Shown: piece by piece, positions 1 to 64,000 of the stretch
Layout of the letters: every line of letters starts with the position of its first letter
Numbering within the stretch: the stretch's first letter is position 1
Source: Rebecca billardiae RCC1528
Lineage: Eukaryota > Protista > Haptophyta
Reading direction: 5' to 3'
Assembly (NCBI GenBank): GCA_965240325.2
Contig: OZ251229.1
Location: forward strand, 1,178,001 to 1,242,000
Length of the DNA stretch: 64,000 bases
Notes under the pieces: generated by a model
What the model saw: only the letters and a program-made list of their open reading frames with translations
Databases searched by the model: none
Told to the model about the DNA's origin: nothing
Program-made: the position numbers and the translations under genes

Positions 1-532
1 CAACCTCCCGCGAGCGCCTCGCGCCGCCTTCACGCCGTCTCCGCGCGCCAACTGCACGCTCTGGACGCCTCGGCGGCAAAGACGCGCGCGGCGCGGTTGT
101 GTGACGTCCAGACTCGGCCCATGCGCGTGCGCTGTCGGTGCGTCCCGGCCACGCGCGCGCGCATCCCAGACCTCTCGCCTCACGCGTCGCCGCCGAGCAC
201 GGCTGTGCACCTCAGTCTCCCGTGGTGCCGCCCGCGCGGCCGAGCGAGCAGGCGGCGCGTTGTGGAGCTTGTGACGCGCGAGGCGGGAAGGCTTCCGAGC
301 GCCCGAGCCACCGCCGACCGGCGGCGCGCACGCGATTGGCTCGAGCCATGGGCGCCGACGGCGCGCGCGCGCGCTGAGCCAGCTGAAGGCTTGTGCGCCA
401 TGGCACGGCAGCCGCCAATCGCGGCCCGCGGCCGTTGTGCGGCAGGCGCGCTCGGTGCGGGCGCTTCGGGGTGTGGCCTCATGAGACCGGAGCCCCTGAA
501 AGCGCGACGCCTATGAGCTCGCCCCGGCCTGA

Positions 533-1480
533 GTGAGTGAGCGCGCATCTGTCAGTGATCGGCACACGCAGCAGCACGGGGCGGCCGTCGTCATGAGCTG
601 TCGGACAATGCGGCCGCGCGCCGGTGCGCCGAGGCGCTGGGCGCGTGGCTGCGTGAGCGGCCGGTGCGCCGCGCGCGAGCTCGTGCTCAGGCGCAACCGC
701 ATCCACGACGCCAGGCCCATCCTCGCCGCGCTCACCGCCACCTGCTCCTCGCGCGTGCGCGCGCTCGACCTCGGCGGCAACGGGCCGGGCACGACGTCGG
801 TCTCGGCCGCGCTCGCGATGGTGCGCGCCAACGCCTCGCTCTGCAGGCTGGGCGTGAGCGGCGCGGACGAGCGCGTGAGCGAGGGCGCGCTCGAGGCGCT
901 CGAGGACGCGTGGGAGGGGGAGGGCAACGCCGCGCCCAACATCACCACCGACCTCGAGCACCAGGACTCTTCTGACGAGGGCGCCCCCGACTGGGTGTTC
1001 TGCTGGCTCGACTGGGACCCTCAGCAGTGCCCCACGCGCAGCACGCTCGATGGCAGCGTGGCGTGGGACACGGACAGCGCGGACAGCTCCGACGACGACG
1101 AGGAGGAGGAGGCCTCGGAGGACGGCGGCGGCGGCGCGAGCTCGGAGGAGGCGAGCGGCTCTGACAGCTGCTCCGACGGGGACGGCGCCGGGAGCAGCGC
1201 TGAGGGTTCGGACGACGCCGAGCGCAGCGGCGATGATGCGGATTCGCAGCGCGGTGCCGCCGCAGCTGCTGCGCCGACGGCGGGAGGAGGACCCCGCGTT
1301 GCGGGAGCTCGATGCGACCCCGCCGCCGCGCGCCGGCTCCCGGCGCGCGCACGACAGGCAGAGCCACAACCACTGGCGCCCCAACCAACCACATACTGCT
1401 GCTGCGGGTCGGGCGCACCCGTTCCAACGCTGACCGCGCCAGGTCCAAGCTGCCCGAGCCCGAGCCCGGCGAGCACCTGA
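533..1480 (+). CDS. RNI-like leucine-rich-repeat protein with acidic low-complexity tail (possibly partial or pseudogenic)
   Basis: LRR-like segments [21 protein letters not shown] and LCRLGVSG, followed by a D/E/S-rich tract; the start is a GTG call and uncertain. Confidence 0.45.
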
Positions 1481-1641
1481 ATGAAGATGCAGCTGGCGCG
1501 CAGGCAGGACGGTGGCGCGCTCTCCCACGCCGAGCACCGGCTGCCGCCGATCTCCTCCGCCGGCGCGCAGAGGTCTACTGCTGTGGCCGCCGCCGCGCGG
1601 CCGCCGCCCGTGGCGGGCTATGGCGTCGAGGTGGGCCTGGC

Positions 1642-2052
1642 GCGATCTGCGTCGTGCGCAACCTGATCCGCGACAACCGGATCGTGTACGGCGGCGGCTC
1701 CGCCGAGATCGCGTGCTCGCTCGCGGTGCAGAAGGCGGCGGACGCCACCGGCACGATCGAGCAGATCGCGATGCGCGCGTTCGCCGACGCGCTCGAGATG
1801 GTGCCGATGGCGCTCGCGGAGAACTCGGGGCTCAACCCGATCGACGAGATCTCGCAGGCAAAGGCGGCGCAGGTGGCGGAGGGCAAGCCGTTCATCGGCA
1901 TCGACTGCCTCAACAAGGGCACGCGCGACATGAAGGAGCAACACGTCTTCGAGACGCTGATCGGCAAGCAGCAGCAGATCTCGCTCGCCACGCAGGTCGT
2001 GCGCATGATCCTCAAGATCGACGACGTCATCCAGCCGGGGCAGCTGGGCTGA
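1642..2052 (+). pseudogene. CCT5: C-terminal fragment of chaperonin CCT epsilon (TCP-1 subunit 5)
   Basis: [25 protein letters not shown]...[18 protein letters not shown]...GIDC...[35 protein letters not shown]; only ~136 aa, and no upstream CCT5 sequence or adjacent AG acceptor is visible. Confidence 0.8.
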
Positions 2053-2284
2053 GCGCGGACGCGCGGAACGGGGGCTGCGCAGCGCGGTGAGCCTCGGGCC
2101 TAGCTGCTCGAACGGCCGGTCGGGCGCAACTTCTGACCAATAACTGACTGACCCGACGCTGCTTCCGCTGGCGTGTGCGAGCGGCGAGGATGACGAGTGC
2201 CGACTCAGTAGACGATGATGCGTAGTCGTCCGCACCTCCGACCTCGGATGACCTCGCGAGTCCGAATATACCGCGGGATTATAT

Positions 2285-2285
<1 letters not shown>

Positions 2286-2334
<49 letters not shown>

Positions 2335-2359
2335 TCGAGACGAGAGACTAGAGAGAGAG
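2286..2359. repeat. (GA)n microsatellite
   Basis: Imperfect run of AG dinucleotides. Confidence 0.95.
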
Positions 2360-2702
2360 TTACCGGCGGCGGTCACTGTCGTCGATCGTCACTCACTCCG
2401 CACTCGTCAGGGCAGGCATAGTGCATTATTATTAGTGCGTCGTCCCGGGTCAGTACATGGCGGTGCGTACGGCGGGTCTGCGCGGGAACTCCGCCGCCAG
2501 TAGCGCGGCATTCATCAGTATCATCATCGATACTACGAGACAACCTTGGATCGATAGGAAACGCACTGCGCCCTGTGCGGACGCGAGCGCGCAGTAACTA
2601 GTGCCGTGCAGTAGAACATCAGCGCGCTGCCCGCCTTCGTGCGCCGCCACGCTGATGCTGCTACTGACTGGTGGCTGCGCACCTGCGCGACCGCGCGTCA
2701 CG

Positions 2703-3773
2703 CTACGACCTGCTCAGCCGCCTCGCCGAGAGGGTGGCGAGCTCGACGAAGCGCGAGGTCTCGGCGATCGACGCCGCGTCCGCCGCGACGGCGTTCATCG
2801 CCGAGTGGCGCATGCCGGGGAAGCCGCGCGAGAACGGCCACGGCGCGTGGAAGGTGCGGTACATGATCGTGGCGAGGTTGCGCAGCGGGTGCGCGAGGCA
2901 GCGCCCGGAGCCGGGCGTGGGCGCCTGCGGCAGCTCGTCGTCGCGCAGCTCGGCGAAGCTCGGGTCGAGCCAGCCCTCGACCGCCTCGCGCGTGACGGCG
3001 TCGTCGCGCGCGCCGTGCGCGCCCTTGAAGTTGAGCTCGGCCTCGCGCGCGAGCGCGGCGATGATGACGGACTGCCAGGCGTGGCGCATGGGGCCGGAGC
3101 CCGTGGACATGCGCTCCAGCTGCTCGACCGCGATCGAGAAGGCGCGCACGCGGCTCTTCGCCACGACGCGCATCGCGCGGTCGATGAAGCCGACGGGCGC
3201 GCCCGCACGGTGCAGGTGGCGGTACTCAAAGAGGTCGCCGGAGAGGAGCAGGACCTGCTGGTCCGGCGCGCCCGGGATCTGGACGGTGCCCAGCGCGCGC
3301 CCCTGGATCAGGATGTGCACGCGCGGCGCCATCGCCGGCTCCGTGATCACGTCTCCTGGCGCGTACGTCTCGAAGCGACCGTCCGCCGCGATGTGCCGCT
3401 CGAAGAGCAGCCGCGAGATCCGAGCGCGGCGGTAGAACATGCGCCAGAGCTCCTCCTCCTGCGGGGAGAGCGCCACCCGGCGCTCGTCCAGCAGCAGCTG
3501 CGCGAAGCACGAGCCGTGCACGTACAGGCTCAGCGCGGACCAAATTAGCGCGTCGAGCGCGGGGCCGTGCGGCTCCGCCGCCGTCGCCGGCGGCAGCCGC
3601 GTGCCCGGCCACTCTGGGAAGCCCATGAGCGTGTGCACGAGGTGGCCCGCGTAGGCCAGCGAGAGGACGAGGTGGATGATGAGCACGTCGGCGAACAGCC
3701 CCGCGCTCAGGAAGCACAGGCTGGCTATCTGGATGACGAAGCCGCCGGGTGGCAGGAGGACGATCGCCGCCAT
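2703..3773 (-). CDS. Popeye-domain / cyclic-nucleotide-binding membrane protein
   Basis: ATG-initiated 356-aa ORF with three N-terminal hydrophobic segments, then ERRVALSPQEEELWRMFY...F..Y.PGDVI...VHILIQG, resembling the POPDC cNMP-like domain. Confidence 0.7.
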   Translation of the reverse strand: MAAIVLLPPGGFVIQIASLCFLSAGLFADVLIIHLVLSLAYAGHLVHTLMGFPEWPGTRLPPATAAEPHGPALDALIWSALSLYVHGSCFAQLLLDERRVALSPQEEELWRMFYRRARISRLLFERHIAADGRFETYAPGDVITEPAMAPRVHILIQGRALGTVQIPGAPDQQVLLLSGDLFEYRHLHRAGAPVGFIDRAMRVVAKSRVRAFSIAVEQLERMSTGSGPMRHAWQSVIIAALAREAELNFKGAHGARDDAVTREAVEGWLDPSFAELRDDELPQAPTPGSGRCLAHPLRNLATIMYRTFHAPWPFSRGFPGMRHSAMNAVAADAASIAETSRFVELATLSARRLSRS

Positions 3774-3844
3774 CGTGGCCCTGCTGTTTTACAGACCACG
3801 CTACTGGCCTAATCCAACACTGCACAAAGACACCGCCACAAAAC

Positions 3845-6800
3845 GGACCCCACGACCAAATTCAGTTATTTTTGACGAGTGTATTCAGTTATTTGCTTAC
3901 ACACTGTGAAAACTGGAGTGTAAATGGTGTGTATGGGCACATTTGGTGTGTACTCAGGTGTGTACGAAAATGAACATCAGTGTGTACGAAGTTCTTCGGC
4001 TACACCTTTTCCTTCTTCAGCGGCTGAAACAATTACACTGCCCCTGTGCATGTGTATTGCTCCAAGTTCGAGGGGCACCAGGCACCAGGCCCAGCCGAAT
4101 TCATGGCCATCACCGATGCATTGGTGCAGATAGACCCCACCGCCAACCTGCTGGTGTGCACTGACCTGCAGGAAATGGTAAAGGCCGCCGAAATGTGGCA
4201 AAACGACCCCTGGGACCGACGGCTGCGGCAGCCTGGGCACCACGCGTACGCCCCATACATCGCCAGGGTCATGAGCCTGGTGGGCTGGCGCCGCTTGCGG
4301 CATGGCAGCACCACTTCATTTGAGCATGTCAAGGCGCACTCTGCTGACGATGCTGCTGCGCGGCACCTCAGCCTCACGCACGCCCCAGGGGACCAGCACT
4401 GCACTGTCAGCCAACACAGTGTGGCGGCTTTGCGCCAAGCAGGGATGAACCCCAAAACCCTGCTCAACGCATGCAGCGATGCGGGGGCCAAGCTCTGCTG
4501 CTCTGACCCCACAACCCCCTGTGTGACTCACAAGAGAGGTGGCCACCCAAATGCGGGTTCCCATGCGCTGGTACAGCTGGCCAATGGAGAGCCAGTGGCG
4601 GGCCGAATCAAGCCCCTTGTGTATGACCGTGTGCTGTCACAAAGGGCAACCCACCTGCAAGCCACCAAGTCCAGCTGTGACTTGGTGGGTGAATGGACTG
4701 GTGTGTGGCCAGAGGCCTCCACTGGCATACTACGGACCTGGCAGGCCAACACTGTGCCTGCCTACTACATACTCCACCACGGATATGAGTTCCTGCAGCC
4801 GGCTGCCCTGCGAGACCCGACGTTGCTCTCTGTGCGATTCCAGTCGGGGGCGGCATTCAGCGATGCCTGCCCCCTCTGCGATCATGCTCCACTGCTACGT
4901 CCAGCGCCAGATACTGAGCACCACAGTCTCTTCTCTGAGTGCCCTGAGGTCGATGCCTACCGAATGGCTGCTGCCAGAAGCGTATCCCATGTAATTGAGC
5001 CCTTCATGCAGGGACAGGCTGCAGCGTGGAACTTGGCACGTCACATATGCTCTGGGGCTGCCCTCATGGGCAGGGTGCCCAGCACACTGAAGACCACTGT
5101 GGGGGGCAACGTGCATCTAGGCAGGACCATGCACGTGGCCTTACTGAAGGCAGGGCTAGGCATCATGCAGGCCCGCAAGGACGTGGACTCCCAGCTGTCA
5201 AAGGCAGGACGTCTCCTTCGACATGCCAGGGAGCTTCGGCCGCAGCCTGGGCAAGGCCCGGGGGGGCAGCCCCCACCCCCACAGGCACAGGCAGGCCCAC
5301 GAGGGGCGATGGCCTTGAATAATCAGTTGCAAGGACCACCTGTCATCCAGCAGCAACCCCCTGCTCAGGCTGGCCAGGGCTGGCAGGCAGGCGCGGGGCA
5401 GGCCAACCTGCACCAGCCCATAGCGCGCGGTCACCACGTGCGCCCCCAGCTACTCTTGCGGGCATGGCCTCTTCAGCGTGCTCGCCCCCTCCCTATGGTG
5501 ATTGCGTGGCCCCTGCAGCCTGCCACACCTCTTGTGGCATGGCCGCCCCAATATGCCACCCCGCTGGCTCGCAGCGTTGTGGGTCCGCCGGACAATGTGT
5601 TGACACATGGGGGGCCTGAGATGGCGGCAGACCCCGCTGCTGGCAGTCACACTGGTAACGGAGCTCAAAGCAGCCTTACACAGCCAGACACTGGACAGCA
5701 GGCCACACAGCCGCCTGCTGGCTCTGCCAGGCCACTGGCAGCCCCCAGGCGCAGGCCGCCTCCTCCTAGTCAAGCTCAGCAAGACAGCCCCCCGCCCAAA
5801 CGGCACTGCCCACCCCGCCAGGCAAATGTGCCGCAGCGCAGCACGCTACCCCCTGCACAGCGCAGCAGGAAGAGGCGAGCGAACGACACCTCCCCAGGCG
5901 TATTAGCCATCGCCACCACTTTGCTTGCTTCCTACAGCGGCCCACGCCCTGCCTTGATGCCCGATGTAGCACACATGTCTGACATGACCCCCTCTGCCTC
6001 CATAGCTGCACGAGTGAAATACAGGCGCCTCGCTTCCGGGGCCAGTGGCCCAGACCCCTGCCCAGCTACTGGGCTCGATGACAGTCCCCTCAGTTCCCTT
6101 CCCCGCGCAGGGATCGGCTAGTGGCTGGCCCTCTGCCCACACTGGGGCACCCTAGGGGGTGCCCCTTCTGCCGACTCGGCTCAAACTCGATGATCTTGCC
6201 ATTGCAAGGCCGTACACTGCTTGTACCTGGGACCACCCCACAGTGTTGGGCTCGTATGCTGTTGGCAATGGCATACCCCCGCCCCCTCTGGAGGCGGGCT
6301 GTCCACAGTGGAGTGGTGTCAAGACACTAGGTGTCTCGGTCAGTGGTTTGAGGTTGGGTGAGGGTGGTGGTTGGTTGGGGGCTGGCCAGGGTAGGGCTGG
6401 AGGCTTCGGCCGCCAGCCTGATCACCCGGAGCCCGTTATAAAGGGGAATTTAAAACACTCGAATACACACCGCCATCATTACACACCCAGCGGGCGCGGC
6501 CGGTGGGCGTGAGCCCGGGCGCGCGGCGATGGCGACAGGCAGCGCCGCCAGCGACTGGGCGGACCTCCTGAGCAACGCCCCGTCGCAATTTCAGCTGGAC
6601 AACCGCGTGTGGCGGCCTGAAGAGGCGATTGTAGCCGCAGAGGCACGACTCCAGGCCGCTTGTGCGGACAAGAGCCCTTCGCGAAGCTCGACGACACCAG
6701 AGCGTCGCTGAGGGATGCGCCACGTGTGATGCGCAAGGCCCTCAGGGGCAACGGTGGTGAGCAAGCCGAGGACACGTTGGCGCTGTCGGGACGACTGCAG

Positions 6801-7524
6801 ACGACTGCGACGCGCCGCTTGATACGACGACTCGTCGTCTTGGCACGTGATGAGCACACTGACCTTGCCGTTCCTGTGCTCGGTGCAGACACCCCGCCAG
6901 CGGAGCTCGCGTTCATGTGCGCGCAGCGCATGCCAAAGCCGCTGTGCATGCCGAGGAGGATGTGCGCGAACCGAGCTCACAATATCGCGGAAGTGCGTGC
7001 AACGGCCCTCACAATTGACCCGATGCCGTCCTGCGACAGGAGCTCGGACTCGGAGTAACCTCGGTCCAGCTTTCGCACGGCACGCGTTGGCACCTTGGCG
7101 CCTTGGTGGCGTGCGCCGCCTCCACTTGGGGCAAAGCCAGATGCAGGCGCATCGTCATTCGTCCGTCATGCGGCCGACGCAGGCGCTTCGGGGCGCGGAC
7201 TCGCGTCCGCGCCCGGGCCGGAGCACCACGGAGCGGTAGCTCATCGACTGGTGTGTAGTAGTGCTAGGTGTGCATCAGCAAGTGAGTGTCATGCCAATCA
7301 CCACGCGCGTGCATTTCATACACCCCAGTGTGTATTCTCCCTCACTGGTGTGTATCCATACACAGCAGTGTGTGTATTCTCATACACACTGCTGTGTATC
7401 CCATACACATGACATCGACGGTGTGTATTTCATCGTACACACGTGTGTATGTGCTCATACACACGTGTATATGAAGATAACTGAATACACTCGTCAAAAA
7501 TAACTGAGTTTGGTCGAATTATCT
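3845..7524. mobile_element. MULE-like non-autonomous TIR DNA transposon
   Basis: 40-bp inverted repeats at 3853-3892 and 7477-7516 (1 mismatch); 9-bp direct repeat CCACAAAAC at 3836-3844 and 7525-7533; GTGTGTA/TACACAC-type subterminal repeats at both ends. Confidence 0.8.
4028..6455 (+). mobile_element. 5'-truncated RNase H-bearing non-LTR retrotransposon (ORF 4046-6121 plus 3' UTR) nested in the TIR element
   Basis: RNase H motifs AEFMAI..AL...VCTD, HVKAH and N..SD..AK; C-terminal zinc knuckle CPLC...TEHHSLFSECP; lower GC than the flanks; no RT or endonuclease; boundaries approximate. Confidence 0.75.
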
Positions 7525-8089
7525 CCACAAAACAGTACTGCCGCAATCACGCCTGTGATGATCCCTTCGCACAGCGCACTACTGTTGAGCTGTGTGCGTC
7601 TCTTATAATTCTTAGTAAACTGTAGCTGGGACTCTCTCTGCCCAGGCGCCGCTCGGCGGTGTCTCACATGACTGCTGGTTCACGACCGAGCCCGCGCCGT
7701 CGGTTGCCAGTCGGTGGATGGGCGTACGGCCGCGCCGCGCGCCGGGCGGGCCGCGCGCGGCAGAAAATTCTCCCCTACTTTTCACGTGTCATCCCTACAG
7801 GGCCATGCTACCAAGGCAGGGAGGAGTGAAGCACTGCTGCACGCCGCCCGGAGCGCCTATGACGGCGTCAAACGCAGCGAATGGACTGCCCACCCCTCCC
7901 TCCCGAAGATCCTTGTCCATCGTCCACTTTTCACGCGTCAATCAATCAATCATCCCGAGCTCCGCGCGCGTCGGGGCCATGTCATGAACAGCATCGGCTC
8001 AGCCAATCTGAGCACGACTGACCAGCGGCGTCAGCCCCGAGTGATGATCCCTTCGCACGCTCCCAAGTGATGATCCCTTCGCTCCCTCC

Positions 8090-10993
8090 CCCAAAATCCC
8101 TCCCGCCTTCTCCACTTTTCACGTGATGTCATCCCTACGCGGGGGACATGCTGTGACGAAGGATCGACGCGGCCAGACCATAGGTACGATCCCTTCGCGT
8201 GGCGGCGCACAACGTGTATGTACATATGACTGCTGGTTCACGACCGAGCCCGGACCGTCGGTGCAGATGGCGTGCTGCCGCGCGGCCGCGCGCCGGCGGG
8301 CCGCGCCGCGCGCCCGCGCCCGCGCAAAAAATCCCAACCCAACCCCGCCCGCCCCGCCCCCCCTCCTTCTCCACTTTTCACGTGTCATCCCTACGCGGGG
8401 GCCATGCTCAGCCTTGGAGTCAGCTGATTGTGAGATGGAAAAGAAGAATCCTTCCTCCCTCCCCCTCTCCCTCCCCCTCCCCTCCCCCCCAAATCCTCCC
8501 TTCTCCACTTTTCACGTGTCATCCCTACGCGGGGGCCATGCTGTGACGAAGGATCGACGCGGCCAGACCGGAGGTACGATCCCTTCGCGCGGCGGCGCAC
8601 AGCGTATGTATGTATATGACTGCTGGTTCACGACCGAGCCCGGACCGTCGGTGGATGGCGTGCGGCCGCGCGGCCGCGCGCCGGCGGGCCGCGCCGCGGC
8701 CGCGCCCGCCCAAAAAATCCCAACCCAACCCCGCCCGCCCCGCCCCCCCTCCTTCTCCACTTTTCACGTGTCATCCCTACGCGGGGGCCATGCTCAGCCT
8801 TGGAGTCAGCTGATTGTGAGATGGAAAAGAAGAATCCTTCCTCCCTCCCCCTCTCCCTCCCCCTCCCCTCCCCCCCAAATCCTCCCTTCTCCACTTTTCA
8901 CGTGTCGAATCCCTACGCGGGGGCCATGCTGTGACGAAGGATCGACGCGGCCAGACCGGAGGTACGATCCCTTCGCGCGGCGGCGCACAGCGTATGTATG
9001 TATATGACTGCTGGTTCACGACCGAGCCCGGACCGTCGGTGGATGGCGTGCGGCCGCGCGGCCGCGCGCCGGCGGGCCGCGCCGCGGCCGCGCCCGCCCA
9101 AAAAATCCCAACCCAACCCCGCCCGCCCCGCCCCCCCTCCTTCTCCACTTTTCACGTGTCATCCCTACGCGGGGGCCATGCTCAGCCTTGGAGTCAGCTG
9201 ATTGTGAGATGGAAAAGAAGAATCCTTCCTCCCTCCCCCTCTCCCTCCCCCTCCCCTCCCCCCCAAATCCTCCCTTCTCCACTTTTCACGTGTCATCCCT
9301 ACGCGGGGGCCATGCTGTGACGAAGGATCGACGCGGCCAGACCGGAGGTACGATCCCTTCGCGCGGCGGCGCACAGCGTATGTATGTATATGACTGCTGG
9401 TTCACGACCGAGCCCGGACCGTCGGTGGATGGCGTGCGGCCGCGCGGCCGCGCGCCGGCGGGCCGCGCCGCGGCCGCGCCCGCCCAAAAAATCCCAACCC
9501 AACCCCGCCCGCCCCGCCCCCCCTCCTTCTCCACTTTTCACGTGTCATCCCTACGCGGGGGCCATGCTCAGCCTTGGAGTCAGCTGATTGTGAGATGGAA
9601 AAGAAGAATCCTTCCTCCCTCCCCCTCTCCCTCCCCCTCCCCTCCCCCCCAAATCCTCCCTTCTCCACTTTTCACGTGTCATCCCTACGCGGGGGCCATG
9701 CTGTGACGAAGGATCGACGCGGCCAGACCGGAGGTACGATCCCTTCGCGCGGCGGCGCACAGCGTATGTATGTATATGACTGCTGGTTCACGACCGAGCC
9801 CGGACCGTCGGTGGATGGCGTGCGGCCGCGCGGCCGCGCGCCGGCGGGCCGCGCCGCGGCCGCGCCCGCCCAAAAAATCCCAACCCAACCCCGCCCGCCC
9901 CGCCCCCCCTCCTTCTCCACTTTTCACGTGTCATCCCTACGCGGGGGCCATGCTCAGCCTTGGAGTCAGCTGATTGTGAGATGGAAAAGAAGAATCCTTC
10001 CTCCCTCCCCCTCTCCCTCCCCCTCCCCTCCCCCCCAAATCCTCCCTTCTCCACTTTTCACGTGTCATCCCTACGCGGGGGCCATGCTGTGACGAAGGAT
10101 CGACGCGGCCAGACCGGAGGTACGATCCCTTCGCGCGGCGGCGCACAGCGTATGTATGTATATGACTGCTGGTTCACGACCGAGCCCGGACCGTCGGTGG
10201 ATGGCGTGCGGCCGCGCGGCCGCGCGCCGGCGGGCCGCGCCGCGGCCGCGCCCGCCCAAAAAATCCCAACCCAACCCCGCCCGCCCCGCCCCGCCCCTCC
10301 TCTTCTCAGTGTGTCACGTGTCATCCCTACGCGGGGGCCATGCTCAGCCTTGGAGTCAGCTGATTGTGAGATGGAAAAGAAGAATCCTCCAGCTAAAATT
10401 CTCCCTCCCCCTCTCCTCCCCCCTCCCCTCCCTCCCCTCCCCCAAAATCCCTCCCCTTCTCCACTTTTCACGTGTCATCCCTACGCGGGGGCCATGCTGT
10501 GACGAAGGATCGACGCGGCCAGACCAGAGGTACGATCCCTTCGCGCGGCGGCGCACAACGTGTATGTACATATGACTGCTGGTTCACGACCGAGCCCCCG
10601 GGACCGTCGGTGCAGATGGCGTGCGGCCGCGCGGCCGCGCGCCGGCGGGCCGCGCCGCGCGCCCGCGCCCGCCCAAAAATCCCAACCCAACCCCGCCCGC
10701 CCCGCCCCGCCCCTCCTCTTCTCAGTGTGTCACGTGTCATCCCTACGCGGGGGCCATGCTCAGCCTTGGAGTCAGCTGATTGTGAGATGGAAAAGAAGAA
10801 TCCTCCAGCTAAAATTCTCCCTCCCCCTCTCCTCCCCCCCTCCCCTCCCTCCCCTCCCCCAAAATCCCTCCCCTTCTCCACTTTAACTTTTCACGTGTCA
10901 TCCCTACGCGGGGGCCATGCTGTGACGAAGGATCGACGCGGCCAGACCAGAGGTACGCTCCCTTCGCGCGGCGGCGCACAACGTGTATGTACA
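8090..10993 (-). repeat. ~386-bp tandem array (~7.5 units), each unit with two copies of the U6 snRNA 3' half
   Basis: Period 386-388 bp in the central units, longer in the last two. The 44-mer CCTTCTCCACTTTTCACGTGTCATCCCTACGCGGGGGCCATGCT (e.g. 8365-8408, 8499-8542) is identical to 43907-43950. Degenerate units lie at 7555-7990, and the array continues at 12450-12574 after the Helitron. Confidence 0.92.
8439..8588 (-). ncRNA. Putative chimeric U6-like small RNA, type A (representative copy; 8 copies in array)
   Basis: TATACA at 8616-8611, 5' hairpin GCGAAGGGATCG...CGATCCTTCGT, U6 AGC/ISL module, G-rich tail and TTTT at 8442-8439; expression is inferred only. Confidence 0.4.
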
Positions 10994-12449
10994 CTAGAGA
11001 GTGAGTTGCAGCCGCCGCTGCACGCCGGCAGCGGCAGCTTCACGACCACCTTCAGACGTTCGCTTGGTTCGTATACCGGTAGCGGTGCGGACAGCGCTAC
11101 AGCCTGCGTTGACAACTGCGCAGGGCACGCATCAAGCGCGCGCCCCTACTGTCTACTGAGCCTCGGACCGTGTAAGGCTGGTGGACGGCCGTAAATAAAC
11201 AGCTGCAGGCGAGGCCCGGGGCGCAGATCCAGTAGAGCAGCACTGATCTGCGCACCGCCGTCGAGAGTTGCAGCAGCAGGGGCAGGCAGCCAGGTGACAA
11301 CCGCGCAGGGCACGGCACGCATCAAGCGCGTGCTCCCACTGGCCTCGGGCTGTAGGGCTGGTGGACGGCCGTAAACACTTGCAGGCGACGCCCGGTGCGC
11401 AGATCCAGTCGAGCAACACTGATCTGCGCGCCGCCGCCGAGAGTTGCAGCAGCAGGGGCAGGCAGCCAGGTGCCAGCCGCGCAGGGCACGGCACGCATCA
11501 AAACAGTTACAGGCGAGGCCCGGTGCGCAGATCCAGTCGAGCAACGCCGTCGCAACACGGACCGGCGCGCCACTCCGTCCGGAGGAGAGATGTAGAGAGT
11601 TGCAACCGCCGGGGCAGGTGACAACCGCGCAGGACACGCGTCAAGCGTGCGCCTCCTGAGCACCGGACATGAGAGCGGCCGTTATCAGTTGCAGGCGACG
11701 CCCGTCGTGCGGATCACTCGATCACTCGTCGAGCCGTCGGATCAATCGTCGAGCGTTACAGATCGGTCATCGGCCGCACGGTCGCGAGGTGCAGGCGAGG
11801 TGCAGGTGGAGGGCGGCCGTCGACAGTTGCAGGCGACAGGGCGTGAGCATCCTGCTCACACATCACCCCGACGGTCCACACCCTCGGTCGCAGCCCCGCG
11901 GCGCCCGCGGTGGCATCTCGACCTCCCGTCACGGCGGTCAGCCTGGCCCGAGCGGGCCCCTCTACTTGACGAGCGAGTATCATCCGGCGGTTGCTGTTCA
12001 AATGAGCCGCCTAACTTGAGTCGCGTCGACAAGTGTGCACGTTAAAACATAGTAAACTCTAATCGATCGACGGACCCTGATTGGCCCTCCATGTTTCGTC
12101 GAGAAGAATTTTCCTTCGGACGAACGGCAACTCGAGCGGAAAACATAATACATCGCGCAGCCATCACTCGACAAAAGCGTACTCCGAATCTTTTCTTTCG
12201 AGGCCACTACGTGCGAGGACTGTCCCAACTGCAGGCACAGTGGGTAAAACTCGTCGAAACGATTGTTTGGCAAGTAAAACCCGGCGAACCGATGGTTTTT
12301 CGGAGTAACATCCGTCGAACCGTTGGTTTAGCGAGTAAAAACAGCCGAACCGATGGTTTTTCATAGAGAAAACTCCGAATTGTGGGCATTTTCGTAACTA
12401 ACCCGACATCTGTGCCGCGGATCCACTTTACACGATTAAGTAGAGTAGA
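10994..12449 (-). mobile_element. Non-autonomous Helitron, copy 1
   Basis: Minus strand 5'-TC...CTAG-3' with hairpin TGCAGC-GGCG-GCTGCA 9 nt before CTAG; inserted between A and T with no TSD; the empty site (GTACA|TATGACTGC) is present in neighbouring array units. Confidence 0.92.
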
Positions 12450-15400
12450 TACGACTGCTGGTTCAAGACCGAGCCCGGACCGTCGGTGCAGATGGCCGGC
12501 GTGCGGCCGCGCGGCCGCGCGCCGGCCCCAAAAGACTCCGCCCACCCGCCCCGCCCCGCCCCCCCATCTCCACCTAAACCTAGGCGTCCGCCGCCTTCAC
12601 CGCCTCGCCCAGCGCCGCCTGCACCTTCGCCGGCTCCCCCGCCTGCTCGCCGGTCGTCGCCCGCAGCGCCGCGCGCTGCTGCTCGAGCTGCTCCGCGCGC
12701 GCGCGCTCCGCGCCCTTCCGCGCGCCCGCCTGCCGCCTCGTCCGCTGCTCGAGTTGCTCGAGGCGTGCTCGGCACTGCCGTTGCCGCGCACCGCGGCGAG
12801 CGCGATCTCCTCCGTCTGCTGGACCGCGTCGGCCGCGCGCCACGCGGCCGCGGCCAGGTCCTCCTGATGCGCCGCGCGCTCGCACTCCCAGCGCTTGCGC
12901 TCGTCCTCCAGCTCGCGCGTCGCGCCGAGCTCGCGCTCGGCGGCCGCCGCGAGTTGCGTCTGGGCCAGTTGGAGCGGCCGCTATCCCTCGCCACCGATGC
13001 GCTCGACTCCATCGGAGGTCCTTGGCGGCTGCAGCTCGGGCGGCGGCTGCCGCTGCGCGCGCACGCGCACGCGCCCGCGTGCCTCCCCGTCAGTCTCCGA
13101 GCCCGAGCCAACACCCTCTCTTGCCAGTAACTGGCCGCGCGCGAGACCCCGCTGCTCGGGTGCGGCGCCAGCCGGGCCGTACGCACCCGCACTCGACGGC
13201 GTCGAGCGCGGGGTGCTGCACGCAGTAGCCGCCAGGCGCTGGCGGCGGGACGCGGCGCGGCGCCGAGCGCGACCGGCGGTGTCCGCTGCAGCGCGCGCAC
13301 GCGAACGCCTCGCGCGTGACGCCGGCGTCTCGAAGCGCGCGGCGCATCTCTCCGCCTGCGTCTGCGCCACGCCGGGCGGCGCCTTCCGCTTGCGGCTTGC
13401 CTCGACCTCGGTGAGCTGCTCCAGGTGCTCGTGGGTGCGTGTCCATCTCATCGTGTAGAGCTCGCCGTGCGCGTCGTGGCGGCTGTCGAGCTCTCGGCGG
13501 TTGGTCGCACTGGAGGTGTCCGTGGAAACGTGAGACAGCGCGACCCGCTGCGAGCAGCTCCTCACCCTCCAGAGGTGCGCCTCGATCTCGCGATCGCTCT
13601 CGCTCGGCCTGGAGCCGCGGACGCGCTGCACGACGTTGCCGAGCACGCGCGCGGACGGGAGGTCGAGCTCCTCGGGCGGGCTGGCGCGCGCAGCAGATGC
13701 CGAAGGTGATGCCAAATCTCGCCAGCACGTGCCGCGCGCATTCTCGATCACGTGGGTGCCACACGCGACAGCCTCTGCCGAGATGCCACGATCGGAAGCG
13801 CAGGCCAAGCGCGCGCTCCCGGCCGGCGCGATGACTGTGCGGCACTCGGAAGGAGAGCCACACGAGAAGGGCTGCCGCACGTCATCCACGTACGGCTATC
13901 AGAGCACCTTGGGCGGCTGTCCGAGCTCGTTCGCGCCCGTGGTCCTCCCTGGCTGTGGGGTGTGTTGCACGTCTCGACCCAGAGGCACGGCTCGTGTACT
14001 CGTCGCTCTAGATGCCACGTTCAAAGTTCGGAACGCGACGGCGCTTGGAGTCCTGGGATACCCGCTCCTCCCGCCCGTGCGGACTCACCGCCATAGCGAC
14101 GGGGCGGGACGTGGCGCCGCACGGCGCCGCGGAGGGCGTGGGCGCCGACGCCGTCACCCTCCGGAGGGGCGTCCTCCGTCCAAATTTCGACGTCGAATCC
14201 GGTGCTCACCAAGTATTATAAAGTAGCCAATCCGGATGCCAGCTGGCGACCGGTGGGTGCAGTACAGCAACGATGGCGGCCCGCCGGTGCGTCGCGATCG
14301 TGGGAGCTTCAAGGCTCGCCAAGGCTGGCCCGTGAGTGGCGGAGACACTGACCACCGGCGAGCCCCTGCGCAGTGCGCGCTTAGCAACGCGCTTACAAGA
14401 GCTCGCGTGTCCATCCCCTCCGGGCACGCTGCTCCGTCTGGATATCGGGTGACCAACGCGGCGTCCGCCTGATGACCCTCGTGCGCAGGACGGCGACAAC
14501 TGGTGAGCTGCTAAGCTGCTCGGCGGTGGCGAAGGCAGCAGTCGAGCTGCCGATCAAAGGTCGACGCGCGCGTGCCTGTGCATGCGATGCGCGGGGCAAC
14601 GCGCGCCATCGCATCGCCCGTCGCCGTCGGCCATGCAGCTGCTGCCGGCCGGCTGACATGACGGCGCGGCGTGAGCCCAGCGGCTGCTGCGTCGAGTACC
14701 ACGCGGGTGTCAAGGGGTGGCAGGCGGCGTCGTCACGGCGTACGCTGCGTGTGCTGCTCTCGCTTACCGTGGCTTGGTCGGCTGCTCAGCCAGCGCGTGC
14801 CTGTGGCCGATGCTGCGTGGGCAACGGCGCTCCCCCAGCCCGGGACAGGCTGCGCGCGGGCTGGCGGGCAGCCAGCCTGTAGCCGATGTACACGCGGCCG
14901 CACGCTGGCATGGCCGAGGGCACGCGGCGGCGTGGTGTCGACATCGAGCCGGGGGCCGCCGGCCGCGCTCGCACGCGTCGCGCACTCGCCCGCCGCCGCT
15001 GGGTTTGGGCGCGCTCGCGGGGAGGGCGCTCAGCAGGCATTGGTCACACGCCCTGCCGCCTCTGCCTGCCTGGCGCTTGCGGACGCGCCTTGCGGCAGCC
15101 CGGCGGCCACCGTCCGCGCCAGCGGCTCCGATCTGGTGGAAGCTGCCGTGCAGGCGGGCGGCTGCAGGCTCTCCCGATTGGAGCATGCGCTGTCGAGTCT
15201 GCCCGAGCCGACGGCGGACACGCCAGCAGGTGCTGTGTCCGTGTGCCCTCACGGCCGGCGCTCGACTCCGCGCGGCGTGCAGCGGCAGCGGGAGGGGTGG
15301 TGCCCCCGGCGGGCGGCGGTGGTCGATGCAGCTGCCGGCGCGATGGTGCAAGCCAGCTCGGCAGACGCACCGGCCGCGGCGCCGCCACTGGACCCACCCA

Positions 15401-16050
15401 TCACGCTCGCGCCGCTGCCACCCCACGCACTGGGCTGCGCCAGCGCCCAGCCGAGCCTGAGCGGCAGCTGTCGCTCGACGTGACGACAGTCGACTCGGCG
15501 CCGCGTGAGTGGCGGTAGCAGTGTCCGTGATGGTGCCACGACTGGTGGCGGCGAGCGGGCGGTGCGGCGGTGCCCGGCGGGCTGCTTGGCACTACACACT
15601 ACTCGGTCGCTCCGGGCCGACGGCATGCGCGTGCTCGACGGTCGTCGCTATTGAAGCGGCAACACAGTACCACGACTCACGAGTCAACGAGTGCCAGTGC
15701 GGGCAGTGCGGCGAGGATTAATTCCTGAAGGCTGAATGAAGTACTGATGCTGCTGATGAATATTATATATATAATTATGATAATTGAACAATATACTAAT
15801 ATTGGCGGCGGTCAGCCCACCTGCATCTGACGACGATGAAGGGCGAGATGACACGAACTGTGACCGGGCAGGGGCGGCGCCGGGCTCGGCCGCTCGGCGC
15901 GAGTCGATCGACTGGCAGGTTCCACGGGACGGCGAACGTGAGCCGAATGAGTAGTGACTGTCGTCAGCTGTCAGCGCGCAGCACAATCGGGCGCGCGGGC
16001 CGGTCGGTCGGGGCCAGGGGGGAAGAGCCTGATGGCGTCGAGTCGTGCGG

Positions 16051-16866
16051 TCAGTGGGGCCACACAGCACGTGCAAAGGCCACTCGCGCGGCGTCGTCCA
16101 GATGAAGCACGGGGGGGCCCCGCGCCGAGTGTAGCGCAGTCAGGATGCGGTGGCGGTCGCGCTCGTCGACGGTAGACAGCCCGCGGCCGTACACGCGCAC
16201 GCGTCGCACGGGTCGCGTGAGCAGGTAGATCTGCTTGAATCGAATGGCGTGCCGGAAGTACCCCCGCGGGTCGTGGGCGCGGTCCACGCCCGCCACAACG
16301 CCAACTGCCACGATGCTGCCTTGGACCGGCGCCGCGCCTTCGAGCTGGAAGAGCCGCCGCTGGCCGTGCTCGGCGGCGACATCGTTGAGCGCTCGCCGCA
16401 CCTCCGTGCACAGGCGTGCATGCGCGTACGCCGTGCCCGCGCGAATGGCGATCGCGCAGTCCGCCAGCCCAGCCTCGTACCAGCGCACGCTCTCGGGCTT
16501 CCACCCGAGCGCCACACACTGGACGGAGGGCGCGTGCACCGTCACGAGCCGCATGCTGCCACGCGCCAGCTCCGGTGGCGGGTCTGGGCGCGGCGCGGGC
16601 CCGCGGCGCGGGCCCGAGATCAGACGGCGGTATGCCCTGGGCGCCTGCGGGCGAGGCGCGCGCCTGGACCCGTGAGCGTCTCGCTGGTGCGCGAGCAGCG
16701 CCGGGCGGCCCACGAGGACAGTTGCGCAGCACACGTACGGGTGGTGCCGCATGTCGAAGTGGTCGCTGAGGGAGGACGCGTCCCTGGCGAGCGCGCCGCA
16801 GACGAGGCAGCGGACGGACGGGTCCGCCCCGAGCACGGTGGGCTCGCCGCACGGCCAGCAGATCAT
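16051..16866 (-). CDS. C2H2 zinc-finger plus ASCH (PUA-like) domain protein
   Basis: ATG-initiated 271 aa; CLVC-x12-HFDMRH and a second His-pair finger; then LVTVHAP...LGWKPESVRW...IAIRAG...GSIVAVG...LTRP....YGRGL matching the ASCH pattern. Confidence 0.65.
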   Translation of the reverse strand: MICWPCGEPTVLGADPSVRCLVCGALARDASSLSDHFDMRHHPYVCCATVLVGRPALLAHQRDAHGSRRAPRPQAPRAYRRLISGPRRGPAPRPDPPPELARGSMRLVTVHAPSVQCVALGWKPESVRWYEAGLADCAIAIRAGTAYAHARLCTEVRRALNDVAAEHGQRRLFQLEGAAPVQGSIVAVGVVAGVDRAHDPRGYFRHAIRFKQIYLLTRPVRRVRVYGRGLSTVDERDRHRILTALHSARGPPVLHLDDAARVAFARAVWPH

Positions 16867-16964
16867 CGCCGCCGTCGCGCTCGCCGCCCCGCCCGCGCGA
16901 CGGCTTCGTTTTACGATGGAGCTCGAAGGGATAATTTACTGACCTTTAATAATTGAACCACGTC

Positions 16965-17066
16965 CTCTGCCACCAACGCCGACTTCGTGTCGACGATCGG
17001 GCACTGCCGCCGACGAATAATCAGGAGACCCGCGTCGTCCTACCTGTGTCGTTAAATCATAGAATG
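16965..17066 (+). mobile_element. Family X terminal fragment (fixed end ...TTAAATCATAGAAT)
   Basis: Near-identical inverted copy at 35734-35832. Confidence 0.75.
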
Positions 17067-18299
17067 AGTCCGTTAATGGCGAGCATAGAACCCAAGGATT
17101 CCTTTGCTATAGGTGCATTCAACCATAATACCCAAGGGAGTTACTGATCCGCCCCACCCGGGGAGCCTCCACTCGGAGCCGAAAACGCGACGACCAAGCC
17201 GTAAAGTAGTACGACGTACTACTCTTATTCTTAGTAAACTGTAGGTTGGCTCGACTTTTGCGAATTAGGCGGCATCATCACATACGGCGCTCCCTCTCGT
17301 TGGTCGGCGAGTCGCCACTCTGAACGACCTTGGAATAATACTCGGCTATCTGACGACGCGCTCTTCTCTCTAATTAACCAAGTGTGCACGTTAAAACATA
17401 GTAAACTGTATGCGTGATTCCTTTGGCGTGGTCTGAAGCGGTGGCTCCAGATCCAAGGATTAGCGAAAGTGCGAAACTCGGAAAATGAGAGGAAATTATT
17501 CAACACCCGCCGCGTGCGGCGTGCGCCGCCGCCGGCCGCGTGCTCCGCCGCAGCCATCCGCCGCGAGGCGCCGCCCGCTGCCGCGCCACCGCGGCCGCGG
17601 ATGTGCGCACGCGGGGATGGCGCACGCGGTCGGGCAGAGGCGCAGCACCCTTCTACGCCGCCCTGCGCCGCGCGACTCGCGTCTGCCCATCTTCTCCGCG
17701 CCTTGAGCCCGCACGGACGTGTGCGCCGCCTCTCACCTCAGCCGCCTGTTGTCGTCCCCACAAAGTATGCGCGCGCTGAGCGGAACCCGAGGCGCGCATC
17801 CCAGAAAGGCGCGAGCCATGTTACGGTACGGTCGTAGGCGCGTGCCATGGTGCCCAGCGGCTTCACGCGCGTGCGTGCCTCTCTGCTGCTCCCGGCAGGC
17901 AAGGCGCCCATGTCTCTGGCCGAATGTGGCGGCGGCGCGAGCCCGCGCTCGCTGGCCTGCAGCTGACCGTCGCGGTGCGAGGGCGCGAAGCGCTGGGCCA
18001 CGCGCAAGCTACGGTAGCTCGTCGCCTCGCTACCGCCCCGCCGCGTCCGAGCGGAAGCTCTACTGGACATCGCGCGGCCTCGTCCTGGCGGCACCGCGAT
18101 GGGCGCGAGTGACGCAGCGAGGTCGGGCGGCGGCGCGGCGCGCGGAGGAGTCCGGGGAGCCCGGCCCCAGCGTGCGCCAACCGGTCGTGACTCGTTAACT
18201 GTCCCGGTCAGTGGGAGCTACAGTTTACTAGGAACATGAGACACACACGGTCAGGCTGCAGGCGACCCACTGACAGCTATAATATCGAAGTTTCGAACG

Positions 18300-19890
18300 G
18301 TGCGGTGGAGTTCACCAGCAGCGGTACAGTACACGTACAGTACAGCCAGTGGCCGCTCGGCGCCTCGGCCAGCGCAGCGACGTGCGGGGACGTCGACAGA
18401 GGCGCACGTCAGCTGGAGGCGCGCACGCCACGCCGTCTCGACGCACGCGGGCACGTCCACCCGCTGGACCGGCTCGTCTCACGGCAGTCGGCCGCGCACG
18501 TGCCGAGGCCGAGCGCAGCCGGCCGCCTGCCGCACGCGTACGCGCTGCCGTCCGCACGCGCAAGCGGCGAGTGGGCCACGCCCGTGGCACAGCGCACCAC
18601 GCGTGCGTGGTCGAGGTCGCTCACGCGCGCGGGAGCCTCCGCGGCGTCTCGGGCGTGCCCCAGCCCCAGCTCGGCGCAGCGGCTGTCCGGCCCCCGGAAA
18701 CGCGTGCACGCTGCCGTCCGCGCACAGCACCGCGCGCGGCCCCAGCCGCCGACGCACGCGCGCCCGGCTAGCACACCCGCGAGCGCCTCGACGCGACTGG
18801 GCTTGCGCGGGCGGGCAGGGTCGCCGTGCCCGAGCTGCCCGTGAAGCCCGCCCCTCCGAACGAGTGCGCGCCACCCACCCTCCACGCCCACCCCCCAGGC
18901 TGCGCGTGCGTGTGGCCCGCGCCCGCGCGCACGGCGCGCGCGCCCGCGGGCGCCTCGATGCGGGACCGTCGCGCCAAGCCTGCACGTCGCCGTGGCCGAG
19001 ACGGCCGGCCGCGCCCCGTCCGCACGCGTACACGGCACCGCGCGCGGTCGGTTAGCCGCGTGCTCTCCTCGCCCGCGGCCACCCCGCCCACGCGCACGCC
19101 GCCCGGCGCCCCGACGCGCGCCGGCCCCCAGCCCGCCCTCCGCGCCTCCGCGGCCGAGCCGGCCGCGGCAGCTGTCGCCCCAGCTGCACACGGCGCCACC
19201 CGCTCCCCGCGCGCGAGGCTGCCCTTCTCCTCCTCCCCACAGCCGACCGAGATGCGCACGACGCGCGCACCTGGCGTGGCGTCGACCAGAGCAAGCGACT
19301 GCCGCACCCGCCCGTCGCCCATCCCCACGTGGCCTCGCCGGGGGCCGCCGCAGCCGTGCACGGCGCCGGCCTCGCTCGGCGCGAGCAGGTGGCCCCCGCC
19401 AGCCGCCACGGAGCGCACGCGCACTGCGCTGGGCGAGGCGACGCGCGCCGGCTGCAACACCACGGGCACGCCGGGGCGACCCAAACGCGGCGTGTGCGCG
19501 AGAGTCGCACGTCGGCAGCTGTCCTCGTCCCACCCCACCTCCCCGCCGCGCGCGTGCGACCCGCCCCCCGCGTCCGCGAGCGCGCTGAGGCCAACGCCGC
19601 ACGCGACCGGGGATGCCTGCGCGCACGCCGGCTTAGGTGCTGTCGCTCACGCACGCGCTGCCCCTCCGTCCACGTGCGCACGCCGGAGGGCAGCGTCGCC
19701 GGGCGCGCGCGCGGTCGCGCGCGCGCTCGCGCGCGGCGCGCGCTCGATTGGCGAGCACCCGCCAGGCGGCGCGGCGCGGGAGAGGCGCGAGGCGGCGTCC
19801 AGGCTGGCGATGCCGCGCAGCCGCAGGAGTGGTACGACGCGGTCAAGGCAACCCTGACGGCAGGTCGACGAGCGCGTGCGTCGGGTTGTT
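18300..19890 (-). pseudogene. Degraded F-box + RCC1-repeat gene, paralog of the 3' part of 57306-61223
   Basis: Frameshifted pieces SPIERA, GVRTWTE, VRSVAAGGGHLLAPSEAGAVHGCG, GQLGHGD, ADGSVHAF and ELGLG, collinear with the intact paralog; boundaries approximate. Confidence 0.8.
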
Positions 19891-20957
19891 GCGTGCCGCC
19901 ATCTCGCCGCGGTGACTCTCGCCATCGCCGGCGGCGGCGGCCGGACGACCGGACACGACCGACTTCAGAATGGTCCGGGCTCCTGAGCGACTGTCAATCT
20001 GACCATCTCTGATTGATCAGATTCACAGTCACGCGTCGTCACTTCCGGTCAGTCATCTCAGTCAGGCCAACTAACTAAGTATCAGCACTGCATCCGGATA
20101 CGGTACAATGGGTTACGGTCCGGAAGTGTTGGGGTCCAACCCGTCGCGATGGCGCCCGCGCGGCGCACGGGTGGCCGGGGGAGGGTTGGTTCTTCTGTCG
20201 GTGCGACCTGGGCGAGGTAGACGACGGACCCGATGGGCGGCCGTCCGAGGATGAGCTTGGCCTCGCTCGACCTCGACGACCTGTCCGGCGGTCGCGATGC
20301 CCTCCGCGATGGCGTCAACTGCGACGGGCGAGGGGCCTGCGTCGAGACGCCACCCGGCTCAAAGCCCGCGCGCGACGCCGGCCGGGGGTGGGATACGTGT
20401 GCGTCCGGACCAACGCCCGGCCGGGGCGACGCCGGCGAAGGCGAGGTCGACGCGCGTGCGCGCGCCGAGCGCGCCAGCACGCCGGCGCGCCGCGCGACCG
20501 CCAGGCGCGCGCGCGGTGGCCACGCGCAGCGGGCCCGCCCGGGGAGAGCGCCAGCCCGAGGGCGAGGGGCACCAGCAGGCCATCCGACGGGGCCGGGCCG
20601 GCGGGCGGGGGAAGGCCAGCGGCGGGCGGCGTTTTTTGACGACCGGGGCGTGCCGGCGGCGCCTGGCGCGCGGGGCGTGGCTGCCCGCCCCGGCCTGAGA
20701 GCACCCGCCGGGGAGGCGGCCGACAGTGGCCGCCGCACGGCCGCCGCCGCCGTCGCCGCCGCCGCCGCCGCCGGTGGCGGCGAGGTGCGTAGCCGCATTG
20801 CCTCCGTGCCGACGGCGGCAGACGCGTGCGCCAGCGCCGAGCCCTCGCCTGCGCACGCCGCGGGTGCGTGCGAGCAGCGGGCGGCGAAGGCGGCTGCCGA
20901 GGTGCGGCCGCGGCCGCCGCCGCCGCCGCCTTTGCGCGGTGCGCCGCCGCCGCCGCG

Positions 20958-20988
<31 letters not shown>

Positions 20989-22823
20989 GGCGGCGGCGGC
21001 GCGCCGCGCGGCCGCGCTCAGCTCGTGCGCGCGCGCGAGGCGCGGCGAGCGCGGCCGCGGCATCGCCGACGGCTCCACCGAGCCGGGCGCCGCCGGCGGC
21101 GGCACGGCGCCAGCCGGCGCCGGCCGGCTCGGGCGCGCGCGTGCGCACGGGCGAGGGCGGCACACGAGCGTCGCACCGGCTGGCGCCGCGGGCGGGGCCG
21201 TCGGAGCGCGGTGCAGATGGCGTCGGGCCGTGGTGGCGCGCGTGGAGCTGGGTGGGTTGCGGTCGCGAGGCCGAGCCCGGCGCCGCCTAGGCTCCCTCGC
21301 GCTGCCCCTTCCCCGGCTGCGCGCACGGCGCACGGCCCGCCGCGCGTGAGCACGGCGAGCTCACCATCAGAGGGCGCGATGCCCGCCGAGCGGCCAGGCG
21401 AACGCGAGCCGGACCGCGCCCGCGGCGGTGTCGGCGCGCTTTGATACCCGCGCGTTCGTGCAGTCGCAGTGGCGGCGTCGCGCACGACGCCCGTCGTGGG
21501 CGGCGCCGACCTGACAGCGCCCACGCGTGCCGCCGGGCCCAATGCGAAGCAGCGCAGCCCGCGCGAGGCAGCACGGGCGGCGCGACGCCGAGGGCGGCGA
21601 GGGCCTCCGCGAGCGCTTCCGCGAGCGCTTCCGCGAGCGTGATGCACGCGCGAGCCCACCGCCAGACGGTGGCCGAGAAGCACAGGGGCTGCCCGAAGCA
21701 CACACGCCATCGGGGTAGCGGTCAGCGCCGGACCGTACCGGTGGTGGAGCCGCCGCGGCGGCAGCCCGGTGCCAGCCCGGTCGGCAGGTGCCTGCCCAGA
21801 CCCGACCGTGGCGTGCGCGCACGCCGTCGCCGCCCGGCCATGCACGCAGCGCCCGTTCCCTCCCGACCACGCCGAGGGTGGCGCGCGCGCGGTCGGGCTA
21901 CGGCGCGGCAGGGCGGGCCCGCGTGGGGCGAGTGGCGCGCGCCGTCAGCCGGCGTGCGCGCTGCTCACCCCAGCCGCGGCGAACTGAGTGGTGTGGGTCG
22001 TCAGTCGGCGCAGGAGGGCGCCGAGTGCTCGCCCGCAATAGCCTGTGCACAAGCGCAGGCGCCGCGGGCACACTCCGCGCCCGCCGCGCCGGGCCCCGTG
22101 CGCTCGCCCCGCCGGCGGCGCGCGCGCCCGCGCGCCGCCATCCTGTGGGCGGAGCTCGTACAGTTTACTATGTTTTAACGTGCACTTGGTTTTAAGGCGT
22201 GATTATTCTGGAGCGCGGCAACTCCAATGCGGGTTCAAAGGGGCCCGGAACTTGGTTTGAAGGCCCGGATGTGCCGGCGGCGGGTCCTTTGGCGCGAAAA
22301 TGTGGAAGCGACCGAAGGCCACGAAGCGAGTTCGTGCCTACCTGCACCATAGTCGCCCGCGAATCGCCCGTGATGTATTCGTAGCAGGGATATCTCCTCG
22401 GAAGCTTCTTGTAACCCCGCACGCCAGAAATTGGCGCGAGGGTCGGGTGTCGATCGAAGGTTGCGATGAACCAATCGGGTAGCTGAGGCGCGCCACTGGT
22501 CGACACACTCGCGAGCGGCAACCGCCTCCCGCGTGCGTCGAGCAAGGTGCGTGCGCGTGCATGCACCCGCGCTCGCGCCGCCGTGCGCTCGCGGCGCGCG
22601 CCGCTGCGCGCGGCGCGCTCGTCGCCACGCTCACACCGCGCGCGACCCGCGCGCCGCCGCCGCCCGCCGCGCGCCGCCGCCCGCCGCCTCGCGCAGCCGC
22701 CGCGCGCAACCGCGCGCGCGCGCCAGCCCGACCGACAGCGCACGCGCGGCCGCGCGCGCAGACGAGGCCGGCCCCGACGCCCTCGGCCGAGCTCCGGCGC
22801 CCGACGCGCAGCCCACGGCGACG

Positions 22824-23843
22824 ATGTTCACGACGGCCGAGCGAGCCGCCTACGCGCTCGCGAACGCCGTGATCTCCCGCTGCGCGCAACTGGGCGTGTC
22901 TCTGCTGACCTGCGAGCAGCGCGAGCTCGCGCGCGCGCACGACGCCGAGCTCGTGCCCGTCCTCGCGGCCATCAAGGCCAACAACCCCGCGTGGCGCGCG
23001 AAGCACACGGACGACGTGCGGCGCGCGAGCGCGCACTTCACGGAACGGATGCACGAGGAGCACATCGACTTTGCCAATGATCTGACCGGCCCGGTGCCGC
23101 CGTGGGAGGCGACGGTCGTGGTGGCGCTGACCTACCGCGTGCACGAGGACAGCTCCGTGTTCGACTGCCTCGGCCGCTACATCAACCGCACGATGCAGCT
23201 CTTCATCGCGCTGCTCCGCATGCTGCGCGCGGCGCTGCGGTGGATCGACGGCTCCAGCGGCGGGCGCGTGGTGATCGTCGACCTGGTCGGCGGGTTTGGG
23301 AACCCGGGCGACGGCGCGACGGTCATGCGCCGGCGCACGGCGGAGAAGCTGGACTCGCTCGAGATGGTCGCGCGGCTGCGCGCGCCCGTCACCTTCGTCG
23401 CCTCGCGCACGCACCTCACGGACGCCCAGAAGCGCGGCGCGCTGGCGGCGCTCTGCGCCGCCGAGCGCGGGCTGACGGGCGAGGTGCTCACGTTCACGCA
23501 CGCCGGCCGCGTCGCCATCCTGTCGTCCGAGGGCAAGCCCGTGGCGGCGCACTTCCTCGACGTCGCCCACCTGCAGGCCGTCGACGCCGCCGGCTTCGCC
23601 GCCGACCAGAACCGCGCGAGCGAGCCGTTCGTCCAGACCTACTGCGCCATCGCGAACGCGCTCACGCGCGCGTGGGGCGGCGGCGCGGGCGACGCGCGCG
23701 GCGACGAGCCGGCGCCGGGCGAGCAGGCGGGCCTGTACTCGCTGTGGGCGCACAACCGCGAGGCGGGCGGCGGCAAGGTGCACGAGCTCGGCACGCTCGA
23801 CGGCAGCGCGGCGCAGCGCGCGGCCGAGCAGCGCGCCCTGCTC

Positions 23844-23893
<50 letters not shown>

Positions 23894-26800
23894 GGTGGCG
23901 GCGTCGGCGCTCACGTCGGGCCAGCTCATCACCGCGTGCGCCGAGCTCGGCGTGAGCGGCGAGGAGTTCCGCAAGGCGGCGGAGGAGGACGCGCACGCGG
24001 GGAGCACGGCCGCCGTGGACGCCCTCGTGGAGAGCGCGGTCGTCGAGTACGACCGCGCCAACCCGGTCCGCGCGGGCACGGGGCGGCGCACGCTACTCGC
24101 GGTGCTCCTGCGGGCCATCGGCCTCGGCTCGGCGGCCAAGCGCGCGCGCAAGGCGGAGCGCGTGCGCGAGAGGTGCGACAAGCTCGCGCCGGGCGAGCGG
24201 CTCGTCGACGCCGCGCTCGTGCGGCTGCTGGGCGGCCCCTGGGACGGCGTGGTCGCGGCGGCGGTGCGCCGCCTCCTCTTCGAGGGCCCTGGCGGCGTCG
24301 CCGGCGCGGACGAGGCGCGCGAGCTCGTGCGGCGCATGCGCGACGGGCTGCACGCCGTCCGGTCCGCCGGCGGCACCGCGGCGGCCGAGGCGCGCCAGGC
24401 CGTGGCCATCGAGCTGGTGCTGCGGCACGGCAGCGAGGTCCTCCCGGACACGACCCAGGCGCTGCTCGCCGGACCGTGGAGCGCGGAGGCGGCCGGACTG
24501 GTGGCGGTGCTCGGGCTGCTCGACCCGGCGCCGGACAGTCCGGAGTGCCGGGTCCTGGCGTGCGTGCTCTCGACGGAACTGCAGCATGAGCTCCACCGCC
24601 TCCGCGTGGCGGGCGGGCTGGGCGCCGCCGACGCGAAGCGCGCGGCGGCGGCCGAGCTGCGGGAGCTGCACGGCGCGGCGATCGTGACCGCCGCGCTCGT
24701 CTCGAGCATCGCCGGCCCGTGGCTGCCGGACACGCGCGCGCGGCTCGAAGCGCTGCGCAAGGCGGATGCAGGCTCAGCGCACGCGCGCACGCTCGCGTCG
24801 CAGCTCGCCGCCGACCTCCGCGCAGCGCACGTCGCGGCGGGCGAGGCGGCGGCCGACGAGAAGCGCGCGGTGGCGACCGAGCTGTGGGAGCGGCACGGCC
24901 CGGAGATCGTGACCGACGCGCTCGTCTCGAGCGTGCGCGGCCCGTGGGACGCCGCGGCGAAGGCGCTGATCGGCGAGTTGCGCAAGGCGGAGGCGCGCTC
25001 GCCGGCGGCGCGCGAGCTCGCGCAGCAGCTGGGCGCCGCGCTGCGCGCGCAGCACGTCGAGGCGGGCGAGGCGGCGGCCGACGAGAAGCGCGCGGTGGCG
25101 ACCGAGCTGTGGGAGCGGCACGGCCCGGAGATCGTGACCGACGCGCTCGTCTCGAGCGTGCGCGGCCCGTGGGACGCCGCGGCGAAGGCGCTGATCGGCG
25201 AGTTGCGCAAGGCGGAGGCGCGCTCGCCGGCGGCGCGCGAGCTCGCGCAGCAGCTGGGCGCCGCGCTGCGCGCGCAGCACGTCGAGGCGGGCGAGGCGGC
25301 GGCCGACGAGAAGCGCGCGGTGGCGACCGCGCTACGGCTGCTGCACGGCGCGGCGATCGTGACCGACGCGCTCGTCTCGAGCATCGCCGGCCCGTGGCTG
25401 GCGGACACGCGCGCGCGGCTCGACGCGCTGCGCAAGGCGGATGCAGGCTCAGCGCAAGCGCGCACGCTCGCGTCGCAGCTCGCCGCCGACCTCCGCGCAG
25501 CGCACGTCGCGGCGGGCGAGGCGGCGGCCGACGAGAAGCGCGCGGTGGCGACCGAGCTGTGGGAGCGGCACGGCCCGGCGATCGTGACCGACGCGCTCGT
25601 CTCGAGCATCGCCGGCCCGTGGCTGGCGGACACGCGCGCGCGGCTCGACGCGCTGCGCAATGCGGATGCAGGCTCAGCGCAAGCGCGCACGCTCGCGTCG
25701 CAGCTCGCCGCCGACCTCCGCGCAGCGCACGTCGCGGCGGGCGCGGCGGCGGCCAACGCGAAGCGCGCGGTGGCGACCGAGCTGTGGGAGCGGCACGGCC
25801 CGGAGATCGTGACCGACGCGCTCGTCTCGAGCGTGCGCGGCCCGTGGGACGCCGCGGCGAAGGCGCTGATCGGCGAGTTGCGCAAGGCGGACGCGCGCTC
25901 GCCGGCGGCGCGCGAGCTCGCGCAGCGGCTCGGCGCGGCGCTGCGCGCGCAGCACGTCGAGGCGGGCGAGGCGGCGGCCGACGAGAAGCGCGCGGTGGCG
26001 ACCGCGCTACGGCTGCTGCACGGCGCGGCGATCGTGACCGACGCGCTCGTCTCGAGCATCGCCGGCCCGTGGCTGGCGGACACGCGCGCGCGGCTCGACG
26101 CGCTGCGCAAGGCGGATGCAGGCTCAGCGCAAGCGCGCACGCTCGCGTCGCAGCTCGCCGCCGACCTCCGCGCAGCGCACGTCGCGGCGGGCGCGGCGGC
26201 GGCCAACGCGAAGCGCGACACGGCGACCGAGCTGTGGGAGCGGCACGGCCCGGAGATCGTGACCGACGCGCTCGTCTCGAGCGTGCGCGGCCCGTGGGAC
26301 GCCGCGGCGAATGCGCTGATCGGCGAGTTGCTCGCGGCGGACGCACGCTCGCCGGCGGCGCGCCTGCTCGCGCAGCGGCTCGGCGCGGCGCTGCGCGCGC
26401 AGCACGTCAAGGCGGGCGAGGCGGGCGGCGCGGCGTCGGCAGCGGCGCGCCGCGCCACCGCCGAGACGCTGTTCGAGCTGCACGGCCACTCGGGCGCGGT
26501 GGACGCCGCGCTCGTCGAGACCTTGCGCGGACCGTGGGAGCAGCACGCGGCGGCGCTTGTGCGCGAGCTGGGCGAGTGCGAGCCGTCCGACGTCGTGCGC
26601 GCGCGCGCGCTCGCCGGCAAGCTGCGCACGGCGCTGGGCGACCGCGCCCGGCGCGCGGGCCTCGCCGCCGCCGCCCGGCGCTGCGCCACCGCCGAGGCGT
26701 TGCAGGTGCGGCACGGCGCGGCGCTGGTGGACGACGAGCTCGTCGAGGCGCTGTGCAGCCCGTTCACGGACCACGCGTCCGAGCTCCTCGCGCGGGCGGG

Positions 26801-29288
26801 CGCCGCGCCGCACGAGTCGGCGGAGGCGGAGGCGGTGCTGGGGCTGCTGCGCGCCGCGCTGCGCGCACACCACGTCCGCGTCGGGGCGCTCACGAGCGCG
26901 CAGCGGCGCGAGCGCGCGGAAGAGGCGCGCGGGCTGCACCCGGAGGCGATCTCGGAGGAGCTCGCGGAGCGCGCCAGCGGGCCGTGCACCCCGCGCGCGG
27001 CGGAGCTCGTGGCGCAACTCATCGCGCTGCCGAGCGAGCACCTGCGCGAGGCCAGCCGGCTCGCCGCCGAGCTGGACGACGTGCTGCGCGAGAGCGCCGC
27101 GCGCGGCGCGCGCGCCTCGTACCGCGCGCAGCACGCGACCGCGGCCGCGCTCGCCGCCACGCTCGTGGCGCAGGGCCAGCTGGACGCACCGCGGGCGGCC
27201 GAGCTGACCGGGGTGCTGATCGGCGCGGAGACCGCGATCCGCCGCCGCTTCGAGGCGCTCGCGCGCGACGGCGCGGGCTCGGCGGCCGAGCTGATCGGCG
27301 AGGCGCGCGCTGCGCGCGGCAAGCTCAGGCGCACGCAGTGTGACGGGATGCCCGCCGATGTCCGGGCGCTGTACGAGGGGCAGGGCTGGAGCGTGCGCGC
27401 GGTGGGCAAGGCGGGCGAGGCGCTGACGAGCCCGGAGGCGGGCGAGCTCTTCACCGCGCGAAACGGCGCGCAGGTGCGCCTGCTCGCGATGTGCCCCAAC
27501 GGCCACATCCCGTCACACGTGCCCGTCCTCTATGACGCCAGCGGGACGCGGCTCCTCGCCATCGCGAATCTCGTGTGCGCCACCTGCCACGCAGACACGG
27601 GCCCCGGCACGCGCAGCGTGGCGGTGTGGTACTGGTGCGCGCTCAATGACGACCAGCTCTCGCGCATGCGCACCCGCGTCACGGTGGACCCGCCGCTGTT
27701 GCTGCACCCGCCCGACGGCAAGTACCCGTCCGACTTTGTGCGCCGCGCGGCCGAGGCCGAGGTCGAGCGCGCCGCGCAGTTCGACGAGTACTCGAAGGAC
27801 TGCGTCAACAGTGGTATGCCCACCAACGAGAGGACGGACAACCTGGCGCGCTTTCGGAGGGCGCTCGAGCAGCGCGCGCGCGGGGCGCTGCCGCAGGAGC
27901 GCACCGAAGGCGGCCAGCACGGCCGAGACGAGTGGTGGACGCGCTGGCCACGCGCGGGGCCGAACGGCGAGCTCGAGGGCGTGTTCATCGGCCAGCCGGC
28001 CAAGCTGACCAAGGACAAGTCGGGCAAGTGGTCGTCGGTGCGTGAGGCGCTGAGCGCCAACTCCGCGCGCGCCGCCGCCGCCGCCGGTGCTGCCGGCGGC
28101 AGCGGCGGCGGCAGCGGCAGCGGCGGCGGCAGCGGCGGCGGCGGCCGCGGCCGCGGCCGCGGCCGCGGCCGCGATGGCCGCGATGGCCGCGGCCGCGGCC
28201 CCGGCCGCGGCGGCGGCGGCGGCGCGCACGGCCCTGTGGCGGCGGCGGCGGCGGCGGTGCCGCCGCCCGCGCCCGCCGCGCCCGCCGCCGACGCGGCTGC
28301 CGGCAGCAGCTGCACTCCCTGGACGATCACGCCGGAGGTGGCGGCTGCGAACGAGGCGAAAAAGGCGGCGGTGCCAGCGGCGGCGGCGGCGGCGCCGCCG
28401 CCGCCCGCGCCCACCAGCGTCGTCGGCGGCGGCGCGGCGCGCGGCGGCGGCGCGGCGCGCGGCGGCGGCGGCGGCGGCGGCGGCGGCAGCGCCGTGGCTG
28501 TCGGCCGCGCCGGTGCCGGCGGCAGCGCGGCCGGCGACGCGATCGGCATGGCGTCGCGAAAGCGTCGCGCCGCCGGCACGGCCGTCCCTGTCGTCGACCT
28601 GACGGTCGACGGCGGCGGCGCGCACGGCGCGACCGGCACGGCGCCGGGAACGCGTCCCGCCGCCGGCAAGGTGCAGCCGCGCGCGCCGCCGCCGTTGCCT
28701 GTGGCGGCGGCGGCGGCGGCGGTGCCCGCCGCCGCGCCCGCCGCCGCGCCCGCCGCCGACGCGGCTGCCGGCAGCCGCTGCACTCCCTGGACGATCGCGG
28801 CGGAGGCGGCGGCTGCGAACGAGGCGAAAAAGGCGGCGGCGCCAGCGGCGGCGGCGGCGGCGCCGCCGCCGCCCGCGCCCGCCAGCGCCGTCGCCGGTGG
28901 CGCGGCGCCCGCCAGCGTCGTCGGCGGCGGCGCGGCGCGCGATGTCATCAACCTCGTGAGTGACGGCGACAGCAGTGACAGCGGCAGCGGCGGCGACGGC
29001 GCGTGCGGCGGCGGCGTCTTCAAGGTGCAGCCGCGCGCGCCGCTCGCGCCAGCGGCGGCCGTCGTCATCGAGATCAGCGACGACGACAGCGACGAGATCA
29101 GCGACGACGACAGCGACGAGATCAGCGACGACGACAGCGACGAGATCAGCGACGACGACAGCGACGAGATCAGCGACGACGACAGCGACGAGATCAGCGA
29201 CGACGACAGCGACGAGATCAGCGACGACGACAGCGACGACGTCTTCCAGTCGAAGCCGTTCTCGGACAAGCGTCAGCGCCGTAAGTAG
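22824..29288 (+). CDS. Giant (~2154 aa) protein with ~13 helical 75-aa repeats, a Cys/His cluster and SIM-like acidic repeats; function unknown
   Basis: Uninterrupted ORF with strong GC3 bias; first ATG at 22824 (ORF track starts at 22533); 225-bp tandem repeats; ends in basic KRQRRK. Confidence 0.8.
24610..26420 (+). repeat. 225-bp coding tandem repeat (8 well-conserved units, two subtypes)
   Basis: Units start near 24615, 24840, 25065, 25290, 25515, 25740, 25965 and 26190; motif HG..IVTDALVSS..GPW. Confidence 0.9.
29070..29237 (+). repeat. 24-bp perfect coding repeat x7 (EISDDDSD)
   Basis: GAGATCAGCGACGACGACAGCGAC repeated seven times. Confidence 0.95.
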
Positions 29289-29314
29289 CGCCCACGCACG
29301 GTGGCCGCTGCGCG

Positions 29315-29351
<37 letters not shown>

Positions 29352-32300
29352 AGTGCGTCGACGGCCCGCGGGCCGCACGTTCGCCGGCGCGCGCGAGCCT
29401 TCCCTTCTCCTCTGCATGCCGCTGACGGACGCCCGCCGCGCTCGCACGCCCCGCCGCTGCGCGCGCGCGCGCGCCGCCGCCGCCGCTGCCCCGGCCGCCG
29501 TCGGCGGCGGCGCGGCGCCGTCAGCGCGCGTGCGCGCGTCTCCGAGGCCAGTCTCCGCCCTCGCACGTCTCCGCCGCCCGCCCGCCGAAGGGCGGGCGGC
29601 GTCTCCGCTGATGCCGCCCGCGCGCGCCTGCCGCGCGATCGTGCCCGCCAGCACGCGCCGCGCGTGCCAGTCACGCACGTCGCGGACGCCCCCCCACTCC
29701 GGCCGCCAGGCTCTGCGGAGCCTGCCGCCACAGAACAGTCTGAACCGTCGCGCACCGCCGCCGGCCCACCTCGCGCTGCCCTCGGCTGGCCTCCGCCAGG
29801 CCGGCCGCGGGCCTCCAGCATGCATGCACACCGTCGCCATCGCCCGCGGGCGTGGCGCGGTGCCCACCCTGCACCCACTCAGCACACAGACACTGACACA
29901 GTCCGAGGTCGCCAGTCGGGCGGCAGCCGACCGCCGGGTCGGCTGTGCCGCTGGTGCTCGTCAGTCGTCTTCATCCGATGGTAACGCCGATCGTCAGTCG
30001 CCAGCACCTCGCCGCGGTGTAACCGTCGCCATCGCGCATCACTCAGTAGGGGGTCCAAGCTGCGGAATTTAAAATCGAAAATCGACTGGCCGATTTCGCG
30101 CTGAGCATTTCCGAACATTTTGGCCTCGAATTGCGGCAGCACGCGGCGCGGCCGTTCAGAGCACGGTCGAGCCCGAGATCGGGCGAGCAGCACGCCTGGG
30201 CGGTGGACTTCATCGTCGCGTCGGCGCGGCGGAGCGCGCTCTGGCGTCAGAGGCGCGCGGGCGGGCGAGTCAGGGTGGCCACCATGGTAGCGTTCGGCCA
30301 AATGATCGCTGGCAGCTCGCTCTCACCGGACATCTTGAACCTCACAGCCCCGCTCTGCGCGCCGTTCGAACTCTCATCCGGATGAGCGCGGACAACGCAG
30401 CCCCGGTTCCAGGTGAACCGTGCACGCTGCGCCCTGGTTCCCTACTGGTTCCATCAGTTCATGAGGAGAATGAGTCACCCCCCGGCGCTTGGCCCGGTGC
30501 GTGCAGTGCTCACCTCCCCACGCGCTGCGCATGCACTCGCGCGATCGCTGGCCGCTCGTGCGCAAACGGGAGCGCGCGGCAGTCGTGGGTGGTAAGCAAG
30601 CTCGGCGACCCTGTGTACGTGCGGGGCCTGTCTTCCAGCCCACAGTAGTACCGCCAGAAGCTCCAGCCGGCGCGCGTCGGCTTGTTTGTTGTGCCACTTG
30701 GCGTGCCGCTTGGCTGCATGCAGCAGCCGAGCTGCCCTGAGGCGAAGAGCGTGCACCTTGTCACGAACGTCAAGCTTGCTGCGGAGCAGACGCGCGCCGC
30801 CAAGCTCCGCTATGGCCGCTGCCACATCTGTGCACCGTGCCTTCGTCTCGGGAGTGCCGGCGCCACTGTTGGCGGCCGTCTTGGAGCAGCGCGCGGACTG
30901 CATGGTGCTCGGAGCAGGCGTGCGCGCTGAGCGCGGCAGCAGAGGCAGAGAGCTCAACGCTCGCTACCGAGCAGCTCGCCGAGTCAGAGGTAATCTGGAG
31001 CAGCCTCGACTGCAAGCGCTGTAGCCACAGCAGAGGTGGACCGGTGGCGGCCTCGCGTGGGCTGGTGTACGACGAACGGCGACGGTGCCGGTGACACCTG
31101 AGACCGGGCAAGGATTGAAGGAAGCCGCCACACATGGCGAGCTAGTCTGCGCACGCCAGCCTCGACGGCGGAGAGGACTCTCATACGGGGATGGTGGCAT
31201 GTTCAGTGGCGGAGTTGGCCGTGTGTCGCAGCAAGTGCAGCCCGCCAACGGCATCAGGCCCGCGTTCGCGGGCCGGCGCTCACTGATGTGAGTCCAGTGG
31301 CAGCATGAGACGTCTCGGCGCCGCCGTATTCCATATTCGGATGACCCAGCAAGTAGTGAGCAAGGTACCCATGTATAGGCACGCACTTGAATACATATAA
31401 CAAAGGTAACCACGTTTGATATACAGTGGGTAAATAGGCCCTTATATGCGGGTACTTTCCTATAATTAAATGGGTAATATGCTCGATCTTGGAGTAGTTT
31501 TTCATGGACGTCTACGCGCACAGCACAGTGCCCCACTTTTTCGGTATTTTCACCATAAAATCCTTCGGATAGGGGACAGCGCTTGTCAATAAGTAAGTCC
31601 GACCGCGTATCGTCATCTAGCTGCCATGGAAAGTAGGTAACATTCGGCTGAATCTCTATGTGACACAGCGGGCGCCGCTGCGCGCGCGCACGACAGCGCG
31701 ACAACACGCGGAGTCGGTTTTTAGTGCTTCTGACGGCTGGGCTGGGCTGTGGGACATATTTGAGGGTGACTCCGCAAGCGCCACGCTCAGCAGACGCCTA
31801 CATGGCATGGTTGTCAAATATCACAAATCAGTGGGCTGCTGGCTTGGACCCCCTATCGCTAGACATTTCACGAGGGAAAGGGCGCGCTGATAGTGGCACG
31901 CGGGTATCATCTTGCATTGGACTACGAGCATCGGAGCAACCTCGCGCGGCCTCGCGTCGACGACGTCCCGTGAAGGACGAGAGGCGAGAGCCCACGCCAT
32001 TCCAAGGGTCACCCTTGACGTCGCGTACGGCGCCAAGCGAGCGACGCGGGGCGCGCGGCGGGCGCACGCGCGAGGCTGCCCACCACGCGCACGCGCGCGA
32101 ACCCGCCGGCTCGGGCGACACGCGCCGCCTCAGCTCGAGCACGAGCGCGAGGCGTGGCGCCGGCTCGGTGGCGGCGGAGGGCTCGACCTCCACCGCGCGC
32201 GACGAGCGGCTCGCCTGCGGTGCCAGCGGATGAAGCTGCAAGCCCGGCGGGCGCATACGCGCAGGTCCGCCCTCCACGCGCGAGCCCGCGACTGCGTGTC

Positions 32301-32815
32301 CCACGAGCTGCAGCAGGCGGCCGCAGGCTGGTCGGCGGCCGGCGAGGTCGGTGGAGTGCCGCCCGGCCCGCGTTCTCGCTTGGGCGCGGGCCACACTCTC
32401 ACTCACAGCGCTCGGCGTGTTGCTGCAGACGGGCCAGTCATTGCAGCGCGCACGCCGTGGTCAGACATGCACAGGCGTGCGCGTCGTCAGCCCCGCCGCT
32501 GCGCCCCTGTCGCGCCCATGCCCGTGGCAGCGTCGGAATTCCGAGCTCGGGCTACCGGCCGGCGAGCCATCATGCGTTTCAGAAACAGGTTTCCAGCCCG
32601 AGTTGACGCGCAGCGCCAACCCATATTCAGCGTAGTTGCTGATGGGGGGGGGGGGGGGGGGGGGGCAGAATGGCAGATCGGCGCGGTGCGGACAGCGTAA
32701 GCGTTCAACGACTGTCTGCGTTGTGACAGACTCGCTGTCTCGCTGCAGACGACGACCGTGCCTGCATGCGACACGTGTGACGTGCCAGCGAAGACTTAAT
32801 TCAATTCAGACAACG

Positions 32816-33917
32816 ATATATATGATCGGCTACGCCGATCTTCGGGTAGTAAACAACGAAGTTGAGGGCGCACGGCCCTACTGGTATGCAATAGTCGTCG
32901 CGTTCTTCACCGAATGACGATGCGCGCGCCCGGCGCGTCGCCGTGCAGGAGGCGCGGGCGCGAGTAATCGACGCGGTCGACGGCCCGGGCCTCGGGGGGC
33001 TGCGCCGCCTGTCGAACTCGACGCGCAGCAGCCGCAGCGCCTCCGCCCGGTGCGCATCGGGCAGCCCTGTTGTCTGTGGCCGCGCGCAGCGCGGAGATCG
33101 CGCTCGGCAGCTCGCCCGTCTCAGCCTCGCACAGCCTCGCGCGCTCGGCGGGATCGGCGCAGCGTCGGACGAGCTCGCTGCGGGGAAGAGCGTCGCGAGC
33201 AGCCGCGGCTCGAGCCTGTCTATCTACGACCTCCCGCAGCCGCAGTAGCCGCTCCTTGCACGCCTTTGTCTGTCAGGCTCGCCGCCGCGTCGATGCACTC
33301 GGTGCGAGGGCCGCTACATGGCTGTGCGCGTCGGTGCCGCCGCGGGTGCTGTCGGCCGACGGCCCGGAGCGCGAGGACTACTGCGAGCACGGGCGAGAGG
33401 GGAGCACGGCGTCGCCCGTAGCATATGCCAACTCGCCATCATCGCGGGCTCGCCGCTCGCAGATCTAAGCCTGTGGCTCTCGTGTCAGGCACGGTCAGGC
33501 ATCCGTCGAGTGAGCGCCAGAGCCCCTCCTCACGGTCAGCGCGCGGCTCGCGCGCCAAATGCTTGCCGCGCCGCCATGCGCAGCCGTCAGCACGCCGCAC
33601 GCGGCGCAGCCATCACAGCTCGGCCATGGTCATGGACGGCGCGAGCGTGAGCGGTGAGGGTTGGGCGAGCGACTTCTGAACATGCCGAGAGCCTCAGCTG
33701 CGCGGCGTGCGGCGTGGCGCGCGCGGGCGCGCGAATGGTCAGCTACGAGCCGGTCGACAACGGCCGCGTTCGTGCGACCGAGTGACGACGTGCGGTTGGA
33801 AAACGCACTGGGCCGAAGAGGCATGGCAGGGCGGGGCGCGCGGGGCGAACGAGGCACGAATGCGATGCCGACGGCCGTTGGGACCCGCCGCAGATCTGCG
33901 CGCACCTGCGCTGAGTC
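32816..33917 (-). repeat. Dispersed repeat, degraded copy of the 61309-62604 segment
   Basis: 32816-33265 matches 61309-61765 and 33810-33917 matches 62491-62604; both copies end at hairpin GATCGGC-TAC-GCCGATC next to (TA)n. Confidence 0.8.
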
Positions 33918-34591
33918 TTGTCGGATTGAACGATCGCGTGCAGTGCCCGCCTGTTCGCGAGCCCGCGTCGAGTTTGCGTGGCCAGTGGCCAAGGCAGTGG
34001 CAGCGCCTTTTGTAGCAATACTGTAAGTGATGAGCAGTATTCATCGACGGGAGATAACTATAGTAATCAGAAAAGATACGGTTATGAATCGCGCGCTGGA
34101 ACGGGCTACCCGCGTCAATGATATATCTCGTCGCCCGCGAGGGTTCGTGCGAAACGATGCGGATCGCGTGCCCTAGAACATCGCCCCATAACCTGATGAT
34201 ATCCGCCACTGAGAAGCGACGGTTCATGACTTCAGATGCCGGCAATACTTTACTTCAAGCGACATAAAAGCCGGCCGAACCTCTCTTTTCTATGGTTGGC
34301 GAGCTGTTTCAGGCTCTTACAATTCAAGCATCTTACTATGACGGAATGTTCGAACACACGGCTGGTGTTGTGTGCTATTCCACCCTGCATTCCCCTAAGT
34401 GTTACTATCGTTAAAATTAGCATCTACTACAAACGCAATCATTGGCAGCGAAATGCGTCCACTAGGGGGTCCGGTCACATCTGAATCAACCAAAATCCTG
34501 CGCGCGTCCTCTTTTTGATTTTGCGGAGCACGTGCGCCGCTCCTCCCCCCCCCCCCCCCCCCCCCCGGCTTTCGCTCACGCTCAGACCTTT

Positions 34592-34622
<31 letters not shown>

Positions 34623-34649
34623 CGTGCGCCATAATAACTCATCACAGTG

Positions 34650-34941
34650 ATCGGTTAGCTGGTAGCAGCCGTCACTGACACTCACCGCTGGTCGTCCGAT
34701 GAGGCCGAGCTGCGGTGCCACGGTCCCGCTACGGTGCTGCTGACGGGCTCACTGACGCTGCGGGGCGGGGCCGGTGGCAGCCTGCCCGTGCGGTGCGGTG
34801 ACAACTGACAACTGCGCAGGGCACGCATCAAGCGCGCGCCCGGGCTGTCACTACAGTGAGTCACTGAACCGCTCTGATTGTAGTAGGACCATTGGCGGAC
34901 GGCCGTGCAAGGTGCCGCGAACAGCTGCAGGCGACGCCCCG
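34650..34941 (-). mobile_element. Internal Helitron fragment (copy-3 subfamily)
   Basis: 34687-34941 is a near-identical reverse complement of ~42203-42458. Confidence 0.85.
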
Positions 34942-35558
34942 TATTGTGAAGAGGTTGTGATGGTTGTTGGTGACGCGGGCGTTTCGCACGGGCTCGTCCG
35001 GTCCCGCGCCTGTGGGAGCGGACTGGTGACGGGCGATCGGCACGGTCGAGGGTGAGAGGCGAGAGACGTAGGCGTATACACGAGCACTCAACGACAGCGC
35101 GGTCGATGCAGTACCGGCAGCGGCCGCAGCGGCGACGGGCGTAGCACGTGCGAGCGCACGAGGGCGTGAGCTTTTAGTTTTAGCGTGTCATGTCTAGATT
35201 CAGCGCGTCTGGACGACTGCACAGCGGTCCGGTCTGATCACGTCAGTCCGGTCTGAATCAGGACCGAGTGAAGAAAGTCGAGAAATAGAAAATCTGGTCG
35301 TAGAGAAAGAAATGAATAAACCACAACACTCCCCCCCATGTGAAGCCGGGTATGAGATAGTAGATAGAGCTCGCATTGTTAGATGATGATGGCCATTAGC
35401 GGCGGGGTACCCAATAGACGCGGGTTCACATGTCCCATAGATAATGTGGTTGAGGAATTAGAGGATAGTGAGGAACTAGAGAATAGAGCGGGTGAGGCAG
35501 AGGTGTAGTGTTCACCGCGAGGGAGATCAGCACGTAGAATGCTGAAACTTCTGGTTGA

Positions 35559-37523
35559 TAGAGAGTGAGTTGCAGCCGCCGCTGCACGCCGGCAGCGGCA
35601 GCTTCACGACCACCTTCAGACGTTCGCTTGGTTCGTATACCGGTAGCGGTGCGGACAGCGCTACAGCCTGCGTTGACAACTGCGCAGGGCACGCATCAAG
35701 CGCGCGCCCCTACTGTCTACTGAGCCTCGGACCCATTCTATGATTTAACGACACAGGTAGGACGACGCGGGTCTCCTGATTCGTCGGCGGCAGTGCCCGA
35801 TCGTCGACACGAAGTCGGCGTTGGTGGCAGAGCATAGCCTGCACCGCGATCGGATTGCTTGAGCGCGGCCTTGAGCTGCTGGAGCGCGATCCACCTGCGC
35901 TGCGCGGCTCGCATGGCCCTGCTGTGCCCCGAGCGAGGGCGATGGTGCAGGTCCGGATGTCAGCTGGCAGTCTCAGCCGCTGGTAGCAGCTGGTCGTACC
36001 TGCCCCGTGCTCCCCGGGCGGTCGCGTACGCGCTTGCCGCTCGAGCCAGCTGGCTGGCTGGCGGCGGCTGGCGCTGCGGCGTCGTCCAGGGTGCGCTTCG
36101 TCCGCTGCTGCGGCAGCTCCTCGTCGTCCAAGTCGTCGCCCGGGGGCGAGTCTCGGTCCTCGTGGAGCGGGGCAGCAGGGACTGGCGTGGGTGCAGCGGT
36201 CGGTGCCAGGCGCGCCGCCTTGCGCGCCTGGCGTTCCTTGACGGCGCGGCGCGTCGAGGAGCGACGGCTCGATCGTGTAAGGCTGGTGGACGGCCGTAAA
36301 TAAACAGCTGCAGGCGAGGCCCGGGGCGCAGATCCAGTAGAGCAGCACTGATCTGCGCACCGCCGTCGAGAGTTGCAGCAGCAGGGGCAGGCAGCCAGGT
36401 GACAACCGCGCAGGGCACGGCACGCATCAAGCGCGTGCTCCCACTGGCCTCGGGCTGTAGGGCTGGTGGACGGCCGTAAACACTTGCAGGCGACGCCCGG
36501 TGCGCAGATCCAGTCGAGCAACACTGATCTGCGCGCCGCCGCCGAGAGTTGCAGCAGCAGGGGCAGGCAGCCAGGTGCCAGCCGCGCAGGGCACGGCACG
36601 CATCAAAACAGTTACAGGCGAGGCCCGGTGCGCAGATCCAGTCGAGCAACGCCGTCGCAACACGGACCGGCGCGCCACTCCGTCCGGAGGAGAGATGTAG
36701 AGAGTTGCAACCGCCGGGGCAGGTGACAACCGCGCAGGACACGCGTCAAGCGTGCGCCTCCTGAGCACCGGGCATGAGAGCGGCCGTTATCAGTTGCAGG
36801 CGACGCCCGTCGTGCGGATCACTCGATCACTCGTCGAGCCGTCGGATCAATCGTCGAGCGTTACAGATCGGTCATCGGCCGCACGGTCGCGAGGTGCAGG
36901 CGAGGTGCAGGTGGAGGGCGGCCGTCGACAGTTGCAGGCGACAGGGCGTGAGCATCCTGCTCACACATCACCCCGACGGTCCACACCCTCGGTCGCAGCC
37001 CCGCGGCGCCCGCGGTGGCATCTCGACCTCCCGTCACGGCGGTCAGCCTGGCCCGAGCGGGCCCCTCTTGACGAGCGAGTACTGGTATCATCGCGGTTGC
37101 TGAGGAGCCGCCTAACTTGAGTCGCGACGACTGTAATCGATCGACGGACCCTGATTGGCCCTCCATGTTTCGTCGAGAAGAATTTTCCTTCGGACGAACG
37201 GCAACTCGAGCGGACAACATAATACATCGCGCAGCCATCACTCGACAAAAGCGTACTCCGAATCTTTTCTTTCGAGGCCACTACGTGCGAGGACTGTCCC
37301 AACTGCAGGCACAGTGGGTAAAACTCGTCGAAACGATTGTTTGGCAAGTAAAACCCGGCGAACCGATGGTTTTTCGGAGTAACATCCGTCGAACCGTTGG
37401 TTTAGCGAGTAAAAACAGCCGAACCGATGGTTTTTCATAGAGAAAACTCCGAATTGTGGGCATTTTCGTAACTAACCCGACATCTGTGCCGCGGATCCAC
37501 TTTACACGATTAAGTAGAGTAGA
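35559..37523 (-). mobile_element. Non-autonomous Helitron, copy 2
   Basis: Near-identical to 10994-12449 plus a 541-bp insertion; ends read G|TC...CTA|T. Confidence 0.9.
35734..36274 (-). mobile_element. Family X insertion (541 bp) inside Helitron copy 2
   Basis: Absent from copy 1 (empty site CCTCGGACC|GTGTAAGG at ~11161-11177); begins with the reverse complement of TTAAATCATAGAAT. Confidence 0.85.
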
Positions 37524-39603
37524 CGTCAAAGCTCGTGAGCATGATCGAGTATACGGAACGACAAACAACTCTTGTGAACGCCTCTCGACAAAGAGCTTGC
37601 TCATGGTGCCTTGAGGCTCCTCGATCAGCCAGGCCTTGCCCGTTCCAAAACGAGTGCATCCACCGTTCCAATAGGCAGCAGTTCTTGCCCCCATTAGTGC
37701 GGTGCATAGAGGCAGCAGTAGTGTGTGATGTAGGCGTGGATCAAGTGCTCGCCGTAAGTGGAGCTAGTAGGTGAGGCTCGAGCGAGAAGATGAGCACAGA
37801 TCACGACTAGAGATCACACAGCAGCGCCTTGAGATGGTTGTCCATGATCGCCTTCGTGCCGATGAGATTGACTCTCATCGTTGCCGTCTGCAGCACGTAC
37901 ACGGACGAATAGACGCCTGGTACGAGTACGCGAGGGCAGCATGAGCGCCATGATATCGTCGCCGCCAGGATGATCGCGTGGTCGAAGTAGATGCGGTCGT
38001 CAGGCGTGTGGTAGAATCGGCAGATAGAGTGGAGCATCGAATGAGATCGTGTCCGGGGCCGAGTGAAGATGAGTGACCAGGTAGAGGTAGTTGGCGCAGG
38101 GAGCTGCGACGCCAATAGAGACAGTAGAGACCGTAGTTAGGGCAGCAGATCAGATGTAGTTCGTGCGGATGTAGTTAGAGTGGATGTAGTTCGAGTAGTT
38201 AGTTCGGGTGGGTGTATCCGATGAGAAGTAGTCGCAGGTGCGTCGTCCGTTGCGGCAGCCGCCGTGATGCCGTAGTGGTCCTCAGCGGTGATCAGGCGCG
38301 TCGGAGTAGAGGCGGCAGCGGTAGCATCGGCAGCGGAAGCAGCAGCAGCGATAGAGGTGCACGATAAGAACTCGTCCAGGTTGGCAGCGCGGCGGCGGGC
38401 AGAGCAAGTACTGGTAGAGGCCCTGCAGTCGGTCACCGGCTGAGCTGGTACGATTAGTTGAGCGCGTTGGCGCATCGCCGGCGGATCGGCGGTCAGCGCG
38501 GTAGGAGGCTCATCGTGCTCGGGGATAGCGTCGAGGGTAGATAGAGCGGGTAGAACACGAGCGTGTAGAGAACGTACAGAACGAGCGGCTTCGCCGTTAG
38601 CACCGCTGCGTGTAGTCTTTGTGTCTTTAAATCATAGAATTAGTCTACTCTACTTAATCGTGTAAAGTGGATCCGCGGCACAGATGTCGGGTTAGTTACG
38701 AAAATGCCCACAATTTGAAGTTTTCCCTATGAAAAGTCAGCGGATCGACGCTTTTTACTCCGAAAGTCAGCGGATCGAGGGGTTTTACTCCGAAAGTCAG
38801 CGGATCGCCGGCTTTTACCCCGCGTACCCGCGGTTGGGACAGTCCTTGCACATATTCGCCGCGGCAGAAATACTGAATCGACGTAGGGTGCTGTACGCGT
38901 TGTCCTTTCCTGCTCGAGTTGCCGTTATTTAGGCCCCGCGCGGCCATGAGTATAATATTGTCATCACCTCGTTCGCCGGCGCAGTCATGTCTTCCAGCGC
39001 CTCGCGTTCGCGAGGCGTGCCCGAAACAGCTACACACTCACCGGTGCCCTGGGGCACCGGCGCAACCCGCATCCAACACTCCGCATATCGCAGACACGAC
39101 ATATCCACCCGCGCTTGCACACGCACGCCCCCCCCCCCCCCCGCCTGCTTGCTGACCATGCAAGGACTGGCCCGGTGCGGACGCCAAGCGCATGCTCATC
39201 GGTGAGTCATCCCGACACGACGGCGAACACCTGCGGTGTGCCTGTGCGGAGGCACTGGGGAGCGACACGCGGAGTGTGGGCCGCCCTCCTTCCTGAGCAG
39301 CGCCCGGCCCTCAGGTGGAGACCGCGCCCGTCCCGGCCTCCCCGCGGCGGCCGCGAGCCCCCCCCCCCCCCCCTTTTCCCCATCCTGCCCGTTTCGCGAC
39401 AAACCCCTCTCCCCCCGAAACGCACGACGGGCCGCCGTGGTCCGGGGGACCGGCGGGGCCACTCCGGACCTGGGTTTTGAAATTTGATTTCAACCCCGCG
39501 CGCCGAAATGCCTTTGGCACCAGCACCGACCTCGCTCGCACCGCAGTGCTTCCGCACCCGCCCCCCGGCCCTCCGCAGCCCCGCGCCCGCCACACTGGCC
39601 ACC

Positions 39604-40707
39604 ATGCCCCCTTACCAGCACGGCTTTTTCCGCGACCGTCTCAACAGCAGGAGCGCCTTGACCTTCTTCCCCTCTTCCAACAACTTCGAGCGCGGGCTGC
39701 AGGTGGAACGGCCGAGCACCCCCACCGCCAGGCGGGATGCGGGCCAGCAGATGTGCACGACGGTGATCAAGCTGAGCGCGCGCTGCCTGAGCGACGTGGC
39801 GCCCAACTCGCAAGGCGGGCGACTGCTCGCAGGACTCACCCAGGACCCCAAAGGCAATAAGCACGTTTTCTCCTTCACCGGCTCGGTGCTCGAGAACATG
39901 ACCATCTGCCGCCGCCTGGCCACCAGCCTGTGCATGCCGAACATTCTCACGGCGTGCACCACGGAGCTCACGCAGGAGATGCTCGCGCTGTCGGCGGCCG
40001 ACCTCGCAACCCAGGCGAAGGACGTGTCCCTCACGCTCCCGGTTAGCCCCACGATGACGCTCGTGCAGTTTCACAGGGCCCTCTACGAGCAGATCGTGCC
40101 CGACATCAACAAGTACGTGACCAACGGTGAGCACGTCGAGACCAACATCTACTCCGGCGGTGTGAACCTGATCTTCCTCCGCCTGCGTTTCATGCCCATC
40201 GACCCCGAGCACCCCATCTTCTTCGCGCCGCTCAAGCCGAGCCGCCGCATCGCCGGCGCCGCCCGCGTCCCACACAACCTGTGGGGCGTGCCGCCCGCGC
40301 CGCCTGTGCCGCCCGCGCCGCCCGCCGCTGCGCGCCGCCCTGCTCCTCAGCCGGCCGACCAACAGGCGGCGGACCCCGCCGGCCCGGAGGCGGAGGAGCC
40401 CGAGGGGGAGGGTTCGGACGATGCCATCCCGCCACCCCAGCCGCCAACCGCGGCCGCGCCGTCGGACGGGCCCGAGGTGCAACAGGCCAGGCCGGCGCTC
40501 GGGGAGTCCAACTACCGCCTGGTCCTGCCCCCCGGCGCCGCGGCAGCCGGCAAGCGCGCGGCGACCGAGCCGTCCACGCCGGCGGAGGAGGATGGGCCCT
40601 CCTCCGCTGGCGGGAGCGACGCCAAGCCGGCCAAGCAGGCTCGCACCGCGTCCCTCGGCGACCCCCCCCGTGACCTGGCTGCCGCCGTGCCGCAGTCGCT
40701 GGCGTAG
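39604..40707 (+). CDS. Hypothetical 367-aa protein carried by the family X / Helitron insert
   Basis: ATG at 39604, strong GC3 bias, globular-looking N-terminal ~215 aa and Pro/Ala/acidic tail; no recognised domain. Confidence 0.65.
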   Translation: MPPYQHGFFRDRLNSRSALTFFPSSNNFERGLQVERPSTPTARRDAGQQMCTTVIKLSARCLSDVAPNSQGGRLLAGLTQDPKGNKHVFSFTGSVLENMTICRRLATSLCMPNILTACTTELTQEMLALSAADLATQAKDVSLTLPVSPTMTLVQFHRALYEQIVPDINKYVTNGEHVETNIYSGGVNLIFLRLRFMPIDPEHPIFFAPLKPSRRIAGAARVPHNLWGVPPAPPVPPAPPAAARRPAPQPADQQAADPAGPEAEEPEGEGSDDAIPPPQPPTAAAPSDGPEVQQARPALGESNYRLVLPPGAAAAGKRAATEPSTPAEEDGPSSAGGSDAKPAKQARTASLGDPPRDLAAAVPQSLA

Positions 40708-40770
40708 AGCCGCGCGCGGCGCTGGCGCGCCAGACGCGCCCGGTTGGGCAGCGCAGGCACCCTCAGCGGC

Positions 40771-40887
40771 CAGGACGACGACTTCCTCAACGGCAAGGGC
40801 GACGACTTCCTCTGCGGCCAGGGCGACGACTTCCTCAACGGCAAGGACGACGACTTCCTCAACGGCAAGGGCGACTACTCCCTCAAC
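40771..40887 (+). repeat. 24-bp minisatellite (~5 units)
   Basis: G(A/G)CGACGACTTCCTCAACGGCAAG-type units. Confidence 0.85.
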
Positions 40888-43861
40888 TCGGCAAGGCCGC
40901 TAGGCCGCGCACACCGGCCCGGGCGACCACATCCACTACCTGCACTACTGCATCAACTTGAACAGCCTCGGACGACGACGACGCGGGCAACTACATGATG
41001 ACCAAGGCCGACGACGACTGCAAAACAGCGGCATCCCCGGGCGCCCACTACCTCAGTGACCGTGTGATCAGCATCGGTTATTACGACGACTCCCTCACCC
41101 GCGGCCAACGCGCTCCGACATCCTCCATTAACTCCATTCAGTACAATCAGTACTTCGACAGACGAATCAGGAGAGCTGCGCCCTCGTGCCTGTGTCTTTA
41201 AATCATAGAATTAATCAATCAGGGTCCGTCGATCGATTACTTACATCGACGCGACTCAAGTGAGTGAATGCACAGGAGGGGCACACCCGCGGGCCAGGCT
41301 GACGGTCGAGGTGCCACCGCGGGCACCGCGGGGCTGCGACGGAGGGTGTGGACCGTCGGGGTAGTGTGTGAGCAGGATGCTCATCACGTCCTGCCGCCTG
41401 CAACTGTCGACGACGTCCGTCCTCCACCTGCACCTCGCGACGGTGCGGCCGGCCACCGATCTTTCTGTAACGCTCGACGAGTCAGATCCGCACGACGGGC
41501 GTCGCCTGCAACTGATCACAGCCGCCATCCTGCCCGGGGCTCAGGAGGCGCGCGCTTGGTGCGTGTTCTGTGCGGTTCACCTAGCTACCTGCCCCGGCGG
41601 TTGCAACTCTCTACATCTCTCGACGGTGGCGCGCCAGTCCGCGTTGCTACGTCGACTGGATCTGCGCCACCAGGCGTTGCCTGCGCAGCTATTTACGGCC
41701 GTCCACCAGCCCTACCGAGTCCGAGGCTCGATAGGTGCGCACGCTTGCTGCATGCCGTGCCCTGCGCGGTTGTCACCTGGCTGCCCGCGCCCCTGCTGCC
41801 GCAACTCTCGACGGCGGTGCGCCGATCAGTCAGTTGCTCCGGACTGGATCTGCGCACCGGGCCGTCGCCTGCAACTGTTCACGGCCGTCCACCAGCCTCC
41901 AGTCCGAGGCCCAGTGGGAGCACGCGCTTGATGCGTGCCCTGTGCGGTTGTCACCTGGCTGCCTGCCCCTGCTGCTGCAAGTCTCGACGGCGGCGCGCCG
42001 ATCAGTGTTGCTCGACTGGATCTGCGCACCGGGCCGTCGTCTGCAACTGTTCACGGCCGTCCACCAGCCTCCAGTCCGAGGCCCAGTGGGAGCACGCGCG
42101 TGATGCGTGCCCTGTGCGGTTGTCACCTGGCTGCCTGCCCCTGCTGCTGCAAGTCTCGACGGCGGCGCGCCGATCAGTGTTGCTCAACTGGATCTGCGCA
42201 CCCGGGGCGTCGCCTGCAGCTGTTCGCGGCACCTTGCACGGCCGTCCGCCAATGGTCCTACTACAATCAGAGCGGTTCAGTGACTCACTGTAGTGACAGC
42301 CCGGGCGCGCGCTTGATGCGTGCCCTGCGCAGTTGTCAGTTGTCACCGCACCGCACGGGCAGGCTGCCACCGGCCCCGCCCCGCAGCGTCAGTGAGCCCG
42401 TCAGCAGCACCGTAGCGGGACCGTGGCACCGCAGCTCCGCCTCATCGGACGACCAGCGGCTTATCTCCTAAACCCCTGGACGGGTAAAACAGGCTGCCAG
42501 CTAACCATCAATCTGAGCAGTTCATTTAAGAAGTCCTCAGGGCTGGCACGTGCGCACGGCGGCGTCGTCTGCATCAGCGAGTGCCGAGTCTGCAGCGCGC
42601 TGTCCGCACCCGGCTATCAACGTCTGAAGGTGATGGTCGTGATTCGACTGATTCGTGAAGCTGCCGCCGGCGTGCAGCGGCGGCTGCAACTCACTCTCTA
42701 GTTTGAAAGAAATGGCCGTCCGCCACGCGGGCAGCTTCGCTCTGGTCGTGCGCGTGCGCGTAGGCGAGGGCTGTGCGACGGCGCGTCAGGTGGGCTGGTC
42801 TGGTAGTACCTCAGAAACCCTTCCGGCGCTCATGTCTCGGCTTCCCGGCGTCTTTTGCGCCCATGCTCACTAGCCGAGCGGGTGCGTTTCAACAACAGGC
42901 CGGCAGGCGCCTACGCCACCGCTTCATCGCACAGAGTACGCTGCAGGAGCCAGGCGCGCGCTGTCTGGAGAGAGGGCCAGTGTATATGTTTCCAATGAGC
43001 GCGCGCTCAAGGCGCCATTCAAGCGCGTGTCGCGGGCAGAAGCGGACTCAGTAGGCAATGCTTGGCTTTGGCGACCGAGTTGCAGTCGAGCCGCGCTAGC
43101 AGGCGGAGGAGGGCCCAAGGCGGCACATGTCTGCCGCGCCGAAGGTCGCTTACAAGTGCCATCCGACGCTGCTGCCGGCAGCGCTGCGCCCTCGGCTCGC
43201 TGCCATCCGACGCTGCTGCGCCCGCGCCCAGCTTGGGCAGCAGCGGCTGCGCTCGACTCCGCGCCGAGTGCGGCGGCAGCAGCAGGGATGGTGCCACGGC
43301 GGGCGGCGTGGGTCGCTGGAGCTGAAAGCTCGGCGGTGTGCGCCCGAGGGGCCTGGGCGGTGGGTGCATTGAGCGCGCTGACACCTCTCGCCTCGCCCGG
43401 CGCGCTCGAGCCGCTGCCATCCGATGCTGCCGCGCCCGCGCCCTGTCGCGCCGAGTGCGGCTGCAGCATCAGGGATGGCGCCACGGCGGGCGGGCGGCGG
43501 TGCATGCAGCTAGCAGCTCGGTGCTGCACGCGCGAGGGGCCTGGGCGGCAGACGCGCGCAATGCAGTGACGCTGATGCACGCGTCAGGCGCGCTGGCCAG
43601 CCCCCGGAGCTGTTGCTACGACACTTCTTCTGTCCTGCTGCGAGCCGAGCCGCCAGCAGGTTCCCGGGGGCGGGCAATGCCGGTCAGCTCATATTCATAA
43701 GGCCGGCGGCGCAGACCAGTCGTAGCCCGGCAGGTAGGCGATGCAGAAGTTATCAGCAGCATCATGCATCGTCATCACTACATATCTGCCTAGACGAGCC
43801 GGGAGCGCTGCCGGAGAGCTTCCTCCTTCCTCCCTCTCTCTCTCTCTCCCTCCTCCCTTCT

Positions 43862-44002
43862 AAAACTCCCCCCCCCCCCCCCCCCCCCCCCCGCCAGCCC
43901 CGCCCCCCTTCTCCACTTTTCACGTGTCATCCCTACGCGGGGGCCATGCTAATCTTCTCTGTATCGTTCCAGGTTTGAAAGGTGGTAGGCCGAAGCCAAA
44001 CC
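43862..44002 (-). ncRNA. U6: U6 spliceosomal snRNA gene (core 43907-44002, G-rich extension to TTTT)
   Basis: Minus strand GGTTTGGC-TTCG-GCCTACC 5' stem-loop, then TGGAACGATACAGAGAAGATTAGCATGGCCCCCGCGTAGGGATGACACG (ACAGAGA box, AGC triad, ISL); TTTT at 43865-43862. Confidence 0.93.
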
Positions 44003-44025
44003 GGCCCTACGTGACGCCCTGGTGC

Positions 44026-44031
44026 TATATA
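44026..44031 (-). promoter_or_regulatory. TATA box of the U6 gene (Pol III type-3 promoter)
   Basis: TATATA at -29 to -24 from the predicted +1 G, within otherwise very GC-rich DNA. Confidence 0.7.
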
Positions 44032-45638
44032 CTGTCACGCTGCCCACTTTTGGCCCCATTGTGGGCCTCCGGGGCGCGCCTGTCGGGCGGCGCTTCCCCT
44101 AGGAGGGGGGGGCGAGTCGCCACCCACCGACGCGCGGGCCGCCCGTCGGTGGGTGGCGATCGTCCGTCGCGCGCGGCGTCGCGCGCCTCCGCGCCGCCGC
44201 CGATCGCGCCGCGCGCGGCGCCGCCGCTGATCACATCAGTCCCCGCCGGCGCGCGTTGCCCGGGTCAGCTGGGAGCGGCCGCGCCGCGCCCGTCACGCTC
44301 GGCGAGCTCGGGCGGCTCCCGGCCCGCGCTCCCGCAGCGCCCTCCTCCATGGGCGCCCGGCGGCGCCCGCGCGCGCGCGCGCGCCTCGCGCCGCCAACGC
44401 AAACCCTAACGCGCGGGCGGAGGGCTTGGCCGCCCGCGCGTGATGCGGGCGGGTCCGCCATCGCTCGGGCGCCCGCTTGGAGTCCGGTCCGGGGCAACCT
44501 CTCATGACAGGGCTGCCCCGCCGTTGCCGGTCCGGCATGCCGCGCAGGCCCGAGCGCGCCGGCTCCACGCGCACCGCCCACTTGTGCGACGACGGTCGCC
44601 AGGTGCATGTCCGGAGGGGTGTGGTGCGGTGGTACTTGTCGCCCGCCCAATCACGAGCCCAGCTCTGACCGTCTCCGACCTGAGGCGCTCGTGCGCGAGC
44701 ACCGCAAGCCCGATCTCGCACCGTCCCCATGTGCCCTGCTCGCACGCGCGTCGGCCCTGCCCGGGCGGTGCGTGAACGTGCTCTCGCCAGTGCGGCCGCT
44801 CATCTCGTCAGCGCTGCTGCGGCCGATGGCCTGCATGGGCGCGCGCTGTTCCGCTGGGCGCCTACTCCACACCCCGGTACGAGTGCTCGCGCGCAGCTAG
44901 CCAGCGCTGAGTGAACCTAGGCGGTCTCTCAGGAGACGATCGAGCGCCCGGCGTGCACGGCGAGTTGTGTGCGCGCGCGCGCGCCATGGAGCACTCGCAG
45001 TGCTATGGCCAGACGACGGCGCAGGACCGGTGCGCGAATCGTCCGATCTGATGATCACCGCGGCTACTCATGATCCGCGCCGGCGGCGTCGGATAGTTTA
45101 TCCGTCGGCTGCCGTCAGTCTCGATGATGACGATGGTGCACACGATCCGAATAAGCGGGCGCGGCGTCGGTGGCACCGATCAGCCTCTGACTCGGCAGTC
45201 TCACGGCTGACTCGCCATAGCCCAGGCTTCGCTCTAGTGGGTGTCCGCCGCGATCCGTGGCACTACGCGCCACGACGACCGCCAATACAGGCTTAGCAGC
45301 AGCAGCGGTCGCAGCCACTCGTAAGCGCAGCATTGGCAGCTCCAAGATCATCCGCGCAGGCCTGGCATCACGCACATCCGCTGTCAGCCACTGCGCACCA
45401 CGGCTTTGTGGTGGCGCTTCGCGCGGCCCGCAGGCAGACGTGAGGCTGTCAGACTGGGCATCACCAGTCCTCGGTGACATCTCACCCGGCACTCCGGGCA
45501 GGGAGTTTGGGGCTGCCTGACCCACCAGTGCGCCTGCCCCGCTTCGGGGCCGTCCTTTGCCCCGCCCGGTCGCTTCCGGTGGACCTATCGCCCACACGCG
45601 CGTCTAGGGAGCACCCACGCTTCCTCGTCAGTCGAACG

Positions 45639-46635
45639 TGGTATATCAGAGTCGGCAACGAGGCGCGCTCGTTACCGGGTGATCCGACCTCGCTGGCGCA
45701 AGGAGGGCGAGCTCGGCCGACGGTTCACATCCGAGTCGGATGGTCCAAGGCAGGCTAGCCCAAACCGCGGCAGCCTTCAGGGAGGAGGTGTTGACGCACC
45801 GCGTTCCGACGACATTCGCGTCGCCATCGTGCGCCGAGTCGCACGCCCTGCTCGGATGCAGGCGGAGTCTCGACACCACGTCGATTGACTTTTCGAATGC
45901 AGCCCTCGACCGCCCAGATGGCGCAGCAGCTGGCAAGGAGGAGATGGGGTCACCGACCGCGTTCACTAGGCGACGGCGGATACGATCACGTCGATCGACA
46001 CCGCGCGCCGCTCGATCGTCTCCGCGCTCGCTCTGTGCGGCTTCTTCGTGACGCGGTTGACGCGGTGATGGAGGCCGAGCAGGACCGAGAGGGCGGTGAG
46101 GTTGAGCCGATGGGGCTGGGCGCGCCGCGGCACGCGGCACGGGGAATCGACGGTGAGCTCTCAACTCCCAGGAGAGGCAGGACGGGCTCGACGAGTTTTG
46201 CATCCTCAGCAACGTCACCTCGGCGCCGCACACGCCGCAGCGGAACCCGATCGCCGAGCGCGCAAGTGGGGCGCGCGCGCGACGCTCCTGCAGTCGGGCG
46301 TCGCGCGCGCAAGTACGGGCCGGAGGCGATGCTCGCGGCGGCGTACCACCGCAACCACCTCGCCAAGCGCGACGGCAAGGCGCCCGTCGACGACAAGTTC
46401 TACGGCTGCACGCCCGACATCGCGCACCTCCGCCCCTTTTGGCTGCAAGGCGATCGTGTACGACCACTCCGCGGTCGGCCCCGGCGGCTACAAGCTCGAG
46501 TCGCGCGGCACCACCGGCTGGCACGCGGGCTACGCGCGCGACGGCGGCGTCCATAGCGGCAACACGACGCGGAAGATCTTCGGCTGCACGATCTACACCC
46601 CCTCCTCCAAGGAGATTGTGACCTCTCGGCACGCT
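45639..46635 (+). mobile_element. Copia-type LTR retrotransposon remnant (PBS to integrase C-terminus)
   Basis: PBS-like TGGTATATCAGAG (tRNA-iMet type TGGTATCAGAG with an extra TA); frameshifted PQRNPIAER...EAMLAAAYHRN...PDIAHLRPFGCKA...KLESRG...GY...IVTSRH. Confidence 0.8.
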
Positions 46636-49600
46636 CTCTTAAATTGGTGTCCGCCGCCGGATCTGGCGCTACGAGCTCGGTGGGCCCACTGGCCACTGTG
46701 AGATTATAGTGGCGCAGAGCGCGAGCTCATAGCGCGATGTTTACTTTCGTCTCGAGCTGGATTCCAGCCGCAGGAGATGGCCCATGGCCGCCTGCCTGGT
46801 AATAAATAAAAAAACGGAGTGGTACATGCTGTAATAAATACGGGGCGTGACGCGGGCGACCCTATTTACTTCTTCGGAATGGCCGGTGGTCGTCAATGGA
46901 ACGACCATGTAACGGGCGTCTTAAGCGTGTTATAGAGGGTCGACAGACGTCACTTTGATGCCCGCGCCTTCGACGTGAGGTGCGCGCTCGCCCAGCCGCA
47001 CAGCAGCGGGACGGCTGTGCGCCGAGAGCGGGCGCTCGCGCGCGATGAGGAGCGCCCTGATGCTTGCCGCTCACCACGCAGCACACTGCCAGGCGCAGGC
47101 TTGACGAAGGGTAAGATGAGGGGGCGGGGCGGGGGCCGGTTCGACCGGTGCGAGGCGCTGGGACGGCTGCTGCGCTCCGCACCCGCAGCCGCCCCGGCCG
47201 CGCTGCCCGCCGCTCAGGCGTGGGCTTCGAGTCGGCCCACTCAGCAGCCCTCCGCAGCAGCAGCAGCAGCAGCAGCACTCAGCAGGCGCCGTCGCGCGCG
47301 CCGCGTGGTCTGCTCGGGCGCGGAGCGGTAGCCTCGGTGCCGCAGGAGCGTGCGCGGCGGGCCGAGGGCCCACGCTCTCAAGTTCCACCGCGCAAGAGCC
47401 GTGCAATCGGCAGCCGTGACGCGCCGCTCGGCGCGGCCGCGCTCCCGCCCTGACTGGGCCGCCCTTGCTGCACGCGGGGATGCCCTCGCGGGCGTGGCCC
47501 GTTCACCCCGTCCAAGTGGCCCGATTGCCCGCACACAACCATACCGTGCTGCGCCACGCTTGGCGCAACAGCACACAACCTAGCCGGCCAGAAAGGCAGA
47601 AGCCAGCTGCAGTTGCCGAGCGGTCAGCAGGACTCTACTGGCACAGGCAGCCAGCGACTGAGACTCCACATGGCGGCGGCGGGCGCGGGCGCGGGTGACG
47701 GCTGCCGACGAGACGACACTCACGATGCATCGACGGCTCGCCTGTGGACGCCCAGCATCGCGGATCCCCCGCCCGAGCCCCCGGGCGCAGCTGTTGGAGA
47801 GCCCACAGCGGGCTAGCCGGAGGCAGGTCGGACGACGAGTGAGACGGGGGGGGGGGGGGGCCGCCTTGGGCTGGTGCGAGGCGCAGGGGCGGATACGGCG
47901 CTCCACGTGCGTACCTCCAGGCGCACGACCGCCCCGTGCGACGCGGGCTCGCGCCCATCGCGCCGCGGGACGCAGACTCGTCCCCGCGTGGGGAGAGGCC
48001 ATGCTGAATTCAACGGTCGTCGTCGGTGGCGTCGCGAAAAAAAGACGACCAACCGATATAATCCAGGCGACGAGAAATCCGGCGGCCTCAAGGACCAGCA
48101 TGGCCGCACTCCATCCCCGCCGTCCGCCGGAGGGCGCACGCGCCGGGTGCACGCGCACGCCGGCGCAGTGGTACGCGAGGGGATCCACGCGCCGTCGACG
48201 CACGCGCCCAGAGCGCCGCTCACCACGTCCCACGCGCTGCCATCGCGACAGTGCGCGGCGGCGCGAGCGCACCGCCAGCCCCTCGCTCGGCCGCGCTGGC
48301 ACGCACACGCTACAGGCCGCGCGCGGCCGAGTCATTGCACCGCCGAGTGGTCGAGCGCGCGTGCTGGGGGGATGCACTCGCGTTTCCGTCGCTTGCACGA
48401 CGCCGCACAGTGCGCGGTGCCCGTCAGCAACGCATGAACAGCTGCCAAGTCTGCGCGCAGAGCTCGGCCGCGGCGTGCGCGGCCGTTCAGCATGGAGACT
48501 GCGCTTCTGCTGCTCGCCACTGCCGACCCGCGCTGACCGCGCCCGGGTGTGCTCGCCTCGATCGCCACGTGCACGCGTCCATGCAAGGGGCGGCCGCGCC
48601 TTCGACGCGAGGCGCGTGCGCGACCAGCGGCATGCAGCAGCTGCCGCGTAGGCCGCTCGCGGCCGTGATGGCGCGCACTGGGGGCAGCTCGGACGGGGTG
48701 GAGGATGGGGGCGCGGGGGGCGGGGGCAGCTGGGCCTCCGTGCGTGGCGCCAGCCACGGCCGCGACGCGCGGCGCGCCGCGCGCCGCCGAGCCGCACGCG
48801 CTGCGGTCGCTCGGCCGGCGCGCGCCGCCCCGCCCCGCGCGCAGCCACGCGGCGTCGCGAGCGCGAGCGCGCCCGGCGGCGCGGCTCGGGCACGGCGCCA
48901 GGACGCCGCCTCGGCCCTGCGGCCAGAGCCCGGCTCGCGGCCGTCGCGTGCGCCCTCGGGGAATCGGCCGGCGCCACGCCGCGCGCTCGGCTTGGCCGCC
49001 GCGTGCTGCGCCGCGGCCCCGGCGGGCCTCGCCGGCCACGAGGCAGGCGCCGGGATCGGGCGTGGACCGATGACACTTGCGCTCGCCGTGGCGGCGCTGC
49101 GCGGAGACGGCACCCCAACGGCGGCGGCGTGCGACCCGGTCCGGCGCCGAGACCGCCGGATGGGCGTCAGTCGCCGTGGCGCCGGCGCACCGGCCCGCCA
49201 GACTCGCCGCGCCTGCGTGCGTTGACGGTGCGGCGGCCCCGGCGCGGCACGTCGCTGCCGAGTAGATCGGACGGGCGCCCGCCCGCGGGCGCCCGCCCGC
49301 ACCGGCGGCGTCGGACAGGGCGCCGCAGTGTGCAGGGCGCTCCTGGGCGGAGGGCGCCTGCAGCCCGCCTCGCCAGCGCCGGCGCACCACGTCGACCGAC
49401 TGGGAGCCTAGGGAGGTGCGTGTGGTCGACCTGCCTCGGGAGAGCGCAACGCGCCATCATATACCACTCCACCGCTGCCCACGACCCGATACGGCCCGCG
49501 CCGCCACTGGCGGCAGCGAGCTCGAGCCCGGCCGCCGGTTTGGTCGTCTCCATCGTCTTCTTGTCGCGTCGTGCTGCCATCGTGCGCGCGAGTCGCGCCG

Positions 49601-50220
49601 ATGCGCGCGGCGTATTGACTTTATTATATCCCTTTATTATATCCCGATCAGCGCGCGGCCTGCATGCCCACGGCGCGCATCATAGGCTTCGATCGTCACC
49701 GTTCACGTGTCGAGTGCGCCGCACCAGCACTACGAATATACTCTGACCGCGGCGCCCCAGCACCGCCCACGACTCGCTCGGCAATGCTGCTGCTCATCCT
49801 GAGCCTTAGGCGACGTTCACGTGGCGGCGCCGGGCAACCGATCGGTGAATAGAACTGGTTTTCATCATACATATATTCATCCCTCATCACTCATCAGGCG
49901 CCGAGCCAACTGGCGCGTCTCTGCGCCTCCCTCGCGCGCGCAGCGGACGCCCTTCGGAAGCGCCCGCTGCCGCCCGCCGGCTGATGGCTGCGGCTGTTCC
50001 GGGCCCATCTCGTGCGGCTTGGCGGCTCTCGAGCGGAGCCTTCCGTTCCCGCTCCGACCTCGACGCGCGGACCACCCGCGAGCTGCCGTGCTCGCCCAGC
50101 CGCACCGGCGCACCCACGAGCTCGTCCGGCCGCGCGGCAGAGCTCGTCGCGCGCGCGCGCGCGCGGCCGAGCCGCGCCGCCGCGCGCCGCCGGGCGCAGC
50201 GCGGCGGTGCGCGGCGCCCG

Positions 50221-51516
50221 TCAGCCGGCGGGCCGACTCGCGCGCGCGCCCGAGGCTGCGGCGCCGCCCGCCCCGGCGTGCTGCCCGTGGCGCGCCGCAC
50301 CGGCGGGCTCGACCGGCTCGGCGCACGGCGCGGCGGCGGGGGCGCCCGCCGCCGCGCGTGCACCCGCCCGCGCGCCGAGCGTGACGAGGAGGCCAAAGTG
50401 GTCGCTCGGCACAAGAGGCATCTCGCGCGGGGGGCCGTTGCGGAAGAACTTCTCGAACGTCTGCCCGGGGATCTGCTCCACGCCGACCAGCGCGACCGAG
50501 CTCGCGCGCACAGCCCACGCCTCCGGGCCGCCGCCCGCGGGTGCGGGTGCGGGTGCGGCGGCCGCGTCGCCCGCGCCGGGCGGTGCGCACGCGTGCACAA
50601 AGCAGCGGTCGTAGCGGTGTTGCCACGGGTGAGCGAGCATGGGGTTGACGTGGCCGTCGTGCGTGAACTGGGCCGCAACGGGCCGCCCGACCGACTCCCA
50701 TGCGTCCTCCCACCCCGTGCCCAGCTCCTTCGTCGCGTCGCCGTCCCCGTCGTCCCAGTTCATGTCGCCCATCAGCACGGCGGCGACTGCGCCGACTGCG
50801 CGCGCCTCGTGCGCGAGCACGAGGCCCGCCTCGCGGAGCTGCGCACGCCGCTCGAGGCGCACCGCGTCGCGCAGGGCCTCCCCGGCGAACGACTCGAGGT
50901 GCGTGGACGCGAGCACGACACGGCCGACGCCCTCCCAGTTGGCGACGAGGAAGAGGAGGCCGCGCGCCATCGCCGAGCTAGCAAACGGGCGCCAGCGCGG
51001 CGGGCCTGCGGCCGAGAGCGGCGCTCGCGTCGCCAGGCCACACCAGTAGCCCATCGACTGGTCTTCTTGCTGGTGCACGGTGTAGCCTGCGTTCCGCAGC
51101 TGCGGCACGAGCATGCTCGCCTGCTGCGAGGTCAGCTCCTGCAGCGCGAGCGCGGCGGGCCGGACCTTCCCAGTGCCGTCGGCGAGGCTGGCGATGCGCT
51201 GCATCCGAACGGCGTACGTGTCTGGGTACTCGAACCACACGTTGTACGAGAGCAGCGGGAGCGACGGCGGCGCCGTGGCGACGGCTCCGCGCGCACCCTC
51301 GCCCGTCCCGGCGGCGCGACCAGCGGCCGGCGCGGCCGCGGCCGGCGGCGCCGCGGCGGCGGCCTCTGCCGCTGGCGGGGCGTCCACCGAGGCGGTAGCC
51401 AAGGCCGCGGCGAGTGCGGCGGCCTCGGCCTCGTCGAGGGCCGGCGGCGCGCGCACCGCGGCTCCCGCCTGCCCGGCCTCGGCCGGCGGGCGCGTGGTCT
51501 CGTCGTCGCCGCCCAT
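50221..51516 (-). CDS. TDP2: Tyrosyl-DNA phosphodiesterase 2-like EEP-family enzyme
   Basis: Motifs SYNVWF, LQE, M.RGL, STHLES, R.AQL, GDMNW, WEDAW, FTHDG..N.ML, RYDR and PSDHFGL. Confidence 0.85.
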   Translation of the reverse strand: MGGDDETTRPPAEAGQAGAAVRAPPALDEAEAAALAAALATASVDAPPAAEAAAAAPPAAAAPAAGRAAGTGEGARGAVATAPPSLPLLSYNVWFEYPDTYAVRMQRIASLADGTGKVRPAALALQELTSQQASMLVPQLRNAGYTVHQQEDQSMGYWCGLATRAPLSAAGPPRWRPFASSAMARGLLFLVANWEGVGRVVLASTHLESFAGEALRDAVRLERRAQLREAGLVLAHEARAVGAVAAVLMGDMNWDDGDGDATKELGTGWEDAWESVGRPVAAQFTHDGHVNPMLAHPWQHRYDRCFVHACAPPGAGDAAAAPAPAPAGGGPEAWAVRASSVALVGVEQIPGQTFEKFFRNGPPREMPLVPSDHFGLLVTLGARAGARAAAGAPAAAPCAEPVEPAGAARHGQHAGAGGAAASGARASRPAG

Positions 51517-52185
51517 CCGGTCGTCCGCGTCTTGGCTCACAGCCGCCCGACCGCGCGCGCGCCGGCGTGCTGCGAAAAGTCCGGAAAACTGGATGGTGAT
51601 CGGACGTCAGGACGGCTGTTGATCAGGCGATGGCGGCCGGTATGCCCCGCTGCAACCACCGCTTGGACGCGACGCGCAGGGAGCCCGGGTTCAGGGGCTC
51701 TGCCCAGCAAGGGCGGGACGGGGTAGGTGCACGCAGCATGCGAGGCGGCTCGGGCTCGGCAGGGGCCGGGCTGGGCTGCCGTAGGATGCTGTGTGCGCCT
51801 GATGCGCTGGCGGCGCTATCGGCTCTGTCCGCCTCACACTGCGCTTGGCAGCTGCGCCAGGCGCAGGCTGCGTGGCACGTGCTGACAGTGCCGCGCGCTG
51901 GCGCCGGCGGCGGGGTGTTCGCCCGTTCGGGTGCAGAAGCTCTCAGCCTGCCCGCGCGAGGCTGCCTCTTCCGCGGGCGTCCGACGATTCTCTACTACTG
52001 CATACATTACGTGAGAACCGATGGCCTGTGCGCAGAGGCAGTGTGTCTTGGTAGGCTGACTCAGCGCACATGACGCGGCGTGCTGCACTAGCAGCAGCTC
52101 AGCGGGCGTGCAGTCTGGCTTACCGCCGAGTCACCGGGCTCCGGTCGGGACGAGCCCCTGCTCCGTCTTCTCACCACGACTGTAT

Positions 52186-53167
52186 CCCCTTACCGCAGTC
52201 TGCTTCTATACGAAGCAGATTTGGGTGGGCGGCGGCGTGGGAGCGCTGGGCGCGCAGGTAGACGGCGCGAGCGGGCGCGCGCACGCTTGGGGGCATCTTT
52301 GGGACCATACCCATCGATGACCCGAGCCTCGCCGCCACCGCCCTTCCCCTTCTCCCGTGCCACGGCGTCCAGACGGAGTGCCAAACGAGCGTTTGAACAT
52401 GCCACGAAGCAGATTTGGAATGGTGCTCAAACCGCTGCGGAGGTGATCGTCAGGCTGCGGCGTGAGGCTGGGAGGGGTATCATAACGTAATGGATGACGG
52501 TCGTCACCCGTGCGCCGGTCGGTAGGCTGCTATTCAGCGCCCGTAGGCTCGTACGCTGCACCTCGAGCTCAAGATCCCTCACCGTGGGCTCCGCGCGAGT
52601 GACACTGAGCACGAGGAGGGTGTACTTGCGAGGGGTACGCGCGTCGCGCCTGCGATCGACGCCAAGACAAGCGAAGAAGCGATACCACCACTCCCGCGAA
52701 GCGCCTGCCTGACTTGCACTTGGTGTACACACCGCGTGCGGCGCGCCGCAAGGAAGGAGCCCGACCCGTGCCTCAGCGTGTCCCGCGCGGCTGGCTGGTG
52801 GGCACTTTCAGCGTGATCGGTCATGCGAACGCGCGCAGAGTAACGCGCGCAGTATGTACACTGTCTACAATCATCTTTGTCGGTCGCCCACGTGCTTGAA
52901 GCGGCTGCAAGGAGTGCAGCCGGGTGTCGCGGGCCAGTCGAGCGCCCAGCCAGCACGACGGCAGCTCGGCGCCGCCGCGCGTTGCCATCGTGGAGGCGGT
53001 GAAGCTGGAGGTACTAGGCTGGCGGCTGTCTGAGGGTAGCTAGACCATGCCTGGGCACTCTCAAGCCGTGTTCAACGCCCAGACGCGCGTGGGTGGGCCG
53101 CAAAGCGCGCGCAGCGGCCGCCGTCAAATCTGCTTCCATACGAAGCAGATTGAACTGCGGTAAGGGG
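52186..53167. mobile_element. Non-autonomous TIR element (CMC/EnSpm-like MITE)
   Basis: TIR CCCCTTACCGCAG / CTGCGGTAAGGGG, AT on both flanks, subterminal palindromes TCTGCTTC-N5-GAAGCAGA at both ends. Confidence 0.8.
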
Positions 53168-54860
53168 ATATACTTCTCCGGGCCTTGGAGCGTGGGTCAC
53201 GGCCACTGCATGACGTCTGCCGGCCCGGCCGGCGGCCACGCTGGACAGCACGTCTGAATAATCGGCAGGGTCCAGTCCCGATGCTTGAGCGTATGCGTCA
53301 TCGACGACACCTGTAACGTGCGCGACTCGTGCTACAGCCTCGCCCGGGCGAGGTGCCCGGTGCGGCCGGCCTGATGTCGCGCCAGACTGTATGTCGTCTG
53401 CGCCCGTCTGAGGCCTGGCCGCGTCCAGACCATGTATGGCCTTGGCGGCGTGGGCCAAATGCTGCCAGCAACAGTCGGCACGGCGCGGCTGCGCGAGCTC
53501 GCTCGCTGGCGCCTGGCCGGCACCAGGGCGCATCATTCGCAGCCGCATTTCCGGTCGCGCCAGCCGTCAGCTCGCGCCGGCGGGCGTCAGGCCTCAGGCG
53601 AGCCCGCACACGGAGCACAGCCAAGGCCAGGGGCAAGAGCGAGGTGCGCGACCCCGCCGCACGATGCGGCACGGGTGGTGCCACACAAGCCCGAGGACAC
53701 ACCAGCTGATACAGCACGGGCGCTTCGACTGCCTCCGACGCCGAAACCTGACGGATTGGTCAGTGGGCCGGCAGGGCTGCGGAGGCCGGCCGACCAGCAT
53801 ACAGTAGCGTTTGCGCGGCACGGCCGGGGTGGCCGCGGACCGCACCATTCCCCGCCGAGGGATTGGCCCCATTGTGGGCAATGGCCGTCCCTGGGGACGA
53901 TGACCGCCCCCTCCTTGCGGCGTGGCCGTGCTCGGGCGTGCACGGGGCCGCCTCAGGCGCGGCGGCCTCAGGCACGGCGCGTCGTTGCGCGTGGATGTCG
54001 CCCTGCATCGCGTTCCGTCGCGCAGCGGCGTCCGGCCGGGGCACCGCGCGGCGCGGCCCGCGCTGTCACTCGGGCCCGCGGAGACGGCCGGCCCGCAGGT
54101 CTCGTGGGCGCCAGGCCGGGCGCGCCGAGGCGCGCTCGGAAGCGCAGGTCTGGCCCCACGCTTGAGGGCGCGCCGGCGTCGCATAGATCTGCCCTGCCCG
54201 CATGATCACCGGTGGGCTTGCGCGTCATGTGCAATGCTGGAGCCCGCCGCGCGGCGTCACGGCGGATCACGCGCGGCTCGTGCGAGCTTGCTGAGGCCTG
54301 GGCGTTGCGGTGAGGCGCACGTCGCGCGGCTTGTCACGATAGGCCCCGAGGTGCGGCTCGCGGCGCGCCATGGAGCGCGCGTCGGGCCGTCGCAGAGCTC
54401 ACCGCATCCCGCCGGCGGTCAGCGACATCGTGATCGTCCATCCCTGGGCGTGAGGCAACGTGCCCCGGACCAACTCGCGGAAAGGACCCCGGACCGGGTT
54501 GGCGACGACGACGGTTGGTCGGAAATCCGTTACTCGTAGACTCCTGAAGTATCCCGGACTAGTGTAACAGTCGGTCTTACGCAAGACGACCAGCGAACAA
54601 GTTGAAAGTTGGCGCGATGATCTCGACGCGGAGCGCTCGTTGCGCCCACGTGCAGCGCGCGGCGGCGCGCCACCTGCGGCACTCAGGTTACCCGCGTGGG
54701 CTGACCGCGCTCCGCGGCCAGGCTGTAAATCTGTGCATCCCGCCGCCCGACCACGAGCGCAGGACTCCATCGGGACTCCGTCTGCTCGGTGCACGCGGGA
54801 TATGAGACTACCCTGATCCGATTGGGGTTCTGCTGCATGCTGCAGGCGTGCGATGCTCAT

Positions 54861-55660
54861 TCAGACGCGACGGCTACCAGCAGGCTTCATCGCTCCAACT
54901 GCAGCCTGCGCCGCCGCCTTCGCCGCCGCCTTTGCCGTCGCGTTCGCCCCTGCGCTCGCTGCCCCCGACCTCGACGCCGCCAGGCTCGCCGCCGCCCCCG
55001 CCGGCGCCACCGCCGCCGCCCGCTCTCGCCGCCTCGCCTCCTCCCGCATCTCTCGACTCACCCTCTTGAGCATCGCAGCGGCGAGGCCGTTCGGCAGCAC
55101 CCTGCTCCCGCGGTTGGCGTGGAGGCAGCGCGCGACGCGCTCGAGGAAGCGGGTGCCCGCCTTGGGCGTCGCGCCCGCCGCCTGCGGCAGCACCTCCGGC
55201 CGCGCGGCCCGCAGCTCGCGCTGCATCGTCTCGAGCCGCGCGCCGCTCAAGCGCCGCACCGCCTCGAGCGCGCGCGCCGGGCTCGCGAGGAACGCCTGCG
55301 TGCGCACGTGCCGCACGAACCGCTCGTACGGCACGCGCGCGAGCCACGGCATCGCCTGCGGCACCTCCGGCTCGAAGGCCGTGCCGTACTGCACAGTACG
55401 TCAGTACGGCCCCTCCCTCCAAGTCGTCGCACAGCACAGCACGAAGGGCACGCAGCCCGCACCCAGCGCCGAGAGCAGCCGCGGCGCGAGCGCGCGCAGG
55501 GTGGCGCACGCGTGAGCGCGCGCGCCGCCGCGCGCATCCGGTCGGCGTGGCTCTCCCGCGCGCGGCCGAGCGCCGAGCAGTCGGCGCCCACGCGCCACGG
55601 GAGCTCAGGCTGCATGATGATGGGCACGTAGAAGGGCGCCGTGCGGCTTGCGGTGCGCAC
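54861..55660 (-). pseudogene. Degraded exostosin-family (GT47) glycosyltransferase fragment
   Basis: Pieces FYVP, ALGAGCVPFVL..DD and MPW...VPYERF.....RL..MQREL spread over different frames. Confidence 0.55.
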
Positions 55661-57305
55661 GCGCAGCGGGTGCTGCCGCAGCGCGGCGTGGCCGGCGCGT
55701 CATCGTCGTCCGCGGGGTGTCGTTGCCGCCATGCGACACGCATCGGCCCGAAAGCGCGTGGCGGTTCATTCGTCAGACCGATTTGTGATGACTGCTTGTT
55801 CACAATCTGACACACTCAGAGTCACTCACTAGTCAATACTTATAGTACTCACAGTGACGAATCACCAATGAGTCCAATGACACCACCTCTTGCCGAACAC
55901 CCGCCCAGATCGGGTGTTTCGGGTCACACCCACCTACCGCCCGCGAGGGGAACGAGCGCATCCTCGCGGCACTCATCCCACGCCTACGCGCCCTTGCCGA
56001 AGCCAACGCCACCGCGCGCGCCGCCTCGCGCGGCGCGCCACCTGACGGCCGCTCAGCGGTCGCGCGCGCGCGGGCACGAGCACGTGCCGCCGCCGCCGCC
56101 TGCTGGCGTGCGTGAGTGGGCGGAGCTCTTCTCGCGCAAGCGCGTGCACATCACGCTCGCGCGTTGGGCGCGTCCGCCAGCCGTCGGCAGTGTGCAGGCT
56201 CGCGTTCATCCTTCGTGGACGCAGATGGGCGGCGGCGGTGGAGGAGGATGAGCGCACGCGCCCCCTGGCCACTCGGGTGCTACTATGCCGGCAGTGCTTG
56301 TGCCGACGTCTGCGCACCGCCTCTCTCAGCGCAGTGCGCGCGTGCTCCGTGCTGGCCGCTGGGTGGGGCCACGACGACTACGACTGTACGAAGAGCGGTA
56401 CCAGCGCGACCGTGCGCGGCGCGGACGCGCCGCCGCCGGCTGCGCGCGGCCGTGCGCGCGTGCGGCCGAGCGGCCGAGTGCGCGCGGTGGCCAGCCTCTC
56501 GCACGGCACCGCGCAGCGCTCCGGCGCGCACACACCGGCCTGCCCCACCTGCTGCGCGCGAGCTGCGCTGTGGGATTGGACGACACCGGCTGCTGCCAGC
56601 GCCACCGGCCCACTGGTCGCGCGCGAGTGCGCTCGGCTCGAGCGCCGCGCGCGCGCACACCAAGGCACGCTTGGGATGGCCGCTGCCTCGACGCGAGACG
56701 CGCGCGCGCGACCGGCCGCAGCCGCTGCCGCCGTCGGTCTGGTCCCTCAAGGCGGTGCGACCTGCGCACACGTACATGCCTCCTCGCTCAGCCACAGCTC
56801 GTGGCCCGAGTTGATCGCATCCCGCGCCAGGGGGGCGTTCAAGTGTGGGCTGCTCCTCCTGACTTTTAAGGAGGTGACGCTCGCATGCGCGCTAATCGTA
56901 GCCGCGGCAAAGTCAACGAGGAGCAAGCTGCGGGGGGCAGAGCGGAGCACGCCAGCGTTTGGATGCCACGCAAGCAACGCGCCGCCTTCGCACGGCAACT
57001 CGACGGCCGCAGCGCCGCACGCCACGCGCCGGCGCGAGTGGCCAGACTTACGGCCCACGGCATGGGCGTAGCGCCGCTTGAAGTCGACTCTCACTCCGGA
57101 TGCACAAGCTGGCACAAGTCCGGGAGGAGTTCAGCGGGCGCGGCGTCCGCGCTGCAGCACGCCGCGCGCGCGCACGAGTGAAAACCGCTTCAGCGCGAGC
57201 GGGGCACCGGGCGCCGGGACCGCCCTCGCCGAATTTGGGCAGAGGGAGCGCGCGTGTACCGGCAAGCGGTCGAGTGGGGCGATTCGGCGCGCTGCTCAAG
57301 CCCGC

Positions 57306-60300
57306 ATGGACATGCTGTATGAACGAGGCGAGGGCGTGCCGCAGGATTGGGCCGAGGGCGCCGAGGCGGTGCGCTGGTACCGGCTGGCGGCCGAGCAGGG
57401 CGACGCAGCTGCGCAGAACAACCTGGGCGTGCGCTACGAGCAAGGCGAGGGCGTGCCGCAGGACCGGGCCGAGGCGGTGCGCTGGTACCGGCTGGCGGCC
57501 GAGCAGGGTTGCGCAGATGCGCAGAACAACCTGGGCGTGCGCTACGAACGAGGCGAGGGCGTGCCGCAGGACTGGGCAGAGGCGGCGCGCTTCTACCGGC
57601 TGGGGGCCGAGCAGGGCGACGCAGCTGCGCAGAACAACCTGGGCGTGCGCTACGAACGAGGCGAGGGCGTGCTGCAGGACTGGGCAGAGGCGGCGCGCTG
57701 GTACCGGCTGGCGGCCGAGCAGGGCTACGCAGCTGCGCAGACCAACCTCGGCTGGCTTTGCGCACGAGGCGAGGGCGTGCAGCAGGACTGGGCCAAGGCG
57801 GTGCGCTGGTACCAGCTGGCGGCTGAGCAGGGGTACGCAGCTGCGCAGAACAACCTGGGCGTGCGCTACGAACGAGGCGAGGGCGTGCAGCACGACTGGG
57901 CCAAGGCGGTGCACTTGTATCGGCAGGCGGCCGAGCAGGGGTACGCAGCTGCGCAGAACAACCTGGGCGAGCTCTACGAGCGAGGCGAGGGCGTGCCGCA
58001 GGATATGGCCGAGGCGGTGCGCTGGTACCGGCTGGCGGCCGAGCAGGGCGAGGCAGCTGCGCAGAACTACCTGGGCGAGCTCTACAAGCGAGGCAAGGGC
58101 GTGCCGCAGGACATGGCCGAGGCGGTGCGCTGGTACCAGCAGGCGGCAGAGCAGGGGTACGCAGCTGCGCAGGCCAACCTGGGCTGGCATTACGCACAAG
58201 GCGAGGGCGTGCAGCTGGACTGGGCAGAGGCGATGCGCTGGTCCCGGCTGGCGGCCGAGCAGGGCGAGGCGTGTGCACAGATCAACCTGGGCCTGCTCTA
58301 CGCACGAGGCAAGGGCGTGCCGCAGGACATGGCCGAGGCGGTGCGCTGGTACCGGCTGGCGGCCGAGCAGGGCCACGCAGCTGCGCAGAACAACCTGGGC
58401 AAGCTCTACGCACGAGGGAAGGGCGTGCCGCAGGACTGGGCCGAGGCGGTGCGCTGGTACCGGCTGGCGGCCGAGCAGGGCCACGCAGCTGCGCAGAACA
58501 ACCTGGGCAAGCTCTACGCACGAGGGAAGGGCGCGCCGCACGACTCGGCTGAGGCAGTGCGCTTGTTGCAGTTGGCGGCTGAGCAGGGCGAAGCAGTTGC
58601 GCAGTACAACCTTGGCATGCGCTACGAACGAGCCGAGGGCGTGCCGCAGGACTGGGCAGAGGCGGTGCGCTGGTACCGGCTGGCGGCAGAGCAGGGCCAC
58701 ACAGCTGCACAGAAGCATCTGGGCGAGCTCTACGAACGTGGCGAGGGCGTGCAGCAGGACTGGGCCGAGGCGGTGCGCTGGTACCGGCTGGCGGCCGAGC
58801 AGGGCGAAGCAGCTGCTCAGCACCACCTGGGCTGGCTCTACGCACGAGGCGAGGGCGTGCAGCAGGACATGGCCGAGGCGGTGCGCTGGTACCGGCTGAC
58901 GGCCGAGCAGGGCGACGCAGCTGCGCAGAACTACCTGGGCGAGCTCTACGAGCGAGGCGAGGGCGTGCCGCAGGATATGGCCGAGGCGGTGCGCTGGTAC
59001 CAGCTGGCGGCCGAGCAGGGCGACGCAGCTGCGCAGAACAACCTGGGCGTGCGCTACGAACGCGGCGAGGGCGTGCCGCAGGACTGGGCCGAGGCGGTGC
59101 GCTGGTTCAGGCTGGCTGCCGAGAAGGGCGACGCAGCTGCGCAGAACTACCTGGGCGAGCTCTACGAGCGAGGCGTGGGCGTGCAGCAGGATATGGCCGA
59201 GGCGGTGCGCTGGTACCGGCTGGCGGCCGAGCAGGGCGACGCAGCTGCGCAGAACAACCTGGGCGTGCTCTACGCACGAGGCGAGGGCGTGCAGCAGGAC
59301 ATGGCCGAGGCGGTGCGCTGGTACCAGCTGGCGGCCGAGCAGGGTTGCGCAGTTGCGCAGAACAACCTGGGCGTGCGCTACAAGCGAGGCGAGGGCGTGC
59401 CGCACGACTGGGCCAAGGCGGCGCACTGGTACCGGCAGGCGGCCGAGCAGGGCGACGCAGATGCGCAGAACAACCTGGGCGTGCGCTACGAGCGAGGCGA
59501 GGGCGTGCCGCAGGACATGGCCGAGGCGGTTCGCTGGTACCGGCTGGCGGCCGAGCAGGGTGAAGCAGCTGCTCAGCACCACCTGGGCTGGCTCTACGCA
59601 CGAGGCGAGGGCGTGCAGCTGGATTGTGCAGAGGCGGTTCGAATGTACCGGCTGGCGGCAGAGCAGGGCTACGCGCTTGCGCAGAACAACCTGGGCTGGC
59701 TTTGCGAACGTGGAATGCTGACGCACGTGCGCGAGGCTGCTCCGCCGTGCTCTCTTGCGACCTCGTCGTCGCCGCCGCTGCTCGCGCTTCTGCCAGTGGA
59801 GCTGGTGGACCGCATCGTCAGCCATCTCGACGACACGGACGACCTCGCCGCCGCCAGCGCTACCTCGCGCATCTTCCGCGGCGCGCCACCCGCCGGCCAC
59901 TCACCCATCGAGCGCGCTCTGCGCGAGCGCGCACGCGCGCGCGGCCACGAGCGCGCGCTCCCGGCCAAACTCCCGCCCACCGTGCGCACGTGGATCGAGT
60001 TGCTGCTTTCGCGCGAGCGCGTGCACTCGCTGGCATGCGCGCACGCGAGCCCGATCGCGTGCGGCAGCAATTTCAGCGCATTCGTGGACGCTGTCGGTGG
60101 GCTGCACACGTGCGGTGAGGCGGCCGAGTTGGACGAGTACGGCGAGCCGACTGAAGTACCGCCGGCGCTGGGCCATGAGGCTGCGCGCGCGCTCGTGCCG
60201 ACGCGCGTGCTCTCGCTCTCCGCGGTGCGCGTGGTCGCGGTGGCCGCTGGCTTCTACCACCTGCTCGCGCTGAGCGAGGCCGGTGCCGTGTACGGCTGCG

Positions 60301-61223
60301 GCGACGACGAGTGCGGACAGCTCGGGCTGGGTTACGGTCTCCTGGAGCCAGGACCGACAGCGTTCGCGCAAGTTTGGACGCTCGCTGACGAGCACGTCGT
60401 CTGCATTGCGGCAGGCGAGGAGCACAGCCTCGCGCTCACCGCAGCTGGCTGTGCGTACAGCTGGGGCAACAACACGTGCGGCGAGCTCGGCCACGGCGAC
60501 ACGACGTGTCGATGGGAAGCGACGCGCATCGAGTCGCTGGACGGCGTGCGCGTGGGTGGGGTGACGGCATGGGCCCAGCACACGCTGCTGCTTTCGACCG
60601 GTGGGGCCGTGTACTCGTGCGGCTCTGGCTCCGATGGCCAGCTCGGCTACGGCGGTGGCCAGCTCAGCTTCGGCGGCCAGCAATGTCAGCTCACGCCGAA
60701 GCGCATCGAGGCGCTCGCTGGCGTGCGCGCGCTGCACGTGAGCGCGGGCCGTGCGCACAGCCTGGTGGTGAGCGCGGGCGGCGTGCGCTCGTTTGGCGCG
60801 GGGGTCAACGGGGAGCTTGGGCACGGCGATGGGGCTGACAGCGCTGTGCCCGCGCGCATCGAGGCCCTTGCAGGCGTGCGTGCCGTGCGTGCGTACGCTG
60901 GCTACGGCAGCAGCGCTGTGCTGGGTGCGGACGGCAGCGTGCACGCGTTCGGGGACAGCTCGTCCGGCATGCTGGGCACCGGGCGCACGGATGAAGGTGA
61001 GCTGGTGCCTGCACGTGTGGCCGCCCTGGCGCACACGCGAGTGGTGCGCTGCGCCATGGGCGGAAGCCACTCGCTGTTTGAGACGGCCGGCGGAGGCGTG
61101 TACGCGTGTGGAGAGCTGTCAGCCGCGCTCGGCCTTGGCCGCGGCAGGGCTGTCGACGCCGAGCCGAGCCACGTGGCCACGCCTGCATTGGTCGGGTCCC
61201 TGCGGACCGCGTTCCGCCGCTGA
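57306..61223 (+). CDS. Sel1-repeat (~22) + F-box-like + RCC1-repeat fusion protein
   Basis: 36-aa repeats AQNNLG..Y..GEGVPQD.AEAVRWYRLAAEQG (57312-59714); LLALLPVELVDRIVSHL...L...SATSR; RCC1 motifs AAG..H.L, WG.N..GELGHGD and GQLG; first ATG at 57306. Confidence 0.9.
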   Translation: MDMLYERGEGVPQDWAEGAEAVRWYRLAAEQGDAAAQNNLGVRYEQGEGVPQDRAEAVRWYRLAAEQGCADAQNNLGVRYERGEGVPQDWAEAARFYRLGAEQGDAAAQNNLGVRYERGEGVLQDWAEAARWYRLAAEQGYAAAQTNLGWLCARGEGVQQDWAKAVRWYQLAAEQGYAAAQNNLGVRYERGEGVQHDWAKAVHLYRQAAEQGYAAAQNNLGELYERGEGVPQDMAEAVRWYRLAAEQGEAAAQNYLGELYKRGKGVPQDMAEAVRWYQQAAEQGYAAAQANLGWHYAQGEGVQLDWAEAMRWSRLAAEQGEACAQINLGLLYARGKGVPQDMAEAVRWYRLAAEQGHAAAQNNLGKLYARGKGVPQDWAEAVRWYRLAAEQGHAAAQNNLGKLYARGKGAPHDSAEAVRLLQLAAEQGEAVAQYNLGMRYERAEGVPQDWAEAVRWYRLAAEQGHTAAQKHLGELYERGEGVQQDWAEAVRWYRLAAEQGEAAAQHHLGWLYARGEGVQQDMAEAVRWYRLTAEQGDAAAQNYLGELYERGEGVPQDMAEAVRWYQLAAEQGDAAAQNNLGVRYERGEGVPQDWAEAVRWFRLAAEKGDAAAQNYLGELYERGVGVQQDMAEAVRWYRLAAEQGDAAAQNNLGVLYARGEGVQQDMAEAVRWYQLAAEQGCAVAQNNLGVRYKRGEGVPHDWAKAAHWYRQAAEQGDADAQNNLGVRYERGEGVPQDMAEAVRWYRLAAEQGEAAAQHHLGWLYARGEGVQLDCAEAVRMYRLAAEQGYALAQNNLGWLCERGMLTHVREAAPPCSLATSSSPPLLALLPVELVDRIVSHLDDTDDLAAASATSRIFRGAPPAGHSPIERALRERARARGHERALPAKLPPTVRTWIELLLSRERVHSLACAHASPIACGSNFSAFVDAVGGLHTCGEAAELDEYGEPTEVPPALGHEAARALVPTRVLSLSAVRVVAVAAGFYHLLALSEAGAVYGCGDDECGQLGLGYGLLEPGPTAFAQVWTLADEHVVCIAAGEEHSLALTAAGCAYSWGNNTCGELGHGDTTCRWEATRIESLDGVRVGGVTAWAQHTLLLSTGGAVYSCGSGSDGQLGYGGGQLSFGGQQCQLTPKRIEALAGVRALHVSAGRAHSLVVSAGGVRSFGAGVNGELGHGDGADSAVPARIEALAGVRAVRAYAGYGSSAVLGADGSVHAFGDSSSGMLGTGRTDEGELVPARVAALAHTRVVRCAMGGSHSLFETAGGGVYACGELSAALGLGRGRAVDAEPSHVATPALVGSLRTAFRR

Positions 61224-61308
61224 GCAGCAGCCTTGCTGCCATCCGCACGGCTCTGCACAGCGCTTCGGAGCGGCCATTGGCTGCTGCTATTGCGCAATGA
61301 TATACATA

Positions 61309-62604
61309 TATATATATGATCGGCTACGCCGATCTTCGGGTAGTGAACAACGAAGTTGATGGCGCACGGCCCTGGTAGTTGTCGCGTTCTTCACCGCCAA
61401 TCACTACGATGCGCGCGCCCGGCGCCGCGGCGCGTCCGGCCGTGCAGGAGGCGCGGGCGCGAGTAATCGACTCGATCGACGGCCTCGGGGGGCTGGGCCG
61501 TGTCGAACTCGACGCGCAGCAGCCGCAGCGCCTCCGCCCGGTGCGCTTCGGGCAGCCCTGCTGTGGCCGCGCGCAGTCCGCGGAGATCGCGCTCGGCAGC
61601 TCGCCCGTCAGCCTCGCACAGCCTCGCGCGCTCGGCAGGATCGGCGCAGCGTCGGACAAGCTCGCGCAGCTCGTCCTCGGCGTCGGCGGGGAAGAGCGTC
61701 GCGAGCAGCCGCGGCTCGAGCCTGTCTACGATGTCCCGCAGCCGCAGCAGCCGCTCCTTGCACGCCCTCGGCGTCTTCCCCTCGAATGCGGGCCACGCGC
61801 GCTGCGAGGTCGCGTGCAGCACGTGCGCATACTGCGACTGCAGCAGGCCAATGTCCCGCGGCTCGAGCCTGTCTACGATGTCCCGCAGCCGCAGCAGCCG
61901 CTCCTTGCACGCCCTCGGCGTCTTCCTCTCGAATGCGGGCCACGCGCGCTGCGAGGTCGCGCCTGCAGCACGTGCGCCGATCGATACTGCGACTGCAGCA
62001 GGCCAATCGGACAATGTCCTTCCTGCTCGATCGTCCACGACGAGTCGTGTAGAAGCGCAGGACGTGCTGGTCGTGCATGGTGCGCAGCGCGGTGTGCAAG
62101 CGCGCGAACGCGCGCTCGGGCGAGTCCTCCGGCAAGAGCTCGTCCTGCGGCTCGGTGCCCGGCTGCCGCTCTCCCTGCCTGCGCGCCGCCGCACGCCGCG
62201 CGGACAGACAGCAGCGTCGCCATCACAGCCGGTGGGCAACAGCTGCCGGCTGGGTCGGATGCGGCTGAGCAGTGGAAGCCAGGCGAAGCGTCGTCGCGGG
62301 CGAAGCTGCGCTGGGTGATGCAGCTCGGGTCAGTGGGCAAGTCGCACCCCGCCGTCGGTCGCCTCCACGCCCCAGGCTCGCTCGAGGTCGAGTCACCTGC
62401 GCGGCGCGGCGTCCGATGGCCGTGTAGTCACGTACAAACAATTCGTCGGCGGGCGTGACGCCGCGGGCCGGGCGTGGCGGGGTGTACACTTTGGGCCGAA
62501 GACGCATGGCAGGGCGGGGCGCGCGGGGTGAGCGAGGCACGAATGCGATGCCGACGGCTGTTGGGACCCGCCGCAGCTGCAGTGCGCGCACCTGCGCTGA
62601 GTCG
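61309..62604 (-). pseudogene. Frameshifted unknown gene in a dispersed repeat, with ~147-bp internal tandem duplication
   Basis: Coding-like pieces in several frames (ORFs 61391-62239 and 61608-62135); duplication at ~61711-61857 and ~61858-62010; second copy at 32816-33917. Confidence 0.55.
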
Positions 62605-62694
62605 CGCGCACCGGCACGCACTGAGACGAGCCTTTTCGGCTCGATCGCCCTCGGTCGGCGCCGCCAAATAACGCTCACGGGTAAGCGGATTAAT

Positions 62695-63777
62695 CCCACT
62701 GCAACAGATAGGATCTGATCCTATGGCATAGGATGAGTTCACCAGAGCGCCAGCGGCTCAGTTCTGCGCATGCGATCATCGGTGTTGCTATATCGTACAC
62801 ACAACTCCACCGGCTGTCGACACACACCATCTCCGCCTGCCGCCACTGCCACGGCGGTCGCGCGCGCGCGCGCGCGACCGCGCGCGCGCGCGCGATCCTA
62901 TGCCATAGGATCCGCGCCAGGGACGGCTACATAGGATCGGCATGACAGCGTCAGTTGCTCGCCCCTGGCAGCCGAGCGGCGACCCTGGGCACGGACGGCG
63001 CAGGCGAGTGCTCGCACCGGATGCCCGCGCTGCCGCCCGCACCGCCGCCCACGCCGCCAGGCGCGTTGCTGCCCGTGGCACACCATTCTGGGGCGGGGCG
63101 AAGAGAGGGCAACCGCCATCGTGCGTGCGGCCACGGACCTCCCACGATGGTGGCGGCCGTCCTTGTGGACCACTAGCCCACGAATCCAAGAGCGTGCGGG
63201 TCGAGCGTCGCGTAAATCGACTGCGGCACACGCATGGCGTGTCTACAGGTGCGATACCATCCACGCACGCGACATGGCAAGATGTTCCGGCTACCTCCGA
63301 GGCTTGCTCTACATGCGTGCCGATGCTCGATCGCAACCACCTGACGACGCGAGCGACCCCCAGCGGCTTGTGCGCGCAGCCCCGGCGTGACGTACAATGC
63401 CATGCTTGGCGAGGACCAAAACGCATTGTGATTGAACCTCGTACGGCTCCGGTCGAACACAGTGAACCACGATGTGTGAGCATCAAGCTGGGTGTCATCA
63501 CAAGTGCCACATGTTGGTCGGCGTTGCCACCGTGGAGTCGCAAGGCGGCAACGACCGCGACGGCTTCACGCGCTCCATCCGTGGAGCCCAAAACATGCGG
63601 TGGTGGTCGAAAATCACAACAAGCTCGCTCTGGCGGATGGTGGCGACACTGCTACCGACCCCTAGGTGCAGTCGTACCATTCGGCAACATGAGAAAATGT
63701 CGTCTGCTGAGTCGTCCCTGGGGCCATCCTATGCCATAGGATTGAATCCTATGGGATAGGATTAGGATCGCAGTGGG
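62695..63777. mobile_element. Non-autonomous TIR element (CMC/EnSpm-like MITE)
   Basis: Termini CCCACTGC / GCAGTGGG, AT on both flanks, palindrome ATCCTAT-N3-ATAGGAT at ~62718, 62895, 63726 and 63746. Confidence 0.8.
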
Positions 63778-64000
63778 ATATCCGTAAGATGCCCTCATTT
63801 GGTCATATCGTCACTTCTTCGGCCACGCCCGCACGGGGCGCATATTCTGGTCGAAGCGAACCGCCGTTTTTGTAATTTTGACGTATCTCAGAAATGGTAC
63901 GGCGAAACGGTGCGAAAACGCGTGCCTAGGCGTTTTTGATTAGGGAAAGATCTGGCAGGGTTCATTTCGCGGGTACCAATAGACAAACGAGCCGCGATGA

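Follow-up and report, generated by a model that had tools for sequence, protein, structure and literature searches.

The U6-like repeats described here probably form a satellite-like higher-order tandem repeat of defective U6 gene units, which are likely not working small-RNA genes, a reading to which we assign a probability of roughly 0.58. An earlier note had described a tandem array of chimeric U6-derived small-RNA genes at 8090–10993 in the window (the whole stretch of 64,000 nucleotides analysed, from a GC-rich alga) and had listed a U6-derived satellite among its options; this last option is the one favoured here, the array being both U6-derived and amplified. TRF detects a single array at 8106–10991 on the minus strand (period 386, 7.3 copies, 96% matches). 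The previous coordinates thus describe the tandem core well but not the full extent of the repeats, as BLAST searches of the window with one unit and with the array edge place the whole U6-derived locus at about 7555–12575 (about 5 kb, head-to-tail).

7555–12575, minus strand: U6-derived repeat locus, with an upstream partial unit, a Helitron-like insertion, the core array and decayed downstream units (BLAST and sequence reading)
8106–10991, minus strand: core higher-order tandem array, 386-bp unit, 7.3 copies (TRF, BLAST)
9047–9432, minus strand: reference unit (BLAST printout of the unit)

The locus has the organization of a satellite or higher-order repeat, with a head-to-tail unit of diverged sub-monomers and a homogenized core flanked by more diverged edges. 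Each 386-bp unit is composed of a 134-nt monomer and a 252-nt monomer that start with the same 44-mer, and carries two copies of U6 nucleotides 53–96 (AGC triad, internal stem-loop and 3' region), hereafter called modules. On the minus strand, the reference unit reads 16-mer, TATA-like (CATA)n, A partner, type A module, G-rich tail and T4, followed by B partner, type B module, G-rich tail, T6 and GC-rich spacer. Eight type A and seven type B copies alternate strictly, as had been reported. Three core units (9047–9432, 9433–9818 and 9819–10204) are 100% identical to one another, the units at 8659–9046 and 8271–8658 show 99.5% and 98.7% identity, and the edge units at 10205–10619, 10620–10991 and 8084–8270 show 89%, 87% and 89%. 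The gradient runs from 98.7–100% in the core, through 87–89% in the edge units and about 84% in the outer modules, to the partial units beyond, and older variants are common to the edge units on both sides of the array. On the minus strand, 25 of the 35 G4 motifs of the window fall in the array.

The modules were compared with the full-length U6 gene present in the same window.

43896–44002, minus strand: full-length U6 snRNA gene (Rfam, 60.3 bits)
9273–9316, minus strand: type A U6 module (U6 nucleotides 53–96), reference (44-mer match, alignment)
10455–10498, 10045–10088, 9659–9702 and 8499–8542, minus strand: other type A modules
10870–10921, minus strand: type A module with six additional nucleotides (A1)
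8885–8930, minus strand: type A module with TC added in the stem-loop (A6), the sole change in that unit
8106–8152, minus strand: type A module with G>T and an added CAT (A8)
9139–9182, minus strand: type B U6 module, reference (44-mer match, alignment)
9911–9954, 9525–9568, 8751–8794 and 8365–8408, minus strand: other type B modules
10314–10344 and 10730–10760, minus strand: type B modules intact over the first 31 nt only, with a rewritten 3' part (B1, B2)

The exact 44-mer AGCATGG...GAGAAGG occurs 11 times in the window (0 expected), ten of these copies lying in the array and the remaining one in the U6 gene, and five more array copies differ from it by small changes (A1, A6, A8, B1 and B2), these private mutations hitting the U6 modules, stem-loop included. 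The shared breakpoint noticed previously, directly 5' of the AGC triad, is borne out: in every array copy the U6 homology begins at U6 nucleotide 53 (the first base of AGC), and U6 nucleotides 1–52 have no further copy in the window outside 43951–44002. The core modules of both types are identical to U6 over 44/44 positions, compared with about 84% for the decayed edge modules; such identity calls for selection or, alternatively, for gene conversion from U6 genes. The Rfam search suggested earlier recovered the full U6 gene and, in the array, only partial sub-threshold matches to the U6 3' half (model positions about 51–105, 14–23 bits compared with a gathering score of 44); no array copy matches the U6 family (RF00026) over its full length at the gathering score, and no other Rfam family matches the array at E <= 10. 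Similarity to U6 had been described for a 44-bp block, which is borne out at its 5' end; at its 3' end the alignments suggest that it probably extends beyond the 44-mer into the G-rich tail; for type B it runs on to U6-locus position 114. This tail similarity to the U6 3' flank does not reach significance against dinucleotide shuffles (p 0.05–0.38; low complexity) and is therefore not used as an argument for a DNA-level origin. The terminator at the U6 position is weakened from T4 to T3 in the core variant, and the edge units keep T4.

The elements upstream of the true U6 gene and those of the array are the following.

44026–44031: U6 TATATA
44050–44066, minus strand: PSE/USE-like 17-mer GCCCACAATGGGGCCAA, at -48 to -64 of U6
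44118–44158, no strand assigned: inverted 16-mer pair upstream of U6
9385–9390, minus strand: TATACA within a (CATA)n-like stretch, 28–30 nt upstream of the A partner
9419–9434, minus strand: 16-mer CGCCATCCACCGACGG

At the U6 locus, the only T-run lies at 43863–43866, after a G tract that matches a G-quadruplex motif (43868–43908). A second, identical copy of the 17-mer GCCCACAATGGGGCCAA is present at 53863–53879 (0.16 expected), and the core of this element fits the USE consensus sequences of algae and other protists (PMC8287931). No copy was found in the array at up to three mismatches. A type-3 promoter combines a proximal element and a TATA box at fixed distances, and of these the array has only the TATA-like (CATA)n. 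The TATACA sequence is present as described, with the spacing of TATATA to +1 in U6, within a (CATA)n microsatellite that varies among units and reads CATATGTACATACACG in the edge units; no promoter-like sequence was found for type B. The 16-mer does lie upstream of both type A and U6, as had been pointed out, with five exact copies in the array (the edge units have an 18-nt variant). Together with the GC-rich spacer at 9435–9485 it is homologous to the region -140 to -215 upstream of the true U6 (75 aligned columns). Since the U6 counterpart of this block lies distally upstream, the 16-mer does not qualify as a proximal promoter element. The match of spacer and 16-mer to this region suggests that the array derives from an earlier U6 repeat unit in which the promoter and the 5' half were lost.

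Two different sequences precede the modules.

9317–9362, minus strand: A partner, the end of the long monomer, then UCAC (folding)
9183–9212, minus strand: B partner, which closes the short monomer and contains a weak hairpin of 5 bp (UCAGC/GCUGA)

These 5' segments had been viewed as swapped 5' domains of U6; they are instead the tails of the preceding repeat monomers. The hairpins and T-runs described for them are present as stated. Folded alone, the A partner forms an imperfect hairpin GCGAAGGGAUCG...CGAUCCUUCG (-18.5 kcal/mol, z -1.96); in the full predicted RNA, the 3' arm of the A partner pairs with the 3' end of the module and not within the hairpin. The last ten nucleotides of the A partner can form this pairing, a complementarity that is not significant, and neither the type A nor the type B predicted RNA folds better than shuffled sequences (z -0.25 to +1.14). 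The B partner shows no significant similarity to the A partner, and BLAST limited to the window found neither partner elsewhere in it. Only two junction types exist in the window, and all junctions read AG/CATGG, which permits a 2-nt microhomology. A loose alignment is possible between the B partner and the 16-mer region of the long monomer, the result expected of a deletion derivative.

Outside the core array, the locus continues as partial and decayed units.

12450–12575, minus strand: upstream partial unit, with U6 GTGGAGA, G-rich tail, T4, GC spacer, the 18-nt variant of the 16-mer and ...CAGCAGTCGTA
7923–7982, minus strand: decayed U6 module without AGC, with an expanded loop and inserted TTGA repeats
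7768–7810, minus strand: decayed U6 module, about 84% identity to U6
7555–7767, minus strand: last partial unit, with spacer, 16-mer variant, an 83-nt insert in place of (CATA)n, then GCGAAGGGATCATCAC

The partner of the decayed module at 7923–7982 is homologous to the A partner (p = 0.002), and that of the module at 7768–7810 is collinear with the long monomer and has the type A junction. Because both decayed modules thus share the A partner or its junction, sequence comparison points to a single ancestral event from which all type A junctions, decayed copies included, descend. As the B junction lies at the same U6 nucleotide as the A junction and the two partners are dissimilar, a second event at that site is possible. 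Repeat homology stops at GCGAAGGGATCATCAC in the last partial unit, and no U6 5' half or promoter is left at the upstream end of the array. The downstream end (GCGAAGGGATCATCAC followed by AG...) was considered as the native flank of the duplication junction, and this reading was rejected because GCGAAGGGATCATCAC, itself 16 nt long, aligns to the start, not to the end, of the A partner.

The upstream partial unit is separated from the core array by a mobile element.

10994–12449, minus strand: Helitron-like non-autonomous element, 1.46 kb

This element splits the array, having inserted within the TATA-like stretch of the first unit. With 5'-TC at its start and a 3' hairpin followed by CTAG at its end, it occupies an A–T site; when it is removed, its flanks rejoin to the edge-unit sequence, CAGCAGTC(A/G)TA on one side and TGTACATACACG on the other. 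Two further copies with the same termini lie at 35559–37522 and 38645–42702. The assignment to Helitrons (TC, hairpin and CTRR, insertion between A and T without duplication, multiple copies) applies to 10994–12449 only. The base that flanks the other two copies on the 5' side is G. A Pfam search of 18 ORFs near the array gave no neighbour gene usable for synteny, and a search with the Sel1/RCC1 ORF returned only distant hits of bacterial type.

We infer the following ancestral layout and mode of amplification. The ancestral repeat unit would have contained U6, a G-rich tail, a T-run, a GC spacer, the 16-mer, a promoter and then the next U6. One unit would have lost the proximal promoter and U6 nucleotides 1–52, and this truncated unit would then have multiplied head to tail, so that each U6 3' half came to be preceded by the end of the previous monomer. 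Two kinds of monomer would have arisen by divergence, a long one of 252 nt that terminates in the A partner and a short one of 134 nt with the B partner at its end. More recently, the 386-bp dimer would have been re-amplified amid the older repeats, with unequal exchange or slippage during replication as the probable mechanism, a process that the G-quadruplex-type tails behind every module may favour. The Helitron-like element would have inserted into the first unit later.

It is unlikely that the units are instead expressed Pol III small-RNA genes, whose products would act as U4-pairing decoys or regulators unable to read a 5' splice site. Such transcripts would start at GCGAAGGG, about 30 nt downstream of the TATA-like box, and are predicted to be 105–150 nt long, with a hairpin at the 5' end, then the AGC triad and internal stem-loop of U6, and a G-rich tail behind them; they would pair with U4 via stem II. 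The U6-like spacing of TATACA is in favour of this proposal, but the box is a variable (CATA)n stretch, split by the Helitron-like element in one unit. Both monomers end in T-runs, and T4 is retained at the U6-like position in the edge units, but it is lost in the variant that was amplified. The 16-mer, which also occurs in the distal region upstream of U6, could act as an enhancer, whereas the proximal 17-mer found at U6 and at the second locus is missing from the array and type B is devoid of promoter-like sequence. Modules of the core lineage are unchanged compared with U6, and the last ten nucleotides of the A partner can close the AGC/stem-loop region by pairing with the module 3' end; nevertheless, mutations hit the stem-loop and the folding signal does not exceed that of shuffles. 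The missing 17-mer, the mutated modules and folding equal to that of shuffles argue against the earlier view of the units as Pol III genes, and we infer that the array lacks function and is silent. More doubtful still is a variant in which the array is transcribed without the U6 proximal element, perhaps via the TATA-like box and the 16-mer, and yields abundant 'half-U6' RNAs in which the AGC triad, the internal stem-loop and the stem-II pairing with U4 are preserved. Their effect would be to sequester U4, LSm or factors of the Prp24 type, or else to assemble into particles with G-quadruplex tails; these RNAs, if they exist, would be a natural dominant regulator of spliceosome assembly, with selection keeping their identity to U6.

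Other explanations bear on the origin of the junctions rather than on expression. The two junction types could result from repeated breakage and joining at a hot spot in U6, directly 5' of the stem-loop palindrome, possibly by replication template switching followed by amplification, in which case the shared breakpoint would be mechanistic and not inherited. We consider this rather improbable: the A and B partners, without significant similarity, are indeed both joined at nucleotide 53, with the 2-nt microhomology possible at all junctions and the palindrome and G4 tracts flanking the site, but the window contains just two junction types, the decayed copies have the type A junction by descent, and the loose alignment of the B partner to the 16-mer region of the long monomer is that of a deletion derivative. 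That the partners are the ends of a mobile element specific for a site in U6 (Dada-like or a retroelement), the array being an insertion relic, is very unlikely. The breakpoint is precise and lies within a multicopy RNA gene, in a window rich in mobile elements. The Dada-U6 site is nevertheless at 65–70 and the break here at 52/53, no duplication and no U6 5' half are found, the partners are absent from the rest of the window, and their ends differ from the CTAG ends of the local Helitron-like elements. Finally, RNA-level chimeras, for instance from an aberrant ligation in which a 5' exon ending in AG was joined to U6 at the catalytic centre, then reverse-transcribed and amplified, are hardly to be expected; all junctions read NAG/CAUGG whatever the partner, but this AG is equally U6's own nucleotides 53–54, the unit contains U6 context of non-transcribed type, with the homologues of its spacer and 16-mer lying in the DNA upstream of U6, and neither poly(A) tails nor target duplications are present.

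Dada-U6 elements insert at U6 65–70 with a GCGCAA/GCGAAA duplication and have CAGAGAAGA sub-terminal repeats (PMC3706591). They share with the array a precise, recurrent breakpoint in U6, and are found in U6 arrays. The 6-bp duplication of Dada-U6 contrasts with its absence here, the array has no Dada-like termini, and the motifs TCTTCTCTG/CAGAGAAGA are missing from the partners, so that the alternative raised previously, insertion of a Dada element, fails on both the site (52/53 versus 65–70) and the target duplication. Tandem arrays of U snRNA genes are known, such as U6 in fish and invertebrates and U1/U2/U5/U6 multigene families (PMC3706591, PMC7754599). Like them, the present array has head-to-tail U6 sequences with a 3' tail, a terminator and a spacer, the spacer here being homologous to the upstream region of a real U6; in contrast with them, its units are devoid of U6 nucleotides 1–52 and of the proximal element, contain two truncated copies each, and have a decayed U6 part. 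Satellites or higher-order repeats derived from small-RNA genes also exist, for example those derived from 5S rDNA or tRNA. They resemble this array in the amplification of a gene fragment with its flank, the homogenized core, the diverged edges and the dimeric period, and differ from it in that here the source is U6 and the break falls exactly at the catalytic AGC triad. In the literature searched, no satellite made of a U6 half was described, nor was the present sequence or a U6 satellite in Chlamydomonas or haptophytes. Mammalian LINE-mediated U6 chimeric retrocopies are dispersed and have full-length U6 at their 5' side. Mammalian U6 pseudogenes and retrocopies are non-functional, as the present copies probably are, and like them are joined to foreign sequence, whereas here the U6 3' half is at the 3' side, the copies are in tandem and the flank homology is at the DNA level. 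In U6atac, too, the AGC triad and stem-loop follow a 5' region other than that of U6, but the array gives no U6atac match in Rfam at E <= 10 and has no AAGGAGAGA-type box. A metagenome scan for relatives with a 28-nt U6 core returned only the canonical U6 of an unrelated AT-rich eukaryote, and at the protein level the translation of a spurious plus-strand ORF of the array matched no look-alike DNA.

If the satellite reading is correct, the locus would be a clean case of a cluster of essential small-RNA genes decaying into a satellite, with a history that can be dated from its old edges, its young core and the Helitron-like insertion. If the units were expressed, their RNAs, reduced to the catalytic half of U6, would be without precedent as a natural regulator or tool of spliceosome assembly, and the identity of the core modules to U6, together with the shared breakpoint at the AGC triad, justifies one expression check by RNA-seq or northern blot. 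As a by-product of this analysis, the 17-mer is a likely snRNA promoter element of this alga, which could help to find other snRNA-type genes and to build guide-RNA cassettes.

A tandem array of U6-derived repeats occupies 8106–10991, with a period of 386 bp, 7.3 copies and 96% matches in Tandem Repeats Finder. The window (69.6% G+C) contains one gene at the Rfam gathering level, U6 itself (43896–44002, minus strand, 60.3 bits). An exact 44-mer corresponding to U6 nt 53–96, which comprises the AGC triad, the internal stem–loop and the 3' region as far as GAGAAGG, is found at 10 places in the array besides the one in U6, against a chance expectation of 0. Listing of the monomers gives eight type A and seven type B modules (array copies of this part of U6), which alternate strictly and of which five are altered, and when the U6 locus was BLASTed against the window the homology started at nt 53 in all array copies, which bears out what the earlier note had observed. 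The match of the type B copies runs on to locus position 114, and no second copy of U6 nt 1–52 was found elsewhere in the window. At the 3' end of the U6 gene (43863–43908, minus strand) there is no T-run at the position usual for a full-length gene, and GAGAAGG is separated from the only TTTT by over 40 nt of G-quadruplex-motif sequence, in which the length of a long G run may be uncertain in the assembly. Either the organism's U6 is extended by G-rich sequence at its 3' end or this gene copy is a variant.

BLAST of one unit against the window revealed an additional partial unit upstream, and decayed remnants lie downstream.

Outlying parts of the array (minus strand)
12449–12575: partial unit with the U6 GTGGAGA motif, G tail, T4, GC spacer, a variant of the 16-mer CGCCACCCACCGACGG and sequence up to CAGCAGTCGTA (unit BLAST)
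7923–7982: decayed module, downstream of the array
7768–7810: decayed module, downstream of the array
To about 7555: last partial unit, downstream array end

Identity is 100% among three central units and 98.7–99.5% for two more, against 87–89% in the end units on both sides and about 84% in the two decayed modules. Units at both ends have older variants in common, CATCTGCACC, CATATGTACATACACGTTG and T4 directly after the module. An identical core within diverged edges is the usual satellite pattern, that of a core recently re-amplified inside an older array. The decayed downstream edge also contains a 26-bp tandem duplication (8036–8090, 2.1 copies, old form of the start of the sequence preceding type A modules, GCGAAGGGATCATCAC). 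The terminus motif AGTTTACTA of the previously named 'Family Y' is found inside the last partial unit (7608–7625) and within the Helitron-like insertion described below (12049–12057), and an 18-mer is common to 7608–7625 and 17227–17244.

The partial unit at 12449–12575 stops at unit position 45, which is also where the array takes up again, at 10991; a mobile element fills the intervening 1.46 kb.

Helitron-like element copies with the same ends
10994–12449, minus strand: copy within the array
35559–37522, minus strand: second copy
38645–42702, plus strand: third copy

The element in the array starts with TCTACTC at its 5' end, finishes with a GC hairpin and CTCTCTAG at its 3' end and sits at an A|T site, and its flanks rejoin into edge-unit sequence; it is a Helitron-like insertion in the TATA-like stretch of the first array unit, and it forms a Helitron-like, non-autonomous family with its two copies. 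The family has an internal 176-bp tandem repeat, GCCCACAAT lies about 65 nt from the 5' end in all three copies, and the copy at 35559–37522 carries an extra insert of about 538 bp at about 35734–36270.

The sequences directly 5' of type A and type B modules (A and B partners), which the earlier note took for swapped 5' domains, are the ends of the preceding monomers, long and short respectively, in a head-to-tail array. In this layout, where the end of the previous monomer precedes each module, all units inherit a single ancestral junction. The decayed module ending at 7982 has a partner homologous to the A partner (p = 0.002), and the partner of the module ending at 7810 follows the long monomer collinearly via the 16-mer, CAGCAGT, CCTCC, CTG and CCTT(G/C)GT to AGC; the type A junction is therefore common by descent to older and younger array parts. 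Partners in the older edge units were likewise read as type A junctions that have diverged, and not as additional partners. The B partner has no significant similarity to the A partner, as would be the case if the type B junction were a second event at the same U6 site, but it aligns loosely to the 16-mer region of the long monomer, which would instead fit a deletion derivative. Because all junctions read AG|CATGG, the joining point is ambiguous by two nucleotides.

Since the spacer and 16-mer match the region upstream of the real U6, and since a G-rich tail and a T-run come after the modules just as after U6, we infer an ancestral U6 repeat unit, one copy of which would have lost its proximal promoter and nt 1–52 and then been amplified. 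The presence of U6 upstream-type DNA in the unit disfavours an origin of the chimeras at the RNA level, in which a 5' exon would have been ligated to U6. G tracts with G-quadruplex motifs lie behind all modules and behind the true U6; of the 35 such motifs on the minus strand of the window, 25 are in the array. Tracts of this kind could favour replication slippage. The module tails are positionally collinear with the U6 3' flank, a similarity that is not significant under dinucleotide shuffling (p 0.05–0.38) and has no part in the argument for this history. One observation does not fit: the type A and type B modules of the core still match U6 at 44/44 positions, whereas identity has fallen to about 84% in the outer modules. 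At equal rates, the core lineage too should have picked up a few changes. Its identity to U6 would be accounted for by gene conversion from functional U6 genes, or else by selection.

Upstream of the true U6 lie TATATA, at –29, and a 17-mer, GCCCACAATGGGGCCAA, at –48 to –64, the core of which fits the USE consensus sequences of algae and other protists, ACCCAYAW and GNCCCAYW (PMC8287931). A second exact copy lies at 53863–53879 (minus strand); 0.16 matches are expected at ≤3 mismatches and no shuffle gave two. The pair likely defines the snRNA promoter element of this organism. No TATA box follows the second copy, and no Rfam match at E ≤ 1 was found downstream of it, to about 53650; this stretch is a candidate for an unannotated snRNA-type (Pol II-class) gene. 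The 16-mer is present in five exact copies in the array and as an inverted pair upstream of U6 (44118–44158, 9 nt apart, about 115–155 nt from the gene); this pair could serve as a binding site or distal element. Its sharing between the array and the U6 upstream region, pointed out in the earlier note, is real, but the 16-mer is the end of a 75-column block (GC spacer and 16-mer) whose counterpart at U6 spans positions –140 to –215, with no array–U6 upstream similarity beyond it (p = 0.56). The 16-mer is distal U6 context and not a proximal element.

These data bear on whether the array units are expressed genes, which we consider unlikely. The intact core modules, the U6-like spacing of a TATA-like sequence and the T-runs speak for expression. 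However, no copy of the 17-mer is present in the array at ≤3 mismatches, and mutations private to single units lie within the modules: a 6-nt insertion in A1, TC inserted into the 3' stem–loop strand in A6 (the sole change in that unit), a stem G>T change and a CAT insertion in A8, and a rewritten 3' part in B1 and B2. In addition, the amplified core variant has T3 in place of T4 at the U6-like terminator position, and the predicted complete RNAs of both types are no more stably folded than shuffled sequences (z –0.25 to +1.14). The TATA-like sequence of the array, TATACA, belongs to a (CATA)n-like stretch that differs between core and edge units and is split by the Helitron-like element in one unit. 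The A partner folded alone gives an imperfect hairpin (–18.5 kcal/mol, z –1.96), and array units match no other Rfam family at E ≤ 10. The A partner's final 10 nt, CCUUCGUCAC (9317–9326, minus strand), could pair in all type A copies with the module 3' end, GUGGAGAAGG (9273–9282), in a telestem-like helix that would enclose the AGC and stem–loop region; this is the predicted minimum-energy pairing, not significant against shuffles.

Dada-U6 elements insert at U6 65–70, duplicate GCGCAA/GCGAAA and carry CAGAGAAGA sub-terminal repeats (PMC3706591). None of these features applies to the array, and a Dada origin, the alternative offered in the earlier note, is rejected. Unit BLAST found the A and B partners nowhere else in the window, and their ends are unlike those of the local Helitron-like elements. 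Satellites derived from small-RNA genes are known. Tandem arrays of U6 genes are also known (PMC3706591, PMC7754599), whereas the satellite-like array here consists of U6 3' halves. No description of such a satellite was found in literature searches covering the sequence itself, Chlamydomonas and haptophyte U6, and snRNA-derived satellites, and a metagenome scan yielded no array relatives, its sole find being an unrelated canonical U6.

Elsewhere in the window, 57078–61223 (plus strand) is one long ORF of 1381 aa with 22 Sel1 repeats, an F-box-like motif and an RCC1 propeller, whose best database matches are just about 35% identical.
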